Sequence record: ON286972
Length of the DNA stretch: 64,000 bases
Strand: one strand, 5' to 3'
DNA from: Escherichia phage A4
Shown here: positions 1-64,000 of the stretch, piece after piece
Layout of the letters: the number at the start of each line of letters is the position of its first letter
Position numbering within the stretch: the stretch's first letter is position 1
Made by a program: the position numbers and the translations under genes
Notes under the pieces: model-generated
The model's database searches: none
Seen by the model: the letters and a program-made list of their open reading frames with translations, nothing else
What the model was told of the DNA's origin: nothing

Positions 1-1439
1 TTATTAGCATTGTTAAAATTAGTTTCTTTATTAAACGTGGACACCGAGTTAACTGTTAATAAATTAGTTGAACTACCAGTTCCTAATATAGTATTACCTT
101 TAACGTTCAAATTACCATTAGTTGTAACATTTGAAACCGCCGTAACATCACCCGTTAAAGTACTAATACCATCAACTTCTAAGTTTCCATGTAATTTGGT
201 TACACCATTTTGCATTTCAACTTGTACTTTGTTCATAGAACTAAATGACAAAATATTATTTTCCCCACTAATACCAACATTTGTATTAGAATTATTAGCA
301 AAACGTAATGTTGGTGCGGTTGCGGGTGCAGTGGTGCTTTGATATAAATTCAAAGAACCGTTTGTTACTCGCACACGTTCAACACCTGCTGTGGTTAAAC
401 CAATAGCGGCATCTGCTGGGTGGAAAATACCAGTTTTTGTGTCAGTCCATTTACTTGGATCGTTTCCTGGGTTAGTATTTGGGTCATATGGAGCGTTATT
501 AAAGCCTATAGCTGGCTCTGTAGCACTACCATAAGTTACCCCTAGTCTTCCTTTGCCTATCAGTCCATCATCAACCATAGAGTCACCAGTGCGGCGTAAG
601 CCCTCTAATACGAGGTTATCTAAGGTAGTTTGAACTGTACCTGCGTTGGTACTGAATTGACGTTGACTACCAACCATGATAGTGTTATCATACAGTACTG
701 AAGAAGCTGAAATACTAGCTCTTGACTGACGTAGGCGAATGTTTTTAGTTTCAGTGATGATAATCCAGTCACTATCAGCTAATGCAGTTTGGCCTTGTGG
801 TGTTAAAGATGTATCAAACGGTGTAGTGATCGATTCATCTTGTGCCAAATTCACAAGACCTTCATGACCACTTGCTGGGATTGCAGTTGTTACAATACGA
901 GCAAATGCATAACTTACCAATTTTTTAGTTGGTTCAATTGGGTTTTGATCTATATAATATAGAATTTCAATCCAATCACCTTGACCAGTTGGGTTCACTG
1001 GTGTGAATTTAACTGGATTTGTTGTAGGGGTATTTTGTGTATAGTGCTCTTGTGCGGCATCCATAATACCACGAACTACATAATAATCACCATTCAAAGA
1101 AACTGATGGTGCAGGTAATGCAGCATAGGATGCGGGTGGGTTTGTATCATCTTCAATAGCATCATATGTACCAAGGAATTGCAATCCACTTGTTACAGAA
1201 TCTGGTAATTGAGATGACAATAGTTTACCATTTGCATCTAGGTTTGCAAAACGTCTATACGCAACTGAACCATCTTCAAATTCGAGAACACCTTCGAATG
1301 CTTTCCATTCAGTGTTGTATCGAATCATACCTGTACGCATTTGGTCTGCTGTTACTATCGTTGGGGCTTTTGGTAGTTCAAGGAAAGCTTTGCTATCTAT
1401 GATAACACCACCATCACCACGAATTCTATTAATTGACAT
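1..1439 (-). CDS. tail fibre protein, partial (C-terminus beyond window edge)
   Basis: Minus-strand frame open from ATG 1439-1437 (MSINRIRGDGGVIIDSKAFLELPK...) to position 1; absent from ORF track because no stop lies in the window. Thr/Asn/Gly-rich distal part resembles the 1845-aa fibre. Late-promoter-like motif upstream. Confidence 0.5.
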   Translation of the reverse strand, partial: MSINRIRGDGGVIIDSKAFLELPKAPTIVTADQMRTGMIRYNTEWKAFEGVLEFEDGSVAYRRFANLDANGKLLSSQLPDSVTSGLQFLGTYDAIEDDTNPPASYAALPAPSVSLNGDYYVVRGIMDAAQEHYTQNTPTTNPVKFTPVNPTGQGDWIEILYYIDQNPIEPTKKLVSYAFARIVTTAIPASGHEGLVNLAQDESITTPFDTSLTPQGQTALADSDWIIITETKNIRLRQSRASISASSVLYDNTIMVGSQRQFSTNAGTVQTTLDNLVLEGLRRTGDSMVDDGLIGKGRLGVTYGSATEPAIGFNNAPYDPNTNPGNDPSKWTDTKTGIFHPADAAIGLTTAGVERVRVTNGSLNLYQSTTAPATAPTLRFANNSNTNVGISGENNILSFSSMNKVQVEMQNGVTKLHGNLEVDGISTLTGDVTAVSNVTTNGNLNVKGNTILGTGSSTNLLTVNSVSTFNKETNFNNAN

Positions 1440-1460
1440 TATTGACTATCCTCATACAAT

Positions 1461-1476
1461 TATATCAAGTATTTAT
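1461..1476 (-). promoter_or_regulatory. late-promoter-like motif
   Basis: Minus-strand ATAAATACTTGATATA upstream of the partial fibre gene. Confidence 0.4.
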
Positions 1477-1478
1477 TT

Positions 1479-1512
1479 TAAGAAAAAGAAAAGGCCAACC
1501 ATAGTTGACCTT
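1479..1512 (-). terminator. rho-independent terminator
   Basis: 9-bp stem AAGGCCAAC/GTTGACCTT (one wobble) followed on the minus strand by a U-rich run. Confidence 0.5.
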
Positions 1513-1520
1513 AGTGTTTA

Positions 1521-2309
1521 TTAATTACGTACTGGGATCTTAGATTGATCTGGATATACAAAAGTTGCTGCTTTTTGTGCATCAAAAATAGTAGTTGCTG
1601 CATCAATTGCAGTTTGTTGTGCAGTTGCTGCATCAAAGTAACCGTCGATTTGTGCCAATAGACCATTGAAAATTTCAACCATCTCATCACCATCAACTGT
1701 TACAATCTCACCACTATCTAGATAGATATTAATAGTTTGGGAACCATTAATCGCTTGTGTATAATAGTTGTTTAACATCTGACGACCATTAACATCACTA
1801 GGGAATGTTACATCAACTGTTCCGTCAGCATTTTTATAATGATAACCACTATTAATTAAATTATCTCGTTCATATGCGGTTCTTTGCTTCAAATCAGCTT
1901 TAACATCAGCCAAATCCATATCAATGTAGGTTTGTGTTTTTACTGCTGTTAATGCTGCATATGGTGCTACTTCGGTTTCGTTAAATGTAACTACTGCATC
2001 ACCTTCAATTTTGCGATATTCAAGGTATTCACCCTTTGAATTTCTATCGCCAACAGATACATATTCTAACCACCAAAATCCTTCTTTCTTGCGAACTTCA
2101 TCAGCATTTTGTGGGATTACTGCATTTGGGGTTATTTTTATTCCATACAATGGTCTAATATCACTATATGTGTAATGATATTTACCATTAGGATCATTGG
2201 GTGGTTGTGGACTAAATGAAAGACCTTTTACATTTTTTGGATTTGAAATAATGCTTCCTAGTTTATAATCTGCTGTTGAACTACCACTTACATATGTAAA
2301 TTGAGCCAT
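1521..2309 (-). CDS. hypothetical protein in fibre locus (fibre accessory or distal subunit)
   Basis: 262-aa ORF between two fibre genes with hairpins on both sides; no motif recognised. Confidence 0.35.
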   Translation of the reverse strand: MAQFTYVSGSSTADYKLGSIISNPKNVKGLSFSPQPPNDPNGKYHYTYSDIRPLYGIKITPNAVIPQNADEVRKKEGFWWLEYVSVGDRNSKGEYLEYRKIEGDAVVTFNETEVAPYAALTAVKTQTYIDMDLADVKADLKQRTAYERDNLINSGYHYKNADGTVDVTFPSDVNGRQMLNNYYTQAINGSQTINIYLDSGEIVTVDGDEMVEIFNGLLAQIDGYFDAATAQQTAIDAATTIFDAQKAATFVYPDQSKIPVRN

Positions 2310-2346
2310 AATATTACCTCATTAAAAATTAAATTATTTACAAAGA

Positions 2347-2368
2347 GGTACAGGAAAAATCCTGTACC
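2347..2368 (-). terminator. intergenic hairpin (possible terminator)
   Basis: GGTACAGG-aaaaat-CCTGTACC between the two fibre genes; weak U-tract. Confidence 0.35.
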
Positions 2369-2380
2369 AATTATTTTATA

Positions 2381-5300
2381 TTAAGCAGTACGTTGAGCAA
2401 TAAACATATCTACTACTGGACTGTATCCATCATAAATCAACTGAACGATACTCACTCCACCTGGATTTGTGTTAATTTCACCACCAACGTTTGCATAAGT
2501 TCCGTCCCAATCAAAACTATGTCCACCAGTTGTATCTTGTGCGACATAGATATAATAAGAACCAGCTTTACCACTACCAATTAAACCAGTTATTGGTGTC
2601 ATCATTACGTTTTGATCTAGTGTTATATAATACACATTTGATAGACCATCTGGTGTCCAATTACCACCAACAGCAGCAGTACTTGCAGTAACTTTAGGTG
2701 ATGGAGTAACAGCATACTTTTTAGTAGTTACACTTTCAGTTACTAAATCAGCAATATCTGTATGTAGTGTACCTTCAATAGTTACATCTTTAGCAAATGT
2801 TGCATTTTCAGCAAATGAAGATGTACCAGTAACTGTGATTGCATCAGCAGACGCAGAACCTAGTGTTACAGCACCTTTAAGGTTAGTAGCACCAGTAATT
2901 GCTGCACCACCCGCAACTACATTGAAGCCACCCGCAGTGATTTCGATACCACCAGTACTAACAGTTAGTTTCTTACCGATAGTAACAACATCAGATAGTG
3001 TAGTTGCACCAGTAACTGCTAGAGTTGTGTTAATCTTAGCACTTGCCATAGTTGCTAGGCCAGAAGTTGTAATAGTTGCAGTAGTTACTGCACCAGACGC
3101 ACTAACGTTTGCACCAGACACATCACCAGTTGTGGTGATTGCACCATCACCAGCGTTGATAGTAGCACCATTAGTTGCAATACCACCTTTCAAAGTACTC
3201 AAACCTTCAGCAGTGATTGTTGAACCAACTGTTAGGGTTGTACCAGCAGCGATAAAGGTTGTAGAAGTTAGAGATTTAACTTCAACTGCACTTGCAGATT
3301 GGTCCAGTGTACCAATAATCTTACCACTAACAGTAAAGTCGCCAGTAGTTACTGCGTTACCATTAACAGTTAGGCTGTTAGCTGTTGAACCTTGTGCACC
3401 GAATGTTGCAGCACGTGCGTGCATATCTTCATCAGTAGTAATATCCTCAACTGCGTGAATTGTGGTATTAGAAGTTAATGAGTTCAGGGAAATATCCTGA
3501 CCAGCCAAATCTACTGAACCGTTAATATTACCAGCAACAAATAGGTTACTACCAATATAAGTATCACCAACAAATTGGATAGTTTCCGGTCTTGAACTAA
3601 CTTTAGGACCGATGATAATACCTTTCGCAGAAATATCAGCTTTAGGCATAGTCACAGTAGAAGCATCAGAGATGTTCACGGATGCACCATTAACAACCAA
3701 AGCACCACCAACAGTCAAACCAGTAGTTACCGCTGCACTACCAAATGTACCTTTACCAGTTGTGGTAATTGTAGTACCAGTAATGTCACCAGCAGCAGTG
3801 ATTGCGGTATTTGCACTAACAGCCAAACCACCAGTTAGAGTGCTTAGACCAGTAACTTCTAGTGTTTCTCTGGATTTCAAGCTTTTCGCATCAACTGGAG
3901 TAGTAGATAGATCCAATGTTCCAGGGTTTAGTGTTCCATTAATGGTAACATCACCAGAAACTGTTAGTGAACTGAGAGCAGCTTCACCAGCGGTTAGTTT
4001 TCCAGTTAGATTTGTAGTACCAGTAACAGCCAAAGCACCACCAGCACTTAGAGCACCAGTAACTTCCGCACTACTTAATGTAGCTTTACCACTTGTTGAA
4101 AGAGTAGTAGTGTTAGTACCACCATTTAGAGTTGAAACACCAGTAACAGTTAGTGTAGTACCAGCAGTTACAGAACCGAGTGCAGTTAAGTTAGCACTTG
4201 CATCAACACCTTCAACGTTTAGAACAGCAGAACCTAAGTTTAGGCTACCTTCAGGTGTAAATGCACCTTTAACAGTTAGGTCACCAGTAACAACTGCATC
4301 ACCTGAAACATCAACACTTGCTAGTGTTGCTTTACCAGAAGTTTGTAGAGTTGCGGATTGAACTTCACCAGTAGTTTTGATTAATGCAGAACCTGCATCA
4401 ACCCCACCAGATAGAGTACTTAGTCCAGTAACACCTAATGTTTCACCAATTGTCAAATAACCACCAACAGTTGCGTCATTATCAACTGCTACACCAACAC
4501 CAGTAGCACTTACTTGGATTGATTTAGAAGTAATTTTACCACCAACATCAACAGTACCATCAAAAGTTGCAGCACCTACAGTATGTAGGGTTGAACTTAG
4601 TGTAGTTGCACCAGAAATTGTTGGAGCACCAGTAATTGTACCAGTAGTTAGAATTAGGTCAGTACCAACAGTAGTACTTGTAGTACTTGCTAATGAGTTA
4701 GTTTCCAAATCAGCATTTGTGATAGTCAAGTTACCATCGATAGTAACGTCATTATCAACTTGTAGTGATTTAACAGTCAAATCAGTTGTACTAAAATCAA
4801 CGGAAGTTGCAGTGAAAGCACCTTCAACGTGCAAATCACCAGTAACATCTGTTGGTTTAGCTAGTGTTATTTTATCTCCAGCACTTGTGTATGAACCAGC
4901 ACTTACTGAACCATCAACCACTGCCGCAGCAGCAACTTTCAAGTTTCCAGAAGCAACAGTCAAGCCACCTTTAGCAGTAATACCACCGACGTTTACAGTT
5001 ACTGCGTTACCAAATGTTGAAGTACCAGTAACTTCAAGTGCACCAGAAACGGTCGCTTTACCACCGACTGTTGCATCACCAGTAACATTCAATTTACCAG
5101 CGGTTGCTTCAGTACTTGTTAGTTTTGGTAGAATACTTGGTTCAGTATTTTCAGTAACAGTAATAACACCAGAAGAAGTTAGTGATTTAACAGTTAGATC
5201 TGCCGCAGCAGCATTAATTGCACCATCAACAGTTAAGCTTCCACCAATGGTTGCACCTTCAGTTGTTGTTAATGATTTAGAACTGATATCAACTGGGCTT

Positions 5301-7918
5301 AAATCTAATCCACCTTCAGGTGTAAATGTACCTTTAACAGTTAAGTCACCATGTGCAACTGTATCATTTTCTAAATTAATACCATCGGTATTAACAATAG
5401 AAGGAGTAGTTACAGAAACAGCAGAAACAGCAGCCAATGTACTTTCACCAGTAACATTTAATGTAGAAATGTTTGCTGTAGTTACTGTTGCTGTACCAGT
5501 TGTACTGTTAGTTGTAGTAATATCAGTACTTTGTAATTTTGGTAGAATGTTAGTTCCAGTAGCATCATTACTAATCACAGGACCAGCACTAGTTAAAGAT
5601 TTAACACTTACATCTGCTGCACTTAAATCTACAGTACCATCAACAGTTAGGTTTCCACCTATATGTGCACTTTCAGATACATCAAGTGTTTTAACAGTTA
5701 CATCAGCCGCACTTAGGTCAATAACACCAGCCGTTAAAGTTCCAGTAACATTCAAATCACCACCAACTGATGCATTATGATCTACACTTAGACCAGTTCC
5801 GGTTCCGGTAATTTGTGCGGAAGCTGCGGTCACTTTAGTAGTTGCTGTGATATTTGGGGCAGAGATAGTACCGTCAGATTCAATTGAACCAGTTTCTAAT
5901 GCATCAGAACCAACACCAGTAACTTTACCAGTAACTTCAACTTTCAAGCCACTAAAGAGTGCGTTTCCACCAACACTTAGATTAGTTCCCACTGCAACTT
6001 CTTCAGTTGTGGTTACAGAATTAGGTAGAATGTCTAGACCATCAACGTTTGCTTTAATTGCAGCACCAGATAGTGTACCAGTAACGTTCAAATCTTTAAC
6101 AGTGGTTGTTTGACCAACAACTTCAAATAAACCATCAACTACCGTGTTACCAACCAATGTGGTAGTACCGTCAACTGTTAGGTTTCCAGATGCAGTTACG
6201 TCAACACCTTTAACATTACCAGATGCAGTTACATCTTTAGGAGTAATGTCTTGACCAGCTAGTGTAATACCAGTTGTAGTTCCAGTAACAGTCAAATCAG
6301 TTATAGTTGTGCCTTTTAGAACGGAATCCCCATCAACTGTTAGTGTACCAGAAGCATCTAGATTAACACCACTAATATTACCAGAAGCAGTTACATCTTT
6401 AGGTGTAATATCTTGACCAGAAATGTCAGGAACAAAACCAGTAACTGTACCAGTGAAATTAACGTCTTTGAATTGAGCCTTACCATCCACATCTAGAGTT
6501 AATGTATTTGGATCTTGTACCGCATTACCAGTTATTTTCAAATAATCAAATAGGTTCAAACCTTTTGCTGTAATACCGTAGGTAGATGCAGATACATCAC
6601 CAAATGTAGCAGTTTTCAGTACTGTTAGATTTGCTGGGGTCATTAATTCAGACTGTACTTCGTTTTGTAGAATTACAGTTGGGCGTAAACCAGGAGCAGT
6701 ATATGTAAAGTTAACTTTAGCATTCGTGTCTGCTACGTTTCCACCTAAAGTGACAGATTTTAAATTAGCATTCGCAGTTGAACCAACAATATTAGATTCT
6801 AGGTTTAATGCACCTTTTAGTGTAGTTAGTTTTTCAACAACTAAATTATCCGCAGTAATATCACTTAGTACAAAGTTACCTGATAGTGTTCCAGTAATAT
6901 CCAAATCACCAACAGTAGTTTTACCAGTAATATTAGTAGTTCCATCAACTTGTAGGTCAGTTAATTGTGTTTTACCTTTAGTTACACGTAGAATTGGTGT
7001 GGTTGGATCTTGTATTGAGTTACCAGAAAGTGTTAGGTAATCAAATAGGTTCAAACCTTTTGCGGTAATACCATTGGTTGCTGCTGATACATCACCAAAT
7101 GTAGCAGTTTTAAGTACTGTTAGATTTGCTGGAGTCATTAGCTCGGACTGTACTTCGTTTTGTAGAATTACAGTTGGGCGTAATCCTGGAGCAGTGTATG
7201 CAAAGCCTAGGCGTGCAGTCGAGTCCGCTGCATTAGAACCTAAAGATACAGCTTTTATGTTTGCTACAGTATTAGTACCAATGATGTTTGATTCTAGGGT
7301 TACAGCACCTTTTAATGTAGATAGTTTTTCAACAACTAAATTATCGGTATTAACATCCCCTAATGTGAAATCACCATCTAATTTACCAGTTACAGTTAGA
7401 TTCTCAACGGTTGCACCAGTTGCAGTAATATCAGTTGCTGATACAGTTGCAATGGTTGCTTCATTAGCAGTTAATTTATCAAAGCTTGCAGTGGTTGCTG
7501 CCGCAGCAGTGAGGTTACCATTTAATGTTGTTGTACCATTAACTTCTAATGCAGAAGTGGTGGTATCTTGAAAAATTGCTTTTCCTGATGTTTGTGTAAT
7601 ATCTTTGGCAAAAGTAGAAGTGCCATTAAAAGTAGCATTGGAATTAATAGTTGCTGTATCGGAACCAGCAGTAGTATTACCAATAACTGTATTGCCAAGT
7701 ACATCCATTCCACCCTTAAGTGACGCTTTGCCTGTAACATCGAGTGTTGTGTTGATTGTTGCTTGATCTACTGTAATTGCAGTGAAGGTAGCATCAGCGA
7801 AACTAACGGTCCCCTTAATGGTTACGTTTTTATCGAAGACCGCATTACCTTTAACTGATAATTCTTTACCAACATTAGTATTACCAGTTACTGCTAGATC
7901 TGTTTTTATCGAGTACAT
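2381..7918 (-). CDS. long tail fibre protein, highly repetitive
   Basis: 1845-aa ORF rich in Thr/Gly/Val/Ala with recurring LTVDG and DLTVKSL beta-strand-like repeats and two tandem ~165-aa repeats; GGAGGG Shine-Dalgarno before the ATG. Confidence 0.6.
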   Translation of the reverse strand: MYSIKTDLAVTGNTNVGKELSVKGNAVFDKNVTIKGTVSFADATFTAITVDQATINTTLDVTGKASLKGGMDVLGNTVIGNTTAGSDTATINSNATFNGTSTFAKDITQTSGKAIFQDTTTSALEVNGTTTLNGNLTAAAATTASFDKLTANEATIATVSATDITATGATVENLTVTGKLDGDFTLGDVNTDNLVVEKLSTLKGAVTLESNIIGTNTVANIKAVSLGSNAADSTARLGFAYTAPGLRPTVILQNEVQSELMTPANLTVLKTATFGDVSAATNGITAKGLNLFDYLTLSGNSIQDPTTPILRVTKGKTQLTDLQVDGTTNITGKTTVGDLDITGTLSGNFVLSDITADNLVVEKLTTLKGALNLESNIVGSTANANLKSVTLGGNVADTNAKVNFTYTAPGLRPTVILQNEVQSELMTPANLTVLKTATFGDVSASTYGITAKGLNLFDYLKITGNAVQDPNTLTLDVDGKAQFKDVNFTGTVTGFVPDISGQDITPKDVTASGNISGVNLDASGTLTVDGDSVLKGTTITDLTVTGTTTGITLAGQDITPKDVTASGNVKGVDVTASGNLTVDGTTTLVGNTVVDGLFEVVGQTTTVKDLNVTGTLSGAAIKANVDGLDILPNSVTTTEEVAVGTNLSVGGNALFSGLKVEVTGKVTGVGSDALETGSIESDGTISAPNITATTKVTAASAQITGTGTGLSVDHNASVGGDLNVTGTLTAGVIDLSAADVTVKTLDVSESAHIGGNLTVDGTVDLSAADVSVKSLTSAGPVISNDATGTNILPKLQSTDITTTNSTTGTATVTTANISTLNVTGESTLAAVSAVSVTTPSIVNTDGINLENDTVAHGDLTVKGTFTPEGGLDLSPVDISSKSLTTTEGATIGGSLTVDGAINAAAADLTVKSLTSSGVITVTENTEPSILPKLTSTEATAGKLNVTGDATVGGKATVSGALEVTGTSTFGNAVTVNVGGITAKGGLTVASGNLKVAAAAVVDGSVSAGSYTSAGDKITLAKPTDVTGDLHVEGAFTATSVDFSTTDLTVKSLQVDNDVTIDGNLTITNADLETNSLASTTSTTVGTDLILTTGTITGAPTISGATTLSSTLHTVGAATFDGTVDVGGKITSKSIQVSATGVGVAVDNDATVGGYLTIGETLGVTGLSTLSGGVDAGSALIKTTGEVQSATLQTSGKATLASVDVSGDAVVTGDLTVKGAFTPEGSLNLGSAVLNVEGVDASANLTALGSVTAGTTLTVTGVSTLNGGTNTTTLSTSGKATLSSAEVTGALSAGGALAVTGTTNLTGKLTAGEAALSSLTVSGDVTINGTLNPGTLDLSTTPVDAKSLKSRETLEVTGLSTLTGGLAVSANTAITAAGDITGTTITTTGKGTFGSAAVTTGLTVGGALVVNGASVNISDASTVTMPKADISAKGIIIGPKVSSRPETIQFVGDTYIGSNLFVAGNINGSVDLAGQDISLNSLTSNTTIHAVEDITTDEDMHARAATFGAQGSTANSLTVNGNAVTTGDFTVSGKIIGTLDQSASAVEVKSLTSTTFIAAGTTLTVGSTITAEGLSTLKGGIATNGATINAGDGAITTTGDVSGANVSASGAVTTATITTSGLATMASAKINTTLAVTGATTLSDVVTIGKKLTVSTGGIEITAGGFNVVAGGAAITGATNLKGAVTLGSASADAITVTGTSSFAENATFAKDVTIEGTLHTDIADLVTESVTTKKYAVTPSPKVTASTAAVGGNWTPDGLSNVYYITLDQNVMMTPITGLIGSGKAGSYYIYVAQDTTGGHSFDWDGTYANVGGEINTNPGGVSIVQLIYDGYSPVVDMFIAQRTA
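6404..7396. repeat. tandem intragenic duplication (2 x ~495 bp) in the long fibre gene
   Basis: DNA near 6541-6700 and 7041-7200 is near-identical; encodes two ~165-aa copies each containing TAPGLRPTVILQNEVQSELMTPANLTVLKTATFGDVSA. Confidence 0.7.
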
Positions 7919-7965
7919 TCATTTCCCTCCATTTGGGTAAAATTAAAATACTTATTAACTGTGTT

Positions 7966-7985
7966 AATATGTAATTATTTATTTG
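7966..7985 (-). promoter_or_regulatory. late-promoter-like motif (variant)
   Basis: Minus-strand CAAATAAATAATTACATATT upstream of the 1845-aa fibre gene. Confidence 0.3.
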
Positions 7986-7993
7986 TATATATG

Positions 7994-8025
7994 AAAAAGC
8001 CAGGCACTAAGACATCATACCTGGC
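7994..8025 (-). terminator. probable terminator
   Basis: GCCAGG...CCTGGC stem with large loop, then UUUUU on the minus strand. Confidence 0.4.
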
Positions 8026-8032
8026 ATAAATC

Positions 8033-8935
8033 TTATTTCCCAGCGATAACAATCTTACCACTGAATTGTTCATCAGATACAAAAGTAACATTACCATCTG
8101 TATCAATTTGTGTATCCACGAATACCAAATCAAACGGTGCAGATGCTGTTGAACCAGGTACATCATTACCATAGATTGCCACGTACAAAGAATCAGGACT
8201 TTGTTTATGTGTATCAGCAGTGACAGTGTAAGTGAATTTATCAGCAGCAGCAATCCAGTCTGCTTTGTTAATCAATTTTCCGTATGGGGTAGTCATAGCG
8301 GTTGCTCCTATAATATTAACTTTAACCTCAGTAATACCATCTGGGAGGCCAAGCATTTTAATTGTAATATCCCCAAATCCAGACACTGTAATTTCGGAAT
8401 TAACCACACTACGAATATTTGGATTACCGTCTGTTGGTGTATCTTCCATTTGAACTAAAATGTCACGACCACGGTCATGTTGTGATTCAGGAATGGTATA
8501 TGTATATTCATCGACTGTTCCAGGAATAAGAACAAATGCTGCAACAGGGACAGAGAATGAAGTTACATAAGGACTATCGGTTACTGGACCACCACCATTA
8601 AATGGTTTCCAAATCCCAAGGTCTTTAATATATATTTGAACGATGTTGGTTGCATCAACCATAAAATAAACATCACCATCAGTTCCTAGTGTATCAGCAG
8701 GAGCGATATCACCACGCAAAATACCACTTGCACCACTACCACCATGAGCATTAAAATATGCTAAGGTTACTAGGTGTGTGTTTGCGGTTGGGTCACCAGC
8801 AGAAACCGGAAGAAGTCTTGTTCCAGAATAATCTTGGATTTGCACAATATCACCATTTGTTGTGAATTGTGCACCATTTTTACCTAGAATAAATTTCTTC
8901 TTCAAAGTTCCTTCTAAATTAGAAAAAACTGCCAT
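8033..8935 (-). CDS. tail fibre / tailspike protein (short paralogue)
   Basis: 300-aa ORF; N-terminus MAVFSNLEGTLKKKFILGKNGA is near-identical to the N-terminus of the adjacent 723-aa protein. Confidence 0.5.
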   Translation of the reverse strand: MAVFSNLEGTLKKKFILGKNGAQFTTNGDIVQIQDYSGTRLLPVSAGDPTANTHLVTLAYFNAHGGSGASGILRGDIAPADTLGTDGDVYFMVDATNIVQIYIKDLGIWKPFNGGGPVTDSPYVTSFSVPVAAFVLIPGTVDEYTYTIPESQHDRGRDILVQMEDTPTDGNPNIRSVVNSEITVSGFGDITIKMLGLPDGITEVKVNIIGATAMTTPYGKLINKADWIAAADKFTYTVTADTHKQSPDSLYVAIYGNDVPGSTASAPFDLVFVDTQIDTDGNVTFVSDEQFSGKIVIAGK

Positions 8936-8952
8936 TTTGAAATATCTCCTTA

Positions 8953-11124
8953 TTATGGAAGTGTAATGTATGTAATTGGGGATTCGGCTAACAATGGAGT
9001 CCCATCAGGGAAAGCAGTTTTTATTTCGTCTGCTATATCAATGCAAAATACCGAGTTGACCACGTATGTAGCTCGTGTTATATGAGTGTGGAGATCAGTC
9101 CCATTTTCACCAGCACCAGGAATTACAATTCTTGTACCTGCTGCTTTAGCATATTGGTTTGTACCCCATGCAGTGTTATGTGTTCGAATAGTTTTAGCAC
9201 CAACTACTGCTGCTTTAAGCTGTTCATATTTTCCTACGAATGCACCAGCTACTGTTACTACATATTTACCCCCAGATTGTTTGTGTAAAATTGTTCCTTT
9301 GGGGAAATATCTACCACCTGGGAATTCATCATAAGGTAGATAATATTGCTCCGTGACTGGTATCAGTACTGGGCCACGGTGACCAGTTCCATCTATTTCA
9401 GTTGTTACCGTGAAGTTATTACCAGATTGATCTATTCTATCAACATACATTCGTGAGAATGAATAATTTGATATATTAGCGTCATCTTGAACTATATTAC
9501 CAATCCAACTGGTATATGTATAATTAGTTCTGGTATAAACGCCACCACCTTCACCATCTTGATATTGACCAATTACATCTAAATTCTTTGTATAAATTTT
9601 ACTGAATTTTGATGATGATGGTAATCCACGCCAATATAATTTTTCACAAGTTATATTGTGCATATCAGTTTCGTTAGTCCATGCGTTTGCACCGGATGTG
9701 TATATTTCTATACTAGATTCAGGAATGAAAACGTTTTGAACTTTAAAATCTTTTGGTGGACCTGCATACCATGCATATTGGTGTGTTGCATCAGCAGGGT
9801 TAACACCCCATGTAAATTTAATCATTCTGTTTGTTGGTGCAGTTGCTGGATCATCCAAATAGCGACCAGTTAATCCGTCAACAACAAAATCTTGACATCC
9901 ATAAGTGATGATACCTGCGGCAGTTAAGCCAGTTCCAGTTGATATTGTGGTTGATGGAAATGTCTCATTATCTATTATATTAAAATTCTTACCGACTTCA
10001 ACGTGTATACATTGACGACAGTTATATACTCTATTTCGAGCAATAGTGAAGTTTTTAACATATTGACTATCTGGAATATCAACTCCATATGGACCTTTAC
10101 CAGCAACACCGATACCGATACCCCAGTTTGATAGTGGGATTGGAGCGTTAGTACCATCAACGTTTTCAATATGGTTTCCTTCAATGATTAGACCATCAGT
10201 GAAGTGTCTTGAAACTACGTTTAATTCAATACCATCACCATAGATATCGTGAATATGGTTATATGCATAGCGAGCATATTTTACTATCTCACCACTACCA
10301 CCTTGCTGTAGAACACCAAAGTTAACATCGTACATTTCATTGAAACAAAAGTCGAGAATACCTTCTGAAGTTAAATCACGCATAAAGAATGCACAGGTGA
10401 ATGTTGTACCATAAAAGCGGTTGAAATAGAACTTACCATTACCACCAGAAAACTGAATATAACTACGAGCAATGTTTGCCCCTTGTATTTTACAGTTGGT
10501 TGCTGATATCATTGTTTTACCAGTGCCAGTTAATGTGCCACCATACCATTCAATATTTTCAAAATATATTGCTTTGGATAAACGATAAACACCTTTACCT
10601 TGTATTTGGATATCATGAGCTTTAGCGTAATCAGCACAAGCTTGAACTGCGTCAGTATCATCAGCAATACCATCACCGATAGCACCAAATTCTTCAGGTG
10701 TTATATAATACAAAGCTTGTTGTAGTGTTCCACCAGAAACCAAACCAATATAATCAGAACCATTAGTACTGGATAATACTTTAGTATTAACATACATTGA
10801 TTTTATCCATGCACCATTCTTCTTAGCGAAAATATCTAGGATACCACCACTTTCTTGGTCTAATTGCAAATAAGTATAATTATTCTTACCAAGACTATTA
10901 TCTGGGATTTCATTCCCAAATAATACGGTTGGGTGGTCAGCGAGATACTTTGCAGTAATCGCTGAATTATCATTAATCGGTTCACCAACTTGTACGGGCA
11001 ATAAGATGCTTCCGAAACTATCTGTAATAGACAGGGAATTGTTAGCATAATTAATTAATGCCCCATTTTTACCAAGTATAAACTTGGTTTTCATTGTCCC
11101 TTCAAAGTTAGAAAAAACTGCCAT
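8953..11124 (-). CDS. tailspike protein with probable parallel beta-helix (putative depolymerase)
   Basis: 723-aa ORF; shared N-terminal anchor MAVFSNFEGTMKTKFILGKNGA; central region has periodic hydrophobic/Asn/Gly turns (IIEGNHIENV..., FTIARNRVYNC...) typical of pectate-lyase-fold tailspikes. Confidence 0.5.
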   Translation of the reverse strand: MAVFSNFEGTMKTKFILGKNGALINYANNSLSITDSFGSILLPVQVGEPINDNSAITAKYLADHPTVLFGNEIPDNSLGKNNYTYLQLDQESGGILDIFAKKNGAWIKSMYVNTKVLSSTNGSDYIGLVSGGTLQQALYYITPEEFGAIGDGIADDTDAVQACADYAKAHDIQIQGKGVYRLSKAIYFENIEWYGGTLTGTGKTMISATNCKIQGANIARSYIQFSGGNGKFYFNRFYGTTFTCAFFMRDLTSEGILDFCFNEMYDVNFGVLQQGGSGEIVKYARYAYNHIHDIYGDGIELNVVSRHFTDGLIIEGNHIENVDGTNAPIPLSNWGIGIGVAGKGPYGVDIPDSQYVKNFTIARNRVYNCRQCIHVEVGKNFNIIDNETFPSTTISTGTGLTAAGIITYGCQDFVVDGLTGRYLDDPATAPTNRMIKFTWGVNPADATHQYAWYAGPPKDFKVQNVFIPESSIEIYTSGANAWTNETDMHNITCEKLYWRGLPSSSKFSKIYTKNLDVIGQYQDGEGGGVYTRTNYTYTSWIGNIVQDDANISNYSFSRMYVDRIDQSGNNFTVTTEIDGTGHRGPVLIPVTEQYYLPYDEFPGGRYFPKGTILHKQSGGKYVVTVAGAFVGKYEQLKAAVVGAKTIRTHNTAWGTNQYAKAAGTRIVIPGAGENGTDLHTHITRATYVVNSVFCIDIADEIKTAFPDGTPLLAESPITYITLP

Positions 11125-11137
11125 TAATCAATCCCCC

Positions 11138-12265
11138 TTAGATGTTGTTTTCAATTGGTTGGATTGGTGCTTGCCATGCTAGAGTACAAATTACTTTCAT
11201 TTGACCATAATTACTGTTATTAACTGATTCATTAAAAACACAAGCAATGATTTCATCTTCTGCTGACGGTTCATGGTTTGTTTCATTAACGATAAAGCGT
11301 AGTGCACGGTTGATATCAAAATAATCAACTGGTGCAATAATAGTACCACCGATATCTTCTTGTGCTTCCCCACCTACACGAATGTGCATTTCAGTTACAG
11401 GGTCAATATAAGCTTGGGTGATATCAACTTCAATATTAGTTACTACATAACCTGCTGGGCATGTACCGATTACCAATACTGCGTTGGTCCATGAATGATC
11501 AATCGTGTTTACAACGATAATTGAATCTTTACCATTCTGACCCGGATCACCTTGCTTACCTTCTGGACCAGGTTCACCATCTTTACCACGGAACTCAATA
11601 CCTTCACTCCATTCTTTTGTTGGAGGGGTGGTTTGATTATTAATATCTACGTAATATAGTTTTCCATCAGTCGTGTTATAGAAGCAATAATCTTCTGGTA
11701 AGTTATCAATACTTGGGAAAGCAGGACCGTCACTGTCAATATGGAAACGACCACGTGGACCTTGTTCACCACGGAAATCAATACCATTACTCCATGAACC
11801 AGCTTTTTGATTATAAAAATACACTTTACCATCGGAAGTATTATAGAAAGTATATTGGTCAAATAGACCAGTGGTTGGGAAAACAGGACCAGAAGAATCA
11901 ATTTTAAATGATTTACCTGGTGCACCAGTATCACCTTTACCAAATTCTACTGTGTTCCAAGTACTTGGTTCTACACCAGCATCATTTGTTTTAAAATATA
12001 GTTTTGCAGTTCCATTTGCTAGACTTAAATAACACCAACCTTCTGGTTTATCAACTGCAAATGTACCGTCTGGTATTTCCATACCAACATCATCAGGATA
12101 GAAATTTTTACCATTAGTACCGTCATGTCCAACGACTAGACCCAAATCTTGTATTGTATTATCAGCGAATGTTACAATCAAATGTCCAGCAGAGTTAATT
12201 ACTAAACTCTTAATACCAGAATTGTTACATGAACCGCCAGACCCATTGTTGAATGAAATTGTCAT
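11138..12265 (-). CDS. tail fibre protein with collagen-like Gly-X-Y repeats
   Basis: 375-aa ORF with GDTGAPGKS, GEQGPRGRF and GKDGEPGPEGKQGDPGQNGKD triplet runs, each followed by an FxIDSxGPxFP...FYNTxDGK unit, repeated three times. Confidence 0.55.
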   Translation of the reverse strand: MTISFNNGSGGSCNNSGIKSLVINSAGHLIVTFADNTIQDLGLVVGHDGTNGKNFYPDDVGMEIPDGTFAVDKPEGWCYLSLANGTAKLYFKTNDAGVEPSTWNTVEFGKGDTGAPGKSFKIDSSGPVFPTTGLFDQYTFYNTSDGKVYFYNQKAGSWSNGIDFRGEQGPRGRFHIDSDGPAFPSIDNLPEDYCFYNTTDGKLYYVDINNQTTPPTKEWSEGIEFRGKDGEPGPEGKQGDPGQNGKDSIIVVNTIDHSWTNAVLVIGTCPAGYVVTNIEVDITQAYIDPVTEMHIRVGGEAQEDIGGTIIAPVDYFDINRALRFIVNETNHEPSAEDEIIACVFNESVNNSNYGQMKVICTLAWQAPIQPIENNI

Positions 12266-12291
12266 AATTATTCCCTTTATGAATTGTTATC

Positions 12292-12307
12292 ATATAGGAA
12301 TATTTAT
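12292..12307 (-). promoter_or_regulatory. late-promoter-like motif
   Basis: Minus-strand ATAAATATTCCTATAT upstream of the collagen-like fibre gene; identical 16-mer at 48038-48053. Confidence 0.45.
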
Positions 12308-12334
12308 CTGTTCAATGCAGCAACGAAGACCAAT

Positions 12335-12344
12335 AATAAATAAA
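12335..12344 (+). promoter_or_regulatory. late-promoter-like motif
   Basis: ATAAATAAAT ~30 nt before ATG 12375. Confidence 0.35.
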
Positions 12345-12374
12345 TGAAAGTTCACTACACAAAAGGGCTTAACA

Positions 12375-12872
12375 ATGGCTTTAAGATCAAAGAATTTTCT
12401 TTTCAAACGCAAAGGAAAAGATGGAGCTATTCAGGATTTTCCAGATTCTGATAGTTGGTATCCATCAAATGACGATTATCACTGGAACGAAGTGACATTA
12501 CCAATGGCAAGCGGTGGCTACTATGGTAGTACAACTGGTCTACATACAATTTCCTTCACATTACGTGAATTTATTGGAAGAATTTATGTGTTAGCAACAT
12601 TAGCTAGTAACCCAACTGATGATGATTGGTTCCCGATTAAATTTACCGAATCATGTAATTATTATCTGGAATTTACTGATACCAGAATTTACAACCCAAA
12701 TAATGGCGATAGTATGCTTGAGCATGGTACAACTGGCACATTTGCAGAAACACTAACTGGTAATTTTACATATTTGAAAGTTGGTATCGACCGTAATTAC
12801 ATTAGTCAGAATCCAACTGATATTCAAAAGAGTATGGCTGGAAAAATTGAAGAAATTTTAATAAACTTTTAA
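12375..12872 (+). CDS. hypothetical protein
   Basis: 165-aa ORF, first of three co-oriented genes; AAAGGG Shine-Dalgarno and ATAAATAAAT motif upstream. Confidence 0.3.
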   Translation: MALRSKNFLFKRKGKDGAIQDFPDSDSWYPSNDDYHWNEVTLPMASGGYYGSTTGLHTISFTLREFIGRIYVLATLASNPTDDDWFPIKFTESCNYYLEFTDTRIYNPNNGDSMLEHGTTGTFAETLTGNFTYLKVGIDRNYISQNPTDIQKSMAGKIEEILINF

Positions 12873-12875
12873 GGA

Positions 12876-13490
12876 TTGGAAATGAAATTAGAAACAGAAC
12901 AACCAAAACTGTTCGTTAAGGGTCATGTACTAATTACTGACGTTACTGATCCTGCGAATGAAAAAATTGTACTCGATAAATCGAACGCAATTCACCCAGA
13001 AAACATGAGTACTGCAATCGCTAACGCACTAGCATATAACCAAGATAGTTCTGGTATCCCAGTTGGTTCAATATCAGAAATGCGTTTTGGTAACGGTGGT
13101 ACTGTAGTATTGAGTACTGGGCGTGTAACATACAAAAAACCACGTGTAACTTCATTTGGTGGTCTATATTCACAAACATATTTGAAGAAAATAAACCCAC
13201 GAATCTCAAGTAGTATTGATTCACAATATAATAACATCACAACTGTTCATATTCCAGGTCAAGCATACACCGATATCGTTTGTATTTGTACTTTGGGACT
13301 AGGTGAACCAGTAGACCAGAATACAAGTTCAAGTACTAACATGGACGGTACTTACGTATTTGATGAATTGGGTTTATATACTGATGGTGATAATGGTATG
13401 CCGTTATCTCATATTATTTTCCACCCAGTAGAGAAAAGTGCGAACCGTGTTTTACAAATAAAATATACTGTTCGTGTACAACTACAGTAA
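12876..13490 (+). CDS. hypothetical protein
   Basis: 204-aa ORF tightly packed after the previous gene. Confidence 0.3.
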   Translation: MEMKLETEQPKLFVKGHVLITDVTDPANEKIVLDKSNAIHPENMSTAIANALAYNQDSSGIPVGSISEMRFGNGGTVVLSTGRVTYKKPRVTSFGGLYSQTYLKKINPRISSSIDSQYNNITTVHIPGQAYTDIVCICTLGLGEPVDQNTSSSTNMDGTYVFDELGLYTDGDNGMPLSHIIFHPVEKSANRVLQIKYTVRVQLQ

Positions 13491-13500
13491 GGAGTGGTAA

Positions 13501-14598
13501 ATGAATAATTATACTATATATCGCAGTGATGGAAGCGTTTATGCTTCCATTCCAAACAACGTTATCCTTGGTCCTAACCAACCAGGTACTAACCCAGTTC
13601 CTATTAACTTAGTTGGGCGTAATAAGGTTGGTTATGGTCAAGCATGGAACGAAAACTTTCTACACTTAGTTGAGCATTTTAGTGGTCCATCTGCACCACG
13701 TGGTAGTGTTAAAGGACAAATTTGGTATAAAAACACTGGTAACATTGGTGAACTACTTATTTCTCTAGTAGATAACGCTCGTCAACCAATAGACACTGCT
13801 TCTGAAGCAGATTGGGCATCAATCCCAATGATCACAATTTTCAACACCATCCCAGATGGCGAAAGTAGTGTTATGGGTCGTATGGTTTTGACAAATAACG
13901 GTGATTCACTCCGTGTTTTGATGAAAAACAAAGAATGGCGTGAAATTCAAACATCTCGTCCTGAAAACAAAGAATATTCATCACTATTGGATATAAACTA
14001 TGATTTAGGTAAAAAATATATTGAATTTACCCAAACTGAAAGTACTAAGACACTTGCATATTTCAACTTAGGTGGTGGTTCTAAGGTAGATCCAGACAAC
14101 TGGACATCATTTAGTAATGGTAATGGTGTTTTCCAATTCGGAAGTAACTATTTCTATGATTTGAAGATTATGATTCGTGAAGTACAGGATAGTACTGGTG
14201 AAGTTGTTTCTTTACCATTCAACTCCAAGACATTTATCATTAAAGGTCAATTCTATATTGACAATGAAGGTGCTTTTGTGCCAGGTTCTATACCATGTAG
14301 TGAGATTCCAGACCCACGTCGAATTACAAGTCTGGAAGTTATTAAAGATGTTATTACCAGTTCACAACCAACTTGGGATGTTAATATGGTAGTTAATGGT
14401 GTGGACCCAACAATTCCAAATCCAGGTGGAATGACGAAGACTGATTATGAAGCATGGGTTATCAACTCACTCAATACTAATAAACATTTAGGTTTCCGTG
14501 TTGATGGTTCAATTTCCGGTTTAGGAACTGGTCAAAGTGTTAAGCTTCAGGCTTCAGTACTGCTTAATATAACTGGTATTCCTATTATTGGTGTGTAA
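13501..14598 (+). CDS. hypothetical protein (possibly structural)
   Basis: 365-aa ORF with GGAG Shine-Dalgarno; followed by a strong bidirectional terminator. Confidence 0.3.
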   Translation: MNNYTIYRSDGSVYASIPNNVILGPNQPGTNPVPINLVGRNKVGYGQAWNENFLHLVEHFSGPSAPRGSVKGQIWYKNTGNIGELLISLVDNARQPIDTASEADWASIPMITIFNTIPDGESSVMGRMVLTNNGDSLRVLMKNKEWREIQTSRPENKEYSSLLDINYDLGKKYIEFTQTESTKTLAYFNLGGGSKVDPDNWTSFSNGNGVFQFGSNYFYDLKIMIREVQDSTGEVVSLPFNSKTFIIKGQFYIDNEGAFVPGSIPCSEIPDPRRITSLEVIKDVITSSQPTWDVNMVVNGVDPTIPNPGGMTKTDYEAWVINSLNTNKHLGFRVDGSISGLGTGQSVKLQASVLLNITGIPIIGV

Positions 14599-14600
14599 TA

Positions 14601-14633
14601 CAAAAGAAAAGGAGCCATTGGCTCCTTTTTTTA
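14601..14633. terminator. bidirectional rho-independent terminator
   Basis: aaaagaaaaGGAGCCattGGCTCCttttttt at a convergent junction; T-runs on both strands. Confidence 0.7.
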
Positions 14634-15095
14634 ATATCTATATGGTAGACTATTGACAAATTGTGTACCAGCGTTTATACTTTCCCATAAAGAATAAAAA
14701 TCTTTCATCAAATTGACATTTAATAATGTATTTTTAGCTCCAGGGTGAAGAGGTTTAGGCCATGAGCCAATTTTAACCCAAGCATATCCAGAGCTTTCCT
14801 TATTGAGAATAGGAACAAACTCATTTTCAACAACAACAACGAAAGAATAATATTTGAACTTACCATTCTTAGTACAAAATACATCAAAGGGTATAATATC
14901 AATTATATCAGGTAACGAATCTCCCAATTCTTCTCGTATTTCACGATGCAAAGCTTGCAAAGGGGATTCGTTGTATTCGAGTTTTCCACCAACAAAAGCC
15001 CAGTTGTTTGAATAGGTACTGCTTTCAGATCTAAGATTGAGCATCATATGACCAGTACTTTTAGATAAAAATATTGCTCCTACTGCCTCATTCAT
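14631..15095 (-). CDS. Nudix hydrolase
   Basis: Complete Nudix box GKLEYNESPLQALHREIREELGD (GX5EX7REUXEEXGU). Confidence 0.8.
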   Translation of the reverse strand: MNEAVGAIFLSKSTGHMMLNLRSESSTYSNNWAFVGGKLEYNESPLQALHREIREELGDSLPDIIDIIPFDVFCTKNGKFKYYSFVVVVENEFVPILNKESSGYAWVKIGSWPKPLHPGAKNTLLNVNLMKDFYSLWESINAGTQFVNSLPYRY

Positions 15096-15104
15096 ACATC
15101 CTCC

Positions 15105-16448
15105 TTATTTGTCAGTGAATGATATCTTCCAATATCCCTGACGGTATTGCGACATAATACTCTTATGCCATTTGAATTTTTCATTGTATCTATAATAGTG
15201 ACTGTCTTGACGATTGTAAACATAATTAAGTACTGAAGACGGTTCAATTAGTTCAGCACCTTCATTTGTTATTTTGAACAAATAATTTGGTGGAATAACT
15301 GTGTCTTTGTAAATTAAATCTCTTGCACTATTATTTACATAATATTGTTCAGGTATAGCTGAATACAATTCTGCATCTTTGGATATCAACGCTATGATAG
15401 AGTAATCGACAACATAATTACTACTATCCAATTGAACAACAATCTTGTTTGCCTTATCTTCGTGTCCCATTGATATTATAGTTCCACGCAAAGGATTACT
15501 TTCTTCGATTGCTTGTTGGAATTTAATACCGAGTTTCTTATCTTTGTATTCAGGCTCTAAGTACTGAATATATTTCTCCCAAGAATATATACCACCGTTG
15601 GATGTTCTCTCACTCATACTTTGACTTACCAATGTAAGGACATAAGTATCTGCGTTTTTATCCGATGCTTCTGTTATTTCTTCAACTTTGATGCATAAAT
15701 TTTTAGGAGTGAATACATCAGTAATTATATCCTGATAGTTTCCTATTTCAAAATCCAATTCATCACGACCACTTTCTATATTAGTTGTTATCTGTTGTAT
15801 AAGCTTTGGCTTTTCAACGATAGCAGGTAATGATAACCATATAGTTGTTTCAAATGTAAGAACCATAATATCAAGTTCAGTATCAGTTCCTTGTGGAAAT
15901 CCACGAGTACTGAATTGACAGTCAATTAATTCCACATCACTTTGTGCCGTCCAGTCTAATGGGTTATCAGATAGTTGCAATTGAACACTTGGAGCAAACA
16001 ATGTACTGATTTGCTCATATAATTCCATTTTTGTTTGCAGTTGTGTAACCCATATGTTTAAATCAAATGTAAATGTCCAAGGTACAGGGTTATGTCTTGT
16101 TATTTTATACTGCTTATCCAACTCAGGAGTGAATTCATTTGGTGCAGGGGACTTATTTGTCCCCATAATAATAGTTTCGTTCGCATTTGAACGAATACTT
16201 TTACGATCCAATTTCAATTGATTCACACTAATAGTCATGATCGGTGCAGTAGGCATTACGTTCTCACTGTTACCATTGATAACAGCAGCAGCCAAACGTG
16301 AAATATCTGCATATCTACATGGAACTTGCTTGTATCTTGGTTTACCTTCGTCATCAACTCCATTTTGTACTTGAAACCCACCAAAAATCCTGATAAGATG
16401 TTTCAGTACTCGACGAAATTGACCATCATAGTAGTATTCTACTTTCAT
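15105..16448 (-). CDS. hypothetical protein
   Basis: 447-aa ORF; start overlaps the stop of the upstream gene (ATGA), suggesting translational coupling. Confidence 0.35.
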   Translation of the reverse strand: MKVEYYYDGQFRRVLKHLIRIFGGFQVQNGVDDEGKPRYKQVPCRYADISRLAAAVINGNSENVMPTAPIMTISVNQLKLDRKSIRSNANETIIMGTNKSPAPNEFTPELDKQYKITRHNPVPWTFTFDLNIWVTQLQTKMELYEQISTLFAPSVQLQLSDNPLDWTAQSDVELIDCQFSTRGFPQGTDTELDIMVLTFETTIWLSLPAIVEKPKLIQQITTNIESGRDELDFEIGNYQDIITDVFTPKNLCIKVEEITEASDKNADTYVLTLVSQSMSERTSNGGIYSWEKYIQYLEPEYKDKKLGIKFQQAIEESNPLRGTIISMGHEDKANKIVVQLDSSNYVVDYSIIALISKDAELYSAIPEQYYVNNSARDLIYKDTVIPPNYLFKITNEGAELIEPSSVLNYVYNRQDSHYYRYNEKFKWHKSIMSQYRQGYWKISFTDK

Positions 16449-17953
16449 TCTTTATCCCCTTTTGCACGGTATAGAGTGTTTGGTTTTGCCGCGTCGTGTA
16501 ATGGGACACGATTAGGACTGTTAACGAACTCGGTTAGGGCTAAATCTGCACCTTCCCACGGTTTACGTCCACCATAATCAAAGATTACCCAAGATTTTTT
16601 AACTTCACTGTATTCCCAAAGAGTTACAGGGTTGTAATCCGTGCGATAGAAGTATTCACCATCAGTAGGATCAGATGGGAACGTGTCCCCTTCTTGCACA
16701 GTGCCGCGAGCAGGTGGAATTTTAGGTCTTGAATCTTGTTGCGAGTCTATGTTACCATACACACTGTTAGAACTGAAAGGTAAGTTAACATGTGTATCTG
16801 GTGGAACTTGCCATGTACCATCTAAGTACTGGTACATTGTTGGTTTTTCATATTGAATGTAAAAATCCTCAGCATTTTTAGGTGGAACGTCACCAGTTGA
16901 GTATTCAACGTCACAATTGAGCCACTTTTTGAGAGATTTGTCATATTGATACAGGGAATATCCAGTAACATCTGAATCATTCTCTTTATAGAAGAAATCA
17001 CCATCAGATGGTTTACGTGGAAACGTTGTTCCATACGGTACTGAAACATTTTCCCATGAATTGTTGACTTTCTCTTTCAGTACTGGTAAAGTTTTCTTCA
17101 AGAAGTACATTTTGTTAGCTGGTTCTTCTGGGAAGTCATATCCATTAAGAACAAACTTTGACAAATCGGTTGTATCTGGTCTATCATCGTATATATGTTC
17201 ATTTGTGAAGTGGATATAAGGGACTTCATCATCAGCTTGCATTATAATACGGTTCATGATATCCATTTCGTTATCATAACTGCTGTTTGGTGAAGAACCA
17301 TTGGAACCACTGTTACCATTACCATTATTTGGGTCATCTGGGTTGTCTGGATAATCATTATTAGTAAGTAAGTCCGCGTACTCAGGTGAATCGGTAATAG
17401 GTTTGACACGAATTTTGTAAATGTGATGTTGCCATGTTGCAGAGTAACCTTCAGATGTTCTAAAGCCGTCCTGAACTACGTAAAAACGGTTTAAACCTGA
17501 ATCTTTACCAACAACATCGAAATCACGAAGGTTTGGAAGTTCAATTACATCACCAGGCATAATTTTTCTTCCCAATCGCTGCATCATTGTGTTATAATGA
17601 ACTGTAATGTCCATTGTGTTGAAGTTAAAGAACAACCCAGGAATTTTTAAATCAGGTGTTGCTTCTTGGACTTGATAAACACAACTAAGTGTGATAGCCT
17701 CTAGATTGTAACTACGATTTGAGGTTTCACCAAAAATTAGGTCACCAATACTTGACGCAGCGGAACCATCAGTGATATAATCACCACCGTAAGAATAGTC
17801 GTTAGGAGTTGTTGATGGTTTAGCACCGACAAAGGCATAAAGCCACATGTCTACGCCACCAATATTGTATTGTTCAGCAATGGCAGAATCTATGAATTTA
17901 TAATCATTGGTTCTACCTTTTTTCCACATTCTGTATGCCATTTTGTTCTCCAA
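16445..17953 (-). CDS. hypothetical protein with internal repeats and Asn/Gly-rich linker
   Basis: 502-aa ORF; repeated FPxxPSDGDFFY...W units and an NNDYPDNPDDPNNGNGNSGSNGSS low-complexity segment; GGAG Shine-Dalgarno. Confidence 0.35.
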   Translation of the reverse strand: MENKMAYRMWKKGRTNDYKFIDSAIAEQYNIGGVDMWLYAFVGAKPSTTPNDYSYGGDYITDGSAASSIGDLIFGETSNRSYNLEAITLSCVYQVQEATPDLKIPGLFFNFNTMDITVHYNTMMQRLGRKIMPGDVIELPNLRDFDVVGKDSGLNRFYVVQDGFRTSEGYSATWQHHIYKIRVKPITDSPEYADLLTNNDYPDNPDDPNNGNGNSGSNGSSPNSSYDNEMDIMNRIIMQADDEVPYIHFTNEHIYDDRPDTTDLSKFVLNGYDFPEEPANKMYFLKKTLPVLKEKVNNSWENVSVPYGTTFPRKPSDGDFFYKENDSDVTGYSLYQYDKSLKKWLNCDVEYSTGDVPPKNAEDFYIQYEKPTMYQYLDGTWQVPPDTHVNLPFSSNSVYGNIDSQQDSRPKIPPARGTVQEGDTFPSDPTDGEYFYRTDYNPVTLWEYSEVKKSWVIFDYGGRKPWEGADLALTEFVNSPNRVPLHDAAKPNTLYRAKGDKE

Positions 17954-17982
17954 AATAAATCGGTATATCTGTATTTACTAGG

Positions 17983-18010
17983 TAGACAAACTGAAAGAAT
18001 GTGATATAAT
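17983..18010 (+). promoter_or_regulatory. sigma70-like early promoter upstream of clpA
   Basis: TAGACA-N16-TGaTATAAT (extended -10), ~40 nt before the clpA AGGAG/ATG. Confidence 0.5.
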
Positions 18011-18049
18011 GATTTTAATGACAGTGAGAAGAATCACATAGGAGAGAAC

Positions 18050-20335
18050 ATGAATTTAACACAGCTATTCAAAAGCAGCGACGACCTTGCAACCTCTATG
18101 GGTCATACTTTCTTGACAATCGATCACATCAGTGCTACAGTGCTGACAGTGGATAGCATTATTGATGTATTTGGGACAATGAACGTTGACGCAACGAAAG
18201 TGCGTGATCGCTTGATTGAATATCTGAAAAATACCAATGTTCCACACGCACCACGCAGCACTATGGGGGAAGAAGTTAATCGCACTACACTAATCGTCAA
18301 TCGTGTAATGCAAGAACTATCTAAGAAATCTGTCATCGAACAACTCAAACGTGACGATTTCTCAATTGATGCATTCTTTGTACTGTTTGAATGTTTGTCA
18401 TTCCCAAACACTGCATTAGAAGCAGCATTGTTGGAAGAGGGTGTAACTCGTACTGAAGCGGCCCGTACTCTTCAGAAATATGTAGAATCTCTTGATTCTG
18501 AAATTAACCTACAAAGCATCGCTGATGAACCTACTGGGGAGAAAAAGGTGGCTCAACAACAACCTGCATCAAAACAGAAATCAATCGAAGATTACACGAC
18601 CAACCTAACACAGTTGGCTAAAGATGGTAAACTGGACCCAATGATTGGTCGTCAAAAAGAACTGGACGCACTAATTGAAACTCTGGCTCGTAAAACTAAG
18701 AAGAATGCTATTCTGACTGGTGAAGCTGGTGTTGGTAAAACTCAGATTGTTGACGGTCTAGCACAAGCCATTGTTGATGGTAATGTACCAGAACATCTAC
18801 AAAACATTGAGATTTTATCTCTTAACGTTGGTGCACTAACTGCTGGTACTAAGTATCGTGGTGAATTCGAAGAACGTATTGATAATCTTCTCAAAGAACT
18901 GAAGAAACGTGAAAATACAATCGTGTTCATTGACGAAATCCATATCATGGTAGGTGCAGGTTCTGCAAGCAACGGTTCAATGGATATGAGTAACATGTTG
19001 AAACCAGCACTATCTCGTGGTGAGATTCGTGTAATCGGTGCAACTACTTATGATGAATACCGTAAAAACATCGAGAAAGATAGTGCATTGACTCGTCGTT
19101 TCATGAAAATTGACGTAGTTGAGCCAACTATTGAAGAAACTCGTGCGATTGTAAATGGTCTGCAAGGTACATATGAGAAATTCCATAACGTAACTTTCAG
19201 TACTGAAGCAATGGATGCGATTGTGTCTTTGAGTGATAAGTTCCTGAAGAACAAACACTTCCCAGACAAAGCAATCGACCTTATGGATGCAGCAGCAGCT
19301 AAGAAACGTTCACGCGATGAATCTGATAATGTGATTTCACTACGCACAATTCAAGAAGTTGTTGCGGGAATTGCAAACTTGGATATCAACGTAGTAGCTT
19401 GTACTGAAACTGAACGTATGAAGTCACTACCAGCAGCACTTCGTAGCCGTGTATTCGGTCAAGAAGAAGCAGTGGAGAAATTGGTTGATAACGTAATGGT
19501 TGCACGTGCAGGACTTCGTGAGAAAGCAAGTGTTCAGGGTGCATTCATGTTTGTCGGTCCGTCTGGTACTGGTAAAACTGAAATCACTAAAGCACTAGCC
19601 GATGCAATGGGTTCTGAACTGATTCGCTTCGATATGTCTGAATTTTCACAAGAACATACCGTTGCAAAACTAATTGGTTCACCTCCTGGCTATGTTGGTC
19701 ACGATACTGGTAATGGTCTGCTACTCGACAAAATTGAGCAATTCCCGAATGCAGTTCTACTGCTGGACGAAATTGAAAAAGCACACCCTAAAGTACTGCT
19801 AACCTTCCTACAGGTTCTGGATGAAGGTCACCTAACTGGTTCACAGGGTAAAACTGTATACTTTAACAACGTAACAGTTATTATGACAACCAACTTGGGT
19901 GCAGCAGATGCAAATAAACGTAGTCTGGGTTTGAGTGGTGGTGAAACAGCACAGGAGAAGGCAGTGAAAGCTTTCCTACCACCTGAATTCCTAAACCGTA
20001 TCGATAGCATCGTGAAGTTTAATGAGCTATCCAGTGAAGCTATCCAGAGCGTTATTGATAAGTTCATGGCTGGTCTAAATGAGCAAATCAAAGAGCGTGG
20101 CGTGAAAGTAACACTGACTAAAGCGGCACGTGAATGGTTAGAAGCAAATGGTGTTCAGCCTGGAATGGGTGCACGTCCAATGAAACGTACAATCGAGCAG
20201 AACATCCGTGTTCCTCTGGCTAAAGAAATGCTATGCGGTTCACTGGTAAATGGTGGTAACGTAACATTTGATGTGATTAACGGAAAGTTGGGTATCAAAC
20301 CAAAACGTCAAGTTAAAACCCCATCTGTAGTGTAA
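18050..20335 (+). CDS. clpA: ClpA-like AAA+ unfoldase (Hsp100/Clp ATPase, two AAA+ modules)
   Basis: Walker A GEAGVGKTQ and GPSGTGKTE; Walker B IVFIDEIH and LLLDEIEKAH; N-domain present; no ClpB middle coiled coil; LGL tripeptide (KRSLGLSGG) at the ClpP-docking IGL-loop position; reads close to E. coli ClpA along its length. Confidence 0.9.
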   Translation: MNLTQLFKSSDDLATSMGHTFLTIDHISATVLTVDSIIDVFGTMNVDATKVRDRLIEYLKNTNVPHAPRSTMGEEVNRTTLIVNRVMQELSKKSVIEQLKRDDFSIDAFFVLFECLSFPNTALEAALLEEGVTRTEAARTLQKYVESLDSEINLQSIADEPTGEKKVAQQQPASKQKSIEDYTTNLTQLAKDGKLDPMIGRQKELDALIETLARKTKKNAILTGEAGVGKTQIVDGLAQAIVDGNVPEHLQNIEILSLNVGALTAGTKYRGEFEERIDNLLKELKKRENTIVFIDEIHIMVGAGSASNGSMDMSNMLKPALSRGEIRVIGATTYDEYRKNIEKDSALTRRFMKIDVVEPTIEETRAIVNGLQGTYEKFHNVTFSTEAMDAIVSLSDKFLKNKHFPDKAIDLMDAAAAKKRSRDESDNVISLRTIQEVVAGIANLDINVVACTETERMKSLPAALRSRVFGQEEAVEKLVDNVMVARAGLREKASVQGAFMFVGPSGTGKTEITKALADAMGSELIRFDMSEFSQEHTVAKLIGSPPGYVGHDTGNGLLLDKIEQFPNAVLLLDEIEKAHPKVLLTFLQVLDEGHLTGSQGKTVYFNNVTVIMTTNLGAADANKRSLGLSGGETAQEKAVKAFLPPEFLNRIDSIVKFNELSSEAIQSVIDKFMAGLNEQIKERGVKVTLTKAAREWLEANGVQPGMGARPMKRTIEQNIRVPLAKEMLCGSLVNGGNVTFDVINGKLGIKPKRQVKTPSVV

Positions 20336-20369
20336 AAAGAAAAGGAGAGCCATTGGCTCTCCTTTTTTG
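20336..20369. terminator. bidirectional rho-independent terminator, near-copy of 14601-14633
   Basis: aaaagaaaaGGAGAGCCattGGCTCTCCtttttt at the clpA / giant-gene convergent junction. Confidence 0.7.
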
Positions 20370-23300
20370 TTATTGAATATTCAATAGATTTTCTATATCA
20401 GTTCCAGTAATTGACAATCCATTTCTGAATGTATCTAATGGAATTGGTGGATAGAAGTTTTGATATTGAGTAAACTTATCAATGCTCCCCAAGTTCAATC
20501 CATTAAAGCTATAAGACGTTCCTTTAGTAAAATTATGTTCCGCACTATACATGACACCACGTAATAGACGGTCAGTGTTTCTTACCTGAACCTTCTCATA
20601 TCCAACCACAATAATATCATCATTCTGTGCCGCAGCACCTGACAGTACTGAATCAGTAATGATATATGGGCTTATTGAACGAGGTTTAGCAACATAAGTG
20701 ATTGCCTCATCTTCAACGGTTGTAATGTTAATTACACCACATCCTACTTCTTTGATGAACGTGTTATTGACCACAGGTTGTGCATACTGCCACACGCGAT
20801 CATAACTTAGTACTGGTTGAATAACATCAACATCGTATTCAAATACAGTGATTTCAATACCATCAGTCATTTTAGCTCGTACTAGTTCACCCAGGACACC
20901 TTTACCAGAGATTGGCTGATTGTAACCATTATCAATTGTAATACCATCAACTTCAAAAATCTCATTGGAAACTAACCACAAATCAATTTCATCAGGTGTG
21001 ATACCATCATTGAATTTACCACCATATAATGTTTCGTCATAGAATACTTCATAGTTCAATGCATGTATACTGTAATGACGATTATTTTCATATAGTTTAA
21101 GTCCATTGTCATCAAACTCAGGGTCTTGGAAAGTGCGGATTCTAACTAAGTTCATTGATAATGTATAAAAACGCTCATTACTTTCACGCTTAGTTATACT
21201 ATCAAACATTAACACTACACCATTACTATCAACCAACTCTACGTTACCATTACCCAATACACGTACTGTGTATAGTTTTGGTTTTTTAGAGGATTGGATT
21301 TTACTAGCACTTAATATAGTTACCCAGTTACCGTCTTGGAATCGTACATAATCTTCACCATCTGGCGTGAAAATCATAACCTTATCACCATCTTTCAAAC
21401 CTTCATCGTGAACCTTGATTTCAGTAATTGTTTTAATTTCTGAAATTGGGAAGAAGTATTTTTCAGATTCTTTGAACACATCTTTACCCATATTCTCAAT
21501 GACAATATCATATGATGGAATACTTACAACTGCTTCTGACATATTGTAAGGGTTTTGTACGATCATACCCTCAATCTGGAATCTACTTGTGTCTTTTAAT
21601 TGCTCTTGAGCAACTTCATCGAAACCGTAACCATCAACAGTGAAACGTAATTGTGCCATTGTTCTTCCTGATGGGTTTAGTTCAGAAATGTCGATGATAT
21701 AAGGATCAATCTCACTATCTTTAACTTCCCATTTAATGGATTTGGTTTGTGATTCCAATGCCAAGTTATCGAATGCATTCATATCATTGAAATATTTTGC
21801 AGTATTGATACTTTCCAGTACTTCAACATATGCAGAATACATTGGATTATTCTGGTCTTGTGGTAAATCATTTAAATCAATTTCAGCCAATACAACTGAT
21901 TCTCCGGTTGTTATGAATAAGTCTTCCATGAAATCAGATATGCTGTAACTTTCAGGAATCGGTAGATATTCACCTGCCGCATTCACAACATACACATATT
22001 TCCTTGGCATCATAACAAAAGCATACTTATCAACTGCACGATTACTTAAGATTTCTCTAGCAACATAATAATGATCTAGAATATTCTTATTAAATGTTTG
22101 TCGCATTGCAGATAACACATGAACGGTATCAGAATAATAACGGTCATTTAATGTGGTATCATACTTGTAGCAATAAACACCATATTCTATCTCTAGTATA
22201 TTACGAACTTGGTCTTCATTAGTAAACTCAGGGTGATTTTTCTTGATCATATCGACATATTTTTCATATAATTCAATACTAATCTCAAAATAACCATAGT
22301 TGTAATCACTACTTGCACTGAACCCAAAAGGTAGGCGAGTATTAGGATTATCATTATAGTTCGTACCCTTAAATGGACAACCAATCTCATTAGAAACCAT
22401 GTCATCAGATATATTCTTAAACATTTTCACACGAGTTGCTAATGTATTGTATTGAATATATTTCTTAACGTCTTCTAAAATGTTACTGTTGTTTGTATCA
22501 GCAGTTACCTGCTCCAAATCAGCAGTAAATTGGTCAGTCATTGCAATATCAGTTGAATGGGCTTTATACCATGCATCAATTCCTTTAATGACACCATTAC
22601 TAATATCCAAATCTGAATATTTGGTAGTCATTTCAATACCAATCTGTGAAATTAAGGTATTATTATCATATTCAGGGAATGTATAAACATATCTCTGTAA
22701 TTCATAATCATTTCCTATATCCGAAGCATTAGATTGATACTTACTATTGGTTGATTTCAACTCATCAATTGTATAATTACTATCATACGGGTCACATTGA
22801 ATATTATCATAATGCATAATAACGTCGATTTCTTGGAATCGTCTGTTAGGTGTGATAAAGTCACTTGGTAGTGAACCAATCTTTTCCCAACGTTGGGTTA
22901 CGTCATTAAATTGTGCATATTCTAAATCCCAAATGTCTTTTTCAGTCTTAACCCACACACCATCAACTAAAATATAGCCATCTGGGTCAAGGTCATTACT
23001 GATACCATTAATCAAATCATCATCAGAAGTTTTCTGTTCTATTTGAGAACGGATTTTGGTTCTGTATGGTTTAACTTCTTCGAAGTACTCAACAATTTGA
23101 TTAATCAAGTTGTCATTTGAGTAGTTTTGTACGAGAGATTGTTCTAAACCTACAATATAGATATATGAGGTTTTGAATACCCAGTCAACAACACTTTGTT
23201 CAGTGTGTACGTACTTAACCATATCAAAAACAATATTACTTTGATATAAGTTGAATGAATTTTTCAACAACGCTAACGCATTACGAACGTTAACCTCATG

Positions 23301-26300
23301 AGAATTCAAAGAACCATCATCATTGTAAACATTGTACCCAGAATATAACATTGAATTCAATTCAACTGTACTATTCTCACGTCCAATAGCTTTCCAGTAT
23401 ATATTATTACGAGATGCAGTCTTGATGTATAATGTCCAAACACCATCACTATCAGTTACACGGATAATATCACCAATTTGGTAATTTTTAGTGTTTGCGT
23501 CATCTAAACTAACTTCTTGTGTATATTCAGTGTTGCTATCGTATCCAGTATCGTACCAATCAGCCAGATTCCAGTACTGGGTCATATCCAAAGATGTACC
23601 AAGTGATTCTATGAAGTCAGCTTGTTTAATCATCTTGTGTTGACCTTCACCTCTATTTTCTAGAGTGATTGTAACAGTACTACCAACTGCACTTGGACTG
23701 TTCATCAATTGAATGTATCCATTTGGATCAATGTGAACAAAATATACTGAACTAGAAGATAATGGTGCTGGTAGAGTTCCGATGGAACTTACAAATACTG
23801 CATCATTCTCTTTAAAGCGGTTATCTTCTGGTGCAATTACCAATTCATTGTTAAATGATAGAACACGGAATGTAATATCATTTGGGTTCATTTTTAATGT
23901 TTTCACATTAAACACATCATTCATAACAACACTGTTAGTTGTGATGTTCTGTGAACGGTAAAAGTTATTTGCACTCTCAACAAACGCACGACGAGCTTCA
24001 ATGACATTCTGGAACCAAGTTTTATTAGAACCTAAACCAGTTTCAACTTTAGGATAAATTATTTCATTTACAACACCAGTTGAAGTAGTTTCTTGACCAA
24101 TTAGTGAGTTCCATAGTGAATTCCAAATATCTGGGTTAAAGTCATAACTATCACCTTCTTTACAGAGTTGATATTGATCATGCTTCAGTACTTCGATATT
24201 GTCATTTCTATATGAAATTGTCAAAATGCTTGTATCATCATTAACTTCAAATTGCATATTACTTAGAATGAAACTATTTTCATTAATAGGTGCAAACCAA
24301 GGAACATTCAATTGTGTTGGATCTTGAATAATACGTGCAATATCAGTACAAGACTTACTACGAGTAGTCATTGGTGGAACATAAATGGTATTACGAACCC
24401 AGAAATAATAACGAACTACATATGTATCAGTGATTGGATCATATTCCATAGATGAACTGTAGTTCTCATCCATTGCAATCCCACTTGGGAGATACATAGT
24501 ATTGTTTTTATTTTTATTGGCTTGTTCTGCACAATATTTTTCCCAGTTGTATGGTTCTACTGGTGAACTAACCCATTCTAGAACATCAATAACACTGTGT
24601 GGTAATAATTTACCCCAATTATAACGCTTATATTCATTAGTTGCTTTTACATCAACGTTACCATCCTCATCAAAGATTGGACGGGTATAATCCAGATAGA
24701 ATGCAGTGCTAGTGTTCCACCACACTTTACCTACCTTTTCAGCACCCCATGCTTGTAATAGTTCACCGTTACTGCTATACTGTGCTGGGTCCACTGGAGA
24801 GATGAAATCAACATCTTGCATTGCAACCCCAGGAATAACACCGTTAATTGGGTCAAACACATTCAAATACAATGCAGTAATGTTTGTTCTTTCATCATAC
24901 GTAGTAGGACGGTCAAACAAAGTGCTTTCAGGTGCACTGTAACTATATTTTTTAGCAATATATTCATCGCGTTCTTGTTGAGTACTAAATCTACTAACAT
25001 AACGATACAAACGTGGTGCTGATTCTACTGTTGAAAAGTCAATAGTAATGGAAGTGTCAAATGGCACTACCATAACTTTTGGATCTAGTCCAGAAGTGTA
25101 GTATTGGCATTCATCACGTAGGGCATCAGGCATAAAGTTTGTTTCATCAACAAAATAATAATAATCACCATCATTGAGTGGGATATCATCAGACAATAGT
25201 ACTTTACAATATTGCTCAGCATATGGATCTTCACTTTCAATTGGTGTAATAGAAACCATTGTAATACCAGTATCTACTAAATCATACACATTCCATTCGT
25301 TATTGATATCTTGGAACATCCAAACAGATGTTGGGATTTTACCAGAATTATTCATATAACTAATGCGGTCTTGATTTGCAGTTTCGTAATTTAATGTGGT
25401 ATAATCAATTTCATCTAGGGTTACTGGTCCAATATTAGGTAATTGGATATTCTCACTTCTCCCATTACGCATAGGGAATGAGAATTTACCTTTTGGACGA
25501 CTAATCCAGCGTGAATCTTCACCAATTTCACCATAATATACAATTTCATTCTCAGATTCAACCTTATCGGAATAACGGTCAAATGTAATCATTTGTGGTT
25601 GTTGTTTAAACTCATTATTAATTAGTTTAAATTGAAGATTTTTAACACCATCAATGTTACCATAAGAACCAACACGGAATGCCCATTCTTGTAATGCTTT
25701 ATACTCATCAGTATTATATGATTTAGATACACGTAATACTTTTTCTAGTACTTGGTTAGTGCCTTTATCATGAATAAAACCTTTATAGAAATCAATTCGA
25801 CCAGGCTCATTAGTGATCATACGTTGTAAGTAATCACGAGACTGATAGCCAATTAAGTGGTTTGAAAGTTCATTTAATTGAACATCACTAACTGGGGTTT
25901 CATTATCATAATACTGTTGGAAATTAGACACCAAAGTTTCAAATGATGGTAATGTACCAGCTTCTAGGATGATAAATCCAGGAGCTTGTAAACGTCCAGA
26001 CCATGAACCAGTGATATATCCATACAATTTAATCAATTCTTGAACTGCACCATAGGTTGGTTCATAGATATAATCACCGAAAATCGTCTGATCATCAAAA
26101 ATAACAGCATGTTCATAAGAACTGATACTTAAACGAATAAGTGCTATGCGTTTATTTGATTCTTCAGTAGTTCTTACCGTGAATATGTTACCAATACGAG
26201 ATGTTTCAATCTCAAATTGACGTATACCTTGGTTTGAATCATCTAATAATGACCAAACACCACCACTATTTTGTGCAATTGACTGAACTGAACCAAAATC

Positions 26301-29300
26301 TGTACCAAATTTAGCATTAATTGCTGATGGGGTACAAGAAATGAATTCACCAGTACTCAATTGTTGTTGACTCCAGATTAAAAAGTCTTTTGCAATTGTA
26401 TTCCAGTCCTGTTGGATACCAGATTCATCAACTTCTTCAAAAATCCAACCATGTTGCTTTAGATACTCACCATAACCACAAATAAATGTGTAAACTTCCT
26501 GGAAGGTATTCATCAAAGTTCCGTAAGGAATGGATGCATCATTTTTCCACTCATTATAATGAACAACATTACGATTATCAACTTTCAAAGATACTTTATG
26601 ACCGTTTTTAACAGGCAATTTATAATTGAATGTTGCAGAAACTAAATCATAACCATCAATTTGGTAAGCACTACCAGTCCAAGTAATTTTAATTGCACTC
26701 ATTTGCTCATTTCTAATATTATTAGAACGAACTAAACCGATAGATTGGTTTTCTTGTGAAATTAGACCAGTTGCTTCTGATGTAAATGTTAATTGATCAG
26801 CTTTAGTGAATCCACCTAGTTTATGACCCACATTAATATGAGAAGAACGAACAATTTCACCGTACTTAGTTGTAATATTTTTGTTTTGATACATCAAATA
26901 ATCACTAACAATCATTTGATAACCAATAACGCGAGTACTATTCTCACCATGTACGATTGTATCACTATTAAAGTTCAAACGTAAACGAGTATCACCATAT
27001 AAAAACTGTGGTTCATTACCAGATACAGTTTTTAATGTATTATTTCGGGTATCCCAGAAATAGTTTGTGAACTGTGCAGGTTTAGCTTTGAATAACATCA
27101 ATAATTCATCATATGCAAACATTGCTGTGTTCATATAAGTGAATTCCATATCACCCATATCACCATAAGTCCACGGTTCAGCACGATGATTTAGACTACC
27201 ATATACAAGACCTAAAACTTCAGGAGCAATGTACTCAATGACGCAAATATCAACACCAGATGCTGTCTGCTTGCCTGTTTTAGTGATCTTAAAGGGTTGT
27301 GTACCAAAACGTTTGTACTTGTCATATTGACCTTTACGTGCACCAAACAAGATAGTACCCGTTGAGCTATCACCTTTCTCGTTACCAACGTCCCATAACC
27401 CACTAGGAACCATGTTACCTTGTTCGTTGATAACTAATGCCTCATAAACATAAACAACATCACCATCACGTTCGCCAACTTGAACTGCGGTAGGTTCATA
27501 TTCCTGGTTCCACCAAACTGGACGTTGGGAGAAACCAAACATTTCCCACGGATGGGTTGCTGGGCGATATGTACCAAATTGGTCAGTGTAGATTGCTCGC
27601 CATGAACCACGGGCTGCTATTTGTGTTTGTTGACCATTAACCATATAATGTGTTCCAGTATAGTTCCAAGTCATCCAGTTATTTGGATCATAATCATGTG
27701 AACTGTTACTGATACCATTGGTTGCGATGAAGTTAATATAACCACGTAGTAGTAAGTTCTTTTTCTCTTCGTCATTATACTCTGTATCTCTGAAATACGG
27801 AGTCGGGAAAAGATCAGAAGCATCTAGCTTAGGTTGGTAATCTTCATCTTTGAAAATAACATCAATACTATTGAAAATTCTATTTTCTAACTCATATATA
27901 ACGTCATCCATTTTATCAACACCGTTTATTACACGGTATGCTTTAGTGATTGCACCTGTATGACTGATGTTATAACAGCTTTGCTTACTACCAGCATTCA
28001 AAAATGTTGCTTTTTCTGGAACGTGTGCTTTCAAAATACCCAAAAACTGTGGAGTTGGTGGTACAAACGCACGAATGAAGCCAGAAGTACTTGCTACGTT
28101 ATCATAATAGAATGGGAAAGTATTATCATGACCCATATTAATAATTGTTAGAATTTCATCAACAATATTAGAAGCATTATTAGCTAAGAAGTTTGCTGGG
28201 TTCTCATTGTACAAACGGATCATTTGTGTATTGAACTTGTTTACGAAACGGAAATATTCGGATTGCATAAACAATACAGATTCAAATAGGTCAATATCTT
28301 CATTTGCAGAATGTGCCATTAACGGTAGCATTGATGCTTCGTTTTGAATAATCTTAGTACCAACGGAGTTATCCACTAAACCTTTAGACAAACGATCTTC
28401 GTAGTCGTTGAAATCATCAACGGAACCACTGGTGATATTCTTTTGAATGATATCTTTAAAATGTAATGTAAAATTACTTTGGTTGATATAAAGAATATTA
28501 TCGTTGTATGGGTTATTTTGTAAATTGATTGGGATTTCATATGCACCCAACTCTTTATTTGGTACTTCAGTACTGCTGTATGTTCTAATTTGAATCACTG
28601 ATTCATCTTTAAGAGCTACATCTTCACCTAAAGTGATGCTTTGAACCTTGTTATTATATACATGACGTGTATAATCGGTTACATCAACTCCATCAACTTG
28701 AATTTCAATGATTTCGGTACTCTTACCATCAATAATTTTCTGGGCTAATTCAAATGTGCGATTGAAACGTTCACTTTGAATACCTTCACCACTAATTACA
28801 TGCCAATCCATATAGGTTTGACGTTCTTCTTTGTAATATTGATAGGTACGATCCACTTCAGTAACATATGCATACATACCTTCTAATGGATTTTTAAAGT
28901 TTTCCATTTCGAATACAGTATTGAATACACGATACATATCAGTGTGTTCTATTTGTGGCGTTTGTTTAACGAATTGCTTTGAATCTTCCTTAGAACGAAC
29001 CCAATCGGTCTTAAGGTGTAGTTCATTATCTTTACCAACTACATTATAGTAGTACAATCCAGAAATTTCAGTTTCAACACCCAAATGATCATATGTATAA
29101 CGAACACTTTGTAGGAAGTTTTCGTACATATAGTAATTATAATTACCTAGTTCGATATTATAACCATATACTTTATCAGTGCCGTAATTATAGTTGATTT
29201 TAAAACCAAATAGGGATGAACCAACAAAATTACTTGATGGATAAATTGTAGAATCATTTAATTTAAAACCATCACGGTCATATAATTGGAATTGTGGGAA

Positions 29301-30347
29301 TACGTTTACACCAGATTTTGTTTGTGCTCTAATCCAGTTAACACCATTCCAGTACATGGATGTATTTTTATATACATTACCATCACGCACCAAAATAACA
29401 TCACCATTATGTGGCTCACCACTTGGGCGGTCGTCAGTTTCTTCATCTGGGTCCAATGCTAGACCATATGTGCGAGAACCATCTTGCATTTTCTTAATAA
29501 AAACTTTATAAATGCGGTTGTTTTCACCAACGTTACCTATACTAGTGAAAAGAATACGCATACCATCTTGTGGAATAATCCCGTCAATACGAATACCATC
29601 ATTTACGTCTTTTTGGACGATATCTTCTGGTTTAATTGTATCAGAGAAAAGATCCACAACACCACGGAAATGTGTCCCGTAGTTAATTAATTCGATATTT
29701 TTATTGTACTCGATGATTGGTGCTTGTGCACGAATAAAACGAGTATCTTGTGTCATGTCAGCAGTTAGTACTGTTCCATCTTCTAGTGTTTGACCAATAG
29801 TATACCAAAAGTTCTGTAGGGACCATGTGTTTCCGTTATCAGCACCACGTTCCATAACAATAAAGTCAGGAGTTGTGATACCATAACTATTTTTACTATC
29901 CCACAAATAGGAACTATAGTTGGTCATTTTGTTTGGGTTAATTGGCGGTGTCCAAGAATAGAACTTACCAGAAAATAGACGGCTCTCGTTTGAAGTTAAC
30001 GTGCCGTAGTGTTCCATGTAGCCAACCAAATCATCATAAAATTGAAGCGAACGAATGCTTGTGTCATCATTACGAGACACATATGCTGTTGATAATTGAT
30101 ATAGCTGACGTTCAACGGTTGCTTCGTCAAGGAAAATCTTAGCAGATGCAGCAGGAGAACCCATATCACCAATATATCCATCAACGATTTCATTATCCGC
30201 TGGATTGAACCATTGTTGAATTACATCATCACTAACCTTTTGAATGTCTTCTAAGCCTTGCATCCATTCAGGTAATCTTTTAATGAAAAGCTTCTGTTGT
30301 ACTGCTTCTGCCGTTTTAGTTGGTAGAAACTTAAAATTATTAGTCAT
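20370..30347 (-). CDS. giant baseplate-associated structural protein (at the T4 gp7 / P2 gpI position)
   Basis: ~3325-aa continuous ORF with no low-complexity repeats. Start moved from 30377 to the ATG at 30347, which has a GGAG Shine-Dalgarno 8 nt upstream; the 30377 ATG has none. Assignment by position after the gp25 and J-like genes only. Confidence 0.5.
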   Translation of the reverse strand: MTNNFKFLPTKTAEAVQQKLFIKRLPEWMQGLEDIQKVSDDVIQQWFNPADNEIVDGYIGDMGSPAASAKIFLDEATVERQLYQLSTAYVSRNDDTSIRSLQFYDDLVGYMEHYGTLTSNESRLFSGKFYSWTPPINPNKMTNYSSYLWDSKNSYGITTPDFIVMERGADNGNTWSLQNFWYTIGQTLEDGTVLTADMTQDTRFIRAQAPIIEYNKNIELINYGTHFRGVVDLFSDTIKPEDIVQKDVNDGIRIDGIIPQDGMRILFTSIGNVGENNRIYKVFIKKMQDGSRTYGLALDPDEETDDRPSGEPHNGDVILVRDGNVYKNTSMYWNGVNWIRAQTKSGVNVFPQFQLYDRDGFKLNDSTIYPSSNFVGSSLFGFKINYNYGTDKVYGYNIELGNYNYYMYENFLQSVRYTYDHLGVETEISGLYYYNVVGKDNELHLKTDWVRSKEDSKQFVKQTPQIEHTDMYRVFNTVFEMENFKNPLEGMYAYVTEVDRTYQYYKEERQTYMDWHVISGEGIQSERFNRTFELAQKIIDGKSTEIIEIQVDGVDVTDYTRHVYNNKVQSITLGEDVALKDESVIQIRTYSSTEVPNKELGAYEIPINLQNNPYNDNILYINQSNFTLHFKDIIQKNITSGSVDDFNDYEDRLSKGLVDNSVGTKIIQNEASMLPLMAHSANEDIDLFESVLFMQSEYFRFVNKFNTQMIRLYNENPANFLANNASNIVDEILTIINMGHDNTFPFYYDNVASTSGFIRAFVPPTPQFLGILKAHVPEKATFLNAGSKQSCYNISHTGAITKAYRVINGVDKMDDVIYELENRIFNSIDVIFKDEDYQPKLDASDLFPTPYFRDTEYNDEEKKNLLLRGYINFIATNGISNSSHDYDPNNWMTWNYTGTHYMVNGQQTQIAARGSWRAIYTDQFGTYRPATHPWEMFGFSQRPVWWNQEYEPTAVQVGERDGDVVYVYEALVINEQGNMVPSGLWDVGNEKGDSSTGTILFGARKGQYDKYKRFGTQPFKITKTGKQTASGVDICVIEYIAPEVLGLVYGSLNHRAEPWTYGDMGDMEFTYMNTAMFAYDELLMLFKAKPAQFTNYFWDTRNNTLKTVSGNEPQFLYGDTRLRLNFNSDTIVHGENSTRVIGYQMIVSDYLMYQNKNITTKYGEIVRSSHINVGHKLGGFTKADQLTFTSEATGLISQENQSIGLVRSNNIRNEQMSAIKITWTGSAYQIDGYDLVSATFNYKLPVKNGHKVSLKVDNRNVVHYNEWKNDASIPYGTLMNTFQEVYTFICGYGEYLKQHGWIFEEVDESGIQQDWNTIAKDFLIWSQQQLSTGEFISCTPSAINAKFGTDFGSVQSIAQNSGGVWSLLDDSNQGIRQFEIETSRIGNIFTVRTTEESNKRIALIRLSISSYEHAVIFDDQTIFGDYIYEPTYGAVQELIKLYGYITGSWSGRLQAPGFIILEAGTLPSFETLVSNFQQYYDNETPVSDVQLNELSNHLIGYQSRDYLQRMITNEPGRIDFYKGFIHDKGTNQVLEKVLRVSKSYNTDEYKALQEWAFRVGSYGNIDGVKNLQFKLINNEFKQQPQMITFDRYSDKVESENEIVYYGEIGEDSRWISRPKGKFSFPMRNGRSENIQLPNIGPVTLDEIDYTTLNYETANQDRISYMNNSGKIPTSVWMFQDINNEWNVYDLVDTGITMVSITPIESEDPYAEQYCKVLLSDDIPLNDGDYYYFVDETNFMPDALRDECQYYTSGLDPKVMVVPFDTSITIDFSTVESAPRLYRYVSRFSTQQERDEYIAKKYSYSAPESTLFDRPTTYDERTNITALYLNVFDPINGVIPGVAMQDVDFISPVDPAQYSSNGELLQAWGAEKVGKVWWNTSTAFYLDYTRPIFDEDGNVDVKATNEYKRYNWGKLLPHSVIDVLEWVSSPVEPYNWEKYCAEQANKNKNNTMYLPSGIAMDENYSSSMEYDPITDTYVVRYYFWVRNTIYVPPMTTRSKSCTDIARIIQDPTQLNVPWFAPINENSFILSNMQFEVNDDTSILTISYRNDNIEVLKHDQYQLCKEGDSYDFNPDIWNSLWNSLIGQETTSTGVVNEIIYPKVETGLGSNKTWFQNVIEARRAFVESANNFYRSQNITTNSVVMNDVFNVKTLKMNPNDITFRVLSFNNELVIAPEDNRFKENDAVFVSSIGTLPAPLSSSSVYFVHIDPNGYIQLMNSPSAVGSTVTITLENRGEGQHKMIKQADFIESLGTSLDMTQYWNLADWYDTGYDSNTEYTQEVSLDDANTKNYQIGDIIRVTDSDGVWTLYIKTASRNNIYWKAIGRENSTVELNSMLYSGYNVYNDDGSLNSHEVNVRNALALLKNSFNLYQSNIVFDMVKYVHTEQSVVDWVFKTSYIYIVGLEQSLVQNYSNDNLINQIVEYFEEVKPYRTKIRSQIEQKTSDDDLINGISNDLDPDGYILVDGVWVKTEKDIWDLEYAQFNDVTQRWEKIGSLPSDFITPNRRFQEIDVIMHYDNIQCDPYDSNYTIDELKSTNSKYQSNASDIGNDYELQRYVYTFPEYDNNTLISQIGIEMTTKYSDLDISNGVIKGIDAWYKAHSTDIAMTDQFTADLEQVTADTNNSNILEDVKKYIQYNTLATRVKMFKNISDDMVSNEIGCPFKGTNYNDNPNTRLPFGFSASSDYNYGYFEISIELYEKYVDMIKKNHPEFTNEDQVRNILEIEYGVYCYKYDTTLNDRYYSDTVHVLSAMRQTFNKNILDHYYVAREILSNRAVDKYAFVMMPRKYVYVVNAAGEYLPIPESYSISDFMEDLFITTGESVVLAEIDLNDLPQDQNNPMYSAYVEVLESINTAKYFNDMNAFDNLALESQTKSIKWEVKDSEIDPYIIDISELNPSGRTMAQLRFTVDGYGFDEVAQEQLKDTSRFQIEGMIVQNPYNMSEAVVSIPSYDIVIENMGKDVFKESEKYFFPISEIKTITEIKVHDEGLKDGDKVMIFTPDGEDYVRFQDGNWVTILSASKIQSSKKPKLYTVRVLGNGNVELVDSNGVVLMFDSITKRESNERFYTLSMNLVRIRTFQDPEFDDNGLKLYENNRHYSIHALNYEVFYDETLYGGKFNDGITPDEIDLWLVSNEIFEVDGITIDNGYNQPISGKGVLGELVRAKMTDGIEITVFEYDVDVIQPVLSYDRVWQYAQPVVNNTFIKEVGCGVINITTVEDEAITYVAKPRSISPYIITDSVLSGAAAQNDDIIVVGYEKVQVRNTDRLLRGVMYSAEHNFTKGTSYSFNGLNLGSIDKFTQYQNFYPPIPLDTFRNGLSITGTDIENLLNIQ

Positions 30348-30380
30348 GTATAGGACTCCATAAATTCGTTCATTCATTTG

Positions 30381-30392
30381 ATTTATTTATGC
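30381..30392 (-). promoter_or_regulatory. late-promoter-like motif before the giant gene
   Basis: Minus-strand CATAAATAAAT ~35 nt upstream of ATG 30347. Confidence 0.4.
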
Positions 30393-30395
30393 TAT

Positions 30396-30419
30396 AAAAA
30401 AGGCGACCCGAAGGCCGCC
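30396..30419 (-). terminator. terminator/attenuator between J-like gene and giant gene
   Basis: Minus-strand GGCGGCC-UUCG-GGUCGCC (one G-U) followed by UUUUUU. Confidence 0.5.
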
Positions 30420-30428
30420 ACGATTTTA

Positions 30429-33400
30429 TTAAAAACCAATATTAATATTACTTTTAGCTAGAGAGTTAACGATTTGTACGTTATCAACGGTAGCAGTACT
30501 AATGAATATTTGGTCAGGTCTAGAAGGTATCTCAAACAATGAACCAAACTTAGAATTAGGGTTTTGAGCTACAATTACAACAGTACTAATGTGTCTACCA
30601 AGTTGGGTATGAAGGTACGTACACAAATCAGTATAATAGAAACTTTCACCAAAATCCCAGTTCTCAACTGCAAAGTACTGGTTAGTTAATGAAACAATAT
30701 TTTGACGAATTTCATCATCACTCATTGTACTATTAGGTAATTTCACTACTTTGAAATCAGCTTTATAATCCGGTGCTGCACTATTACCAAATAAAGGCAA
30801 ATATTCAGCACTGTGCCATATCAAACTATCACTAATTACAGTTTTCTTCTCAACATCCTTGAAGATATCTTGTAATTCAACCGATGTTGGTGGTTTAGGC
30901 ATATCACCTTTAGCACCATTCTTCAACCAAATATCAACTTCTGTCTTATATGAGTTTGTTAAAACATACATATCAATTAAGTTGGTTCTGCTTGGGTCGA
31001 TTCGATTATCATCTGGTGCATAATGCTTCCAGTGGAAGTTAATAGACGTTCTAGCATTAGTTTTTATAGTAAGTTCAGATGTAATATCCTTATAACCATA
31101 ATAATTAAGCTTTTTATTAGCGTCAACACTTGTACCCATGTTTTTAATACAACGATAGAAAGCAGTTTCTGGAGTAGCCGCACTTGGGTCTGTAACTTCA
31201 GTCATGTTCTGAATTAGAACACCCAAACGGTCATTGTTATTACCAACTGTTTGTTCGATGAAGTAATATTGCCCTTCGTATTGGAATGCAATAATAAAAC
31301 CAGTACCTTTACTATATAGTTCACTTAGTGTAGTTGAGCGAATTTCATTATTACGAATGAATTCTTGTCTCTTGTACGCATTAGTTTCCGCTAATGCCTG
31401 ATCCATTGTGTAATTCCATGTTGAATCCATGATAGTGAATGATGAATTTGGTAATGTCAATGAAGAAATAGTAAAATCTTCATTTTGTTGAAATACCAAT
31501 ATACCACCATATTTTCTAGAATCTTCACCTGTCCAATCAGGAACAATAGATTGGAATTGGTTAGGATTTAATGGAATACCATTACTATCCATACTTTCTG
31601 ATGTAATTACAACTCTTGAACCATCCAAATAACCATTTTCTTGTTTTATTGTATCCAGAATCTGGAAATCAATGTTATTGGTTAGGCCCACGTTACTAGT
31701 ACTGGTAGAGTTTGATGAAAGAATCTCAATTTTATCACTTTGCACTGAACCAGTACTAATATCAGTGATTTTCTTAGAGCTTACAAAGTAAAAACGAACT
31801 TTTTCTCCACCAACAAATACATACTCAACACCATTGGAATCAAATTCCCATGTTTCAGCAGTGTATTGGATGTTAACCATCACCTGTACTAACGAACCAT
31901 TGTATGTTATAGTATCACTAGTGGTTGTCATTTCCAAAGGAACCCATGTAGTGGATACAATATCATAAATTAGAATAAAGTTAGTTTTCTTATCTAACAT
32001 TGCAGCAATATTTTGTACTTCAACTGTGTTGAAACGAGTTCTATATGGGCTAATGTACTCCTGAATCTGCATAGAGGAAGAAATTGGTGTACTTAGAACA
32101 TAAAAACCGTTAGGTAACACGCTAACAATACTAGCCCATACGATATTATTTGAACTACTACCGAATTTAATTAATGTACCAACTTTATAATCACCATAAA
32201 TTGTACCAGTTGCCCCAATAATACGACCATAAGTATTAGTTGCATAGCTTGAACTATATGATGGAACCCAGTTTTGTTGTAATTCAACACGTACTGTATT
32301 CTGCGGATATGCTTGATACTTCTGAATAACAGCATTTTCACCAATTAATGGTTGTATATCATCGATAACAATACTAGAATTAGATTTAGTACTTGGTAAA
32401 TTAACAGATTTATTGTATTTGGTGACATTTTTGTACATTGCACCATCATCACTAAACACGTCAGTGTTTTGATACTTACCAGTTGGGTCATTTATGTCAA
32501 TAAATCGTGATTGTCCACTGTAAATTCGGTTAATCGCTTTAGATTTCAGTACTGCATTACCTTGACTCAACGGAGCAATGTTATAATCTTCACCATTCAC
32601 AAAACGGTTTTGAGTATAATACATTTGTGGTGCACGAGCTTTAATTTGCTCAAGGGTTTCTGCACTTTGTGCACGGTCTGATTCAAATTGTAAACTAAAT
32701 TTAATATCTAATGTACTATTCTCATAGTTAGATTGTGATTTAGTTCTGTAAATGTACTTAACACTTTTGTTTTGAATGTCAGCAGTTTTGATGTTGTATG
32801 TTTCGCCATTACTAACACGATACCAAACGCGATATGTACCACGTGGAACAACACCACTACGTGAATCAGGGAACTTAATACTGATTTGGTCACGATCACG
32901 AGTAGTTACCGCATAAATTGTTTTAAGTTGGCGTGTTACAGTGTTATATGCGATACTTTCCATCGATGGAACCTTAGTCCATTTAGTACGAACTATACCA
33001 TCTTCAGTGATTTCCTGTACCCATACGTCAGTTTCGTTAATATTGTCTACGTTTATATCCTGAATACGGTTTTCTTGTCTTACATCGTATTGGAAATCTT
33101 GATATTGTAATGTTCCTTGAATAAAATAAACAAAGAATCCAGTATTAGGTGAACTAAAACCATTACCATCATTCTGATACACAATATATTTCTGTTCTTG
33201 TGGCTCAGGGTGTCTTTCATCAACACCAATAACGTTAATATCTGGGTTTACGACTTCAAATGTCATCGATTCACCATTTACTGTTGCGGTGAATGGTAAA
33301 TTAGGTGCAGACATAGGTAAAGTGTTCATTCTATACAAATGACGAGACACACCATTAATATCTAAACGTTTTACTGGATTACCAAACTGGTTCGTACTGA

Positions 33401-33893
33401 CAAATGCACTATTCATCACCAGAATAAAGTTTTCATACCAGTTAGAGTCCATTGGGTCATTCCAACGGATAATTTTATCTTTAAGAGATTCGTTATAGCT
33501 GTTGCGAACGTCTTGGTTAGTTTTAATTTCAGTTAGTTTTGCTGTTGCTCGCCCTGGATATGCACGACGAGGTGAATATGAGATCATTTTAGCTAATTTA
33601 AGTACAGATGCACGACGACTAGCAGTATCTAGGAAGTTTTCACGCGTGTTTAAATCCATACGAAATGCTAAGTTTTGTCCAAGCATCGCAATGGTATCTA
33701 AAATGAAGATAAACTGGTCATTCTCAATCCAGTCATTGAATGAATCAGGATATGTTTGACGCAAATAATCAATCATACTTTGACGTATAGTATCGAAGTC
33801 ATAAGCCGTCAGATTTATTTTATAGAAACTTTCATATACCTGGGTCCAGTCTTCCCCCGCGTATAAATTAGATTGTCTTTTTTGTTGTGACAT
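30429..33893 (-). CDS. baseplate wedge protein (at the gp6 / P2 gpJ position)
   Basis: 1154-aa ORF directly downstream of the gp25 homologue; assignment by conserved W-J-I gene order only. Confidence 0.45.
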   Translation of the reverse strand: MSQQKRQSNLYAGEDWTQVYESFYKINLTAYDFDTIRQSMIDYLRQTYPDSFNDWIENDQFIFILDTIAMLGQNLAFRMDLNTRENFLDTASRRASVLKLAKMISYSPRRAYPGRATAKLTEIKTNQDVRNSYNESLKDKIIRWNDPMDSNWYENFILVMNSAFVSTNQFGNPVKRLDINGVSRHLYRMNTLPMSAPNLPFTATVNGESMTFEVVNPDINVIGVDERHPEPQEQKYIVYQNDGNGFSSPNTGFFVYFIQGTLQYQDFQYDVRQENRIQDINVDNINETDVWVQEITEDGIVRTKWTKVPSMESIAYNTVTRQLKTIYAVTTRDRDQISIKFPDSRSGVVPRGTYRVWYRVSNGETYNIKTADIQNKSVKYIYRTKSQSNYENSTLDIKFSLQFESDRAQSAETLEQIKARAPQMYYTQNRFVNGEDYNIAPLSQGNAVLKSKAINRIYSGQSRFIDINDPTGKYQNTDVFSDDGAMYKNVTKYNKSVNLPSTKSNSSIVIDDIQPLIGENAVIQKYQAYPQNTVRVELQQNWVPSYSSSYATNTYGRIIGATGTIYGDYKVGTLIKFGSSSNNIVWASIVSVLPNGFYVLSTPISSSMQIQEYISPYRTRFNTVEVQNIAAMLDKKTNFILIYDIVSTTWVPLEMTTTSDTITYNGSLVQVMVNIQYTAETWEFDSNGVEYVFVGGEKVRFYFVSSKKITDISTGSVQSDKIEILSSNSTSTSNVGLTNNIDFQILDTIKQENGYLDGSRVVITSESMDSNGIPLNPNQFQSIVPDWTGEDSRKYGGILVFQQNEDFTISSLTLPNSSFTIMDSTWNYTMDQALAETNAYKRQEFIRNNEIRSTTLSELYSKGTGFIIAFQYEGQYYFIEQTVGNNNDRLGVLIQNMTEVTDPSAATPETAFYRCIKNMGTSVDANKKLNYYGYKDITSELTIKTNARTSINFHWKHYAPDDNRIDPSRTNLIDMYVLTNSYKTEVDIWLKNGAKGDMPKPPTSVELQDIFKDVEKKTVISDSLIWHSAEYLPLFGNSAAPDYKADFKVVKLPNSTMSDDEIRQNIVSLTNQYFAVENWDFGESFYYTDLCTYLHTQLGRHISTVVIVAQNPNSKFGSLFEIPSRPDQIFISTATVDNVQIVNSLAKSNINIGF

Positions 33894-33941
33894 TTATTAA
33901 TCCTTTAAGCCAATAAAGTACTGGGTCAGTACTGAAATTTT

Positions 33942-33957
33942 ATATAGAAATATTTAT
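33942..33957 (-). promoter_or_regulatory. late-promoter-like motif
   Basis: Minus-strand ATAAATATTTCTATAT upstream of the J-like gene. Confidence 0.45.
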
Positions 33958-33985
33958 CCAAAAGAAAAGCACTCCGAAGAGTGCT
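33957..33985 (-). terminator. rho-independent terminator after gp25 gene
   Basis: Minus-strand AGCACUC-UUCG-GAGUGCU followed by UUUUCUUUU. Confidence 0.55.
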
Positions 33986-33992
33986 TAGTAAA

Positions 33993-34388
33993 TTATAATT
34001 TAGATGTTGTGAATGTCGCCATTCTATTATTACTTCTGGCATCAAACACTATAGTTAGTTGTTCTAATTTATCAAGCATTACATACTCTAAAATTATATC
34101 CAAACGATAACCATATTCAACATTACTAACTGTTAGATTTTTTAAATTCAAACGTGGGTCTAATGAAATAATTCTACGAGCGTCAGCTTCTAAAAGATTT
34201 TTTGTATTATAACCATCAAGTTCAAAAATCAAATCCCAAGCAATGAAACCATAATCAGCATCAAATGCTCTTTCACCTTTCTTTGTATTGAAGTGGTTCA
34301 TCAAATCCTGTCTCACCAACTCAGCATCATACAGAGTTTGTGTTTTACCCACAACAGGAGTAGAGAAACCTTTAAAAACTATTGCCAT
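33993..34388 (-). CDS. gp25: baseplate wedge protein gp25 (gpW family)
   Basis: TKKGERAFDADYGFIAWDLIFE aligns with T4 gp25 TRKGSRPFDPEFGCDLSDQLFE; size (131 aa) fits. Confidence 0.8.
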   Translation of the reverse strand: MAIVFKGFSTPVVGKTQTLYDAELVRQDLMNHFNTKKGERAFDADYGFIAWDLIFELDGYNTKNLLEADARRIISLDPRLNLKNLTVSNVEYGYRLDIILEYVMLDKLEQLTIVFDARSNNRMATFTTSKL

Positions 34389-34401
34389 AGACTTTCCTCA
34401 T

Positions 34402-34890
34402 TTATACGGATTCAACAATCCTTGCCATTTTTTCAGCACGAGAAGTTGTTTGACGATACCAAGCGGAATCACGCATTTCTTTGCCAGCGGTTTTATAATC
34501 ACCACGACCCAATGCTGCCATTGCTTTCTTAAAGTTCAATACACGAGATTTACCCATTTGGAATACCATCATCCAAAGTACACGTTGTACTTGAATAGGT
34601 GCAGTCATTCCGAATTGATCGTAAATCTCTTTTGCTTCTCTGTATGCATTTAGGGAATCTTTTTGAAGTAATGCTTCAGCTTCAGCTTCCGTTAGCCCTG
34701 CACTGAAATTTTCACCTTTTAGTACTAAGTGACCATATCCAATGGTATCTAGTCCTAGGCTATCTTTATAAACTCTGAATTTACCATTCTTGAAATAACC
34801 TAATTTAGTTTGGAAAGCAATAGTACCTTCAAACTCTTTAATTTCTTTCAAATACTGTGCATCATCAGGTTTAATTTCCCATTTACTCAT
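34402..34890 (-). CDS. T4-type lysozyme (GH24), stand-alone
   Basis: EFEGT...DTIGYGHL...MVFQMG...SAWYRQT matches T4 lysozyme catalytic Glu/Asp/Thr and the conserved MVFQMG block; paralogue of the gp5 C-terminal domain; two AATAAATATT motifs upstream. Confidence 0.85.
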   Translation of the reverse strand: MSKWEIKPDDAQYLKEIKEFEGTIAFQTKLGYFKNGKFRVYKDSLGLDTIGYGHLVLKGENFSAGLTEAEAEALLQKDSLNAYREAKEIYDQFGMTAPIQVQRVLWMMVFQMGKSRVLNFKKAMAALGRGDYKTAGKEMRDSAWYRQTTSRAEKMARIVESV

Positions 34891-34903
34891 ATACTTCTCC
34901 TAT

Positions 34904-34929
34904 AATATTTATTGGATAAAATATTTATT
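34904..34929 (-). promoter_or_regulatory. tandem late-promoter-like motifs before the lysozyme gene
   Basis: Two AATAAATATT copies on the minus strand between the gp5-like stop and the lysozyme ATG. Confidence 0.4.
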
Positions 34930-37588
34930 GACATGCCTCAATTCTACGAGCCATTAACTCTGCACGACGAGTTGTTTGACGATACCAAGCTGAACTACGT
35001 ATATGAGCAGCAGCACCACGATAATCACCTTTAGCTAAACATCCAAGCATACCCTTGAATTTTTGAACTTTGTATTTGCCCATTTGGAATACCATTTGAC
35101 ATAGTACTTGTTGAGCAATAACAGGTGTTTTTAAATCCCATGCCGCATATATTGATTTGGCATCATTAATTGCTTGCGTACTGTCTCGTACTAATATTGC
35201 TTCAGCTTCTGCTTCAGTTATACCACCAGAAAAATCTTCACCTCCGACAATAAGGTGTCCATATCCAATTGTAGGGAATCCACGGCTATCAATATAACGC
35301 CAGAATTTTCCATTTCTGAAATATCCAAGTGCTGTTTGATATTGGATAGTACCTTCGTGTTCTTTAAGTTCGGATATAAATTGGGAATCACCCGGAGCAA
35401 CTTTCCATCCAACGGCAGTTTTATCAACATTACCTACATTATAATTTTGTTCAACTTTTGGAGCGGTTCCTGCATTTCGAGGCTTACGTTCTCTACGACG
35501 AGGAACATGACGAGAACCACGTTGTGAATAACCAGTTCCAATAGTTCGTATGCGAGTTGATATTACCAATTCATCACTATCAGCAGATGGTCTGACCACA
35601 TCTTTAGGGTTATTTTGTGTTGATGGTTGACCCCCAATTAATGTTTTATTCGCAGCGGCAGAACCCTGACCAGTTACAGTTGTGTAGAATAATCCAGGAT
35701 CAACTGAACCACTAAAACCATAGATATTAGATGAGCGAACTCTTATTTCAAATCGTAATATACCATTAGCAGTTCCTATCACTTGTCCTTTTTCAACAAC
35801 ATCTTTATTGAATAGGTCAGAAGTTAAACCATAGAAAACAGATTTATAACCAGATTTATGCTCAACAATAAGAGCATCACCACTGATACCAACAATCCCA
35901 CCATCTGGTGCAACCACACTTCCACGGGCTTGAATTTCCCATCCACTACTATCACGCTTGGTTCCATTCTCGGTCGTTACACCCTTACCCCAATAACCAT
36001 TCTGGCGAATAGTACCGCTACATGGCATAAGCATATGCAAACCTTCAAACGTCTGCGAATAACCAGTCATTCCTGGTTCAGCCGCCATTAAATCTTGTGT
36101 TTGAACTTCACTTGTCTCTGGGGCATAATTTACAAATTGAATTGCTTCTGTTTCTTGTTGCTCTGCAAGTGTAGGTTGAACATCATTTGCTGGTTGTGGC
36201 TCAACTGGAGATGTTGTACTACCTTGACCACCACCACTTATACCAGGATCAACCCTATCACCGTGGTTTTCTGCATCTTTCCAGTTAGCAATCATATGAA
36301 TGTGGTCATTAAGACCCACTGATGGAGTTTTGAAGTCAGGAGCCATGAATGCAGCACTACCACTATTACCTGCACTATCAACTGTTAGGTTTTGACCACC
36401 ACCACTAATGTTAACGGATGAACCACCAATAACGTTTGCAGAGGATGAACCTTTAATAGATGCAGTTGACCCAGCCGTAATATCAGTACTGCTACCACTT
36501 TGAAGACGTAATGAAGCACCAGTAACCAAACGAAGATCAGCACCAGAATTAATTACAACCTGACCATTGACCTTAGCATCCAAATTACCTACCAATTCCA
36601 GTTTGGTATTTCCACCAACACGAGTATTGAAGTCTTGCCCACTTTCAATATTATAAGAACGACCTGCAACCATGTTAATATCTTGACCTGCACGAATGTT
36701 TATGTTTTTATCACAGTGCATTTCAATATCACCATCGCCAGTGAATTTAATACGAGCCGTGCCATCACGGTTAATTAATAAAACATTACCAGTAGCTTCA
36801 GAAATAAGAAGTTGTGCACCACTACGCGTTTTAATAACAATACCTTCATTCTTACGGGAACCAACACGAGTGTCATTAACTGGGTTGTTAAATTGTGTGT
36901 CTTGGTATCCATCAGGGTCTTGATCCCATGTTGGCTTGGTCAATTCTTCTTCTGTATATCCATCATCAAGAATAAAACTATTACCACGAGGTGTACTCAT
37001 ACCATATACAGTACTGGTTGTTTGACGAGTACTGCTGCGGTTTGCAACACCTGCTTCATCATCGTATAATAAGTTTTGTTTTTTCAATCCTTCAACAGCA
37101 GGAACGTTAATATATTTGTCTTGCATGTCAGTTGTGATTGTGTTACGATCATAATCAGTTACTGGTAATGGCATATCAGTACCATTGTAATTGGTATCCG
37201 CAGTTGCCATTCCAGGAACCATTGTATTCATACGTTGGTCATAAACACATCCAATCCAGTAAGCTTGGAATGTACGTGCTTGTGCAAAAATAACAACAAC
37301 AGTACATCCCACATCTGGTGGAACGGCCCAAAAACCATAACCCTTTGGATATTGTCCATAACTATCTGCACTCGGTATTCCTGGAGTTTTGCCAGCAAAC
37401 GGAGCCATATAAGAAGCTTCAATCCATGAATCTTTAGAGTTTTTATCACTTTGTGAACCTTGTATCCATACTTTTAGCTTACCAGATTTCGTAGGATCAC
37501 GGTTATCCATAACGGTTGCTAATTGTGGATAAGATGGGTCAAAACGACCCAACTGTTCCTTTGCATACTTTTTACTTGTATCTGCCAT
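34925..37588 (-). CDS. gp5: baseplate central spike, gp5-like, with C-terminal lysozyme domain
   Basis: N-terminal OB-fold-like segment (GRFDPSYPQLATVMDNRDP...), beta-helix-like repeats (aa ~285-410), an M23/LytM-like segment with zinc ligands replaced (…GILRFEIRV, aa ~505-635) and a C-terminal GH24 lysozyme domain (aa ~725-887). Confidence 0.75.
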   Translation of the reverse strand: MADTSKKYAKEQLGRFDPSYPQLATVMDNRDPTKSGKLKVWIQGSQSDKNSKDSWIEASYMAPFAGKTPGIPSADSYGQYPKGYGFWAVPPDVGCTVVVIFAQARTFQAYWIGCVYDQRMNTMVPGMATADTNYNGTDMPLPVTDYDRNTITTDMQDKYINVPAVEGLKKQNLLYDDEAGVANRSSTRQTTSTVYGMSTPRGNSFILDDGYTEEELTKPTWDQDPDGYQDTQFNNPVNDTRVGSRKNEGIVIKTRSGAQLLISEATGNVLLINRDGTARIKFTGDGDIEMHCDKNINIRAGQDINMVAGRSYNIESGQDFNTRVGGNTKLELVGNLDAKVNGQVVINSGADLRLVTGASLRLQSGSSTDITAGSTASIKGSSSANVIGGSSVNISGGGQNLTVDSAGNSGSAAFMAPDFKTPSVGLNDHIHMIANWKDAENHGDRVDPGISGGGQGSTTSPVEPQPANDVQPTLAEQQETEAIQFVNYAPETSEVQTQDLMAAEPGMTGYSQTFEGLHMLMPCSGTIRQNGYWGKGVTTENGTKRDSSGWEIQARGSVVAPDGGIVGISGDALIVEHKSGYKSVFYGLTSDLFNKDVVEKGQVIGTANGILRFEIRVRSSNIYGFSGSVDPGLFYTTVTGQGSAAANKTLIGGQPSTQNNPKDVVRPSADSDELVISTRIRTIGTGYSQRGSRHVPRRRERKPRNAGTAPKVEQNYNVGNVDKTAVGWKVAPGDSQFISELKEHEGTIQYQTALGYFRNGKFWRYIDSRGFPTIGYGHLIVGGEDFSGGITEAEAEAILVRDSTQAINDAKSIYAAWDLKTPVIAQQVLCQMVFQMGKYKVQKFKGMLGCLAKGDYRGAAAHIRSSAWYRQTTRRAELMARRIEACQ

Positions 37589-39738
37589 TACTCACCACCT
37601 GGGTTTATTATACTATCTTTACGTTTAAGTGCACGAGCGACAATAGCACCTTGAATTTGTTGCGTGAAAGTACCGTTTGTACCAAAATCATGAATTATTT
37701 TGTTTACGCGATAGATTGTTTCGTTGAATGTGGTTGGCGTGGTTATGTCCAAAATACCAGTATTATCATTAATTGAAACTACTGGTTGTAATTTCAATAA
37801 CAAATATGCTTCAGTTGAAATATAATTTGCATATTTGAAATCCTCTGGATTTATATATAATGCTTCACCATTTACCAACATATCCAAATATTGAAGATAT
37901 GCATGATCACCCCATCCCAACCAATATGGGTCACCAATAACACGCATATCCAACTTACACATAAATGGACGGTTATAATAGTTGTCGCGTATTTTACGTC
38001 TGTCCATTTCATATGTACTGCTATTATCGTTATCAGATGCTGATAAGGTTGTATGGTTATTTGTTGCTTCAGTTGGTATAGTGAATATTTCACCTCTACG
38101 GTCGCCAATACCATCAGCACCCATATCATTTTCTTCATATACACTACGATAATCTTCAATGTATTCTGGAAGGACATGAACTTTATAATTCATATAAGCA
38201 TCTTGTTCTGCTTGATTACCCACACCCATTGCATTTTTTAATTGCTCATCTATTTCATTAAGTAAAGCTGTTTGGGCTTGTGTTATAATTTCACCTTTAC
38301 TTCGTGCTTTTCTTATATCACTAGTTTTATTCCAAGCATCCAACGGGTTACTATATTGAACCCCTTGTATGGTCAATTCTTGTGATGCATGTGTACCACT
38401 TCTGTTACCTTGGTCTTGTATTGGGCCTGGGTTACGTGTAGTAGCTACATAAAATTGTTGGTCGAAATTCATATCCAAATCTAATATTTCATTATTCAAT
38501 CCACTGAATTGATAATTGTATATTTTCATTCTTAACTTTTCTTCATTATCTCTAGGGTCAAGATAACGTTCAGAGTTTTCTAGGAATGTCTCGAAGTTAA
38601 AGTTTTCTGGCTGTAAATCGGATTCATGAACAACATCACCAATACGAAAACGAACAATATTAAAAATAACTTTATATACTGATGTGTTACGTAAATTATC
38701 AAAACCAACATATTGTTTAAGTGGGATTATATTAACAAATTGACGAACGCTAGTACTATCCCCTTCACGAACAGTACATGCATCAATAACATCATCAATT
38801 ATTCTTGATATTGGTGTACTTGGATTCCATGAAAAGTTTTTAGAACCCTGTGAACCATTTTTTGTTGAAGTTACTTCAGTCATTTGTTTAGAATCATAGT
38901 TTATGAACATATCAGCAAGTTCAGGTGCAACTTTAAATTCAAAAAATTTACCTTCTGCCAGTTCTGGAAATTTCATACACAAATAACCATACTGTTGTTC
39001 TGACATTTCATTTAACTTATCTTCCAAATCATAACAAAATGCTCCAAATTGTGCAGCAGTACATGAGAATGTTTCTTTTAATGTCCATTCTACGTTATCA
39101 ACCAATGCAGCACGATTGTGTACTAAGTTAATGGTATATAACATTGTACTACCAGTTGTACTGGCACTTGCTTTAACGTTGTTAATCTTCACTGACCAAC
39201 GTTTTGTAGTGTTTGGTATGACTTGAGGAACACCATCTTCATTATAACCAATGAACTTTAGTTCAAGGATTAATGGTAAATCCATAAATTTATGATAACG
39301 AAGTTTATTACTTAATGATATCAACTCATCATAAAAACTCATACTATTGTTTTCTGACATACTTATTGAAGCAGTATTAAATGTATAGTTTGTTGTCATA
39401 CCAGGAGTTGAGGGACCAGCTTGCGTCATCTGAACATTTGTGATATTATACTTACCAGTAACACCACTTTCAGTGATTACATAACGTTGAACTTCAGCAT
39501 CTGGATTTGACCAGAACATTTTAAAGTCATCTTTATCTAAGGCAAACAAAGTAAAGTGCCATGTTGCTGAATTGTATTTTAATAAAACATTTTCATTGTC
39601 AATAATAAAATCAGAAATCTTTTTATCGTCATAAATTCTATCAGTATGTGTGCTTTGGATTGGTTTTGATTGTACATTACTTACTTTAGCACCATATTTG
39701 TTACTCTGACTAGGGTCTAGTCCAATTTTAGTATCCAT
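37588..39738 (-). CDS. baseplate hub-position protein (hypothetical)
   Basis: 716-aa ORF whose stop overlaps the gp5-like start (TAATG); sits where gp27/gpD-type hubs lie; no direct motif match seen. Confidence 0.35.
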   Translation of the reverse strand: MDTKIGLDPSQSNKYGAKVSNVQSKPIQSTHTDRIYDDKKISDFIIDNENVLLKYNSATWHFTLFALDKDDFKMFWSNPDAEVQRYVITESGVTGKYNITNVQMTQAGPSTPGMTTNYTFNTASISMSENNSMSFYDELISLSNKLRYHKFMDLPLILELKFIGYNEDGVPQVIPNTTKRWSVKINNVKASASTTGSTMLYTINLVHNRAALVDNVEWTLKETFSCTAAQFGAFCYDLEDKLNEMSEQQYGYLCMKFPELAEGKFFEFKVAPELADMFINYDSKQMTEVTSTKNGSQGSKNFSWNPSTPISRIIDDVIDACTVREGDSTSVRQFVNIIPLKQYVGFDNLRNTSVYKVIFNIVRFRIGDVVHESDLQPENFNFETFLENSERYLDPRDNEEKLRMKIYNYQFSGLNNEILDLDMNFDQQFYVATTRNPGPIQDQGNRSGTHASQELTIQGVQYSNPLDAWNKTSDIRKARSKGEIITQAQTALLNEIDEQLKNAMGVGNQAEQDAYMNYKVHVLPEYIEDYRSVYEENDMGADGIGDRRGEIFTIPTEATNNHTTLSASDNDNSSTYEMDRRKIRDNYYNRPFMCKLDMRVIGDPYWLGWGDHAYLQYLDMLVNGEALYINPEDFKYANYISTEAYLLLKLQPVVSINDNTGILDITTPTTFNETIYRVNKIIHDFGTNGTFTQQIQGAIVARALKRKDSIINPGGE

Positions 39739-39749
39739 GTGTTACTCCA

Positions 39750-40064
39750 TTAACCTACACTGCGTGTACCATTCAGGTATGCTTGAATGCGTTGACTTGA
39801 AGGTATTCTAATAGTTATACCAGTTTGAAAGTTGTAAATAGGGTCTTCACCCAATAAATCAGGGTTAAGTAATGCAAATACGTAATACAAACGCTCATTG
39901 CCATACATTTCATACGCTAAACGCCACGGTTGGTGGTTGTACTTTGCAGGTATTTCATAAAAATCATCAGTATCTGCTGGAATTATGTCACGAGGTAATG
40001 TATAATCCAGATACCATGTTTGTTTAACTTTTGCATAAGGTGAATATTGACTATAGTTTGACAT
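39750..40064 (-). CDS. LysM-like small baseplate protein (tail protein X-like)
   Basis: 104-aa ORF; YEIPAKYNHQPWRLAYEMYGNERLYYVFALLNP...GITIRIP fits a LysM-like fold as in P2 gpX / T4 gp53. Confidence 0.45.
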   Translation of the reverse strand: MSNYSQYSPYAKVKQTWYLDYTLPRDIIPADTDDFYEIPAKYNHQPWRLAYEMYGNERLYYVFALLNPDLLGEDPIYNFQTGITIRIPSSQRIQAYLNGTRSVG

Positions 40065-40822
40065 TAAATGAATCCTCCATTGCGAAGCATATCACCACGC
40101 TTAAATGCGTTAAGATTAAACTTCTTAGTCATAAATTCTGATGTTGGTTGCTCTTCTAATTGAATAGTTACAGATATCTTTTGTGGAACCCACACTTCAT
40201 CTTGTGGATTCATGTACCCAGAACTTCTTAATTGTTCAAAAAATTGTCTACTATCCATATCGGACAAATTAAAAGTACTGTTACTACTATCCAATGGTAC
40301 TTGAATATAAGAAACATCATTTGGATAGGTAAAATTATATGATTTCATTACTACAGGAATATCATTATATGTATAACGACCATACCCACTTAGTAATAGG
40401 ATTGGTGGTGGTGCACCAGGAACAGCTAAATCGGGGTTATTAGCTGATGCAGCTTTTCTACCAAAATCCATCAATGATACAGAGCGAATAAAATGCATAC
40501 ATGCTAAAGTGTATAGAGCTTCAGCAGCAGTATTTGCATAAAATTCACCTTGTATCGTGAAAATAGTATTACTTGTATTTTTATAGTTGTTATAGTTACT
40601 ATTTGAATGCACAGGAGACTGTGTTTCATACTGAATACTTCTTTGTTCAGTGATTGTTGGCGTTACGGTCCATACCAAACCATTGGTTGGACGCAAAAAC
40701 GATAGTAGTGTTGGGTTGGCTCCGTCACCAAAATCCCCATACACATAGTTAGCACCAGCGGCTTTAGGTCTTAGTCGGATTCGACGATCAATCATTTGTG
40801 TTACTCCATTACAAGGAAACAT
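40064..40822 (-). CDS. hypothetical baseplate protein
   Basis: 252-aa ORF, first gene of the minus-strand baseplate operon. Confidence 0.3.
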   Translation of the reverse strand: MFPCNGVTQMIDRRIRLRPKAAGANYVYGDFGDGANPTLLSFLRPTNGLVWTVTPTITEQRSIQYETQSPVHSNSNYNNYKNTSNTIFTIQGEFYANTAAEALYTLACMHFIRSVSLMDFGRKAASANNPDLAVPGAPPPILLLSGYGRYTYNDIPVVMKSYNFTYPNDVSYIQVPLDSSNSTFNLSDMDSRQFFEQLRSSGYMNPQDEVWVPQKISVTIQLEEQPTSEFMTKKFNLNAFKRGDMLRNGGFI

Positions 40823-40839
40823 TTGAAGTATTTATAGGT

Positions 40840-40867
40840 GGGACAAAGCTGATTTTAGTGCTATAAT
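40840..40867 (+). promoter_or_regulatory. sigma70-like promoter upstream of gene 55
   Basis: GGGACA-N16-TGcTATAAT. Confidence 0.5.
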
Positions 40868-40919
40868 ATTAGCGATGGCACACGGATTGTGCCTATTGGT
40901 CATTACATGGAGAGTTACA

Positions 40920-41759
40920 ATGATAAACAAGCCGAAGCGTAAGAAGTATCTGAATAACGCAGACTTATTACGTGAAATACATAAAAGTAAGATATCATAC
41001 TGCTGGCTTTTGGATAAAAGTTATGGTATGTATGATTATATTGTGTTTCATGAGTCTGAAATCACAGAAGAATTACTTGAAAAGGCAAAAGCAGCACGAA
41101 TCAAACGTTTGAATAATGAAATGCTTGATAGTGTTCGCGAAAAAGAGAATATGAGTGCTAAGAAAGCAAAGGAATATGCTGATGAGCACGGTCTATTCGT
41201 AAATGATGTACCACTGGATGAAGTGGTGATTAGAGTTATCACTGATGAGCACATTCCACCAGATACACGAGTGAATTTTGAACCATTTAAACATTATATC
41301 GTTGATAATGAAGGTATTCTGTATGAAGTTGTTCGTTCACATTGGAAAGGCGACTTGGAAGATGGCGATTTCTGCTTAACACATGGTAAAATCACAAATG
41401 AACTCGGTAAAATGTTCATTAAACTAGCCGAAGAGATCTCTCACAAATCTAACTACAGAAATTATACGTATTTGGATGAAATGATGGGTGATGCTAGAAT
41501 ACAATTAGTTAAAAATGCACTTCTCTTTAAAGAGAGTATCTTGTATAAGAAAGATAAACCCGCTGTCCAACTAAATCCTTTCTCATACTATACGTCATTC
41601 GTTAACAATAGCTTCCGTTCTATTTTGAACAGTGAGAAGAATGTACGTAACATTCGCGACGACCTTCTTGAGATGCATGGTTTTACACCATCACATACAA
41701 GACAGATTGAAATCGAAATGAATATGATTGAAAGGAAAAATGACGATGGCACTATTTGA
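40920..41759 (+). CDS. gp55: late-transcription sigma factor gp55-like
   Basis: KPKRKKYLNNADLLREI aligns with T4 gp55 KPKYNYVNNKELLQAI, and NPFSYYTSFVNNSFRSILNSEK with [23 protein letters not shown]. Start set at ATG 40920 (GGAGAG Shine-Dalgarno) instead of 40875. ~280 aa versus ~185 in T4. Confidence 0.75.
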   Translation: MINKPKRKKYLNNADLLREIHKSKISYCWLLDKSYGMYDYIVFHESEITEELLEKAKAARIKRLNNEMLDSVREKENMSAKKAKEYADEHGLFVNDVPLDEVVIRVITDEHIPPDTRVNFEPFKHYIVDNEGILYEVVRSHWKGDLEDGDFCLTHGKITNELGKMFIKLAEEISHKSNYRNYTYLDEMMGDARIQLVKNALLFKESILYKKDKPAVQLNPFSYYTSFVNNSFRSILNSEKNVRNIRDDLLEMHGFTPSHTRQIEIEMNMIERKNDDGTI

Positions 41760-42777
41760 TAAAGCAATTACATTCACTGATATTCATTTAGGATTAAAGA
41801 ATAACAGTAAGCAGCACAACGAAGATTGTTTGAACTTCATTAAATTTATGATTGATGAAGCCAAAAAGAAAGGTATTAAAGTATGTGTGTTTATGGGAGA
41901 TTACTTCCATAACCGCAGCAACATTAATATTCAAACATTAAACTATGGTTTACAAATTCTCCAATTACTAAATGACAACTTTGATAAAGTTTACTTCTTA
42001 GTTGGGAACCATGACATGTATCATAAAAACAAACGCGATATTACAAGTATTAATATGGCACAAGTTTATGAAAACATCGAGTTCATTAATGAAATTACTA
42101 CAATCGACGATTGTACTTTCATTCCATTTATGATTGAAGATGAATACAAAATGCTACCTAAATTACAAAGCAAATATGTATTTGGTCATCTTGAATTACC
42201 TGGATATTTGCTTAACAAAATGGTAGAAATGCCAGATCATGGCAAAGAGACTGAAGGTTCTTTTGGTGGTTGTGAGTATGTTTTTAGTGGGCATTTCCAT
42301 AAACGACAATCAAAACTCACATCCAAAGGAACTCGTGTCATTTATACTGGTAACTGTTTCCCTCATAACTTCTCAGACACATGGGATGATGCTAGAGGTG
42401 TTATGATTCTTGAACACGGTTCAGAACCAACATTCAAATCATGGGATGCTGCACCGAAATACAGAACATTTACTTTGTCAGAGCTACTAACTGATCCAAG
42501 TTATTACTTACAAGATAACTCTATCTCGAAAGTTCAGGTTGATATTCCAATCACAACTGATGAGATTAGTTTTATTCGTGATACTTTTACTAAACTTTAT
42601 AATATTCGTGAGTTTAACGTTGTTACAAGTAAACAAAGTATCAAAGAACTTTTGGAAGAAGGTGAACACTTTGAAAGTACTGAATCAGTTGATGAGATAG
42701 TTTTACAACAAATCATGGAAATTGATTCTCCAATGTTCGACAAGAATCTACTAATACAAATCTATAGATCATTATAA
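41746..42777 (+). CDS. gp47: recombination endonuclease subunit gp47 (Mre11/SbcD-like)
   Basis: Metallophosphoesterase motifs FTDIHLG, GDYFHNR, VGNHD, GHFH; start at ATG 41746 after AAGGA; overlaps gene 55 end by 14 nt. Confidence 0.85.
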   Translation: MALFDKAITFTDIHLGLKNNSKQHNEDCLNFIKFMIDEAKKKGIKVCVFMGDYFHNRSNINIQTLNYGLQILQLLNDNFDKVYFLVGNHDMYHKNKRDITSINMAQVYENIEFINEITTIDDCTFIPFMIEDEYKMLPKLQSKYVFGHLELPGYLLNKMVEMPDHGKETEGSFGGCEYVFSGHFHKRQSKLTSKGTRVIYTGNCFPHNFSDTWDDARGVMILEHGSEPTFKSWDAAPKYRTFTLSELLTDPSYYLQDNSISKVQVDIPITTDEISFIRDTFTKLYNIREFNVVTSKQSIKELLEEGEHFESTESVDEIVLQQIMEIDSPMFDKNLLIQIYRSL

Positions 42778-42786
42778 GGGACACGG

Positions 42787-44934
42787 ATGTTAAACATTAC
42801 ACGTATAACAATGAGGAATTTCTTTTCCTTTGGTAATGCACCACAAGTTATTGATTTAAATGGTGCTGACATATCTTTAGTACTCGGTCAAAACAATGAT
42901 GCTGTCATTGAAGGTGGTGATAGTTCTGGTCGTCGTAACGGTGTAGGTAAAAGTGCAATTATTCAAGGTCTTGTTTTTGGACTATTTGGAAAAAGTATTG
43001 GTAACGATATTAAAATTCCAAACTTAGTTAATAAAACAAATGCTAAAAATTGTGAAGTTACCGTTGAGTTCGAGAAAGACGGTATACAATACCTTGTTGA
43101 GCGTGGGCGTAGTCCCACATATTTCAATTTCATCACTCTAGGTCAGGACAATAAAGTTCTCGATGAATCAAGAGGTGAAAAGAAAGATACACAAGAAGAT
43201 CTAAATGAAATTCTCGGAATCTCTCAATTACTTTTTGAGCACATTGTAGTACTGAATGCTAACGTTGAACCTTTCCTTGCTCTTTCTTCACAGAAACAAC
43301 GTGATATGATTGAAGAGCTATTAGGTATTACCCAATTAACAGAGAAAGCTGAACTGTTAAAGGATATGAACAAAGAGTCAAAACGTTTAGCTGACCAAGA
43401 GAAGTTTAAAATTGAAACAGTTGCAGCAAGTAATGAACGCATTCAACGCAGCATTGAAACCTTACAGGAACAGGCTAATAAGTTTGAAATTGATAAGGCT
43501 AATAGAGTGCAAAAACTAAAAAGTGAATTGGAAGTATACAGTACTTTTGTATTTTCTGATTTATATGCTGCTGCTGAAGAGAAAGAAGAAGCACTTCTAC
43601 ACATCTCTAAACGTTTACAACTCGAACGTAGAGTTCAAGAACTTGCAGTGAAATATGATCAGTACGATAGAGAACTAGCCACTAATAAAAATATTATTCA
43701 GCATAGTATCGATAAATTAAAAACTATTGATATTGAATCTGAATTAAAAAACCATGAAGAAATGGAACTGTGGAAACAACTAGAATCTATCTTAAAAGAT
43801 AATCAGTTGCAAAAGAATTTCAAAACACAGAAACTAAATTCACTAAATCTTTCGTTGAATGCTCATATTAAATCTCTTACAGCAGAAGAAGAGAAATTAA
43901 AATCAGTTGAGGATAGTAAATGTCCACTTTGTTTATCAGAGTTGGAGCATAATGAGCATGGTAATGGTATAAAAGATAAGATTAATGATACTATTCGTCT
44001 AATCAGAGAAAATATAAGTAAGGTTGAGTTGGAAATTGCAACACTATCAGATGAAATCAATGCAATTGAGATATTTGATATGCCCCCTAAACCTGTAACT
44101 TTCTATAATACCCTTACCGAAGCCCAAATGCATGACCATAAGCTACAAGAACTTATTAAAAAGAGTGAGGAAGAACAAATTAACATCTACCGTGATGAAC
44201 TAATGTCTTCTTATGAGGCTCTTGATGCATTAGAAGTAAAGGAAGTTCCAGATGCGTTGAATAAATCAGAAGTTAAAGAGTTAGAAATGACTTTTAACTC
44301 ACTTACTCAACAACTTGAACACGAATTGAACACAACTAATACGTTTATTAGTCAGATTAATACTTTAACAACCGATTCGTTGGTTCCTATTGATTATACT
44401 GACTTCAATAACCTTGAAAAATTGGCTAATCACCAAGATTTCTTAGTTAAACTATTGCTCAATAAGGATAGTTATGTTCGTAAACGTATCATTGAACAAA
44501 ATATCTCATATTTGAACTCCAGATTGCAGTATTATATTGATATGTGTGGTTCAGAACACAATGTGGTCTTCTTGAATGACCTTAGTGTTGAGATTGAGAA
44601 GAGTGGGCAGTACTTTGACTATAAACAATTGAGTCGTGGAGAACGAACACGTGTTAATATTGCATTATCATGTGCTTTCCGCGATACTTATGAATCATTA
44701 TATCAAAGTATTAATATTCTTATCATAGATGAGATGATAGATCAGGGTCTTGATTCAAGTGGTGTTCTAAGAGTATGGTCAATCTTCCAGGATATGGCTG
44801 CTGTACGTGGTAAAAACGTATATGCAATATCTCACAGAGAAGAATTACTATCTAAAACAGAAAAAATCCTTAAAGTGGTTAAAGAAGACGGTTTCAGTAC
44901 TGTTGAATATGCTACTCTTGATGATATTTTCTAA
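42787..44934 (+). CDS. gp46: recombination endonuclease ATPase gp46 (Rad50/SbcC-like)
   Basis: Walker A GRRNGVGKSAI, zinc hook CPLC, long coiled coils, signature SRGERTRVNIAL, Walker B ILIIDEMIDQGLD; aligns with T4 gp46. Confidence 0.9.
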   Translation: MLNITRITMRNFFSFGNAPQVIDLNGADISLVLGQNNDAVIEGGDSSGRRNGVGKSAIIQGLVFGLFGKSIGNDIKIPNLVNKTNAKNCEVTVEFEKDGIQYLVERGRSPTYFNFITLGQDNKVLDESRGEKKDTQEDLNEILGISQLLFEHIVVLNANVEPFLALSSQKQRDMIEELLGITQLTEKAELLKDMNKESKRLADQEKFKIETVAASNERIQRSIETLQEQANKFEIDKANRVQKLKSELEVYSTFVFSDLYAAAEEKEEALLHISKRLQLERRVQELAVKYDQYDRELATNKNIIQHSIDKLKTIDIESELKNHEEMELWKQLESILKDNQLQKNFKTQKLNSLNLSLNAHIKSLTAEEEKLKSVEDSKCPLCLSELEHNEHGNGIKDKINDTIRLIRENISKVELEIATLSDEINAIEIFDMPPKPVTFYNTLTEAQMHDHKLQELIKKSEEEQINIYRDELMSSYEALDALEVKEVPDALNKSEVKELEMTFNSLTQQLEHELNTTNTFISQINTLTTDSLVPIDYTDFNNLEKLANHQDFLVKLLLNKDSYVRKRIIEQNISYLNSRLQYYIDMCGSEHNVVFLNDLSVEIEKSGQYFDYKQLSRGERTRVNIALSCAFRDTYESLYQSINILIIDEMIDQGLDSSGVLRVWSIFQDMAAVRGKNVYAISHREELLSKTEKILKVVKEDGFSTVEYATLDDIF

Positions 44935-44947
44935 TATAATGAATAAA

Positions 44948-44970
44948 GGGAGCCTTAGCTCCCTTTTTTT
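44948..44970 (+). terminator. rho-independent terminator after gene 46
   Basis: GGGAGC-ctta-GCTCCC then TTTTTTT; the convergent endo VII-like stop codon lies inside the hairpin. Confidence 0.65.
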
Positions 44971-45446
44971 ATATCTAACATGTTTAATTTGCCGTCCTTA
45001 ATAAGCTTCCTAGCCTGTTTTACACGAGCAGTAGTGTTGCTACCAGGGACAACTCCTAACCCTTCCAGAATCGCGTTTTGCTGCGTTGCTGGGAGCCTTT
45101 TAAACTTATTAACATCCACAGTTAATGCCGTGTGATGAATCACTTGCTCTTCTGGTGGAATATTATTGTTCTTTTCAAGATAATCTGCCAGATTTCTTAG
45201 TACTTCATGAAGAGGTTTATCAGTTAAATGACGCAAGTATCGATTGAAAGAGTTCTGCACCTTACCTTCCCATGCGTTAACCTCATTTTGTAGAACTTCT
45301 CTACAATGCTGGTTTTCGAAGTGATAGTGGTCGAGTACTGGTTTCTTAATCGGTTCCTTGATTATAGGATCAATACCTTTTTGCTTTTTTAATAATTCAT
45401 TTCTGTACGTAGCAGCTTCCTTACTATCTTTAAGTCTTCGTTTCAT
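44955..45446 (-). CDS. endonuclease VII-like nuclease (T4 gp49-like) lacking zinc-binding cysteines
   Basis: LDHYHFENQ...LQNEVNAWEGK...SFNRYL...YLEKN aligns with T4 endo VII LDHDHELNG...LCNLCNAAEGQ...KFNRSG...YLKSD; catalytic D/H/H/N/E kept, the four Cys ligands are absent. Confidence 0.55.
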   Translation of the reverse strand: MKRRLKDSKEAATYRNELLKKQKGIDPIIKEPIKKPVLDHYHFENQHCREVLQNEVNAWEGKVQNSFNRYLRHLTDKPLHEVLRNLADYLEKNNNIPPEEQVIHHTALTVDVNKFKRLPATQQNAILEGLGVVPGSNTTARVKQARKLIKDGKLNMLDIKKGS

Positions 45447-45469
45447 AATGTGCCTTAGATCTAAGTTAG

Positions 45470-45486
45470 TTTATGAAATATTTATG
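45470..45486 (-). promoter_or_regulatory. late-promoter-like motif before the endo VII-like gene
   Basis: Minus-strand CATAAATATTTCATAAA ~25 nt upstream of ATG 45446. Confidence 0.4.
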
Positions 45487-45543
45487 AAATACATTCCTAA
45501 GAAATTTTTAAGTACTTTTTTTATAAAAAAGATTAGATATTTT

Positions 45544-45571
45544 GAGACACTTTTAAATTGCGTGCTATAAT
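45544..45571 (+). promoter_or_regulatory. sigma70-like promoter firing into the ORF-free region
   Basis: GAGACA-N16-TGcTATAAT; same spacing as the clpA and gene 55 promoters. Confidence 0.45.
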
Positions 45572-45577
45572 GTTTCA

Positions 45578-46064
45578 TGTAGTACTGACAATCCTGTTGA
45601 ATGCAGAAATGCATATAAATTAGAACCTAATCCACTCGAAAATGTAGAGGGTAGATGAGCAGTTCAACAGTGCGATGAGCAAAAGAAACCCGTTAGATGT
45701 GGGCATATTATGAACCCCTCACGGCGACACGGCTCAATAAAGAACTCCGATAAGCATACAGAGAGTTCCTCGATAGTTCCTCGATAGATGTATAAGGATC
45801 GCACCTTACCAGATTTGCTAAGGGAGTTTGATGATTCATTTCATTAAACAGCCTGAAGTTTGATTGTATAGACTTTCAGGTGAGTGTCAGGATGTTTAAG
45901 ACTGACGACCGTTGCACATGACTGCGATAGAGAGAAACAGAGCAACCCGCTTTCGTTCTTAATATTTTTACAATATAATTACGTTTAAATTTTAAGAAAT
46001 TCGCAATACAATAATACCGATGCCATCAGCGTCAAGAAACAGAGACTTAATTGTCTCTTTTTTA
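45578..46064 (+). ncRNA. candidate non-coding transcript (promoter to terminator), family unknown
   Basis: Bounded by the promoter at 45544-45571 and the hairpin/T-run at 46041-46064; contains an 8-bp stem-loop (CCTGAAGT...ACTTTCAGG), a tandem 11-bp repeat and only very short ORFs. Confidence 0.3.
46041..46064 (+). terminator. candidate terminator inside the ORF-free region
   Basis: AGAGAC-ttaatt-GTCTCT then TTTTTT. Confidence 0.5.
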
Positions 46065-46149
46065 TTATCTTCATTCCCCTGCGGGGGGATGAAATATCCT
46101 CAACAAATCCCGTCAAGTATTAAATCATTTAAAGTTCTTTATAATTATA

Positions 46150-46245
46150 TTAAAATGAATATGAGTTAACGTAGTTAACGAATATTCTTCAGCTAACGAA
46201 TGAAATGAGTTAGATGAGTTCAATATAAATCAAATGAATTCCTTC
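46150..46245. repeat. cluster of short direct repeats (iteron-like)
   Basis: GTTAACG x2, TAACGAAT x2, ATGAGTT x3 within ~90 bp, followed by an A-tract. Confidence 0.4.
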
Positions 46246-46307
46246 AAGAATAAATCTTTTAAGATCATAATTTCTTTCATCTACTTTGTAAGTAAAAATC
46301 CAAAAAA

Positions 46308-46341
46308 CAAAAACAAAAAAAAACCAGCAACAATGTGCTGG
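46308..46341 (-). terminator. rho-independent terminator
   Basis: Minus-strand CCAGCA...UGCUGG hairpin followed by a run of nine U. Confidence 0.6.
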
Positions 46342-46354
46342 CTTCTTATGAGTA

Positions 46355-46516
46355 TTAGTGCTTCTCGTTCATCTTCTTTACTTTCTTATTGTATGCCTTA
46401 ATAAGCATATCTCTGTCATTTACTGGCATATTAAGTAGAGTTGCATAATCGACATTATCTACATAAACAGCAGCATCCATAAGGGCATTTTTAATATCTG
46501 ATTTATTCAACTCCAT
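46355..46516 (-). CDS. small hypothetical protein (53 aa)
   Basis: Short ORF (MELNKSDIKNALMDAAVYVDNVDYATLL...) between the zinc-ribbon gene and a terminator; weak Shine-Dalgarno; below ORF-track size cut-off. Confidence 0.2.
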   Translation of the reverse strand: MELNKSDIKNALMDAAVYVDNVDYATLLNMPVNDRDMLIKAYNKKVKKMNEKH

Positions 46517-46533
46517 ATCATCCAGAAGTTCTT

Positions 46534-47421
46534 TTATTTCTTCTGGGTTTGAGAAGAGAAGCTGAGATCGAAAAAATGAGTAGGGTCATACTTTAATCCA
46601 GTAAGTTCCCATTGATGCTGACATTCAATACATTCAACTTCCATTGTATGCGATACACCAATCTCTAGTACTTCATCCATTTTCTCTCTGATTTGCTTGA
46701 TCACTTCTTTTGATTGAGTACCTAACCATTCACTTATGAATTTCTTATCTGATACTTCATCACCATCAGGAGTAATTACTTTATCAATAACTCCAGCAAT
46801 CATATCAAAGTTTAGTTGTGCCATGTTTTCAAATACTTCAGAAAACATTTTAATTTTATCATCTTCTGAAATATCAATAGTACTCTCAAGATACTTAGTT
46901 TTTTGTTGTTCAGCTAACATACGTTGAGAAAACTCTGAATATTCTTTCCAAGTAAGTGGTCTGAACTGAAGAGACAAACCATTATTAAGATCAATACTAG
47001 GAATTTCAGTAAAAGATTCTGCCGTTTCCAATAGATAAGAAAGATCACGTTCAAAACGGCCTTCTTTGGAACATGATGGACATACGACATTGACATCATA
47101 ACTGGTTTCTTTGGATGCTAACTTGATAGCAATAAGAATTTGCTCAACATCATTGACAAAAAGCTCATCTGCGTTTAGAATGTTTGGTACACAGTTTTCG
47201 ATAACAGATGACACTGCACTACCATTGAGTAACATATCAGGTGTATTGAGCATCATTTCGTCACGAGCACTACGAGCACAGACACCACATTTAATGCCTT
47301 TGCTCCCCAATACACCATCTTTGTACTGGAAAATGTTGTTAGTGACGAGTTTAGTACTAATTTCTTCGATTTTTGTGTATTTTGCTAACGGGTTCATTGA
47401 CATAATACTTTCTCCATGCAA
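46534..47421 (-). CDS. Cys-rich (zinc-ribbon) hypothetical protein
   Basis: 295-aa ORF with CGVC, CPSC and CIEC pairs suggesting two zinc ribbons; function unassigned. Confidence 0.5.
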   Translation of the reverse strand: MHGESIMSMNPLAKYTKIEEISTKLVTNNIFQYKDGVLGSKGIKCGVCARSARDEMMLNTPDMLLNGSAVSSVIENCVPNILNADELFVNDVEQILIAIKLASKETSYDVNVVCPSCSKEGRFERDLSYLLETAESFTEIPSIDLNNGLSLQFRPLTWKEYSEFSQRMLAEQQKTKYLESTIDISEDDKIKMFSEVFENMAQLNFDMIAGVIDKVITPDGDEVSDKKFISEWLGTQSKEVIKQIREKMDEVLEIGVSHTMEVECIECQHQWELTGLKYDPTHFFDLSFSSQTQKK

Positions 47422-47480
47422 TAATTATGAAAGTATTTATGTATGTTCAAAACTTCAAAATCACCCAAGAGGAATATTTT

Positions 47481-47969
47481 ATGATAAAGACAACAATCAA
47501 ACGTTTGTTCCAAGCCTTTGGTATCTTTATGGTTGTTATGTTAGTAATCGGTATGATTGTTCCGAAAAGCGAAACATCCACAACTAAAGAATCAGAGTAC
47601 AAAGAGCAGTTAACTAAACGTGAATTACCAACACAAATTGTTAGCTACAAAGGTAAACTGTATAACGAAGATCCTAACGAGGAACATTTAAAATGGACAT
47701 TCATCCAATTCACTGTTAACGGTGATGAAGTACTGATGGGTCAGACATATGAATCATGGAGTTATATTGGAAGTACTGCATCTGGATATGATGTTTATTA
47801 CAACATTAACGACTTCACTTATACTGTCGGCGGTGTTCAAAAGACAGTAAAACTTGAAGGTACATTGTATGTTAATAGAGAAACAAACTCTATCATATTC
47901 AGTAATAAAAATGTTAGTGACGGTTCACCAAAACGAACCTATAGTGCAGTACTGGAACCACGATACTAA
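47481..47969 (+). CDS. membrane-anchored hypothetical protein
   Basis: Start set at ATG 47481 (AAGAGGA Shine-Dalgarno); one N-terminal hydrophobic helix FGIFMVVMLVIGMIV then soluble domain; terminator follows. Confidence 0.45.
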   Translation: MIKTTIKRLFQAFGIFMVVMLVIGMIVPKSETSTTKESEYKEQLTKRELPTQIVSYKGKLYNEDPNEEHLKWTFIQFTVNGDEVLMGQTYESWSYIGSTASGYDVYYNINDFTYTVGGVQKTVKLEGTLYVNRETNSIIFSNKNVSDGSPKRTYSAVLEPRY

Positions 47970-47989
47970 AATAATTAAATAAAATCAAA

Positions 47990-48024
47990 GCCCATATGGT
48001 TAATATCCATGTGGGCTTTTTTTA
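47990..48024 (+). terminator. rho-independent terminator
   Basis: 10-bp stem GCCCATATGG/CCATGTGGGC (one wobble) then TTTTTTT. Confidence 0.7.
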
Positions 48025-48037
48025 TACATTGCATTTC

Positions 48038-48053
48038 ATAAATATTCCTATAT
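48038..48053 (+). promoter_or_regulatory. late-promoter-like motif
   Basis: ATAAATATTCCTATAT ~25 nt before ATG 48077. Confidence 0.45.
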
Positions 48054-48076
48054 AAACTTAATGTAGGAATTATTAT

Positions 48077-50248
48077 ATGGCTGTAAACAACAGTGATTAC
48101 TTACTACAACAGATAGTGAATAAATCTAATGATACCGTAGATGGTCTTTCAGCTATACGTGAATTGTTAGCAGAAAGTTTAAAGAATGATAAAAAGAAAA
48201 ATAATGGTGGTGGTAACCCATCACCTGGCGATTCATCTGGACCAAGTGGTGGTGGACGCGGTTCTCGTGGTAATTCATCCTCTATGGGTAAAATGTTCAG
48301 AGCAATGTCCAGCGAAATGACAAACGTTGGTAAAACAATGATGAGTACTTCAGCGAATGTCAGTACTGTCATTAACTCAATGGGTATGAGTGCATCATCC
48401 GTAGCTGGCTCTCTTTCTATGATCCCTGGTCCTGTAGGAATGGCAGCATCAGCATTTAAAATGGTTGCTGATGTAGGGATGGCAGTATATAACGTAATGA
48501 ACGCCCAGCTTGAAATGTACAACAGAGTCAACAGTGCGGGTGTTTCTCTTGCTGAAGGTTATGGCTCTTTGCTAAAAGGTTCAGGTTCAGCGTTAATGTC
48601 TATGGATCTATTCAGTGAAGTAATATCAACTCATAGTGATGTTATTGCACAATTGGATGGTTCGTATGGAGATGGCGTTAAGGAATTTGGTAAATTGTTA
48701 GGTGTAGTTCAAAATGCCCAAGATAAACTTGGCCTATATGGTATGTCACAAAAAACTTTATCAGATTTAGCAGCACGTAACATCAAAATTCAAAAACAAT
48801 TTGGTGGTGCAGAACTAGTAAGGAATATAAACCAAGCACAAAGTACCCAAGAGTTAATTAAAACTATGTCTACTTTTAGTAAGACAATGGGTATGTCAAT
48901 TGATGAATTACTTAAAAAGACACAATCACTTGATAAATCATTTGATGCAAGAATACTAAAAACTACACTAAACAACTGGGTGGGACTATCAGAAGAAACC
49001 GCAACATTAACCACTAAAGCACTTACCGAAGCGGCAGGTGGTATGGGGGATATGGGTACTGATTTCCTAAGATTGATTAGCCACAGAATATCAATTGGTG
49101 GTGTTCCTGATGATTTATTATCTCCAATGATTAGCGAATTCGCTGACCTTGGTGAGAACATGGTTAAGTCTGGTGTAACCGATGCAAAAGCTATACGTGA
49201 AGCACAATATCAGTGGGTGAAGAAAAACAGAAAACGCGTTGAAGCAGATATGGAAGATATGCAACGAAGTCAAAACTTCACCGCTGCCGCATTTGCTAAG
49301 CAAATGTTAGATATGGAAGCTGCAATTAATGCTGACAAAAATCGACCAGCAGATAAAATCGCAGAATTTACTGATAGATTGAACAGATGGGTCAGTACTG
49401 AATTTGTTGCTCCATTCAATAAAATGTATGCTGATGTTCAAAATAATGTTGTTGATTATTTGACAGCAATTGCAGATCGTACCGATAGTGCATGGGGATT
49501 TATTTGGGAATTGGCTAAAGATGGATTTGGGTTAGTTCCAATATTCAAGGATGCGGTTTCTTATGTTGACCGTATTGGTAACGAATTTGTATTATGGCTT
49601 GAGGGATTGGGTTCTGACATATTTGGGGACACATATACTCAAGTTTCAAAAGCATTCGATGACTTCATGAAGAATCTCATGGATTTACCTGGAAAGTTAT
49701 GGGATAAAGTAAAAGGATGGTTTGGTTCAGATGATAAATCTGAAAAACAAGAAGAACCTAAAAAGAAAATAGAAGAGAAAGCTACATCTTTCTGGGATTC
49801 TATTGGTAATTCAGTAGACGATTTCACAAAATTTGTAGAAGAAAAAACACTTGACTTCCAAAAATGGAAATCTTCTAAATTATATACACCACCTAGACCA
49901 TTTAACGTAGATAATGCATATCGAGTCTTGGGCTATGAACCACCTAAAAACGTCCAGACTACAGTAATGCCAAATACACCACCTATGATGGAATTAACTC
50001 GTAAACATTATGATAAATCCGCATGGAAACCTGGTGAAGCACCATTCCCACCAGAACCAGATCGTGATATAAAATCTCTGGTAACGCCTCAAAACGGAAC
50101 TATAAATAATGACATGAGTTCAGAAGAGATCAAAGAAATTTTTAAACGTCTAGCAGAAATGAGTGAACAATCACTCGCAGCAACAAATCAGACAAATAAT
50201 TACTTAAGAACAATTTCTGAAAATACACAAGGTGAACGCAATAGTTAA
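48077..50248 (+). CDS. hypothetical virion protein (Gly/Ser/Met-rich N-terminus)
   Basis: 723-aa ORF immediately upstream of portal; late promoter motif upstream. Confidence 0.4.
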   Translation: MAVNNSDYLLQQIVNKSNDTVDGLSAIRELLAESLKNDKKKNNGGGNPSPGDSSGPSGGGRGSRGNSSSMGKMFRAMSSEMTNVGKTMMSTSANVSTVINSMGMSASSVAGSLSMIPGPVGMAASAFKMVADVGMAVYNVMNAQLEMYNRVNSAGVSLAEGYGSLLKGSGSALMSMDLFSEVISTHSDVIAQLDGSYGDGVKEFGKLLGVVQNAQDKLGLYGMSQKTLSDLAARNIKIQKQFGGAELVRNINQAQSTQELIKTMSTFSKTMGMSIDELLKKTQSLDKSFDARILKTTLNNWVGLSEETATLTTKALTEAAGGMGDMGTDFLRLISHRISIGGVPDDLLSPMISEFADLGENMVKSGVTDAKAIREAQYQWVKKNRKRVEADMEDMQRSQNFTAAAFAKQMLDMEAAINADKNRPADKIAEFTDRLNRWVSTEFVAPFNKMYADVQNNVVDYLTAIADRTDSAWGFIWELAKDGFGLVPIFKDAVSYVDRIGNEFVLWLEGLGSDIFGDTYTQVSKAFDDFMKNLMDLPGKLWDKVKGWFGSDDKSEKQEEPKKKIEEKATSFWDSIGNSVDDFTKFVEEKTLDFQKWKSSKLYTPPRPFNVDNAYRVLGYEPPKNVQTTVMPNTPPMMELTRKHYDKSAWKPGEAPFPPEPDRDIKSLVTPQNGTINNDMSSEEIKEIFKRLAEMSEQSLAATNQTNNYLRTISENTQGERNS

Positions 50249-50263
50249 AGGATTAATAATATA

Positions 50264-51991
50264 ATGAGTTGGAAACGTCACATGACTATGGGAAGATCAA
50301 AATTATCGATCGTACCCCAGCAATCCAATAGTAATAAATCCCCTGGGAGCAAAACTAATTTTGCTTCCTACCTTCCGGTGGTTTATAACGGATTGGCAAA
50401 CCGTACTGACCGTTACAGTCAATACGACCAGATGGATCAAGACCCAGAAATCAGAACGGCACTAAACATTATTGCTGACTTTTGTACACAGAGTACTGAA
50501 GATTTTGGTCTACCATATAAAATTAAATATAAAGATAATATTGGTGATACGGAAGTAACCACTATTGAAGACCGCTTAGATGCATGGACTGAACAGAATG
50601 ATTTCAAAACAAGAATGTATGAAATTGTTCGCGGACTACTTAAGTACGGTGACCAGTTCTTTATTCGTGACCCAGAAACATTCGACTGGTATTGGGTTAA
50701 CCCAAAAAATGTCGAACAGGTTTTTGTTAACGAAGCAACCGGAAAAACACCAGTAATATACTATATAAGAGATGTATCTCTTAACCTTAAAGATAAAGTT
50801 TTTAGTAACCTTCAAATTGGTTTTGATAAAGCTTCATATCCAGGGGCAATACCGAACACACTAGGTGGTGGTGGTCAAGTTGCCGCAGGTGGTGCATCTG
50901 GTTTTACCAACCAAGGTAATAGTTCCGATCCATTTAATACAAATGGTCGTATGGATATTATACCAGTTGGTGCAGAACACGTAATTCATCTGTCACTAAA
51001 TACAGGACAAGATGGAGTTTGGCCTTTCGGTACAAGTATACTAGAAGATGTCTTTAAAGTCTACAAACAAAAAGAACTTCTTGAAGATAGTATTATTATC
51101 TATCGTGTACAACGTGCACCAGAACGCCGCGTATTCAAAATTGATGTTGGTGATATGCAAACTAACCAAGCAATGGCATATGTTGAACGCTTTAAAAATG
51201 AAATCCATCAAAGACGTATACCTTCTAATAAAGGTGGCAGTACTTCATTGATGGATGCAGCATACAACCCACTAAGTATATTGGAAGACTATTTCTTCCC
51301 ACAAACTTCCGAAGGTCGTGGTTCAGATGTTCAAACACTACCTGGTGGTGATAACTTAGGTCAGATTGATGACTTGAGATATTTTAATAATAAACTAATT
51401 CGTGGCTTACAAATCCCAGCATCTTACCTTCCACAAGGTCCAGATGACGGCGGCGTATCACTATTTGGTGATGGTGCAACTCAAGCAATGGCAAGTGAAT
51501 TACGTTTTAATAACCAATGTATGCGTTATCAGCGTCTAGTTGCAAAAATTTTCGATGCCGAATTTAAGCGTTTTATGGTAAAAAATGGATATAACATTAG
51601 TACTTCTTCTTTTGAAGTTATTATGAATCCACCAATTAACTTGGCTTCTTATCGTAAAGCAGAATTGGATGCGAAACTCATTAATACATATATGCCACTT
51701 AATGAATTACCATATATGGCGAAACAAACTATCCTTGAAAAAATGGGCTTCTCCCAGAAAGATATTGTTAAAAATGAACAGCTATGGTTACAAGAGAATC
51801 CACAAGATTCTAATGCACCACAACAAGAAGATGTTGCTGGATTACAGTCAGTTGGTATCGACTCTCCTAATGACCCAGGTATGGACCTAGGATTAGATGC
51901 AGATGGTAATCTGGAAAGTGCTGACGCTGAATACCAAAATCAGCAAGGAAATGGCTCTTTTGACCCTAATAATTTAGGTGAATCTTTTTAA
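50264..51991 (+). CDS. gp20: portal vertex protein gp20
   Basis: IIYRVQRAPERRVFKIDVGDM...TLPGGDNLGQIDDLRYF aligns with T4 gp20 [21 protein letters not shown]...TLPGADNTGNMEDIRWF. Confidence 0.9.
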   Translation: MSWKRHMTMGRSKLSIVPQQSNSNKSPGSKTNFASYLPVVYNGLANRTDRYSQYDQMDQDPEIRTALNIIADFCTQSTEDFGLPYKIKYKDNIGDTEVTTIEDRLDAWTEQNDFKTRMYEIVRGLLKYGDQFFIRDPETFDWYWVNPKNVEQVFVNEATGKTPVIYYIRDVSLNLKDKVFSNLQIGFDKASYPGAIPNTLGGGGQVAAGGASGFTNQGNSSDPFNTNGRMDIIPVGAEHVIHLSLNTGQDGVWPFGTSILEDVFKVYKQKELLEDSIIIYRVQRAPERRVFKIDVGDMQTNQAMAYVERFKNEIHQRRIPSNKGGSTSLMDAAYNPLSILEDYFFPQTSEGRGSDVQTLPGGDNLGQIDDLRYFNNKLIRGLQIPASYLPQGPDDGGVSLFGDGATQAMASELRFNNQCMRYQRLVAKIFDAEFKRFMVKNGYNISTSSFEVIMNPPINLASYRKAELDAKLINTYMPLNELPYMAKQTILEKMGFSQKDIVKNEQLWLQENPQDSNAPQQEDVAGLQSVGIDSPNDPGMDLGLDADGNLESADAEYQNQQGNGSFDPNNLGESF

Positions 51992-52061
51992 TAATAAATA
52001 ACAATGTATATAAATGAAGGGAACGTAAAAAATTCCCTTCATATTAATGCAAGGAGATAGC

Positions 52062-52292
52062 ATGTTAAAGGATATCTTTGAATCGAATTCTGATTCTATG
52101 TACGACCCTGAAGATGATCAGACCGTATATAAAATTACGGATTCTAGAAAACCCAAACTCACATTGCAAGTACTTAACAATCTGCGTAAGTACAGAGAAT
52201 TTAAAGCAAATGAAGAACAGCGTAGAAATAATGTAGTCGCTGTTGTTTATGCTCCAGCACCAGCACCTGATGCTAATGCCGGAATGATGTAA
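52062..52292 (+). CDS. small head-module protein (possible prohead core component)
   Basis: 76-aa ORF between portal and acidic protein; start at ATG 52062 five nt after AAGGAG. Confidence 0.4.
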   Translation: MLKDIFESNSDSMYDPEDDQTVYKITDSRKPKLTLQVLNNLRKYREFKANEEQRRNNVVAVVYAPAPAPDANAGMM

Positions 52293-52333
52293 TACCTTAA
52301 AAATCGCTCTTTTTAAAGCTTTTAAAAATGACG

Positions 52334-52363
52334 AATTTTTTCAGTACTAAATAATATCATACT
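52334..52363 (+). promoter_or_regulatory. conserved 30-nt leader element before the acidic head protein gene
   Basis: AATTTTTTCAGTACTAAATAATATCATACT; near-identical to 55102-55133. Confidence 0.45.
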
Positions 52364-52396
52364 TTATAGGAATTAAATATATCTTTGGAGGATATA

Positions 52397-53239
52397 ATGG
52401 CTAATTTAAAACTACTACAAGAAGCAATCGAAGCTTTTGCTAACGGCGAGCAAGATGTAGCTGATAAAAAAATGCGTAAGTACTTTGTTGAACAAGCACA
52501 AGAAATTAACAAAGAACTAGAAGAAAGCATGGACGACGAAGAATGCTGCGATGAAGACGACAAAGAAGAGAAACTAGAAGAAGACTTCGACGTTTCCCCA
52601 GATGCTGGTCTTAATAGTCAAATCGAATATTCTCTTGGTGAAGAAGACAAGAGTGCTGAAGATGATATCGAATTCCAAGCTGGTGAAGAAGATTCTGAAG
52701 GTGAAGTTGGTGCAGAAGGTGAAGAAGTCCCTTCCGAAGACCAATGGGCGTCCATTCAAGATGCTTTCCGTGGCCTACAACAAATGTTTGATGAAATCTC
52801 CGGCGAAGGTGAAGTTGACCTAGACGCTGAAGAACCAGTAGGTGGCGAAGAAGAAGTTGATCTAGAAGTTGGTTCCGAAGACGGCGGTGATGATTTCGCT
52901 GATGTTCAATTCGGTGATGAAAAAGTTGGTGAGTCTTTCAAACTAAAAGCAGTTGCTGATGTTGATAAGAAAGAAAAAGCTGGTGCAAATACTAAATCCC
53001 CAGTTGCTTCCCAAGCTAAATCTCCAGTACAAGGCGTAGCTCCAGTAAAAATCGCTAAAAACTCAACTCCAGTAGTTGATGACAAATTTGATGGCGTAGA
53101 TACTGAATCTCACACCGTACCAGAAGATATGAATAATGTTATGGATAGCGGCAAAGGCGTAATGAAAGACGTTAAGAAAGTAACCACTGGTTCTTCTAAG
53201 TCTCGTTCCCCACTACCAAAATCACAACCAAAATTCTAA
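52397..53239 (+). CDS. highly acidic prohead core / scaffold-like protein
   Basis: Long Asp/Glu runs (EEDSEGEVGAEGEEVPSED...); start at ATG 52397 after GGAGG (track start 52385 is TTG inside the Shine-Dalgarno). Confidence 0.5.
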   Translation: MANLKLLQEAIEAFANGEQDVADKKMRKYFVEQAQEINKELEESMDDEECCDEDDKEEKLEEDFDVSPDAGLNSQIEYSLGEEDKSAEDDIEFQAGEEDSEGEVGAEGEEVPSEDQWASIQDAFRGLQQMFDEISGEGEVDLDAEEPVGGEEEVDLEVGSEDGGDDFADVQFGDEKVGESFKLKAVADVDKKEKAGANTKSPVASQAKSPVQGVAPVKIAKNSTPVVDDKFDGVDTESHTVPEDMNNVMDSGKGVMKDVKKVTTGSSKSRSPLPKSQPKF

Positions 53240-53269
53240 TAATAAATAAAACAAAGAAAGGAGATCATT

Positions 53270-53890
53270 ATGAGTATGATTCGTGAATGGTCTTCATTCA
53301 ATGATTCACAAATTGTTATGGAACATCGTGATAATGGGCTGGGAGGTCGCGATTGCTATCTTCGTGGTATCGCAATTCAAGCTGACCAGCGTAATTTGAA
53401 CGAAAGAATTTACCCTTTAGCCGAAATTGCTAAAGCTGTTAATAATATGGCTCAACGTTTGGCTAAAGGCGAAAGCATTCTAGTAGAATGTGACCACCCT
53501 GAAACTTTGACTATTAACCTTGACCGTGTAGCAGCAATGATTACTAAAGTCTGGATGGAAGGTTCTAATGGGATGGCAGAAATCAAATTACTTGATACTG
53601 CACATGGTCAAAATATTCGTAAAATGCTCGAAGCAGGTGTAAAACTTGGTGTAAGTTCTCGTGGTTCCGGTAACGTTGATTATAATGGAATAGTTTCTGA
53701 TTTCGAAATTATCACAATTGATATTGTTGCTCAACCTAGTGCTCCCGAAGCGTACCCAACAGCGGTATTTGAGTCTTTGATGAGTAAGTACGGCTCACCT
53801 TGCAATGGACCTAAAAAAATCACAGAATCTAAATCAGTAAATAAACTAGATTCTGAAATTTATGATTTTTTCAAGAAATTAAAAGGTTAA
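53270..53890 (+). CDS. gp21: prohead core protease gp21
   Basis: NERIYPLAEIAKAV, VECDHPE, GVSSRGSGN, VAQPSAPEAYPT align with T4 gp21 KRLYPKRILEKAV, GELNHP, GVSSRGLGS, VWGPSAPDAWVTP. Confidence 0.9.
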   Translation: MSMIREWSSFNDSQIVMEHRDNGLGGRDCYLRGIAIQADQRNLNERIYPLAEIAKAVNNMAQRLAKGESILVECDHPETLTINLDRVAAMITKVWMEGSNGMAEIKLLDTAHGQNIRKMLEAGVKLGVSSRGSGNVDYNGIVSDFEIITIDIVAQPSAPEAYPTAVFESLMSKYGSPCNGPKKITESKSVNKLDSEIYDFFKKLKG

Positions 53891-53902
53891 CATTTTAAAA
53901 TT

Positions 53903-53918
53903 ATAAATATTTGTATAT
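53903..53918 (+). promoter_or_regulatory. late-promoter-like motif before scaffold gene
   Basis: ATAAATATTTGTATAT, then ATTTCAGTACT leader and AAAGGAG Shine-Dalgarno. Confidence 0.5.
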
Positions 53919-53958
53919 TTGAAGTACAGATATTTCAGTACTTAAAGGAGAGAACAGA

Positions 53959-55077
53959 ATGTCTAAATTAGAAAAGCTTCTAAAAGAATCATCTCTTTCT
54001 GATGAAGCAAAACAGCTAATTCAGGAAGCATGGAATGAAGAAAAGAACACACTAGCCGCTGAAATGCGTGAAGAAATGAAAGGCCGTTATAAACAAGACC
54101 TAGCTGAACTAACAGAAGGTCTTAACACTATGGTTACTCAAGTTATCGCTGAAGAAATGGGTGCAGTATATGACGAGAAAAAACGTCTCGTTGAAGACCG
54201 CGTTACCCTCCGTAAAACTCTTGGTAACTTCTCTGAATTCGCTAATTCAGTACTAGCTGAAGAAGTTAAACAAATGCGTAACGAACGTAAACTAGTTCAA
54301 GAAAGCCTCGGTAAATTCGTTAATTTCTCTAACGGTATCCTAGCTGAAGAACTAAAAGAATTCCACAGCGAAAAACGTCAACTAGTAGAAGCTCGTGTAA
54401 AACTACTTGCTGAAGGTTCTCGTCAAATTGCAGAAGCACGTAATAACTTTATCAAACGTACCTCTGAAAGTGCTGCTAAATATATTGCAGAAACCACTCA
54501 GAAAAATCTTTACGCTTTGAAACAAGATCTTGCTGAAGCTAAACAAAATATGTTCGGTCGTAAAATCTTTGAAGCATTTGCTCAAGAATTTAATACCAAA
54601 CAATTTAATGAGAATTCACTACTTCGTTCTTTGACTGAATCAATCAAATCTAAAGAAGATGAGATTGCTCAAGTTAAACAAGAACTAAATGAATCTGTTA
54701 ACGCAGTTAAAGAAGTTCAATCAAAACTACGTATCATGGAAGATACACAGGCACGCAATGCGATTATGTCTGAATTGGTTAAGCCTTTGACTAGTCAACA
54801 AAAACAAATTATGGAATCCCTTCTAGCTGCTTCTCCAACAGAAAAGCTTAAAGAAGATTTCAGCAAGTACCATAAGTCTGTACTTAACGGTACTAAAGTA
54901 AATGAATCTGCTACCACTCGTCAAGCAGTTCAACCTTCAGCGAAGAAAACAACCCTAGCAGAAGGTAAAGTAATCACTGGCAACCGTCAGGCTATTGTTG
55001 AAAGCGAAGAAATGACCGCTGACGATATGGCATTCCTAAAAGAACTCGACGTTCTTTCTGGTATCAATAAAAAATAA
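53959..55077 (+). CDS. gp22: prohead scaffold protein (at the gp22 position)
   Basis: 372-aa charged protein with coiled-coil character, between protease and capsid genes; late promoter motif upstream. Confidence 0.6.
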   Translation: MSKLEKLLKESSLSDEAKQLIQEAWNEEKNTLAAEMREEMKGRYKQDLAELTEGLNTMVTQVIAEEMGAVYDEKKRLVEDRVTLRKTLGNFSEFANSVLAEEVKQMRNERKLVQESLGKFVNFSNGILAEELKEFHSEKRQLVEARVKLLAEGSRQIAEARNNFIKRTSESAAKYIAETTQKNLYALKQDLAEAKQNMFGRKIFEAFAQEFNTKQFNENSLLRSLTESIKSKEDEIAQVKQELNESVNAVKEVQSKLRIMEDTQARNAIMSELVKPLTSQQKQIMESLLAASPTEKLKEDFSKYHKSVLNGTKVNESATTRQAVQPSAKKTTLAEGKVITGNRQAIVESEEMTADDMAFLKELDVLSGINKK

Positions 55078-55101
55078 ACATTTTAAAGCATTTTAATAAT
55101 C

Positions 55102-55133
55102 AATTTTTTCAGTACCATAAATAATAACATACT
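55102..55133 (+). promoter_or_regulatory. conserved leader element before major capsid gene
   Basis: AATTTTTTCAGTACCATAAATAATAACATACT containing CATAAATA. Confidence 0.5.
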
Positions 55134-55169
55134 GAAAAACGAATATAACATCTTTAAGGAGATAATATA

Positions 55170-56345
55170 ATGTCACAACTACTAAATGAATCCAAATGGG
55201 TAGCAGTTAAAGAGAAACTAGTTGAAGGTCTTCAAGGTACTCGTAAATCCGTAATGGAAACCGTTCTTGATAACCATCGTAAAGTTATGCTACAAGAATC
55301 TGCAACCGCTGGTGCAACTTCTGCTGGTAACATCGCTACTCTAAACAAAGTGATTCTACCAATTATGCGTCGTGTAATGCCAACCGTTATCGCTAACGAA
55401 ATCATCGGTGTTCAACCAATGACTGGCCCAGTTGGTCAAATCCACACTCTACGTGTTCAATACGCTGACAACGCACCAGGTGTTGTAGCTGGCGAAGAAA
55501 TGCTATCTCCATTCAAGATTGCTAAATCTTACACTGGTGAGCTAAACTCTGACAACAGCAACCCACAAGCTGCTCCTACTAGCCAACTAGAAGGTACTAT
55601 GGGTCGTCGCGTTAACATCCGTATCCTACGTGAAACTGTTGAAGCGAAATCTCGTCGTCTATCTGCACGTTGGACTGTTGAATCTGCACAAGATGCACAA
55701 TCTCAACATGGTATCGACGTTGAAGCTGAACTAATGGCTGCTATCGCACAAGAAGTTACCGTTGAAATCGACCAAGAACTACTAAGCCGTCTACGTGCTC
55801 TACCAGGTGCTGCTGCTGTAACTTATGACCAATCTAAAGTAACTGGCGTTGCTACTTTCGTTGGTGATGAGCACGCTGCTCTAGCTACCCTAATCAACCG
55901 TCAAGCGAACGAAGTTGCTCGTCGTACCAAACGTGGTGCTGCGAACTGGGCTGTTGTTTCCCCAACCGCTCTAACTATTCTACAATCTGCAACTACTTCT
56001 AGCTTTGCACGTACTACTGAAGGTACTTTTGAAGCACCAACTAACGTTAAATTCGTTGGTACTCTAAACAGCACCATGCGTATCTTTGTTGATACCTACG
56101 CAAGTGACGTAGAAGATATTCTAATTGGTTATAAAGGTAATGCAGAAACTGATGCTGGTGTATTCTATTGCCCATACATCCCACTAATGGCATCTGGTAC
56201 TGTTATGGACCCTAACACTGGAGAACTCGTTACAACTTTCTTAACCAGATACGGGTATGTTCAGTTGACCGATAGCACCAGTTCACTAGGTAACGCTGCG
56301 GACTACTACAGCAAAATCGCTATCAAAAACGTTACTTTCATGTAA
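55170..56345 (+). CDS. gp23: major capsid protein gp23-like
   Basis: IANEIIGVQPMTGPVGQ, VEAKSRRLSARWTVESAQDAQSQHGIDVEAEL and GYKGNAETDAGVFYCPYIPL align with T4 gp23; strong terminator follows. 391 aa versus 521 in T4. Confidence 0.9.
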   Translation: MSQLLNESKWVAVKEKLVEGLQGTRKSVMETVLDNHRKVMLQESATAGATSAGNIATLNKVILPIMRRVMPTVIANEIIGVQPMTGPVGQIHTLRVQYADNAPGVVAGEEMLSPFKIAKSYTGELNSDNSNPQAAPTSQLEGTMGRRVNIRILRETVEAKSRRLSARWTVESAQDAQSQHGIDVEAELMAAIAQEVTVEIDQELLSRLRALPGAAAVTYDQSKVTGVATFVGDEHAALATLINRQANEVARRTKRGAANWAVVSPTALTILQSATTSSFARTTEGTFEAPTNVKFVGTLNSTMRIFVDTYASDVEDILIGYKGNAETDAGVFYCPYIPLMASGTVMDPNTGELVTTFLTRYGYVQLTDSTSSLGNAADYYSKIAIKNVTFM

Positions 56346-56368
56346 TAATAAAGAATTTAAATATACTA

Positions 56369-56398
56369 GGGACTCTTCGGAGTCCCTTTTCTTTTTTT
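56369..56398 (+). terminator. strong rho-independent terminator after major capsid gene
   Basis: GGGACTC-ttcg-GAGTCCC then TTTTCTTTTTTT. Confidence 0.8.
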
Positions 56399-56474
56399 CA
56401 GAAAAAAAGCTTGACAAGTAGATTTTAATTATATATAATTACCACATACCAAAAATCACAAAGAGACAAATAAA

Positions 56475-57581
56475 ATGCCAAAAGTAAGTATCGACAAAGA
56501 AAAATTCATTGAAGAGATGAACAACAAGTATGGAGCATATGGTGAATTTGATTTCAGCACTTTAGTATTCAAAGCCAGTAAGACAACAGTTAAATGTAAT
56601 AAATGCGGAAAAGAAAATACTAAACCTGCACTACGTCACATTTCATGTACATGTTCTTCATGTTATTCAAACATGTCACAGCGTTCGAACAACGAAAAAT
56701 TTATCAGCACGGTAGAAACTAAATTTGGAAAAGATAAATTCAAATTTGATAAACTAAATTACATTAACGCTATAACAAAAGTAACAATACTCTGTACAGA
56801 CGAAGAACATAACGATTACTTTGAAATTACACCAAACAAATTTCTTACTGGTAAGGGATGTCCTATATGTAATAAAAATGAAGCATACAGTACTGAAGAA
56901 TTCGTAGAAAAAGTAAAAGAAAATTATGGTGATTCATTAGATTTAACTAACACAGTATATGTAAATCAAAAAACTAAAGTAACTGTGTATTGTAAAGCGG
57001 GTAACCATGAATGGACAGTTGATCCGAAAACTTTACTTGTTGGTAAGACTGGTTGTGGTACATGCTCCGGTAAAGGTGGTCGCAGTACTGAACGTTTCAT
57101 TGAACTGGTATCACCTATCCATAACCATAAGTATGATTATAGTTTGGTTGAATATACTATAAGCGAGAATTATGTTGATATTGTATGTCCAACTCATGGT
57201 GTTTTCTCCCAACAACCAAAAGCACATATGGCTGGTAAAGGATGCCCATCATGTGGTGAATATGGATATCAGCCATCAAAACCTGGATATTTCTATGTTC
57301 AAAAACTAACTAATAAAGATAAGACAGTGTACAAGTATGGAATCACTGGCGATATGAAACGCCGTGTAAATGAGCAAAGTCGTCATTCTGATTTTGAACA
57401 CACTGTACTGGTAGAACGTTACTTTGAAGATGGTCATAAACCCTTAGTACTGGAAAAGTTTTTGAAACAATACATTGATAGTGGTGTAGTAACTACTGAA
57501 GAGTTGCCATCAGGATTCACAGAAACTTTTGATGCTAAGTATCTTGAAACAGTACTGGAGATTGTAAATACATTTGAATAA
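56475..57581 (+). CDS. zinc-ribbon repeat protein with C-terminal GIY-YIG-superfamily-like domain (putative free-standing endonuclease)
   Basis: Four ~60-aa modules each ending in a Cys pair (CNKCGKEN / GKGCPICN / GCGTCSG / GKGCPSCG), then GYFYVQKL...YKYGITGDMKRRVNEQSRH; motif reading only. Confidence 0.45.
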   Translation: MPKVSIDKEKFIEEMNNKYGAYGEFDFSTLVFKASKTTVKCNKCGKENTKPALRHISCTCSSCYSNMSQRSNNEKFISTVETKFGKDKFKFDKLNYINAITKVTILCTDEEHNDYFEITPNKFLTGKGCPICNKNEAYSTEEFVEKVKENYGDSLDLTNTVYVNQKTKVTVYCKAGNHEWTVDPKTLLVGKTGCGTCSGKGGRSTERFIELVSPIHNHKYDYSLVEYTISENYVDIVCPTHGVFSQQPKAHMAGKGCPSCGEYGYQPSKPGYFYVQKLTNKDKTVYKYGITGDMKRRVNEQSRHSDFEHTVLVERYFEDGHKPLVLEKFLKQYIDSGVVTTEELPSGFTETFDAKYLETVLEIVNTFE

Positions 57582-57605
57582 ACACTAAGCAGGGAAGCTT
57601 TCACT

Positions 57606-57956
57606 ATGTTAACTGTATACATTTTTAAAAAAGAAGAGTACTTAAAGAGTCAGTACTCAAAAATTGAGATCAATGTTCCTTATGGAACGTTGGTGGGTTA
57701 TGATGAGGCTACGGAGACGTTGTATTACAATGATGATCGTCTGGATTACAGTACTGATCATTTTATAGAAGATATATTGAGTACTGAATCAGAAGACATG
57801 TTGTATGAAGAATATATTGACAAATACAAAGAACGCATGTCGAAGTTACATGCTGATGCTCCAGTACTGAACACTCCTAAAACCCCATCCGAGTTTGATC
57901 CTCAAAATCCATTTCAACGCCTGATAGATGCGGGTGTAAACTTCAGAATTAGTTAA
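57606..57956 (+). CDS. hypothetical protein
   Basis: 116-aa ORF between the two GIY-YIG-like genes. Confidence 0.3.
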   Translation: MLTVYIFKKEEYLKSQYSKIEINVPYGTLVGYDEATETLYYNDDRLDYSTDHFIEDILSTESEDMLYEEYIDKYKERMSKLHADAPVLNTPKTPSEFDPQNPFQRLIDAGVNFRIS

Positions 57957-57986
57957 TAATAAATATCTCCATACTAGGAGATATCT

Positions 57987-58295
57987 ATGTCACAAATATG
58001 TTATGTAATCACTAATAGTGCATGGCCTGAATATGTAAAGATAGGCTTCACTACAAAATCAGAGATGAAAGAGCGTTTAGGTGTTTATCAGACAGCTTCA
58101 CCATTCAGGGATTTTGAGGTATACCATCAGGTTATGTTTGACGATGCACGAACAGCAGAAAAGGAAGTGCATAAGAGATTAAAGCAAATGAATGCAACAA
58201 GGCAACCTAACTCTGAATGGTTCAAGATGCCTAAAAAGTTAGCTGCAAATATTATTGATTCCGTATTGGATGATATGGAAAATGATTTACTATAG
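57987..58295 (+). CDS. T5orf172 / GIY-YIG-like domain protein
   Basis: CYVITNSAWPEYVKIGFTTKSEMKERL...VH..L...EWF fits the T5orf172-type GIY-YIG pattern; GGAG Shine-Dalgarno. Confidence 0.55.
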   Translation: MSQICYVITNSAWPEYVKIGFTTKSEMKERLGVYQTASPFRDFEVYHQVMFDDARTAEKEVHKRLKQMNATRQPNSEWFKMPKKLAANIIDSVLDDMENDLL

Positions 58296-58335
58296 ATATA
58301 AATATGATATATATTAAACAAAAAAGGATTTTTAC

Positions 58336-59946
58336 ATGAGCATAAGTTTTAATCATCCACAGAATACTGTAACCAGTACTGCGGAAAATGGTTCATTGAA
58401 TCTAATAGTACTAGGTGGTACACCAACTAATCCTCGACCAATTAGAATGAATTCTTCATCGGTAATACTACCTGTTCAGGATTTACCTATTGGTGAAGCA
58501 GGGGCGATAGTATTTGACAAAAACACTCTTACTTTGAAGTATCATGATGGTACGAACTGGATTGAAATGTTAAGTGCTGCCGATGTAGTTGCACCAATTG
58601 AACAACAGATTCAGGATATCAATTCTATACTTGGAACTAAGGTTGATAGAGTAACCTATTCAATGTCATCAATTCCAACTGCTTCTATTAGCGGAACTAC
58701 ATTGAATATTATATTCCCAACACCTTCATCAATTCAAGGAGCTAATGGTTTGTACACGAGTGCTAAACCTGGATGTATTATGCATTATAGCTTGACATCT
58801 GGACAAACCGTTGCTAGTATACGTGAACAAATGTCGGGTAGTACTGGTGGACAGAGTGGTCGTGACGGCTCCCAAGCTAAACCGTGGAAAACATCCGATG
58901 GTTGGTGTTTTGCTGATGGTATGTGGTGGCAGTGGCAAGGTGCTAATGGTACAATAACCAAACAAGTACCAAACTTGAACCGTGATGGATATTTAAGAAG
59001 TATCACCACTAGTGGTATAACCAAAACTGACGCAATTATTGCAGGTGGTGGTTCATTAACACCGAGTACTTTCACTATTCCAGACCACATTCATGGGACT
59101 GGTAAAATGTTAGGTACTAACGGTAGTGATGCGGATGATGCTGTTTTCATTAGTGGTAGAGCATGGAATGATGGCAGAGGCTATCGTGGTCCTGCAATCT
59201 TTGGTGATAAGAATGCCCGTATGGAGTTTAGTGTAGATGGTAATAATGCAGCAACTGCATTATCAACTTCACAACCAATTTATGATGATGCGAATGCCCG
59301 CACAATAACCCATAACCATACAGTAACAGGTATTGACGTACCACACTTTAACACTGCAATTTTGTATAACATTTCCGAACCATCAGTTGCGATGAGCGAA
59401 AATACTGCAAATGATCGTTTTGTTCGTAAAACTGGTGATACAATGTCTGGTGAATTATACATTGCTAACCGTGCTGGTATTCGTGGTGGTGGTGATTTGT
59501 ACTTATTCTTCCAGAACGCTAGTGGTGGTGAACGTGCAGCAGTATACTTCCAAGGTAATGAACTAAGACTTCGTGCTGGTGGTGGTGCTGTAACAGTTAA
59601 CAGTGGTGGTTCTTTGTATATTCCAGGTTCATTAACAGTTAACGCAGCATCAGCAACTGTCGGAACGAAACATATAGTACGTTCTGTTAACGGCTCAACT
59701 GCTGGTTCTGATGGTAATGTAAATATATCTGTCGGATCAGTACAAGATGTACGTTTTTTCAATCAAGATTATTATTGGCCGGGTGGTAATGAGTTATCAT
59801 GGCACTTTGTGTGTCCATCAGGTGCAGTACTAAGTGGTATAAATGTACAAGATGTTGGTAAAAACTCTGCTGATAACATTGGTGGTGTGAATTATAAATT
59901 TATACAAATTTTGGTTGATGGTAGCTGGAGAAATATAAACGGATAA
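58336..59946 (+). CDS. tail fibre protein
   Basis: DRFVRKTGDTMSGELYI fibre hallmark plus Gly-rich beta repeats; N-terminus MSISFN mirrors MTISFN of the collagen-like fibre protein. Confidence 0.5.
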   Translation: MSISFNHPQNTVTSTAENGSLNLIVLGGTPTNPRPIRMNSSSVILPVQDLPIGEAGAIVFDKNTLTLKYHDGTNWIEMLSAADVVAPIEQQIQDINSILGTKVDRVTYSMSSIPTASISGTTLNIIFPTPSSIQGANGLYTSAKPGCIMHYSLTSGQTVASIREQMSGSTGGQSGRDGSQAKPWKTSDGWCFADGMWWQWQGANGTITKQVPNLNRDGYLRSITTSGITKTDAIIAGGGSLTPSTFTIPDHIHGTGKMLGTNGSDADDAVFISGRAWNDGRGYRGPAIFGDKNARMEFSVDGNNAATALSTSQPIYDDANARTITHNHTVTGIDVPHFNTAILYNISEPSVAMSENTANDRFVRKTGDTMSGELYIANRAGIRGGGDLYLFFQNASGGERAAVYFQGNELRLRAGGGAVTVNSGGSLYIPGSLTVNAASATVGTKHIVRSVNGSTAGSDGNVNISVGSVQDVRFFNQDYYWPGGNELSWHFVCPSGAVLSGINVQDVGKNSADNIGGVNYKFIQILVDGSWRNING

Positions 59947-59949
59947 TTT

Positions 59950-60405
59950 ATGATAACTTTAAAAAATTTTAAATCATATGAAGGTAATGACCCTAAATTA
60001 AAAAAATTAAATGTTGCTTTTTTAATTTCAGAATGTGGAATGGATTGGTATGATTCTCAAAAATTATTTTCCGAAAATACAATGAAAATTGTGGTTGATA
60101 AAAATAATATAGTTTGCAATGCAACACGTGATATTACTATGATGTATCCAGTGGATGCTAGTGTATATGAAATTGAATATGATGGTGATGGACATGAACT
60201 AAGAGGAAAAATATATCATGAAGAAGATGGCACTTTTTCTGAAAGACCACCTCGTAAACCTACCCCACAACAAATATTCAATGATTTGAGTGAACGTAAA
60301 AAAGTACTGGACATGAAGAAAGAATTCGATATGTTGAGCACTGAAGAAGCTGCTGAGTACGAGAAGCTAATCTCTGATCTTAAAGAAGTACTAAATCTAC
60401 TATAA
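59950..60405 (+). CDS. hypothetical protein (possible fibre assembly chaperone by position)
   Basis: 151-aa ORF immediately after a fibre gene; 13-bp-stem terminator follows. Confidence 0.3.
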   Translation: MITLKNFKSYEGNDPKLKKLNVAFLISECGMDWYDSQKLFSENTMKIVVDKNNIVCNATRDITMMYPVDASVYEIEYDGDGHELRGKIYHEEDGTFSERPPRKPTPQQIFNDLSERKKVLDMKKEFDMLSTEEAAEYEKLISDLKEVLNLL

Positions 60406-60413
60406 TACATAAA

Positions 60414-60453
60414 ATAGACATACTACTCATTTAGGTAGTGTGTCTATTTTTAT
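60414..60453 (+). terminator. rho-independent terminator
   Basis: 13-bp stem ATAGACATACTAC/GTAGTGTGTCTAT (one wobble) then TTTTTAT. Confidence 0.6.
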
Positions 60454-60605
60454 CCCTTTAAATTGGATGTATTTTTATTAAATTAAAATAAATATCAATG
60501 CTTATGTACAGAGTAGAAAACTATTAAGTACAGTGCTCTATTTTGTTTATAAGTTTTTTTATTTTATTTTTAATAATTTACAGTCAAAAGAGGGGTTTTA
60601 TATAC

Positions 60606-61103
60606 ATGTTAATTTATAGAGGTTGGGAACAGTATTATCCAGAATCTGAATATTCATTTTCATTTTATAGAGATGAAAATGGCAATGATTGGTATGAATT
60701 GCGTGATGAATTAATGAAATTGTCCAATGTTTGTGGTTTTCTTGTAGCTTATCGCGGGGATGGAGATCCAAATAATAATTACATCGCCAGTGCTAGTTCG
60801 GAAATTGATAGACTCTCTCCTGTAAATCATGATTTGTATATTGTAGATATAAGTATCATACCTGATGATTTCTTAGAGAATCCGTGGAATTATATGTTGT
60901 ATAATGATACAATAGTTCCAAATGCAATCATGCGACAACAAGAAATAGACATGGCAGTTCGTTGGGCTGATGAAGAAATCAAGATGCTAACGACCCCACG
61001 CTTACTTCAAGCTTATCTAGCAGAAGTTCGTGCATACCGTGCAGAACTGTTGGCAATAGATTTAAATGAAACCCCATTTATTGATTTACCATTCAGACCA
61101 TAA
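60606..61103 (+). CDS. hypothetical protein
   Basis: Track ORF begins at a TTG (60543) in AT-rich spacer; ATG 60606 has an AGAGGGG Shine-Dalgarno and is taken as the start. Confidence 0.35.
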   Translation: MLIYRGWEQYYPESEYSFSFYRDENGNDWYELRDELMKLSNVCGFLVAYRGDGDPNNNYIASASSEIDRLSPVNHDLYIVDISIIPDDFLENPWNYMLYNDTIVPNAIMRQQEIDMAVRWADEEIKMLTTPRLLQAYLAEVRAYRAELLAIDLNETPFIDLPFRP

Positions 61104-61110
61104 AATTTTT

Positions 61111-61138
61111 GGGACACATTGAGAAGTACTGATATAAT
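61111..61138 (+). promoter_or_regulatory. sigma70-like promoter upstream of the polymerase block
   Basis: GGGACA-N16-TGaTATAAT. Confidence 0.45.
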
Positions 61139-61205
61139 AGAGACATTCCACGAGGAACATTGTGGAGTGTCTATTTTTTTTTCATTAACACATGGAGATA
61201 CAACA

Positions 61206-61508
61206 ATGGCTAAGTCTAAAAAAGAAGCAAAAGTAGAAATTCGTGACCTAAACGACGAACAACGTAAACGTCTAAGTGATGGTCTAAACAATGCAGTGGT
61301 ACAGCTAACCTTTATTGATGATACCAAAGCTTCCTATACTGATTTCATCAACTCTCTTTCTGATGAGCTAGGTATTGATGCATCCGATATCAAACAAGCT
61401 GCACAACGCATTTACAAAGGCGATTACTTTGATAAGCAAAACAAACTAGACAACATCGAAACTATCCTAAGCGTAACTAATAATCTACCACAAGCTGATG
61501 ATTATTAA
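61206..61508 (+). CDS. hypothetical small protein
   Basis: Start at ATG 61206 after GGAG; early-type promoter (GGGACA-N16-TGaTATAAT) just upstream. Confidence 0.35.
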   Translation: MAKSKKEAKVEIRDLNDEQRKRLSDGLNNAVVQLTFIDDTKASYTDFINSLSDELGIDASDIKQAAQRIYKGDYFDKQNKLDNIETILSVTNNLPQADDY

Positions 61509-61535
61509 TCAGTACTGAATACTTAAAAATTTATG

Positions 61536-61563
61536 AGCCTCCAATGTTGGGGGCTTTTATTTT
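61536..61563 (+). terminator. rho-independent terminator before the polymerase gene
   Basis: AGCCTCC-aatgtt-GGGGGCT then TTTTATTTT. Confidence 0.55.
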
Positions 61564-61593
61564 AACTTAATACAATGTAAAGGAATACAATAG

Positions 61594-64000
61594 ATGTATA
61601 TCGATGCTTATATGGAACGTAAACGTACTGGTGATATTCTTCATGTAGTTGAACGTAAAAACGGGAAGCGTATTCTCCGTGAACTGGAGCCAGTATTTGA
61701 GTATTATGTAGAATCACCATTAGGTACACACAAAACTGTATATGGTACAATGGCACAACATCTTGAGTTTTCTTCACAGGCTCAAATGAATAAAAGCGTA
61801 GAGCAACACAAAAGTGAAGGTCTACGAATTTTTGAAAGTGATTGTAACATTACGTTTAAAACGTTAGCGAAAGAGTACATGGGTAAGGGTTCTCCTGACC
61901 TTAACATTGCATTCTTCGATATCGAAACAGACTTCCATAAGAAGTTTGGGTATGCACCACCATCAGACCCGTTCAACCGTGTAACTGCAATTTCTTTGTA
62001 TCAATCATGGACTGGTAAGGATTATGTTTTAACACTTCCTCCAGTTGACATGGAAATTTACGAAGCACAAGACATTGTTCGACGTTTGAACGAAGAGACA
62101 AATGATCCTAACAGTACTGTCATCCTTTATACGGATGAAAAAGAAATGTTTATGGAATTCTTTAGTCTTATTGATGATTCTGATGTATTATCAGGGTGGA
62201 ATAGTGAGTTCTTTGATATTCCATACATGATTAACCGCACAAAGAAAATCTTCAATGAAGCAACCACTGCTCGTTGGTGCTTGTGGAATAAGAAGCCTAG
62301 TGCTCGTGAAGCAGATAACTTTGGTAAAACTGTAGTAACCTATGATTTAGTTGGTCGTGTTCACTTAGATTATCTTGCTCTTTATAAGAAACATGCTGGT
62401 CAAGTTGAACAATCATATAAACTAGATTACATTGCAGAGAAAGTAACTAAAGAGAATAAAGTATCTTATGAAGGTTCTTTGGATAAACTATATCGTGAAG
62501 ATTACATTACCTTCTTGCGTTATTCTAAGCAGGATAGTATTCTTCTGAAGAAAATTGATGCTGTATGTGACTTTATCAACCTGCACAACCGTCTTGCTCA
62601 TAAAGAGTGTGTACTAATTAGTACTACAATGGGTTCGGTAGCTCTGATTGATACTGCAATTATTAACCTTGCACATAGTCGTGGTGAAGTGGTATTCAAC
62701 AAAGCACCTAAAGATGATTTTGAAGTTGATTATGAAACAGAATCATATGAAGATGAAGATGATGAAGCAGATGAGAAAATTAGTGCTAAAGCTGCTGGTG
62801 CATGGGTACAAGATCCAGTACTAGGTTTGGTGAGTGATTTGGGATGTACTGACTTTAACTCACTGTATCCAACTGTACTTCGTACACTTGGTATGAGTAC
62901 TGAATGCATTCTTGGTCAACTTCGTCAGGATTACACTGATGCGTATCTTGCTGCTAAAATTCAAGAGCAAAAGGCCAAATCCAAATCGAAATCATTCGAA
63001 CCAGACTGGACTGCTGCATGGCATGGTTTGTTTGCTGCTGTTGAGTTTACAATGGTTCATGAGAAATCAGATCAAACGATCATTGTTGATTTGGAAGATG
63101 GAAGTTCTTTCCAGGCGACAGGTAAAGAGTTGTATGATATAATCTTTGCCGAGGACAGTACTATTGTTCTAAGTGCTAACGGAACACTATTTGACAAGTC
63201 TAAGTATGGTGTAATTCCAGACATTCTAACTCAATGGTATTCTGAACGTAAAGCACAACAAAAGATGGTAATTGATTACAAACACATGTATAGTGATGGT
63301 TGGGAATTTAATGGTCATGAGAAAGTTGAACCACTTCTATCCAACTATACTCCTGGTACAATGTTCCGCACCAACTTACATGAAAATGATCCTGTTTATC
63401 TATTGCGTATTGCAATTGGTAAAGGTCAATGGGAAGATGTAGCTAAACTAATTGTTGAAAATGGTTTAGAACTAAAAGACGGAAGAATTTTCTGTTCTAA
63501 AGAAGATAAAGCATATTTCAAACAACAAAGTGCATTCTGGAAACAGAACCAGCAGATTCGTAAGATTCTTCTAAACAGTCTATATGGTGCACTATTGAAC
63601 AAAGGTTCACGTTTCTTTGATAAGCGTTTGGGTCAGTCTGTTACCTTAACTGGTCGTTCTATGACTAAACACATGGCGAGTCGTATCAATGAAATTACAA
63701 CTGGTGTTTACAATCACCAGGGTGGTTCTGTAATTTATGGCGATACTGACTCCGTATACTTCAGTGTAACCCATTACTTGAAAGAACAAGGTATTCCGTA
63801 CAATCTATCTAAAGAAGAAATTGTTGATATGTACATTAAAATTGGTGATGAAGTTGGTGAGTCCTTCCCATCTTTTATGCATCAGATGTTCAACACTGGA
63901 ATTGAGAAAGGTAAGATTGTAGGTGCTGACCTTGAGATGGTAGGTTCTCGTGGATTGTTCCTGAAGAAGAAACGTTATGCAATTCTGAAGTACTGGGAAG
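61594..64000 (+). CDS. gp43: DNA polymerase gp43 (family B), partial, 3' end beyond window
   Basis: Exo I FFDIETDF, Exo II SGWNSEFFDIPYM, motif A CTDFNSLYPT, motif B KILLNSLYG, motif C YGDTDS; aligns with T4 gp43. Confidence 0.95.
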   Translation, partial: MYIDAYMERKRTGDILHVVERKNGKRILRELEPVFEYYVESPLGTHKTVYGTMAQHLEFSSQAQMNKSVEQHKSEGLRIFESDCNITFKTLAKEYMGKGSPDLNIAFFDIETDFHKKFGYAPPSDPFNRVTAISLYQSWTGKDYVLTLPPVDMEIYEAQDIVRRLNEETNDPNSTVILYTDEKEMFMEFFSLIDDSDVLSGWNSEFFDIPYMINRTKKIFNEATTARWCLWNKKPSAREADNFGKTVVTYDLVGRVHLDYLALYKKHAGQVEQSYKLDYIAEKVTKENKVSYEGSLDKLYREDYITFLRYSKQDSILLKKIDAVCDFINLHNRLAHKECVLISTTMGSVALIDTAIINLAHSRGEVVFNKAPKDDFEVDYETESYEDEDDEADEKISAKAAGAWVQDPVLGLVSDLGCTDFNSLYPTVLRTLGMSTECILGQLRQDYTDAYLAAKIQEQKAKSKSKSFEPDWTAAWHGLFAAVEFTMVHEKSDQTIIVDLEDGSSFQATGKELYDIIFAEDSTIVLSANGTLFDKSKYGVIPDILTQWYSERKAQQKMVIDYKHMYSDGWEFNGHEKVEPLLSNYTPGTMFRTNLHENDPVYLLRIAIGKGQWEDVAKLIVENGLELKDGRIFCSKEDKAYFKQQSAFWKQNQQIRKILLNSLYGALLNKGSRFFDKRLGQSVTLTGRSMTKHMASRINEITTGVYNHQGGSVIYGDTDSVYFSVTHYLKEQGIPYNLSKEEIVDMYIKIGDEVGESFPSFMHQMFNTGIEKGKIVGADLEMVGSRGLFLKKKRYAILKYWE

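Follow-up and report, generated by a model that had tools for sequence, protein, structure and literature searches.

A predicted T5orf172-family homing endonuclease cassette behind the major capsid gene of a Rak2-like jumbo coliphage

The GIY-YIG homing endonucleases of phage T4 (I-TevI and Seg) are free-standing or intron-borne selfish genes located near essential genes. Homing by these enzymes also co-converts flanking markers. The nuclease domain of I-TevI is N-terminal, and its DNA-binding modules are of the HTH and minor-groove types.

T5orf172 homing endonucleases have been described as ICP1 Gp53, Gp121, Gp130, Gp165 and Gp174 and their relatives (Barth, Dunham & Seed 2023, PMC10448857; PHROG 681). 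These proteins carry zinc-finger modules at the N-terminus and the T5orf172 domain at the C-terminus. The zinc fingers are of the CapR, DUF723 or DUF4379 types in 87% of 229 T5orf172 homing endonucleases and are often repeated. Capsid genes occur in 31% of the neighbourhoods, and the endonucleases are enriched at boundaries of genetic exchange (Barth et al. 2023, PMC10448857).

Three other systems are related to parts of this architecture. The sole T5orf172 protein with demonstrated DNA cleavage is ICP1 Odn (Gp88), in which the E180A substitution abolishes cutting (Barth et al. 2021, PMC8263062). CapR of PLE is a satellite-encoded repressor that acts on ICP1 and is related to one domain of the T5orf172 endonucleases (Netter et al. 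2021, PMC8096241). Conserved stand-alone T5orf172 or 'Uri' nucleases are found in T4-like jumbo phages, and a role in recombination or one like that of a Holliday-junction resolvase has been proposed for them (Iyer et al. 2021, PMC7824862).

Here we describe a locus of Escherichia phage A4 (sequence record ON286972) within an analysed stretch of 64,000 nucleotides, hereafter the window. The window belongs to a Rak2-like jumbo phage (Asteriusvirus) whose nearest relative is phage BF17. Three contiguous ORFs (A, B and C) lie on the same strand between the capsid and tail-fibre genes (Table 1). They are separated by short spacers, and a terminator scan found no terminator between them. No other copy of any of the three was found in the 64-kb window by tblastn. 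The comparisons below indicate that ORF A and its promoter (~56397-57605) probably constitute a free-standing T5orf172-family homing-endonuclease cassette, with B and C outside the element.

Table 1. Features of the capsid/tail-fibre junction in the window
Feature	Coordinates	Strand or position	Description
Major capsid gene, Gp23-type	55170-56345	left of ORF A	Pfam Gp23, 5e-90
Capsid gene end, last ~140 nt	56205..56345	+	allele travels with the 4-repeat cassette; likely co-conversion tract
Intrinsic terminator of capsid gene	56368..56396	+	GGGACTCTTCGGAGTCCC then T-run; terminator scan
Sigma-70-type promoter of cassette	56411..56439	+	TTGACA-17 nt-TATAAT
ORF A	56475-57581	+	368 aa, predicted free-standing T5orf172-family homing endonuclease gene
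Four tandem Zn-finger modules, CapR/DUF723/DUF4379 type	56490..57263	+	module alignment, shuffles, Pfam
Zn-finger module coordinates	56490-56672, 56685-56882, 56886-57077, 57078-57263	+	within ORF A
T5orf172 (GIY-YIG-superfamily) nuclease domain of ORF A	57264..57578	+	
ORF B	57606-57956	+	116 aa, acidic core protein particular to the phage clade; resident
ORF C	57987-58295	+	102 aa, stand-alone T5orf172 nuclease domain; resident, inherited vertically
Tail-fibre gene	58336-59946	right of ORF C	phrog_13229, 7e-216

Domain architecture of ORF A

The N-terminal part of ORF A is composed of four modules of ~60-65 aa (residues ~6-66, 71-136, 138-201 and 202-263). Each module has a helix followed by a C/H knuckle and a CxxC, and the alignment contains the invariant columns E, F, C, P, C and C. 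Smith-Waterman z-scores of the module pairs range from 3.5 to 13 against shuffles, and for five of the six pairs the observed score was reached by none of 500 shuffles. The DNA of ORF A likewise contains degenerate repeats with a spacing of 195 nt. The modules match DUF4379, DUF723 and a HypA-like zinc ribbon, all slightly below the Pfam cut-offs, with DUF4379 placed at residues 159-200 and DUF723 at residues 221-261. Among 47 full-length homologues DUF4379 is matched by 39, DUF723 by 21 and CapR (PF21817) by 10, and the Cys/His ligands of the modules are invariant. Judged by these profiles, ORF A has the N-terminal CapR/DUF723/DUF4379 zinc fingers of the T5orf172 homing endonucleases. Module 1 is missing in the variants from slurp01 and Munch.

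The C-terminal segment of ORF A (GYFYVQKL...YKYGITG...RR) scores 17.5 bits against T5orf172, for which the Pfam gathering cut-off is 20. The assignment is nevertheless secure because phrog_681 ('endonuclease') matches ORF A over its full length (1e-76), 21 of the 47 full-length homologues match T5orf172 or MUG113 (best 2.6e-9 and 6.8e-12), and hhalign pairs the nuclease segment with the ORF C family at 93% probability (E 2.8e-7). ORF C itself is well above the cut-off of 20, with 49 bits against PF10544 (9e-13, profile positions 2-99 of 101), and it also matches MUG113 (1.5e-12). The homology between the two domains is visible only by profile-profile comparison, and BLASTP gave no alignment between the C-terminal 105 aa of ORF A and ORF C. 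Searches of PDB sequences with phmmer returned nothing meaningful for ORF A or C, and none of the three ORFs has a match in NCBIfam.

In Pfam the canonical GIY-YIG model PF01541 matched neither ORF A nor ORF C at E<=1, and their likeness to canonical GIY-YIG proteins is, as far as profiles reach, at the level of superfamily or fold only. A canonical homing endonuclease of the I-TevI or Seg type was considered for both ORFs and rejected, given the missing PF01541 match, the C-terminal position of the nuclease in ORF A and the absence of a DNA-binding region in ORF C. ORF A also differs from I-TevI, with its N-terminal nuclease and HTH/minor-groove modules, in having a zinc-finger array.

Four residues of the ORF A nuclease domain (Y274, R297, E327 and E350) are invariant in the 47 homologues at identities down to 27%. 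The catalytic residues are likely to be Arg297 and Glu350; Glu327 is also invariant. Residues of the catalytic type thus appear to be present in full, with a Tyr in strand 1, an Arg in helix 1 and a Glu equivalent to I-TevI E75 and Odn E180, the counterpart of Odn E180 being placed by topology rather than by direct alignment.

ORF A belongs to a large group of proteins. There are 1057 homologues, and at E<=1e-5 tblastn identified matches in 917 phage records, of which 104 are matched across at least 80% of the length of ORF A. One of the matches is ICP1 tcgB, annotated as a 'putative homing endonuclease'. The dN/dS of ORF A is 0.10 against both BF17 and 121Q, a value that shows purifying selection and is compatible with a domesticated function too.

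The first-pass annotation, which was made from the sequence alone, had placed the three ORFs correctly, and its four repeats in ORF A and its T5orf172/GIY-YIG-superfamily reading of both nuclease genes were confirmed. Its view that the layout was not a recognised one does not hold. The combination of a zinc-ribbon array with T5orf172 has been published (PMC10448857), is the dominant architecture, and corresponds to phrog_681. By its domains ORF A is a further member of the published T5orf172 homing endonucleases, in the Rak2-like lineage. Like the ICP1 proteins, it has N-terminal zinc-finger modules, repeated as 'beads on a string', and a C-terminal T5orf172 domain. It is free-standing, adjoins the capsid gene and lies at a boundary of genetic exchange. 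Alleles differ in how many repeats they have (4-repeat vs 3-repeat) and exchange modules with one another. It differs in its host lineage, the Rak2-like jumbo coliphages, which the main text of PMC10448857 does not mention. It shares only ~30% identity with the members from Vibrio phages, and this ORF A allele has four modules.

The likeness to the other systems is partial. ORF A shares with Odn the C-terminal T5orf172 domain and its conserved Arg and Glu, but Odn has a RepA_N DNA-binding domain in place of zinc fingers and attacks a satellite replication origin, which is defence and not homing (PMC8263062). With CapR it shares a homologous zinc-finger DNA-binding fold of the CxxC...CxC type and the link to a capsid operon, whereas ORF A is phage-encoded and retains an intact nuclease (PMC8096241).

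The variable slot and its recombination footprint

Among 13 genomes compared, the variable stretch extends from the capsid terminator to the start codon of ORF B. The terminator hairpin is kept in all 13 and forms the left edge of the slot. The slot is empty in PBECO4, fEgEco12, CBB and Yen9-04, where ORFs B and C are still present. It is occupied by the 4-repeat type in 12 records and by the 3-repeat variant in another 12. Unrelated T5orf172 genes occupy it in JNE01, Turkey5 and RaK2, and a phrog_3339 endonuclease does so in ph0011. The identity of the slot protein is, on these sequences, incongruent with that of the capsid protein (25% against 98% in JNE01; 61% against 92% in EJP2). The cassette promoter is the sole 12/12 consensus match in 55000-60600, and -35/-10-like hexamers also follow the terminator in the slot occupants of 121Q, JNE01, ph0011 and RaK2. 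Direct repeats flanking the cassette were not found, which fits recombination and not transposition.

A closer comparison is between BF17, which carries the cassette, and fEgEco12, in which the slot is empty. These genomes are ~99.8% identical upstream and ~99% identical downstream of the cassette. They differ by the 1.2-kb cassette and by a patch of 19 changes within the terminal ~125 nt of the capsid gene; 8 mismatches over 4.2 kb upstream are followed by 19 inside 90 nt at the capsid 3' end. All 19 are synonymous, because the capsid protein is identical.

When the window is compared with BF17, identity reaches ~98.5% in the cassette, while divergence is 6% in the left flank and 14-23% in the right flank. 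Along the sequence the divergence is 6.1% in the capsid gene, ~1.3-2% at 56201-57380 and then 14-23% rightward, and within the capsid gene the final ~140 nt differ by 2.1% as against 6.1% in the remainder. The dS values are 0.23 for the major capsid protein gene, 0.15 for ORF A, 1.3 for ORF B and 2.3 for ORF C. Compared with all its relatives, the window diverges far more strongly to the right of the ORF A 3' end (B, C, the fibre gene and a duplicated chaperone) than to the left of it. Sporadic distribution together with similarity in excess of the flanks is the pattern of a homing endonuclease, and on sequence grounds ORF A has both.

The capsid 3' stretch 56205..56345 is likely to be a co-conversion tract, and it may hold the putative target site. 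Only 3 of 180 positions of the cassette-linked capsid 3' allele are private among the 13 genomes. The allele is therefore not peculiar; it shows cassette-linked recombination rather than where a cleavage site lies or an immunity allele, and the reading of this allele as a cleavage-site or immunity mark was dropped. The 3-repeat variant of slurp01 adjoins the same capsid allele as the empty slot of fEgEco12, so the linkage of allele and cassette is not universal.

In the mechanism that we propose, host RNA polymerase would transcribe the cassette, probably early, from the consensus sigma-70 promoter. The four zinc-finger modules of ORF A would jointly read a long DNA site in the 'beads-on-a-string' manner, and the GIY-YIG-type domain at the C-terminus is predicted to cut the DNA of cassette-free relatives that co-infect the cell. 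The cut would fall at or near the 3' end of the capsid gene or in the capsid/B intergenic region. Recombinational repair off the cassette-bearing genome would then give the recipient the cassette together with ~125-140 nt from the 3' end of the capsid gene.

It is also conceivable that ORF A is a domesticated regulator whose zinc fingers bind near the capsid operon, where it would repress late or capsid transcription or set its timing, or would act on its own promoter; PLE CapR, acting on ICP1, and the autorepressor I-TevI are precedents. The modules fall in the CapR-homology group, whose namesake is a repressor of a phage capsid operon (PMC8096241), ORF A lies directly 3' of the capsid gene, and its dN/dS would suit such a role. 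However, the nuclease domain is complete and its Tyr, Arg and Glu are invariant even in the most distant of the 47 homologues, which is not the picture of a nuclease-less CapR-like repressor. Furthermore, ORF A is dispensable in the four relatives with an empty slot, unrelated endonucleases replace it in others, and the cassette has been transferred laterally in recent times. We therefore regard domestication as unlikely. A dual role as nuclease and regulator may apply.

ORFs B and C as resident genes

Unlike the predicted homing cassette, ORFs B and C are conserved at this place across five genera, under strong purifying selection and outside the mobile element. Records in which ORF C is at least 60% identical number 62, and its position is constant at the loci examined (Asteriusvirus, Mimasvirus, Eneladusvirus and phages Munch and EJP2). 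Its protein identity at the locus is 71-87%, a value exceeded in the genes compared only by the capsid protein, and dN is ~0.1-0.2 with dS saturated. The conserved motifs are CYVI, KIGFT, R, AEKE and EW(F/Y). The 102 aa of ORF C are all nuclease domain, and its sequence offers neither the sporadic presence nor the DNA-recognition domain of a homing endonuclease. ORF C is best described as a minimal nuclease of the T5orf172 family that lacks a specificity domain, and it most likely works for the phage itself, for example in recombination, in repair or as a structure-specific nuclease. Like the stand-alone T5orf172/'Uri' nucleases (PMC7824862), it is conserved in a clade of jumbo phages whose core is T4-like, and it may be one of the two proteins cited there.

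The first-pass annotation had raised mobility for both nuclease genes, with conservation at the same locus in relatives as the argument against it. For ORF A mobility is borne out by presence and absence among near-identical genomes and by a cassette that is better conserved than its flanks. For ORF C it is refuted by that same argument. The pairing of two nucleases around an unknown protein of 116 aa, which had also been pointed out, is incidental. What is conserved is the order capsid-B-C-fibre; the slot takes several alternative inserts, ORF A among them. ORFs B and C are fixed residents, and the trio is therefore a coincidence of insertion.

The possibility that ORF C is a mobile or decaying remnant of a homing endonuclease, with the DNA-binding part lost, is very unlikely. 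In favour of it, ORF C belongs to the nuclease family of ORF A; outside the clade it is most closely related to small T5orf172 ORFs found in the variable tRNA region of T5-like phages; and in RaK2-type phages an unrelated ORF of 244 aa takes its place. Single-copy presence at a constant position, the high protein identity and the conservation of all motif residues despite saturated dS argue against decay.

PADLOC detected a domain-level likeness of ORF C to the T5orf172-bearing candidate defence proteins PDC-S57 and PD-Lambda-1 and nothing for ORFs A or B. A defence-system reading was rejected because the likeness is limited to the domain and to ORF C. Hardly credible is a single three-gene system for exclusion or anti-defence, such as a pair of nucleases flanking an acidic inhibitor or adaptor: the co-directional, closely spaced genes, the very acidic ORF B (as in some nuclease inhibitors) and the resemblance of C to the two PADLOC domains would suit it, but many genomes have B and C without A, RaK2 has an A-like gene and B without C, the dS values against BF17 (0.15 for A, 1.3-2.3 for B and C) record different histories, and profile searches (including Pfam, NCBIfam and PADLOC) detected no similarity of ORF B to known inhibitors.

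Implications for jumbo coliphage evolution

What appeared to be an odd pair of nucleases is better understood as one probable selfish cassette next to two resident genes. A literature search found no paper on Asteriusvirus homing endonucleases at the capsid/B locus. The locus is a multiply invaded, probable homing-endonuclease hotspot right behind the major capsid gene, in jumbo coliphages that are widely studied and are candidates for therapy. BF17 and fEgEco12 constitute a near-isogenic natural pair with and without the cassette, a ready system for measuring T5orf172 homing and co-conversion.

A more speculative and improbable extension is that the capsid-fibre junction of Rak2-like jumbo phages is a maintained recombination hotspot, in which ORF C (perhaps with B) and the invaded slot would start breaks and drive the exchange of tail-fibre/chaperone host-range cassettes between co-infecting phages. 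Homing cassettes of the kind predicted here create mosaic boundaries beside capsid and tail-fibre genes and can make capsid-gene phylogenies misleading. They may also aid the movement of host-range modules between phages.

The ORF A locus and its domain make-up

ORFs A, B and C of Escherichia phage A4 are located between a major capsid gene and a tail-fibre gene, and all three, on the + strand, were confirmed at the positions given in the first-pass annotation. A prohead protease and a scaffold-like protein are also found upstream, and fibre-assembly proteins downstream. By megablast the window belongs to Asteriusvirus, a genus of Rak2-like jumbo phages infecting enterobacteria; Escherichia phage BF17 is the top match, followed by 121Q, PBECO4 and others. 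The RefSeq labels of the 121Q counterparts of A, B and C are 'endonuclease', 'hypothetical protein' and 'GIY-YIG nuclease family protein'.

Genes of the capsid/fibre locus in the window
Feature	Position	Strand	Length	Location	Match
Gp23-type major capsid protein	55170-56345			5' of ORFs A-C	Pfam Gp23, 5e-90
ORF A	56475-57581	+	368 aa		
ORF B	57606-57956	+	116 aa		
ORF C	57987-58295	+	102 aa		
Tail fibre	58336-59946			3' of ORFs A-C	phrog_13229, 7e-216

The C-terminal half of the fibre (about 59050-59950) has just ~45-69% identity to all nine relatives compared. Two tandem ORFs (59950-60405 and 60543-61103), matching phrog_136 at 5e-25 and 1e-13, resemble proteins of tail-fibre assembly; the annotations of relatives show one here. 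Across 60250-61000 the alignment to these nine is poor or fails altogether, Munch alone reaching ~55-61%. The divergent fibre half and the doubled assembly ORFs suggest a swapped host-range cassette.

ORF A contains four tandem zinc-finger modules (residues ~6-66, 71-136, 138-201 and 202-263); in their alignment the E, F, C, P, C and C columns never vary. Module pairs give local-alignment z-scores of 3.5-13 against shuffles, and degenerate repeats with a 195-nt period are retained in the DNA. Every module has a helix, then a C/H knuckle, then a CxxC knuckle, and the Pfam matches are to DUF4379 ('treble clef'), DUF723 and a HypA-like zinc ribbon. At the C-terminus, the last 105 residues reach 17.5 bits for T5orf172, slightly below the Pfam threshold of 20, and phrog_681 'endonuclease' covers the whole protein (1e-76). 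Among 47 full-length homologues, DUF4379 is matched in 39, DUF723, T5orf172 and MUG113 in 21 each, and CapR in 10; Y274, K287, G289, R297, E327, E350 and the zinc ligands are invariant. The AlphaFold model (pLDDT 86.6) has a C-terminal domain of beta-beta-alpha-beta-alpha topology; its pTM is low, as a beads-on-a-string arrangement would lead one to expect. In a profile alignment the nuclease domain pairs with the ORF C family at 93% probability (E 2.8e-7; YKYGIT~VKIGFT, R~R, LE~AE, TETF~SEWF). Together with the T5orf172/MUG113 matches and phrog_681, this bears out the earlier placement of both proteins in the GIY-YIG superfamily.

The layout of ORF A, at first unrecognised, is already published: it is that of the T5orf172 homing endonucleases of Barth, Dunham & Seed (2023), who report that 87% of 229 such genes carry CapR, DUF723 or DUF4379 zinc fingers, frequently repeated, and describe recombination between repeats and domain swapping (PMC10448857). 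The main text of that study does not mention Rak2-like phages, and no paper on the capsid/B locus of these phages was found in the literature searched. The finger domain is common to these endonucleases and to the satellite repressor CapR (PMC8096241). Nuclease activity of a T5orf172 domain has been demonstrated for ICP1 Odn, in which E180A is inactive (PMC8263062).

Resident genes ORF B and ORF C

ORF B, an acidic protein, is found in exactly 70 phage records, one copy each, all of them Rak2-like jumbo phages, and in just 57 clusters among 5.8 billion proteins. The profile search found no Pfam family for it. ORF C consists of a full-length T5orf172 domain and nothing besides. In 62 phage records its identity is 60% or higher, and a library search over 1.84 billion representatives gave 915 relatives at E<=1e-3, mostly short (90-230 aa). 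In the fetched loci of five genera its position is unchanged and its identity is 71-87%, whereas ORF B falls to 27-36% outside the genus; ORF C is therefore the more conserved. Its dS is saturated against a dN of 0.1-0.2, and no motif residue has been lost.

From these distributions both genes are regarded as resident. The first-pass annotation had treated both nuclease genes as possibly mobile and had itself taken universal conservation at the locus in relatives as an argument against mobility; for ORF C, the constant position in five genera refutes the idea. The grouping of A, B and C, which had seemed unusual, is incidental, B and C being resident and A a slot insert. A role as recombination or junction-resolving nucleases has been suggested for T5orf172 proteins conserved in T4-like jumbo phages (PMC7824862).

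ORF C is replaced solely in the RaK2 group, where an unrelated 244-aa ORF without a Pfam match (ORF097, 4913-5647 of the RaK2 locus) occupies its position. The RaK2-type Klebsiella phages keep ORF B and an A-like endonuclease despite this replacement.

A promoter motif, TGAAACG/TATA, has been described for phage CBB in front of ORFs of the CBB_258-329 region, many of them with roles in DNA synthesis (PMC5259590). CBB_258 is the ORF B homologue, and a matching TGAAACG ... TATAAT motif is visible 5' of ORF B in CBB and Yen9-04. This hints that B and C are co-regulated with DNA-metabolism genes and not with late structural genes.

The insertion slot behind the capsid gene

The capsid terminator, a hairpin (56368-56387) with a T-run, is conserved in 13 of 13 genomes compared, and the stretch from there to the ORF B start codon, here called the slot, is variable throughout. 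The slot is empty in PBECO4, fEgEco12, CBB (Mimasvirus) and Yen9-04 (Eneladusvirus). It holds the four-repeat A type in 12 records (84-97% identity), an A-like gene in EJP2 (61%), and a three-repeat variant without module 1 in 12 records, slurp01 and Munch among them (58-68%). Other T5orf172/zinc-finger genes are found in JNE01, Turkey5 and RaK2-type phages (25-31%), and a DUF7487/phrog_3339 'homing endonuclease' in ph0011. Occupancy differs between slurp01 and PBECO4, both classified in one species, and the similarity of the slot proteins does not follow that of the capsids. The cassette of the window, ORF A with its own promoter, has a perfect TTGACA-17-TATAAT at 56411-56439, the sole one in 5.6 kb; other occupants also bring -35/-10-like hexamers.

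The slurp01 allele (2501-3424 of its locus) is chimeric: it lacks module 1, its modules 2-3 resemble the Munch allele, and in module 4 and the nuclease domain it almost matches 121Q. This chimera and the four- and three-repeat alleles mirror the repeat recombination and swapping of Barth, Dunham & Seed (2023).

PBECO4, although its slot is empty, encodes a paralogous phrog_681 endonuclease elsewhere in the genome (gp306, 379 aa, 2446-3585 of that other locus), two small ORFs 3' of the endonuclease V gene. The phrog_681 family therefore occupies several sites in Rak2-like genomes.

Transfer of the ORF A cassette

BF17, which has the cassette, and fEgEco12, which does not, differ by 8 mismatches over 4.2 kb upstream and by few downstream. 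The ~1.2-kb cassette of BF17 replaces the entire intergenic region of fEgEco12 up to the ORF B ATG. Window and BF17 diverge by 6.1% in the 5' part of the capsid gene, by ~1.3-2% across 56201-57380 (capsid 3' end, promoter and ORF A residues 1-302), and by 14%, 18% and 23% in the last 66 codons of ORF A, ORF B and ORF C. The corresponding dS values are 0.23 (capsid), 0.15 (A), 1.3 (B) and 2.3 (C). With divergence and dS lower than in its flanks, the cassette has therefore passed recently from one lineage to another, along with a short adjoining piece of the capsid gene, and the two lie on a recombination boundary. Together with variable occupancy and the BF17/fEgEco12 difference, this upholds the earlier claim that ORF A is mobile. 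The dN/dS of ORF A, 0.10, indicates a functional protein. A patch at the module 3/module 4 boundary (57047-57113) has 12 differences from BF17 in 67 nt, the cassette being ~99% identical elsewhere, and could reflect micro-conversion, either from one repeat to another or between alleles.

Direct repeats flanking the cassette were looked for and none were found, which fits recombination-based homing better than transposition. We infer cleavage by ORF A, the position of its target site and the timing of its expression. BF17 and fEgEco12 also differ by 19 mismatches, all synonymous, inside 90 nt of the last ~125 nt of the capsid gene. This patch gives no position for a cleavage or immunity site: the capsid allele linked to the cassette has just 3 private positions among 13 genomes, and the three-repeat slurp01 allele adjoins the same 'empty-type' capsid 3' allele as fEgEco12. 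The patch therefore points to co-conversion or linked recombination.

Two useful by-products arise from the analysis: BF17 and fEgEco12, a natural pair that is near-isogenic and of which one member has the cassette, and a hotspot 3' of the capsid gene that has been invaded several times.

Follow-up and report, generated by a model that had tools for sequence, protein, structure and literature searches.

Genome-wide excess of the palindrome AGTACT in a clade of jumbo phages points to a putative DNA-binding protein

Why should a kilobase of a phage genome carry eight copies of one palindromic hexamer, and what might read it? The locus lies in Escherichia phage A4 (record ON286972), within a 64,000-nt stretch that we analysed as a whole and refer to as the window. 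The original prediction counted eight AGTACT sites in 57061-57900 and two in each of 48001-49000 and 19001-20000, against an expectation of ~0.3 per kb. These counts are exact, and the expectation agrees with the value given by dinucleotide-preserving shuffles (19.1 per 64 kb). The eight sites (57084, 57446, 57551, 57637, 57652, 57750, 57780 and 57863; together 57084..57868) fall in the 3' part of a plus-strand ORF for a Zn-finger/T5orf172 endonuclease-like protein (56475-57581) and in a plus-strand 116-aa ORF (57606-57956), which holds five of them, or 14 per kb. The notion of a special local enrichment at 57.1-57.9 kb does not survive. Across the window, AGTACT spacing is consistent with a Poisson process (KS p = 0.98). 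When sites are scattered randomly at the rate of the whole window, ~5% of placements contain a cluster of at least eight within 840 bp (P about 0.05). The cluster is the upper tail of a window-wide process and is not significant as a hot spot.

It is the window-wide rate itself that is exceptional. AGTACT occurs 112 times (1.75 per kb), with 104 sites in ORFs and eight in intergenic DNA, whereas dinucleotide-preserving shuffles yield a mean of 19.1 (sd 4.5) and a maximum of 31. Markov models predict 18.9, 28.9, 42.5 and 90.5 copies per strand at orders 1 to 4, and by both order-1 and order-3 z-scores AGTACT ranks first of 4096 hexamers for over-representation. Gene-aware null models were built on 44 ORFs, with 95.7% of the window coding. 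Against the 104 sites observed in coding DNA, synonymous-codon shuffles, which keep protein sequence and codon usage fixed, give 31.0 +/- 5.2 (maximum 52 in 1000) and codon-order shuffles give 26.6 +/- 5.1. Together with the dinucleotide shuffles, these rule out codon, amino-acid and dinucleotide bias. Of the 64 palindromic hexamers, 26 are absent from this phage, and GCGC is missing clade-wide. Shuffles barred from making any of these 27 absent words still give only 32.0 +/- 4.7, which rules out a by-product of their avoidance. Non-coding DNA is richer still in AGTACT than coding DNA.

All three reading frames are enriched, as had been proposed, but the sites are spread unevenly among them (58/10/36). 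AGT-ACT, encoding Ser-Thr, occurs 58 times against 22.3 expected (2.6x), xAG-TAC-Txx ten times against 2.6 (3.8x) and xxA-GTA-CTx 36 times against 6.0 (6x); the rare codon CTG comes next in half of the frame-2 sites. The window offers 266 synonymous opportunities for the word, 39% of which are occupied. A persistent DNA-level force drives synonymous opportunities to AGTACT in every frame and in non-coding DNA. A cause at the DNA level rather than codon bias is thus strongly supported by the gene-aware shuffles (104 against ~27-32) and by the occupancy of synonymous sites.

The preferred form of the motif is itself palindromic. The extended word CAGTACTG occurs 25 times in the window, where a Markov model predicts ~1 (starts at 693, 6617, 9364, 14555, 17078, 19198, 20643, 23572, 28568, 32547, 33927, 36484, 37009, 44895, 47947, 48361, 49393, 56888, 57083, 57550, 57749, 57862, 58374, 61510 and 62112). 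Read in coding orientation, 44 of 104 sites in the window have C at -1 and 51 of 104 have G at +1, so that the flanks are palindromic and symmetric with respect to transcription. C at -1 is found at 27-54% of sites across the genera, and G is avoided there in all of them (3-10%). The central TA is obligatory, with 218 copies of CAGTACTG against at most seven for any other centre in CAGxyCTG. Flanks beyond +/-1 carry at most 0.1 bit, which rules out a dispersed repeat element. Of the one-mismatch neighbours of AGTACT, 17 of 18 stand at 1.2-1.9x expectation, and only AGGACT/AGTCCT is low (0.38). A signal at the RNA level is excluded by the symmetric flanks in coding orientation and by promoter boxes, described below, that lie upstream of transcription starts and therefore act as DNA.

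The excess is a property of the clade. In each of 13 RaK2/121Q/GAP32/BF-like jumbo phages sampled, AGTACT is the most over-represented hexamer. Of these, 12 sequences were ranked (the window, BF17, 121Q, RaK2, GAP32, Munch, fHe-Yen9-04, Serratia BF, CBB, XbC2, Kaldavass and Hallingskeid), and it came first in every one, at 5.5-10.7x enrichment. Over chance, codon-usage or amino-acid expectation, the excess is ~6-20x across the clade. Phage 121Q has 890 sites in 341 kb, and the phage carries one per 0.3-0.6 kb, 30-40 times the density per kb of a 50-kb E. coli sample (three sites, ~1 per 17 kb). The word is not enriched, or is depleted, in the outgroups Atu_ph07, PA5oct, XacN1, T4, phi92 and E. 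coli; in the coliphage phi92 there are no sites where 15 are expected. The trait is common to every clade member sampled and absent from the outgroups. The comparison of k-mer counts with Markov expectation and with relatives, as originally proposed, extends the enrichment to whole genomes and to the clade. A full-text literature search found no earlier description of it.

Density is shared more faithfully than position. Between genera, ~30% of AGTACT positions are conserved, about twice the 17% of frame-matched control hexamers, and ~70% differ. Among ten aligned relatives, the intragenic site at 19792..19797 and the site at 44896-44901 are conserved in 10/10, and the sites at 13113, 37028 and 51239 in 9/10 each. 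Where a Ser-Thr dipeptide is conserved, relatives encode it as AGT-ACT in 64-92% of cases if the window also does and in 33-73% if it does not, against 16% predicted from codon frequencies. Between 121Q and PBECO4 (1.4% divergence), AGTACT changes as fast as control hexamers, with four losses and three gains; per-site constraint is therefore undetectable at this divergence, and purifying selection on individual sites gives no signal at short range. The major capsid protein gene (55170..56345, plus strand) contains no AGTACT, nor does its 121Q orthologue; no other gene of the window is as constrained or as highly expressed, and it serves as a negative example.

In relatives, the sites are densest in the ~21-kb direct terminal repeats, at 6.4-6.6 per kb against ~2 elsewhere. 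The fEgEco12 repeat has 6.57 per kb, rising to 10.9 in its non-coding part, and the physical left end of this genome sits within an array of TTCAGTACTGAA-like sites. Blocks of 5-7 kb beside the terminal repeat contain none. A peak in pair distance at 20-22 bp is confined to the terminal repeats, a spacing that places the paired boxes on one face of the helix. These pairs stand in fixed register with sigma70-type early promoters in two genera: measured from TAnAAT, the AGTACT copies of fEgEco12 begin at -27 in 20 cases and at -7 in 13, and those of CBB at -27 to -29 in 18 cases and at -7 in 16. Box 1 overlaps or abuts the -35 hexamer and box 2 ends 1-2 nt before the -10 hexamer. The terminal repeats of these relatives thus hold what is looked for in an operator of a sigma70 promoter, a palindrome at a fixed -35/-10 position across genera. 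Such two-box promoters, which are not listed in CBB's published promoter table, represent a previously unrecognised early-promoter class in the terminal repeats. The fixed register could partly reflect duplication of promoter cassettes within each genome.

The window shows no promoter-offset peak, the fixed boxes being known from the relatives' terminal repeats. An intergenic, plus-strand AGTACTGATATAAT at 61125..61138, in which AGTACT is followed by one base and then by a -10-like ATATAAT, may be likened to box 2 by resemblance only. Another site (45581..45586) lies ~10 nt downstream of a TATAAT in an ORF-poor gap (45447-46533) that has a second site at 45511. The intergenic site at 53937..53942, conserved in 9/10 relatives, precedes the start codon of the 53959-55077 ORF by 22 nt. 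Two further intergenic sites form an inverted repeat, AGTACTGggtCAGTACT, with a 7-bp stem (33917..33933) between two minus-strand genes; CBB's published terminators include a similar AGTACTGG...CCAGTACT stem. Scans of the window for tRNAs and Rfam families were negative.

The excess, including the fixed positions at the earliest promoters, suggests that some protein probably reads the word along the phage chromosome. With moderate confidence, we propose that (C)AGTACT(G) is the recognition site of a putative, probably dimeric, sequence-specific double-stranded-DNA-binding protein that acts at early promoters and genome-wide, and that is most likely encoded by the phage clade. A modification enzyme, a nicking enzyme and a DNA-binding protein had been suggested as causes, and the last fits best with the symmetric palindromic flanks, the genome-end arrays and the fixed-register early-promoter boxes in two genera. 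On the paired boxes, the protein would control immediate-early transcription, most likely shutting it off by occlusion or, alternatively, acting as a cofactor in register with RNA polymerase. The ~85% of sites that are solitary and scattered in genes, which include every site of this window, may be landing sites for the same protein along the 350-kb chromosome, and would set phage DNA apart from host DNA by marking or organising it. Each site would be only weakly selected, and density would be what is maintained.

A precedent for such a distribution comes from SPO1 TF1 and phi29 p6, which bind along the phage genome, prefer early promoters in the terminal redundancy or genome ends and repress early transcription. 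AGTACT likewise combines maximal density in the terminal repeat and boxes at early promoters with sites scattered genome-wide. In contrast, what TF1 and p6 recognise is not a strict hexamer but modified DNA or bendability. The binding-protein reading is weakened by the AGTACT-free 5-7 kb blocks, because a simple model in which the whole genome is coated does not predict them.

No cognate protein was found among the proteins examined, which represent a minority of the ~600 genes. CBB_511, a regulator of the HTH_37 type, is missing from 121Q, and the eight terminal-repeat proteins common to two genera show no recognisable DNA-binding domain in Pfam or PHROGs. The same is true of CBB_476 and of 121Q genes 266, 294, 518 and 567; gene 518, annotated as 'DNA-binding', encodes a ferritin-like DUF5856 protein. 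The 121Q annotation lists neither an HU-like nor a p6-like gene.

Among the alternatives, the one that survives best, though we consider it unlikely, is a Chi-like or end-protection signal read by a translocating nuclease/helicase or a recombination machine of phage or host. With frequent sites, most densely packed near its ends, phage DNA would be spared or recombined, and host DNA, being poor in sites, would be degraded. The peak of density at the terminal repeats and the physical end, the 30-40-fold contrast with the E. coli sample and the genome-wide presence in all frames, as with Chi, all agree with this idea, and a palindrome would serve both directions of travel. Like Chi (GCTGGTGG) and the uptake sequences USS/DUS, by which a protein machine tells own from foreign DNA, AGTACT is a genome-wide, frame-independent enriched word of which each copy is weakly selected. 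However, those words are asymmetric and orientation-biased and have RecBCD, ComP and others as readers, whereas AGTACT and its flanks are palindromic and include a promoter-linked subclass. E. coli RecBCD recognises GCTGGTGG, not AGTACT, and no RecBCD/AddAB-type enzyme is annotated in 121Q. A Chi-like role also leaves the 20-22 bp pairing and the register with -35 and -10 in two genera unexplained.

An improbable alternative is that AGTACT marks a transient in vivo cut or nick by a phage endonuclease, such as a conserved T5orf172/GIY-YIG protein, for instance to allow clamp loading for late transcription or to start recombination-dependent replication. Palindromes are typical of nuclease sites, AGTACT is frequent and genome-wide, and a small T5orf172 gene beside the capsid gene (57987-58295) is conserved in the clade. 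Nucleases of this type, however, have no known specificity. Nick-associated motifs of T5, tf and Rembedalsseter are likewise short, clade-conserved, family-enriched and mostly inside genes. They differ in being asymmetric and limited to one strand, with ~10-15 copies per genome and direct evidence of nicking, whereas AGTACT is palindromic, has ~900 copies and has no nick signal reported. No nick-type coverage drops are reported from native Nanopore data of the clade phages Kaldavass and Hallingskeid; the study describes them for one unrelated phage alone (PMC11780129). Some 900 nicks in a genome would hardly go unnoticed. fEgEco12 DNA gives restriction patterns as predicted, and nicking leaves the fixed promoter positions unexplained. 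The earlier suggestion of a nicking site is therefore opposed by the published data.

Still less probable is that the word is the target of a phage DNA-modifying enzyme (methylation or hypermodification), its enrichment raising the density of a protective mark. AGTACT is the sequence of ScaI/Eco255I-type restriction sites. Phages normally avoid restriction sites, as phi92, XacN1 and PA5oct do AGTACT, whereas the clade enriches it 6-20-fold; ~900 unprotected sites look risky because other coliphages avoid the word completely (phi92, 0 against 15). The clade does encode several methyltransferases (C5, Dam-family and N6_N4). As a genomic signature, whatever its cause, the AGTACT excess has a parallel in HIP1 (GCGATCGC), a highly iterated palindrome of cyanobacteria for which a cognate methyltransferase that methylates it has been proposed. 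Both palindromes are short, occur roughly once per 0.3-1 kb and are many-fold over-represented; and both occur within genes in all frames despite codon preference, each being common to a clade in which positions turn over. HIP1 differs as a feature of cellular genomes linked to its methyltransferase, whereas AGTACT is viral, is also a fixed early-promoter element and is not among the published modified motifs.

The evidence goes against modification at AGTACT. Comparison of native with amplified DNA of Kaldavass and Hallingskeid by Nanopore sequencing, in a study not aimed at AGTACT, found only GATC, CCWGG and TGCAT as modified motifs (PMC11780129). Cytosine methylation in RaK2 is at CpG (PMC3622015), which AGTACT does not contain, and fits the clade's DNMT3-like C5-methyltransferase; the other methyltransferases are Dam-family or N6_N4 enzymes, and all of these are rejected as AGTACT readers. 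The C5 enzyme is further disfavoured by phi92, which carries a 51%-identical homologue yet has no AGTACT. Methylated cytosines, moreover, tend to deplete motifs rather than enrich them.

We attach an equally low probability to a non-adaptive mutational or repair drive, such as VSP-like repair or biased gene conversion, that turns near-matches into AGTACT and leaves the word itself without function. It would agree with the lack of detectable per-site constraint at 1.4% divergence, where gains roughly equal losses, and would likewise make conserved Ser-Thr positions converge on AGTACT whatever the ancestral codon pair. Yet 17 of the 18 one-mismatch neighbours stand at 1.2-1.9x, unlike the depletion of CTAG that accompanies VSP repair in E. 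coli, and without depleted neighbours VSP-like repair is rejected. Nor would such a drive align sites with the promoter hexamers at a fixed register in two genera, build arrays at genome ends or leave 5-7 kb blocks empty.

Scarcely credible is a host-factor site, in which AGTACT, lying in the middle of the sequence GTGAGTACTCAC bound by E. coli SlmA, would titrate or activate SlmA to block division. The block of host division is a common phage strategy, and the 6-bp core is identical (PMC3020112). SlmA- and Noc-binding sequences are also palindromes that lie dispersed along a chromosome and are recognised by a dimeric HTH protein. SlmA binding, however, depends on G and T in the first two positions and on a purine in the third, and the centre may vary (PMC3020112). 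The phage motif has the opposite needs: C is preferred and G avoided (3-10%) in the third position, the first two show no G/T preference and the central TA is obligatory. GAGTACTC is absent from the window and occurs three times in 121Q, and the ~50 SlmA sites per 4.6 Mb of E. coli compare with ~900 AGTACT sites per 0.35 Mb. The flanks are incompatible, and their statistics largely refute this reading. Least likely of all, with next to no probability, is a compositional artefact of codon usage, amino-acid content, dinucleotide bias or avoidance of other palindromes: the codons AGT, ACT and GTA are common, and an order-4 Markov model takes up most of the excess (90.5 against 112) because AGTAC and GTACT are themselves enriched, but every gene-aware shuffle stays at ~27-32 against 104, non-coding DNA is richer and outgroups of similar G+C content show no excess.

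Returning to a DNA-binding protein as the preferred reader, a bolder version, which we offer tentatively and regard as possible but doubtful, is that the ~900-1200 (C)AGTACT(G) copies form a sequence tag for 'self' DNA in place of base modification. One phage protein would gate the immediate-early terminal-repeat promoters through the paired boxes, in register with RNA polymerase, and would also mark or organise the 350-kb chromosome. If this is true, transcription takeover, protection from a nuclease that degrades host DNA, or condensation and packaging would act on phage rather than host DNA. The tag would be a functional substitute for the hydroxymethylcytosine of T4, kept despite the cost of hundreds of unprotected ScaI-type sites.

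Phages are known for avoiding palindromes. Here a palindrome-avoiding phage, lacking 26 of 64 such hexamers, pushes one of them to 6-20 times expectation, with ~900 copies per genome. As a genomic signature, the excess is strong, clean and easy to test, and AGTACT density provides a simple sequence marker for detecting the clade in metagenomic data. The excess further predicts that these phages are extremely sensitive to restriction systems of the ScaI/Eco255I type, a point that bears on host range. The signature points to a putative DNA-reading protein central to the biology of these widespread jumbo phages, several of which are candidates for phage therapy, and raises the testable question of how an unmodified giant phage genome tells itself from host DNA.

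AGTACT occurs 112 times in the 64 kb window by exact count, and the eight copies that the original prediction placed in 57061-57900 are confirmed. Dinucleotide-preserving shuffles of the window yield 19.1 ± 4.5 copies (maximum 31), Markov models of orders 1-4 predict 18.9, 28.9, 42.5 and 90.5 per strand, and the word ranks first among 4096 hexamers in both order-1 and order-3 z-scores, bearing out the claimed over-representation. The 44 ORF-genes called cover 95.7% of the window. Its coding DNA contains 104 copies, compared to 31.0 ± 5.2 in synonymous shuffles, where codons are exchanged inside genes such that each protein and its codon usage are kept, and 26.6 ± 5.1 in codon-order shuffles; AGTACT is used at 104 of the 266 positions (39%) where the window's proteins allow its synonymous encoding. 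A cause at the DNA level rather than codon bias, as originally proposed, is therefore secure, and there is next to no chance that the excess is a compositional artefact. The proposed frame independence holds in part: enrichment is present in every frame (AGT-ACT, 58 vs 22.3 expected; other frames, 10 vs 2.6 and 36 vs 6.0), but the copies are distributed unevenly over the frames. The flagged segment 57080-57870 proved unremarkable, as spacing in the window is compatible with an exponential distribution (KS p = 0.98) and random placement at the window-wide rate yields an eight-site cluster in about 5% of cases.

This hugely enriched palindrome stands beside an unusually thorough purge of restriction sites. 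Of the 64 palindromic hexamers, 26 never occur in the window, among them GGTACC, CGTACG, CTGCAG, CAGCTG and CCATGG. With the absent words forbidden, synonymous shuffles still give an AGTACT expectation of 32 ± 5. GCGC is missing from the window (about 32-40 expected), from 341 kb of 121Q, from 50-kb pieces of all ten relatives and from every clade member sampled, and is normal in Atu_ph07, PA5oct, T4 and phi92.

Extending AGTACT by one base on each side gives the 8-bp palindrome CAGTACTG, of which the window has 25 copies where about 1 is expected. Of the 104 coding sites, 44 have C at -1 and 51 have G at +1 when read in coding orientation, a symmetry that fits a dimer reading duplex DNA rather than an mRNA signal; CTG, a rare Leu codon, is used at half of the frame-2 sites. 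TA is obligatory at the centre (218 copies of CAGTACTG in 200 kb of 121Q, at most 7 for any other centre), all genera avoid G at -1 (3-10%), and almost no information is found outside ±1 of AGTACT across the 121Q genome. In the window, AGT accounts for 33% of Ser codons, driven partly by AGT-ACT. The 121Q tRNA gene 131 (25464-25555 of our 121Q sequence L012) encodes a tRNA-Ser whose annotated anticodon, ACT (ACU), would pair with AGU; this tRNA may be a co-adaptation to the very high AGT use.

By Megablast, the window (G+C 36.2%) belongs to a jumbo myovirus of ~350 kb in the 121Q/PBECO4/RaK2 group and lies in its structural-gene region. Identity to Asteriusvirus genomes is 78-91%, and matches weaken progressively for RaK2, GAP32, Munch, fHe-Yen9-04, Serratia BF, CBB, XbC2 and Kaldavass. 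Ten relatives, representing at least four genera, were compared over homologous 50-kb pieces, and AGTACT leads the hexamer ranking in all ten, at 1.6-2.4 per kb or 5.5-9 times expectation. The deeply diverged Hallingskeid reaches 3.4 per kb (10.7 times), and the complete 341-kb 121Q sequence holds 890 AGTACT and 192 CAGTACTG. Full-text literature searches returned no description of this enrichment. The outgroup phages sampled do not enrich the word and several are depleted, with observed versus expected counts, over more distant jumbo relatives and other phages, of 4 vs 6.4 in Atu_ph07, 3 vs 14.4 in PA5oct, 0 vs 9.2 in XacN1, 8 vs 9.6 in T4 and 0 vs 15.4 in coliphage phi92 (1-50000). A 50-kb sample of E. 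coli K-12 has 3 copies, and the clade's density per kb is 30-40 times higher. AGTACT is a ScaI/Eco255I-type site. Its full avoidance in phi92, although that phage encodes a C5-methyltransferase 51% identical to the clade's, suggests real restriction pressure of this type on coliphages. XacN1 (150000-199999), without AGTACT, has the palindrome GATATC among its top hexamers (38 vs 9.9 expected). In view of this unrelated case, strong preference for a single palindrome in each genome may extend more widely among jumbo phages.

Conservation of the window's sites is about double that of control hexamers matched for frame: BF17 keeps 47 of 85 (26.5 expected), and other genera keep about 30% against 17% for controls. 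At conserved Ser-Thr dipeptides, relatives use AGT-ACT in 64-92% of cases where the window does and in 33-73% where it does not, while the value predicted from codon frequencies is 16%. Between genera most positions differ while density is retained. Between 121Q and PBECO4 (98.6% identical), 78 sites are common, with 4 losses and 3 gains, and the substitution rate within sites equals the control median. These data indicate that a single copy is weakly constrained and that density is what is maintained, as in codon bias, uptake sequences and cyanobacterial HIP1.

Density varies along the chromosome. Replication and structural genes of 121Q have 1-2.5 sites per kb; the figure rises to 5-8 around 130-155 kb, and a 2-kb non-coding array attains 10. 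The fEgEco12 record begins at experimentally confirmed termini with direct terminal repeats of 20,993 bp (PMC13070987), and its left end maps inside this 121Q array. Its terminal repeat carries 6.57 AGTACT per kb (non-coding 10.9, coding 4.55) versus 2.28 in the next 29 kb; CBB, of a different genus, has 6.37 per kb in a 22.5-kb terminal repeat. AGTACT-free blocks of 5 and 7 kb follow the fEgEco12 repeat (21000-26000 and 30000-37000), holding overlapping ~70-aa ORFs, where the genome average predicts more than 10 sites per block. The major capsid protein gene (55170-56345) also lacks AGTACT, here and in 121Q, and adjoining small ORFs reach 14 per kb.

In the fEgEco12 terminal repeat, intergenic sites are fixed elements of early promoters of the sigma70 type. 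AGTACT either abuts or overlaps the -35 hexamer (box 1; AGTACTTGCAA, AGTACTaTTGACA) or ends 1-2 nt upstream of the -10 hexamer (box 2; AGTACTgTATAAT), and both boxes often occur in one promoter. Relative to TAnAAT, sites start at -27 (n=20) and -7 (n=13) in fEgEco12 and at -27 to -29 (n=18) and -7 (n=16) in the CBB repeat. Distances between sites show a peak at 20-22 bp, equal to two helical turns, in terminal repeats only. This two-box class is not among CBB's published promoter lists. The window shows no offset peak relative to TAnAAT; its sites are solitary and scattered, except for a few intergenic look-alikes, namely AGTACTGATATAAT at 61125, a hairpin pair at 33917/33928 and a deeply conserved site at 53937. 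In CBB, a 1.2-kb ORF-free stretch with several sigma70-like promoters (329.4-330.6 kb; 24400-25640 of our CBB sequence L026) precedes the HTH_37 gene CBB_511 and a phage sigma70-family sigma factor gene.

Three further window loci were noted. Between the endonuclease VII and baseplate-hub genes lies a 1.1-kb ORF-poor gap (45447-46533). A promoter of the TATAAT type sits near 45566, about 450 nt are free of ORFs and richer in G+C, and a hairpin at 46037-46066 resembles a terminator. The gap gave no Rfam or tRNA match and is possibly a clade-specific non-coding RNA. Unannotated gaps of similar size occupy this place in 121Q, GAP32, Serratia BF, CBB and XbC2, and fHe-Yen9-04 has an N6_N4 methyltransferase gene there. 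The capsid gene is immediately followed by an endonuclease-like ORF (56475-57581). This ORF carries several zinc-ribbon repeats of the CxxC type, and its matches to DUF4379, DUF723 and, at the C-terminus, T5orf172 are all weak. Next comes a 102-aa T5orf172/MUG113 protein (57987-58295) that is syntenic across the clade.

Among rival readings of AGTACT, a Chi-like end-protection or recombination signal is conceivable though doubtful. Separately, the Chi component hexamers CTGGTG, GGTGGT and CACCAG are among the most over-represented words in the window and 121Q, which may simply reflect GGT/GCT/CTG codon pairs; the full E. coli Chi octamer occurs 29 times in 121Q (18 plus, 11 minus strand) and twice in the window. 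The nicking enzyme of the original prediction, for which AGTACT would be a transient nicking site, is unlikely: a Nanopore study covering Kaldavass and Hallingskeid saw nick signatures only in an unrelated phage (PMC11780129), and fEgEco12 DNA is cut as predicted. Its modification enzyme fares worse and is improbable, as native-versus-amplified Nanopore data for the same two phages returned only GATC, CCWGG and TGCAT (PMC11780129), RaK2 DNA is CpG-methylated (PMC3622015), the clade's C5-methyltransferase is DNMT3-like and its remaining methyltransferases are Dam-family and N6_N4. We give equally little credence to a non-adaptive drive creating AGTACT, since hexamers one mismatch away are mildly enriched in the window and not depleted, which argues against very-short-patch-repair-type drive. 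The E. coli SlmA site has AGTACT at its centre, but SlmA requires flanking G, T and purine and tolerates centre changes (PMC3020112), the reverse of the phage motif, making SlmA a most improbable reader.

Two candidate readers were rejected: 121Q has no homologue of the HTH_37 regulator CBB_511, and 121Q gene 518, annotated 'DNA-binding', encodes a ferritin-like DUF5856 protein. No DNA-binding domain is recognisable in the eight terminal-repeat proteins that fEgEco12 and CBB share. The most economical explanation, to which we give an even chance, is that a protein of the clade reads AGTACT, binding DNA sequence-specifically as a dimer. In distribution the sites resemble those of SPO1 TF1 and phi29 p6, and their genomic statistics resemble those of HIP1, Chi or uptake sequences. 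In the terminal repeats, such a dimer would act on the paired boxes of immediate-early promoters, and the same protein would occupy the frequent solitary sites along the whole chromosome.

Follow-up and report, generated by a model that had tools for sequence, protein, structure and literature searches.

Genomic context of the fibre gene

The window analysed here is a 64,000-nt stretch of Escherichia phage A4 (sequence record ON286972) with a G+C content of 36%. The gene of interest lies near its 3′ end, in the following setting:

53959-55077: scaffold gene, upstream of the fibre gene
55170-56345, plus strand: gp23-type major capsid protein (Pfam Gp23, E 5e-90), upstream of the fibre gene
58297-58304, plus strand: T4-type late-promoter-like sequence TATAAATA, 32 nt 5′ of the fibre start codon
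58336-59946, plus strand: tail fibre of 536 aa with an ATG start, orthologue of 121Q gp607 and RaK2 gp098 (= phiK64-1 S2-8)
59950-60405, plus strand: Tfa-type tail-fibre assembly chaperone of 151 aa (phrog_136, E 5e-25), directly downstream of the fibre gene
60606-61103, plus strand: second, accessory Tfa-family gene, 165 aa from an internal ATG (phrog_136 over its full length, E 1e-13)
61594-64000, plus strand: family-B DNA polymerase, downstream of the fibre gene and continuing past the end of the window

The initial annotation had placed a 536-aa ORF with an MSISFN start and a GDTMSGELYI motif between the head genes and the polymerase, and had called it an extra fibre gene apart from the main fibre cluster. 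The ORF is as described, and it is indeed remote from that cluster, with 46,071 nt (~46 kb) between it and the gene of a 375-aa tail protein (11138-12265). The word extra does not hold. Both 121Q and BF17 share the gene order of the window, namely capsid gene, endonuclease, hypothetical, GIY-YIG, fibre, Tfa, hypothetical and polymerase; the order in RaK2 is similar but without the Tfa gene. In every relative examined the fibre locus lies in the interval from the gp23-type capsid gene to the gp43-type polymerase, outside the fibre cluster. Since this position beside the capsid gene is conserved across the RaK2/121Q group, the gene is not an additional acquisition of this phage.

From its sequence, we infer that the TATAAATA copy upstream of the fibre gene may act as a promoter. 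Exact copies of TATAAATA number four in the window, against nine expected. Two of them precede structural genes on the same strand, that at 53902 by 50 nt and that at 58297 by 32 nt, and another (40829-40836, minus strand) directly precedes the minus-strand ORF 40064-40822.

The fibre belongs to a known family

The protein, whose N-terminus is MSISFNHPQNTV, can be assigned on sequence to the RaK2 gp098 / 121Q gp607 family by full-length orthology, and its identification as a tail fibre was confirmed both by this orthology and by a match of residues 1-534 to PHROG 13229 'tail fiber protein' (phrog_13229, E 7e-216). We found 135 homologues at E ≤ 1e-5, and the 120 listed among these all have E ≤ 6e-102. 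By tblastn the fibre is 51% identical to 121Q gp607 over 100% of the protein and 56% identical to RaK2 gp098 / K64-1 S2-8 over 87% (residues 1-465); overall identity to 121Q gp607 and BF17 QXN76327 is 51-54%. GDTMSGELYI occupies residues 367-376 (nt 59434-59463) and is the sole match to G[DGN]TM[ST]G in all six frames of the window, with G367, D368, M370, G372 and L374 invariant across 107 homologues. No Pfam match was obtained at E ≤ 0.01 for the fibre or for either Tfa protein, a PDB sequence search with the fibre profile gave no match at E ≤ 1, and PDB sequence searches with full profiles and with the N-terminal 67-78 aa returned nothing useful. The AF2 monomer model of the fibre has a mean pLDDT of 75.9 and a pTM of 0.35. 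This is an already-known kind of receptor-binding fibre, and only the allele is new in this phage.

Mosaic structure of the fibre and its chaperone region

Comparison with relatives divides the gene into two parts:

58336-59040, plus strand: conserved N-terminal half (aa 1-235), most columns identical to BF17 and 121Q
59041-59946, plus strand: distal half (aa 236-536), divergent, carrying one HxH motif at aa 251 and another at aa 326, GDTMSGELYI and a P2 gpH-like tip

In blastn comparisons with 121Q and BF17, the 5′ part of the fibre gene shows 72% DNA similarity that ends at 59030; past this point similarity is patchy, it is absent from about 59760 and it returns at 61173. The window shares with 121Q gp607 and BF17 QXN76327 a genus-level backbone, the gene order, a highly similar stretch of 235 aa at the N-terminus and a Tfa gene after the fibre (gp608 in 121Q), and differs from them in the loss of DNA similarity over 59030-61170, in a tip that is only 35% identical and in having two Tfa genes rather than one. 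These alignments indicate that, relative to 121Q and BF17, the phage has exchanged a stretch (59030-61170) covering the distal ~300 aa of the fibre and the chaperone region. The retained residues 1-235 are presumably the shaft and virion-attachment part, the attachment being predicted.

Over its C-terminal 110 aa the fibre reaches 52-60% identity with the fibre tips of phage 19-1-2, Rac-SA53, P2 and phAPEC8, and only about 35% with the Asteriusvirus orthologues. By tblastn the tip is 56% identical to P2 over residues 469-534 (E 1e-14) and 53% identical to Rac-SA53 (E 1e-19). Foldseek's top PDB matches are 5yvq_A, the complex of the Mu fibre and its chaperone (E 1e-5, probability 0.99), and 8ju3, with TM-scores that are low for this monomer model (0.13-0.21 in general and 0.13-0.18 for 5yvq_A). 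The tip is therefore closest to P2 gpH/Rac-type tips and also resembles the Mu type. P2 gpH/gpG, Mu gp49/gp50, P1 S/U and Rac-type modules have in common with the window a terminal 70-100 aa that are 40-60% identical and a downstream gene of the Tfa PHROG, and the Mu gp49-gp50 complex is the best fold match in the PDB. However, the remainder of gpH and gp49 is unrelated to the window fibre, the window is without an invertible segment, and P2- and Mu-type virions differ from the T4-like jumbo myophage virion of this phage. Other members of the fibre family end in a Gp53-like_C or Peptidase_S74 module instead. Thus RaK2 gp098 (Alcyoneusvirus) has the same MSISFNHPQNT start, the same capsid-to-gp43-type-polymerase locus and a conserved N-terminal half with GDTM.G, but carries a Gp53-like_C (PF21882) tip with no downstream Tfa gene, whereas the window has the P2 gpH-like tip and two Tfa genes.

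The 151-aa Tfa protein is presumed to be the cognate chaperone of the fibre tip. Residues 1-89 show about 40% identity to 121Q gp608, the BF17 Tfa and a P1 fibre-region protein, and the protein is retained beside the related fibre P0003 in L048. On public contigs the second Tfa gene was called with a length of 165 aa; 121Q, BF17 and L048 lack it.

Extent and significance of the N-terminal match

The initial annotation had further proposed, from shared first residues, that this fibre and the 375-aa protein use a common attachment site on the virion. The two features concerned are:

58336-58353, plus strand: MSISFN codons of the fibre gene (ATG AGC ATA AGT TTT AAT), the most conserved hexamer, with suppressed synonymous variation
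11138-12265, minus strand: 375-aa virion tail protein, orthologue of 121Q gp574, RaK2 gp062 and phAPEC6 gp253

The 375-aa protein, labelled a collagen-like fibre protein in the initial annotation, begins MTISFNNGSGGS (MTISFN). It has two repeat modules and ends in a jelly-roll domain. Its Gly-X-Y content is limited to short runs, with seven triplets at aa 227-247, and its score against Pfam Collagen (E 0.01, 16 bits) is under the 27.2-bit cut-off. The orthologue phAPEC6 gp253 has been found in virions with 65.6% sequence coverage (PMC7247149, Table 1), and we checked the orthology of that protein.

Only these two ORFs of the window contain [ST]ISFN. The proposal of a common attachment site is unsupported as it was put, as the similarity ends at residue 6. 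The initial annotation had itself named a likeness confined to a few residues and lacking significance as grounds for dropping the proposal, and that is what the comparisons gave. Direct BLASTP of the two proteins gave no N-terminal alignment, and hhalign of the full-length profiles gave no N-terminal match, only a spurious 10-column hit with a probability of 1%. Profiles built from the N-terminal 30, 60 or 100 aa of both families do give a 27-column alignment (pairwise E between 1e-4 and 2e-3), but without residues 1-6 the comparison falls to E 0.3-0.9 and a probability below 0.2%; we therefore rejected an extended common N-terminal domain. A recent duplication or a shared DNA element was also rejected, given that none of codons 2-6 is the same in the two genes of the window.

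To gauge chance, 121Q served as reference (215 kb, 241 ORFs of at least 100 aa). Here six pairs of ORFs share 4/5 identical residues at positions 2-6, five of the six link ORFs without evident relationship, and column shuffles lead one to expect 3.6 ± 1.9 such pairs. With its 53 ORFs of 100 aa or more, the window would by scaling be expected to give about 0.17 chance pairs, or about 0.006 if the comparison is restricted beforehand to roughly ten fibre-like proteins. It follows that the bare six-residue match is not significant unless it is pre-restricted in that way. A search for further M[STA][IV][SFRT][FS]N starts, covering the window and 215 of the 348 kb of 121Q (on either side of the 100-230 kb stretch), gave no fits other than gp607, gp574 and the two MAVFSN proteins gp572/gp573.

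The MSISFN/MTISFN resemblance is a six-residue identity rather than a shared domain. The simplest explanation is a coincidence of two conserved N-termini, part of whose conservation comes from a nucleotide-level constraint on the first codons. Taken together, we assign a probability of roughly 0.7 to the reading that this gene, from an Asteriusvirus-like E. coli jumbo myophage, encodes a fibre of the RaK2-gp098 / 121Q-gp607 type and that its N-terminal resemblance to the 375-aa protein is coincidental.

Constraint on the first codons

Each hexapeptide is the most conserved hexamer of its family alignment (121 members for the fibre), throughout the RaK2-like group, and codon choice is restricted as well. 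Mean codon entropy of the first codons is 0.40 in the fibre family and 0.35 in the 375-aa family, compared with 1.08 and 0.99, respectively, for other amino-acid-conserved columns; ranked by synonymous suppression, the first codon run comes 2nd of 106 and 1st of 142. Because synonymous codons are conserved too, part of the constraint seems to lie on the nucleotide sequence at the gene start. Could this be the whole explanation, with A/T-rich codons 2-6 (ATGA..AT....TTTAAT) kept for initiation on late mRNAs and the likeness of the peptides a mere by-product? The low synonymous entropy in both families speaks for it, as do the two consensus sequences, which agree at 14 of their initial 21 nt (TTTAAT at +13 to +18 among them), in a window of 36% G+C. 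However, codons 2-4 differ (AGT ATA AGT against ACA ATT TCA) and offer no single nucleotide motif, a general tendency towards A/T-rich starts would not hold specific residues constant across such divergence, and the codon bias that goes with 36% G+C inflates apparent synonymous-site conservation. We regard a translation-start constraint acting alone as unlikely, while giving it appreciable weight.

A functional peptide is a rather improbable alternative. After removal of Met, an [ST]-I-S-F-N strand would enter equivalent baseplate sockets by beta-strand addition, or the N-termini would pair, so that two unrelated trimeric fibres would be mounted via one short linear motif. Candidate baseplate partners encoded in the window are a gp6-like 1154-aa protein (30429-33893), proteins of 365, 204 and 165 aa (12375-14598) and proteins of 502 and 447 aa (15105-17953). 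In its favour, both families are virion tail proteins (PMC10253068; PMC7247149), and residues 2-6 still rank 5th of 531 (fibre) and 4th of 370 (375-aa family) in conservation when Met is left out. The hexapeptides occur in 13/13 IMG/VR genomes that carry both genes and also in apparent exceptions, which turn out to be upstream start-codon miscalls, and XaC1, among the most distant members, retains MAISFN at 45% identity. Where substitutions occur, position 3 (I/L/M) and position 5 (F/L/I) remain hydrophobic, the alternation seen in a beta-strand with one buried face. The hexapeptide of the 375-aa family forms a conserved island ahead of a variable Gly/Ser/Asn-rich stretch. Both segments are unstructured or of low confidence in the monomer models (pLDDT 60-67 for the fibre, below 50 for the 375-aa protein), as would be expected of a segment that is ordered only on a partner. 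Moreover, the Ser4 codon families are disjoint in all relatives, always AGT (AGA if Arg) in the fibre family and always TCA in the 375-aa family, which argues for identity held at the protein level and against a recent copy.

Against such docking stand the limit of the match to six residues, a chance expectation that is not small, and the suppressed synonymous variation, which places some of the conservation at the nucleotide level. The families do not co-vary: no co-variation of the two motifs was found among the 13 genomes with both genes, and in the clade where the fibre has S4R the 375-aa partner still reads MTISFN. Conserved N-termini are also found in other genes, for example MALRSK and MNEAVGAIFLSK, which are kept across the window, 121Q and RaK2. 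Finally, the shared anchors known from this phage, RaK2 and CBA120 are whole domains. CBA120 TSP1-4, RaK2 gp526-534 and the 723-aa and 300-aa tail proteins of the window embody the same idea, an N-terminal element reused for virion attachment, but there the element is a folded domain, 50-110 aa long or longer and recognisable by homology, compared with six residues and no homology beyond them for the present pair (PMC10253068). The 723-aa and 300-aa proteins share an N-terminal domain of 110 aa at 39% identity (E 3e-18).

We give little credence to the broader proposition that a six-residue [ST]-I-S-F-N plug, present in all RaK2/121Q/GAP32-type jumbo phages, mounts gp098-type fibres and the abundant 375-aa jelly-roll fibres in equivalent baseplate sockets or on each other. 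If true, attachment would be by a short linear motif, as opposed to the folded anchor domains of other branched fibre systems, and the hexapeptide would be a very small handle for grafting foreign fibres and a feature to seek in baseplate maps. For RaK2-/121Q-type baseplate structures, our search of the literature yielded nothing beyond a phAPEC6 tail map at 25 Å and phiKp24, which is unrelated.

Predicted role in the virion

For the family fibre with a coincidental N-terminal likeness, which we prefer, the proposed function is carried over from RaK2 gp098. This virion protein is essential and is read by the RaK2 authors as a baseplate-located secondary receptor-binding protein; in immunogold-TEM it is labelled at the baseplate, chiefly on particles with contracted tails, it is outside the long branched fibres, and antibodies to its C-terminal part lower plating efficiency (PMC10253068). 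By analogy the window fibre, 56% identical with a different tip, is probably also a baseplate secondary receptor-binding protein. That it might instead sit distally in the long tail fibres, attached to proteins of the main cluster, is suggested by annotations such as 'tail fiber' and 'Long tail fiber protein p37' (Yersinia phage fHe-Yen9-04) and by a P2 gpH-type tip as on the long fibres of P2, Mu and P1, but is very improbable given the RaK2 label at the baseplate of mainly contracted tails and not on long fibres (PMC10253068), and the position of the gene outside the fibre cluster in all relatives examined. Absence from the phAPEC6 virion proteome was dropped as a sign of a non-structural fibre, the ORF being unannotated in that record.

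The RaK2 authors draw an analogy with T4 gp12, a baseplate trimer that is hidden until contraction and required for irreversible binding (PMC10253068). Homology of the window fibre to gp12 was not detected by Pfam or by PDB sequence search at E ≤ 1, and gp12 is absent from the Foldseek list, in which the sole T4 fibre is gp34 (E about 0.7).

For the baseplate fibre we propose the following course. The gene would be transcribed late from its own TATAAATA promoter; the protein would trimerise, with its C-terminal tip folded by the Tfa chaperone, and its conserved N-terminal half would anchor the trimer under the baseplate. Long fibres or spikes would engage surface polysaccharide first, after which this fibre would bind a secondary receptor and make adsorption irreversible. 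A joint exchange of distal half and chaperone would then retarget the irreversible step.

The gene is accordingly better labelled a gp098/gp607-type baseplate receptor-binding fibre than an unexplained extra fibre. By the same analogy, the 59030-61170 cassette of distal half and chaperones would be the obvious determinant of the secondary-receptor step in the host range of this phage, and its P2-gpH-like tip shows that jumbo phages and small temperate coliphages take their fibre tips from a common pool.

The fibre gene occupies the usual locus of its family

The fibre ORF, its position between the head genes and the polymerase and its distance of ~46 kb from a second tail protein were all accurately described in the initial annotation, as was the motif GDTMSGELYI (residues 367-376, nt 59434-59463), which has no other copy in any frame of the window. 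The features of the locus are as follows.

Fibre gene and neighbouring features
58336-59946, +: fibre ORF, 536 aa; protein start MSISFNHPQNTV
59746-59946, +: P2 gpH-like fibre tip, residues ~469-536; closer to small-coliphage tips than to Asteriusvirus orthologues
56475-57581 and 57987-58295, +: two T5orf172/GIY-YIG-like endonuclease-type genes, between capsid and fibre genes
59950-60405, +: first tail-fibre assembly chaperone (Tfa) family gene, 151 aa; phrog_136, E 5e-25
60606-61103, +: second Tfa-family gene, 165 aa; phrog_136 full length, E 1e-13

From the scaffold gene towards the fibre, the upstream genes encode, in order, a gp23-type capsid protein (Pfam Gp23, E 5e-90), an endonuclease-like protein of 368 aa, a 116-aa product and a T5orf172/GIY-YIG-like protein of 102 aa. 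On the downstream side, a pair of small ORFs and one of 129 aa precede a family-B DNA polymerase gene that begins at 61594. The head genes share 85-90% DNA identity with Asteriusvirus jumbo coliphages (BF17, 121Q, PBECO4 and others). The fibre aligns with PHROG 13229 'tail fiber protein' along its entire length (E 7e-216). In tblastn its identity to 121Q gp607 and relatives is 51% over the full length, and that to RaK2 gp098 is 56% over residues 1-465; phiK64-1 S2-8 is identical to gp098. BF17 and 121Q have the order capsid gene, endonuclease, hypothetical, GIY-YIG gene, fibre, Tfa, hypothetical, polymerase, and the RaK2 locus is arranged likewise but without a Tfa gene. Therefore, a separate fibre-gene site is a fixed trait across the RaK2-like group and not peculiar to A4. 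The gene had been called 'extra', which does not hold, as BF17, 121Q and RaK2 carry a fibre gene at the matching locus; it adds a new allele to a known, partly characterised fibre family and sits at that family's usual locus. 121Q and BF17 also keep both endonuclease-type genes, and RaK2 likewise carries an endonuclease gene at this place.

The distal part of the fibre and the chaperone region have been exchanged

Residues 1 to ~235 are highly conserved relative to BF17 and 121Q, whilst the remainder is heavily diverged. DNA similarity to these two phages (72%) ends at 59030, is patchy to ~59760, absent until 61173 and thereafter 83%. Since it breaks at 59030 and resumes at 61173, a ~2.1-kb cassette has been replaced, which comprises the chaperone region and the distal 300 aa of the fibre. 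Over its last 110 aa, the fibre shares 52-60% identity with the tips of phage 19-1-2, the Rac prophage, P2 gpH and phAPEC8-type phages, versus only ~35% with Asteriusvirus orthologues, which indicates that tips have been exchanged with the pool found in small coliphages. In contrast, RaK2-type members of the family end in a Gp53-like_C domain, and Yersinia and Erwinia-type members in a Peptidase_S74 self-cleaving chaperone. A conserved virion-proximal part with an interchangeable receptor-binding tip is the usual fibre pattern.

The AF2 models of the fibre and of the second tail protein are of monomers, and both proteins are almost certainly trimers. In that of the fibre (mean pLDDT 75.9, pTM 0.35), the N-terminus is extended, residues 81-100 form a helix, and several beta domains are present besides a beta-sandwich at the C-terminus. 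In the PDB, the complex of the Mu tail fibre and its chaperone matches this model best (5yvq_A, E 1e-5, probability 0.99); the TM-scores are low, as expected when a single chain is modelled out of a trimer.

Residues 1-89 of the first Tfa are ~40% identical to 121Q gp608, the BF17 Tfa and a P1 fibre-region protein. Public contigs with exactly this fibre contain both Tfa genes. As 121Q, BF17 and a phage whose fibre is 82% identical (L048) keep only the first, this one is probably the cognate chaperone, with the second probably accessory.

Expected role and expression of the fibre

The RaK2 orthologue gp098 is found in virions, and antibodies to its C-terminal part lower RaK2 plating efficiency (Noreika et al. 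2023, PMC10253068). Immunogold placed it at the baseplate, mainly in particles with contracted tails, leaving the long fibres unmarked, and those authors concluded that gp098 is a baseplate protein and secondary receptor-binding protein acting after the depolymerase gp531 clears the capsule (PMC10253068). By orthology, the A4 fibre would have the same role.

The fibre start codon is preceded, at a distance of 32 nt, by an exact TATAAATA. This octamer is rarer than expected in the window (4 copies vs 9).

Exact matches to TATAAATA
40829-40836 (-); 50101-50108; 53902-53909; 58297-58304 (+)

Three of the four precede same-strand ORFs: the fibre (32 nt), the scaffold (50 nt) and, immediately, the minus-strand ORF 40064-40822. 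The relative 121Q has a gene for a late sigma factor at the corresponding position. The gene of the second tail protein has GATAAATA at 12301-12308 (-). The placement of TATAAATA fits putative T4-type late promoters, from which the fibre gene would be transcribed late.

The shared N-terminal hexapeptide

The gene of the second tail protein is 46 kb away and heads a series of fibre and spike genes on the minus strand.

Features compared at the N-terminus
11138-12265, -: 375-aa tail protein; protein start MTISFNNGSGGS
58336-58359, +, and 12242-12265, -, with orthologues (L009-L045): start regions with suppressed synonymous variation (codon comparison)
8953-11124, -: 723-aa colanic-acid-degrading spike
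8033-8935, -: 300-aa virion protein, gene adjacent to that of the spike

The match of the 375-aa protein to PHROG 13565 'tail protein' spans its entire length. The protein is kept throughout the group, with identities of 42-98% for full-length homologues, and its counterparts are 121Q gp574, RaK2 gp062 and phAPEC6 gp253. For the last of these (40.99 kDa), 14 unique peptides covering 65.6% of the sequence were detected in virions (PMC7247149, Table 1); MS did not detect RaK2 gp062 (PMC3622015). The calculated mass of the A4 protein is 40.76 kDa. Its model (pLDDT 80.4) has small beta modules between short Gly-X-Y runs and a C-terminal jelly-roll predicted to resemble capsid-decoration and carbohydrate-binding modules. 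The earlier label 'collagen-like' is apt only for short stretches; the Pfam Collagen score is under its cut-off.

A common attachment site on the virion had been proposed from MSISFN in the fibre and MTISFN in the 375-aa protein. Copied DNA does not account for the identity, because the codons of the two genes differ, that for Ser4 always being AGT in one family (AGA if Arg) and always TCA in the other. An extended shared N-terminal domain was also rejected: a 27-column alignment of the N-terminal profiles is lost without residues 1-6 (E 0.3-0.9), and neither BLASTP nor full-length profile comparison found N-terminal similarity between the two proteins.

We estimate the chance of a real shared docking peptide as between about one in five and one in six. 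Nearly all of 120 fibre homologues begin MSI[SR]FNH[PA], and 60 homologues of the 375-aa protein begin MTISFN or a near variant, the seeming exceptions being start-codon miscalls with MTISFN still present nine residues downstream. The hexamer tops all six-residue windows for conservation in both family alignments, residues 2-6 alone rank 5/531 (fibre) and 4/370 (375-aa protein), and both motifs occur in 13/13 IMG/VR genomes carrying both genes. Moreover, positions 3 and 5 stay hydrophobic through substitutions, and both N-terminal segments are of low confidence in the monomer models.

However, the likeness stops at residue 6, so that six residues are the sole basis for a common site, and there is no co-variation, the Arg4 fibre clade retaining MTISFN in its partner. 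Chance could supply such pairs: a scan of 215 of the 348 kb of 121Q gave six ORF pairs with 4/5 matches at positions 2-6, five without evident relationship, against 3.6 +/- 1.9 in column shuffles. Conserved N-termini, from A4 to RaK2, are also seen in other genes of the group. Furthermore, both genes show strong suppression of synonymous variation in their first 6-8 codons relative to other amino-acid-conserved columns (codon entropy 0.40 vs 1.08 and 0.35 vs 0.99 bits; ranks 2/106 and 1/142). In both families, the nucleotide sequence at the start of translation thus seems to be under selection, and therefore part of the N-terminal conservation would act at the nucleotide level near the start codon. 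Clear N-terminal reuse in A4 is of another order: the 723-aa spike and the 300-aa protein share a 110-aa N-terminal domain beginning MAVFSN (39% identity, E 3e-18), probably a common anchor domain, and the pair is kept in 121Q (gp573, gp572). By the standard that the initial annotation itself set, the proposed common attachment site would count as refuted. Only the conservation of both N-termini keeps the idea alive, and at least one other explanation contributes to that conservation.

Other virion proteins

We found no baseplate structure of the RaK2/121Q-type group in the literature. A candidate fibre-docking protein is

13501-14598, +: 365-aa virion protein; N-terminus contains GYGQAWNENFLHLVEHF

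whose N-terminus may resemble the motif at the N-terminus of baseplate adaptors of the T4 gp9/gp10 type.

In phAPEC6 (MK817115.1) an intact 536-aa fibre orthologue lies, without annotation, at ~137511-139121 (2012-3622, -, in the segment L051), where only a 49-aa ORF, gp221c, is listed. The published phAPEC6 virion proteome could not report the fibre because the ORF is missing from the GenBank annotation. Lastly, two adjoining genes are also present in 121Q (gp581, gp582):

18050-20335, +: ClpA-like ATPase gene, inside the baseplate/tail module
20370-30377, -: gene for a 3335-aa virion protein
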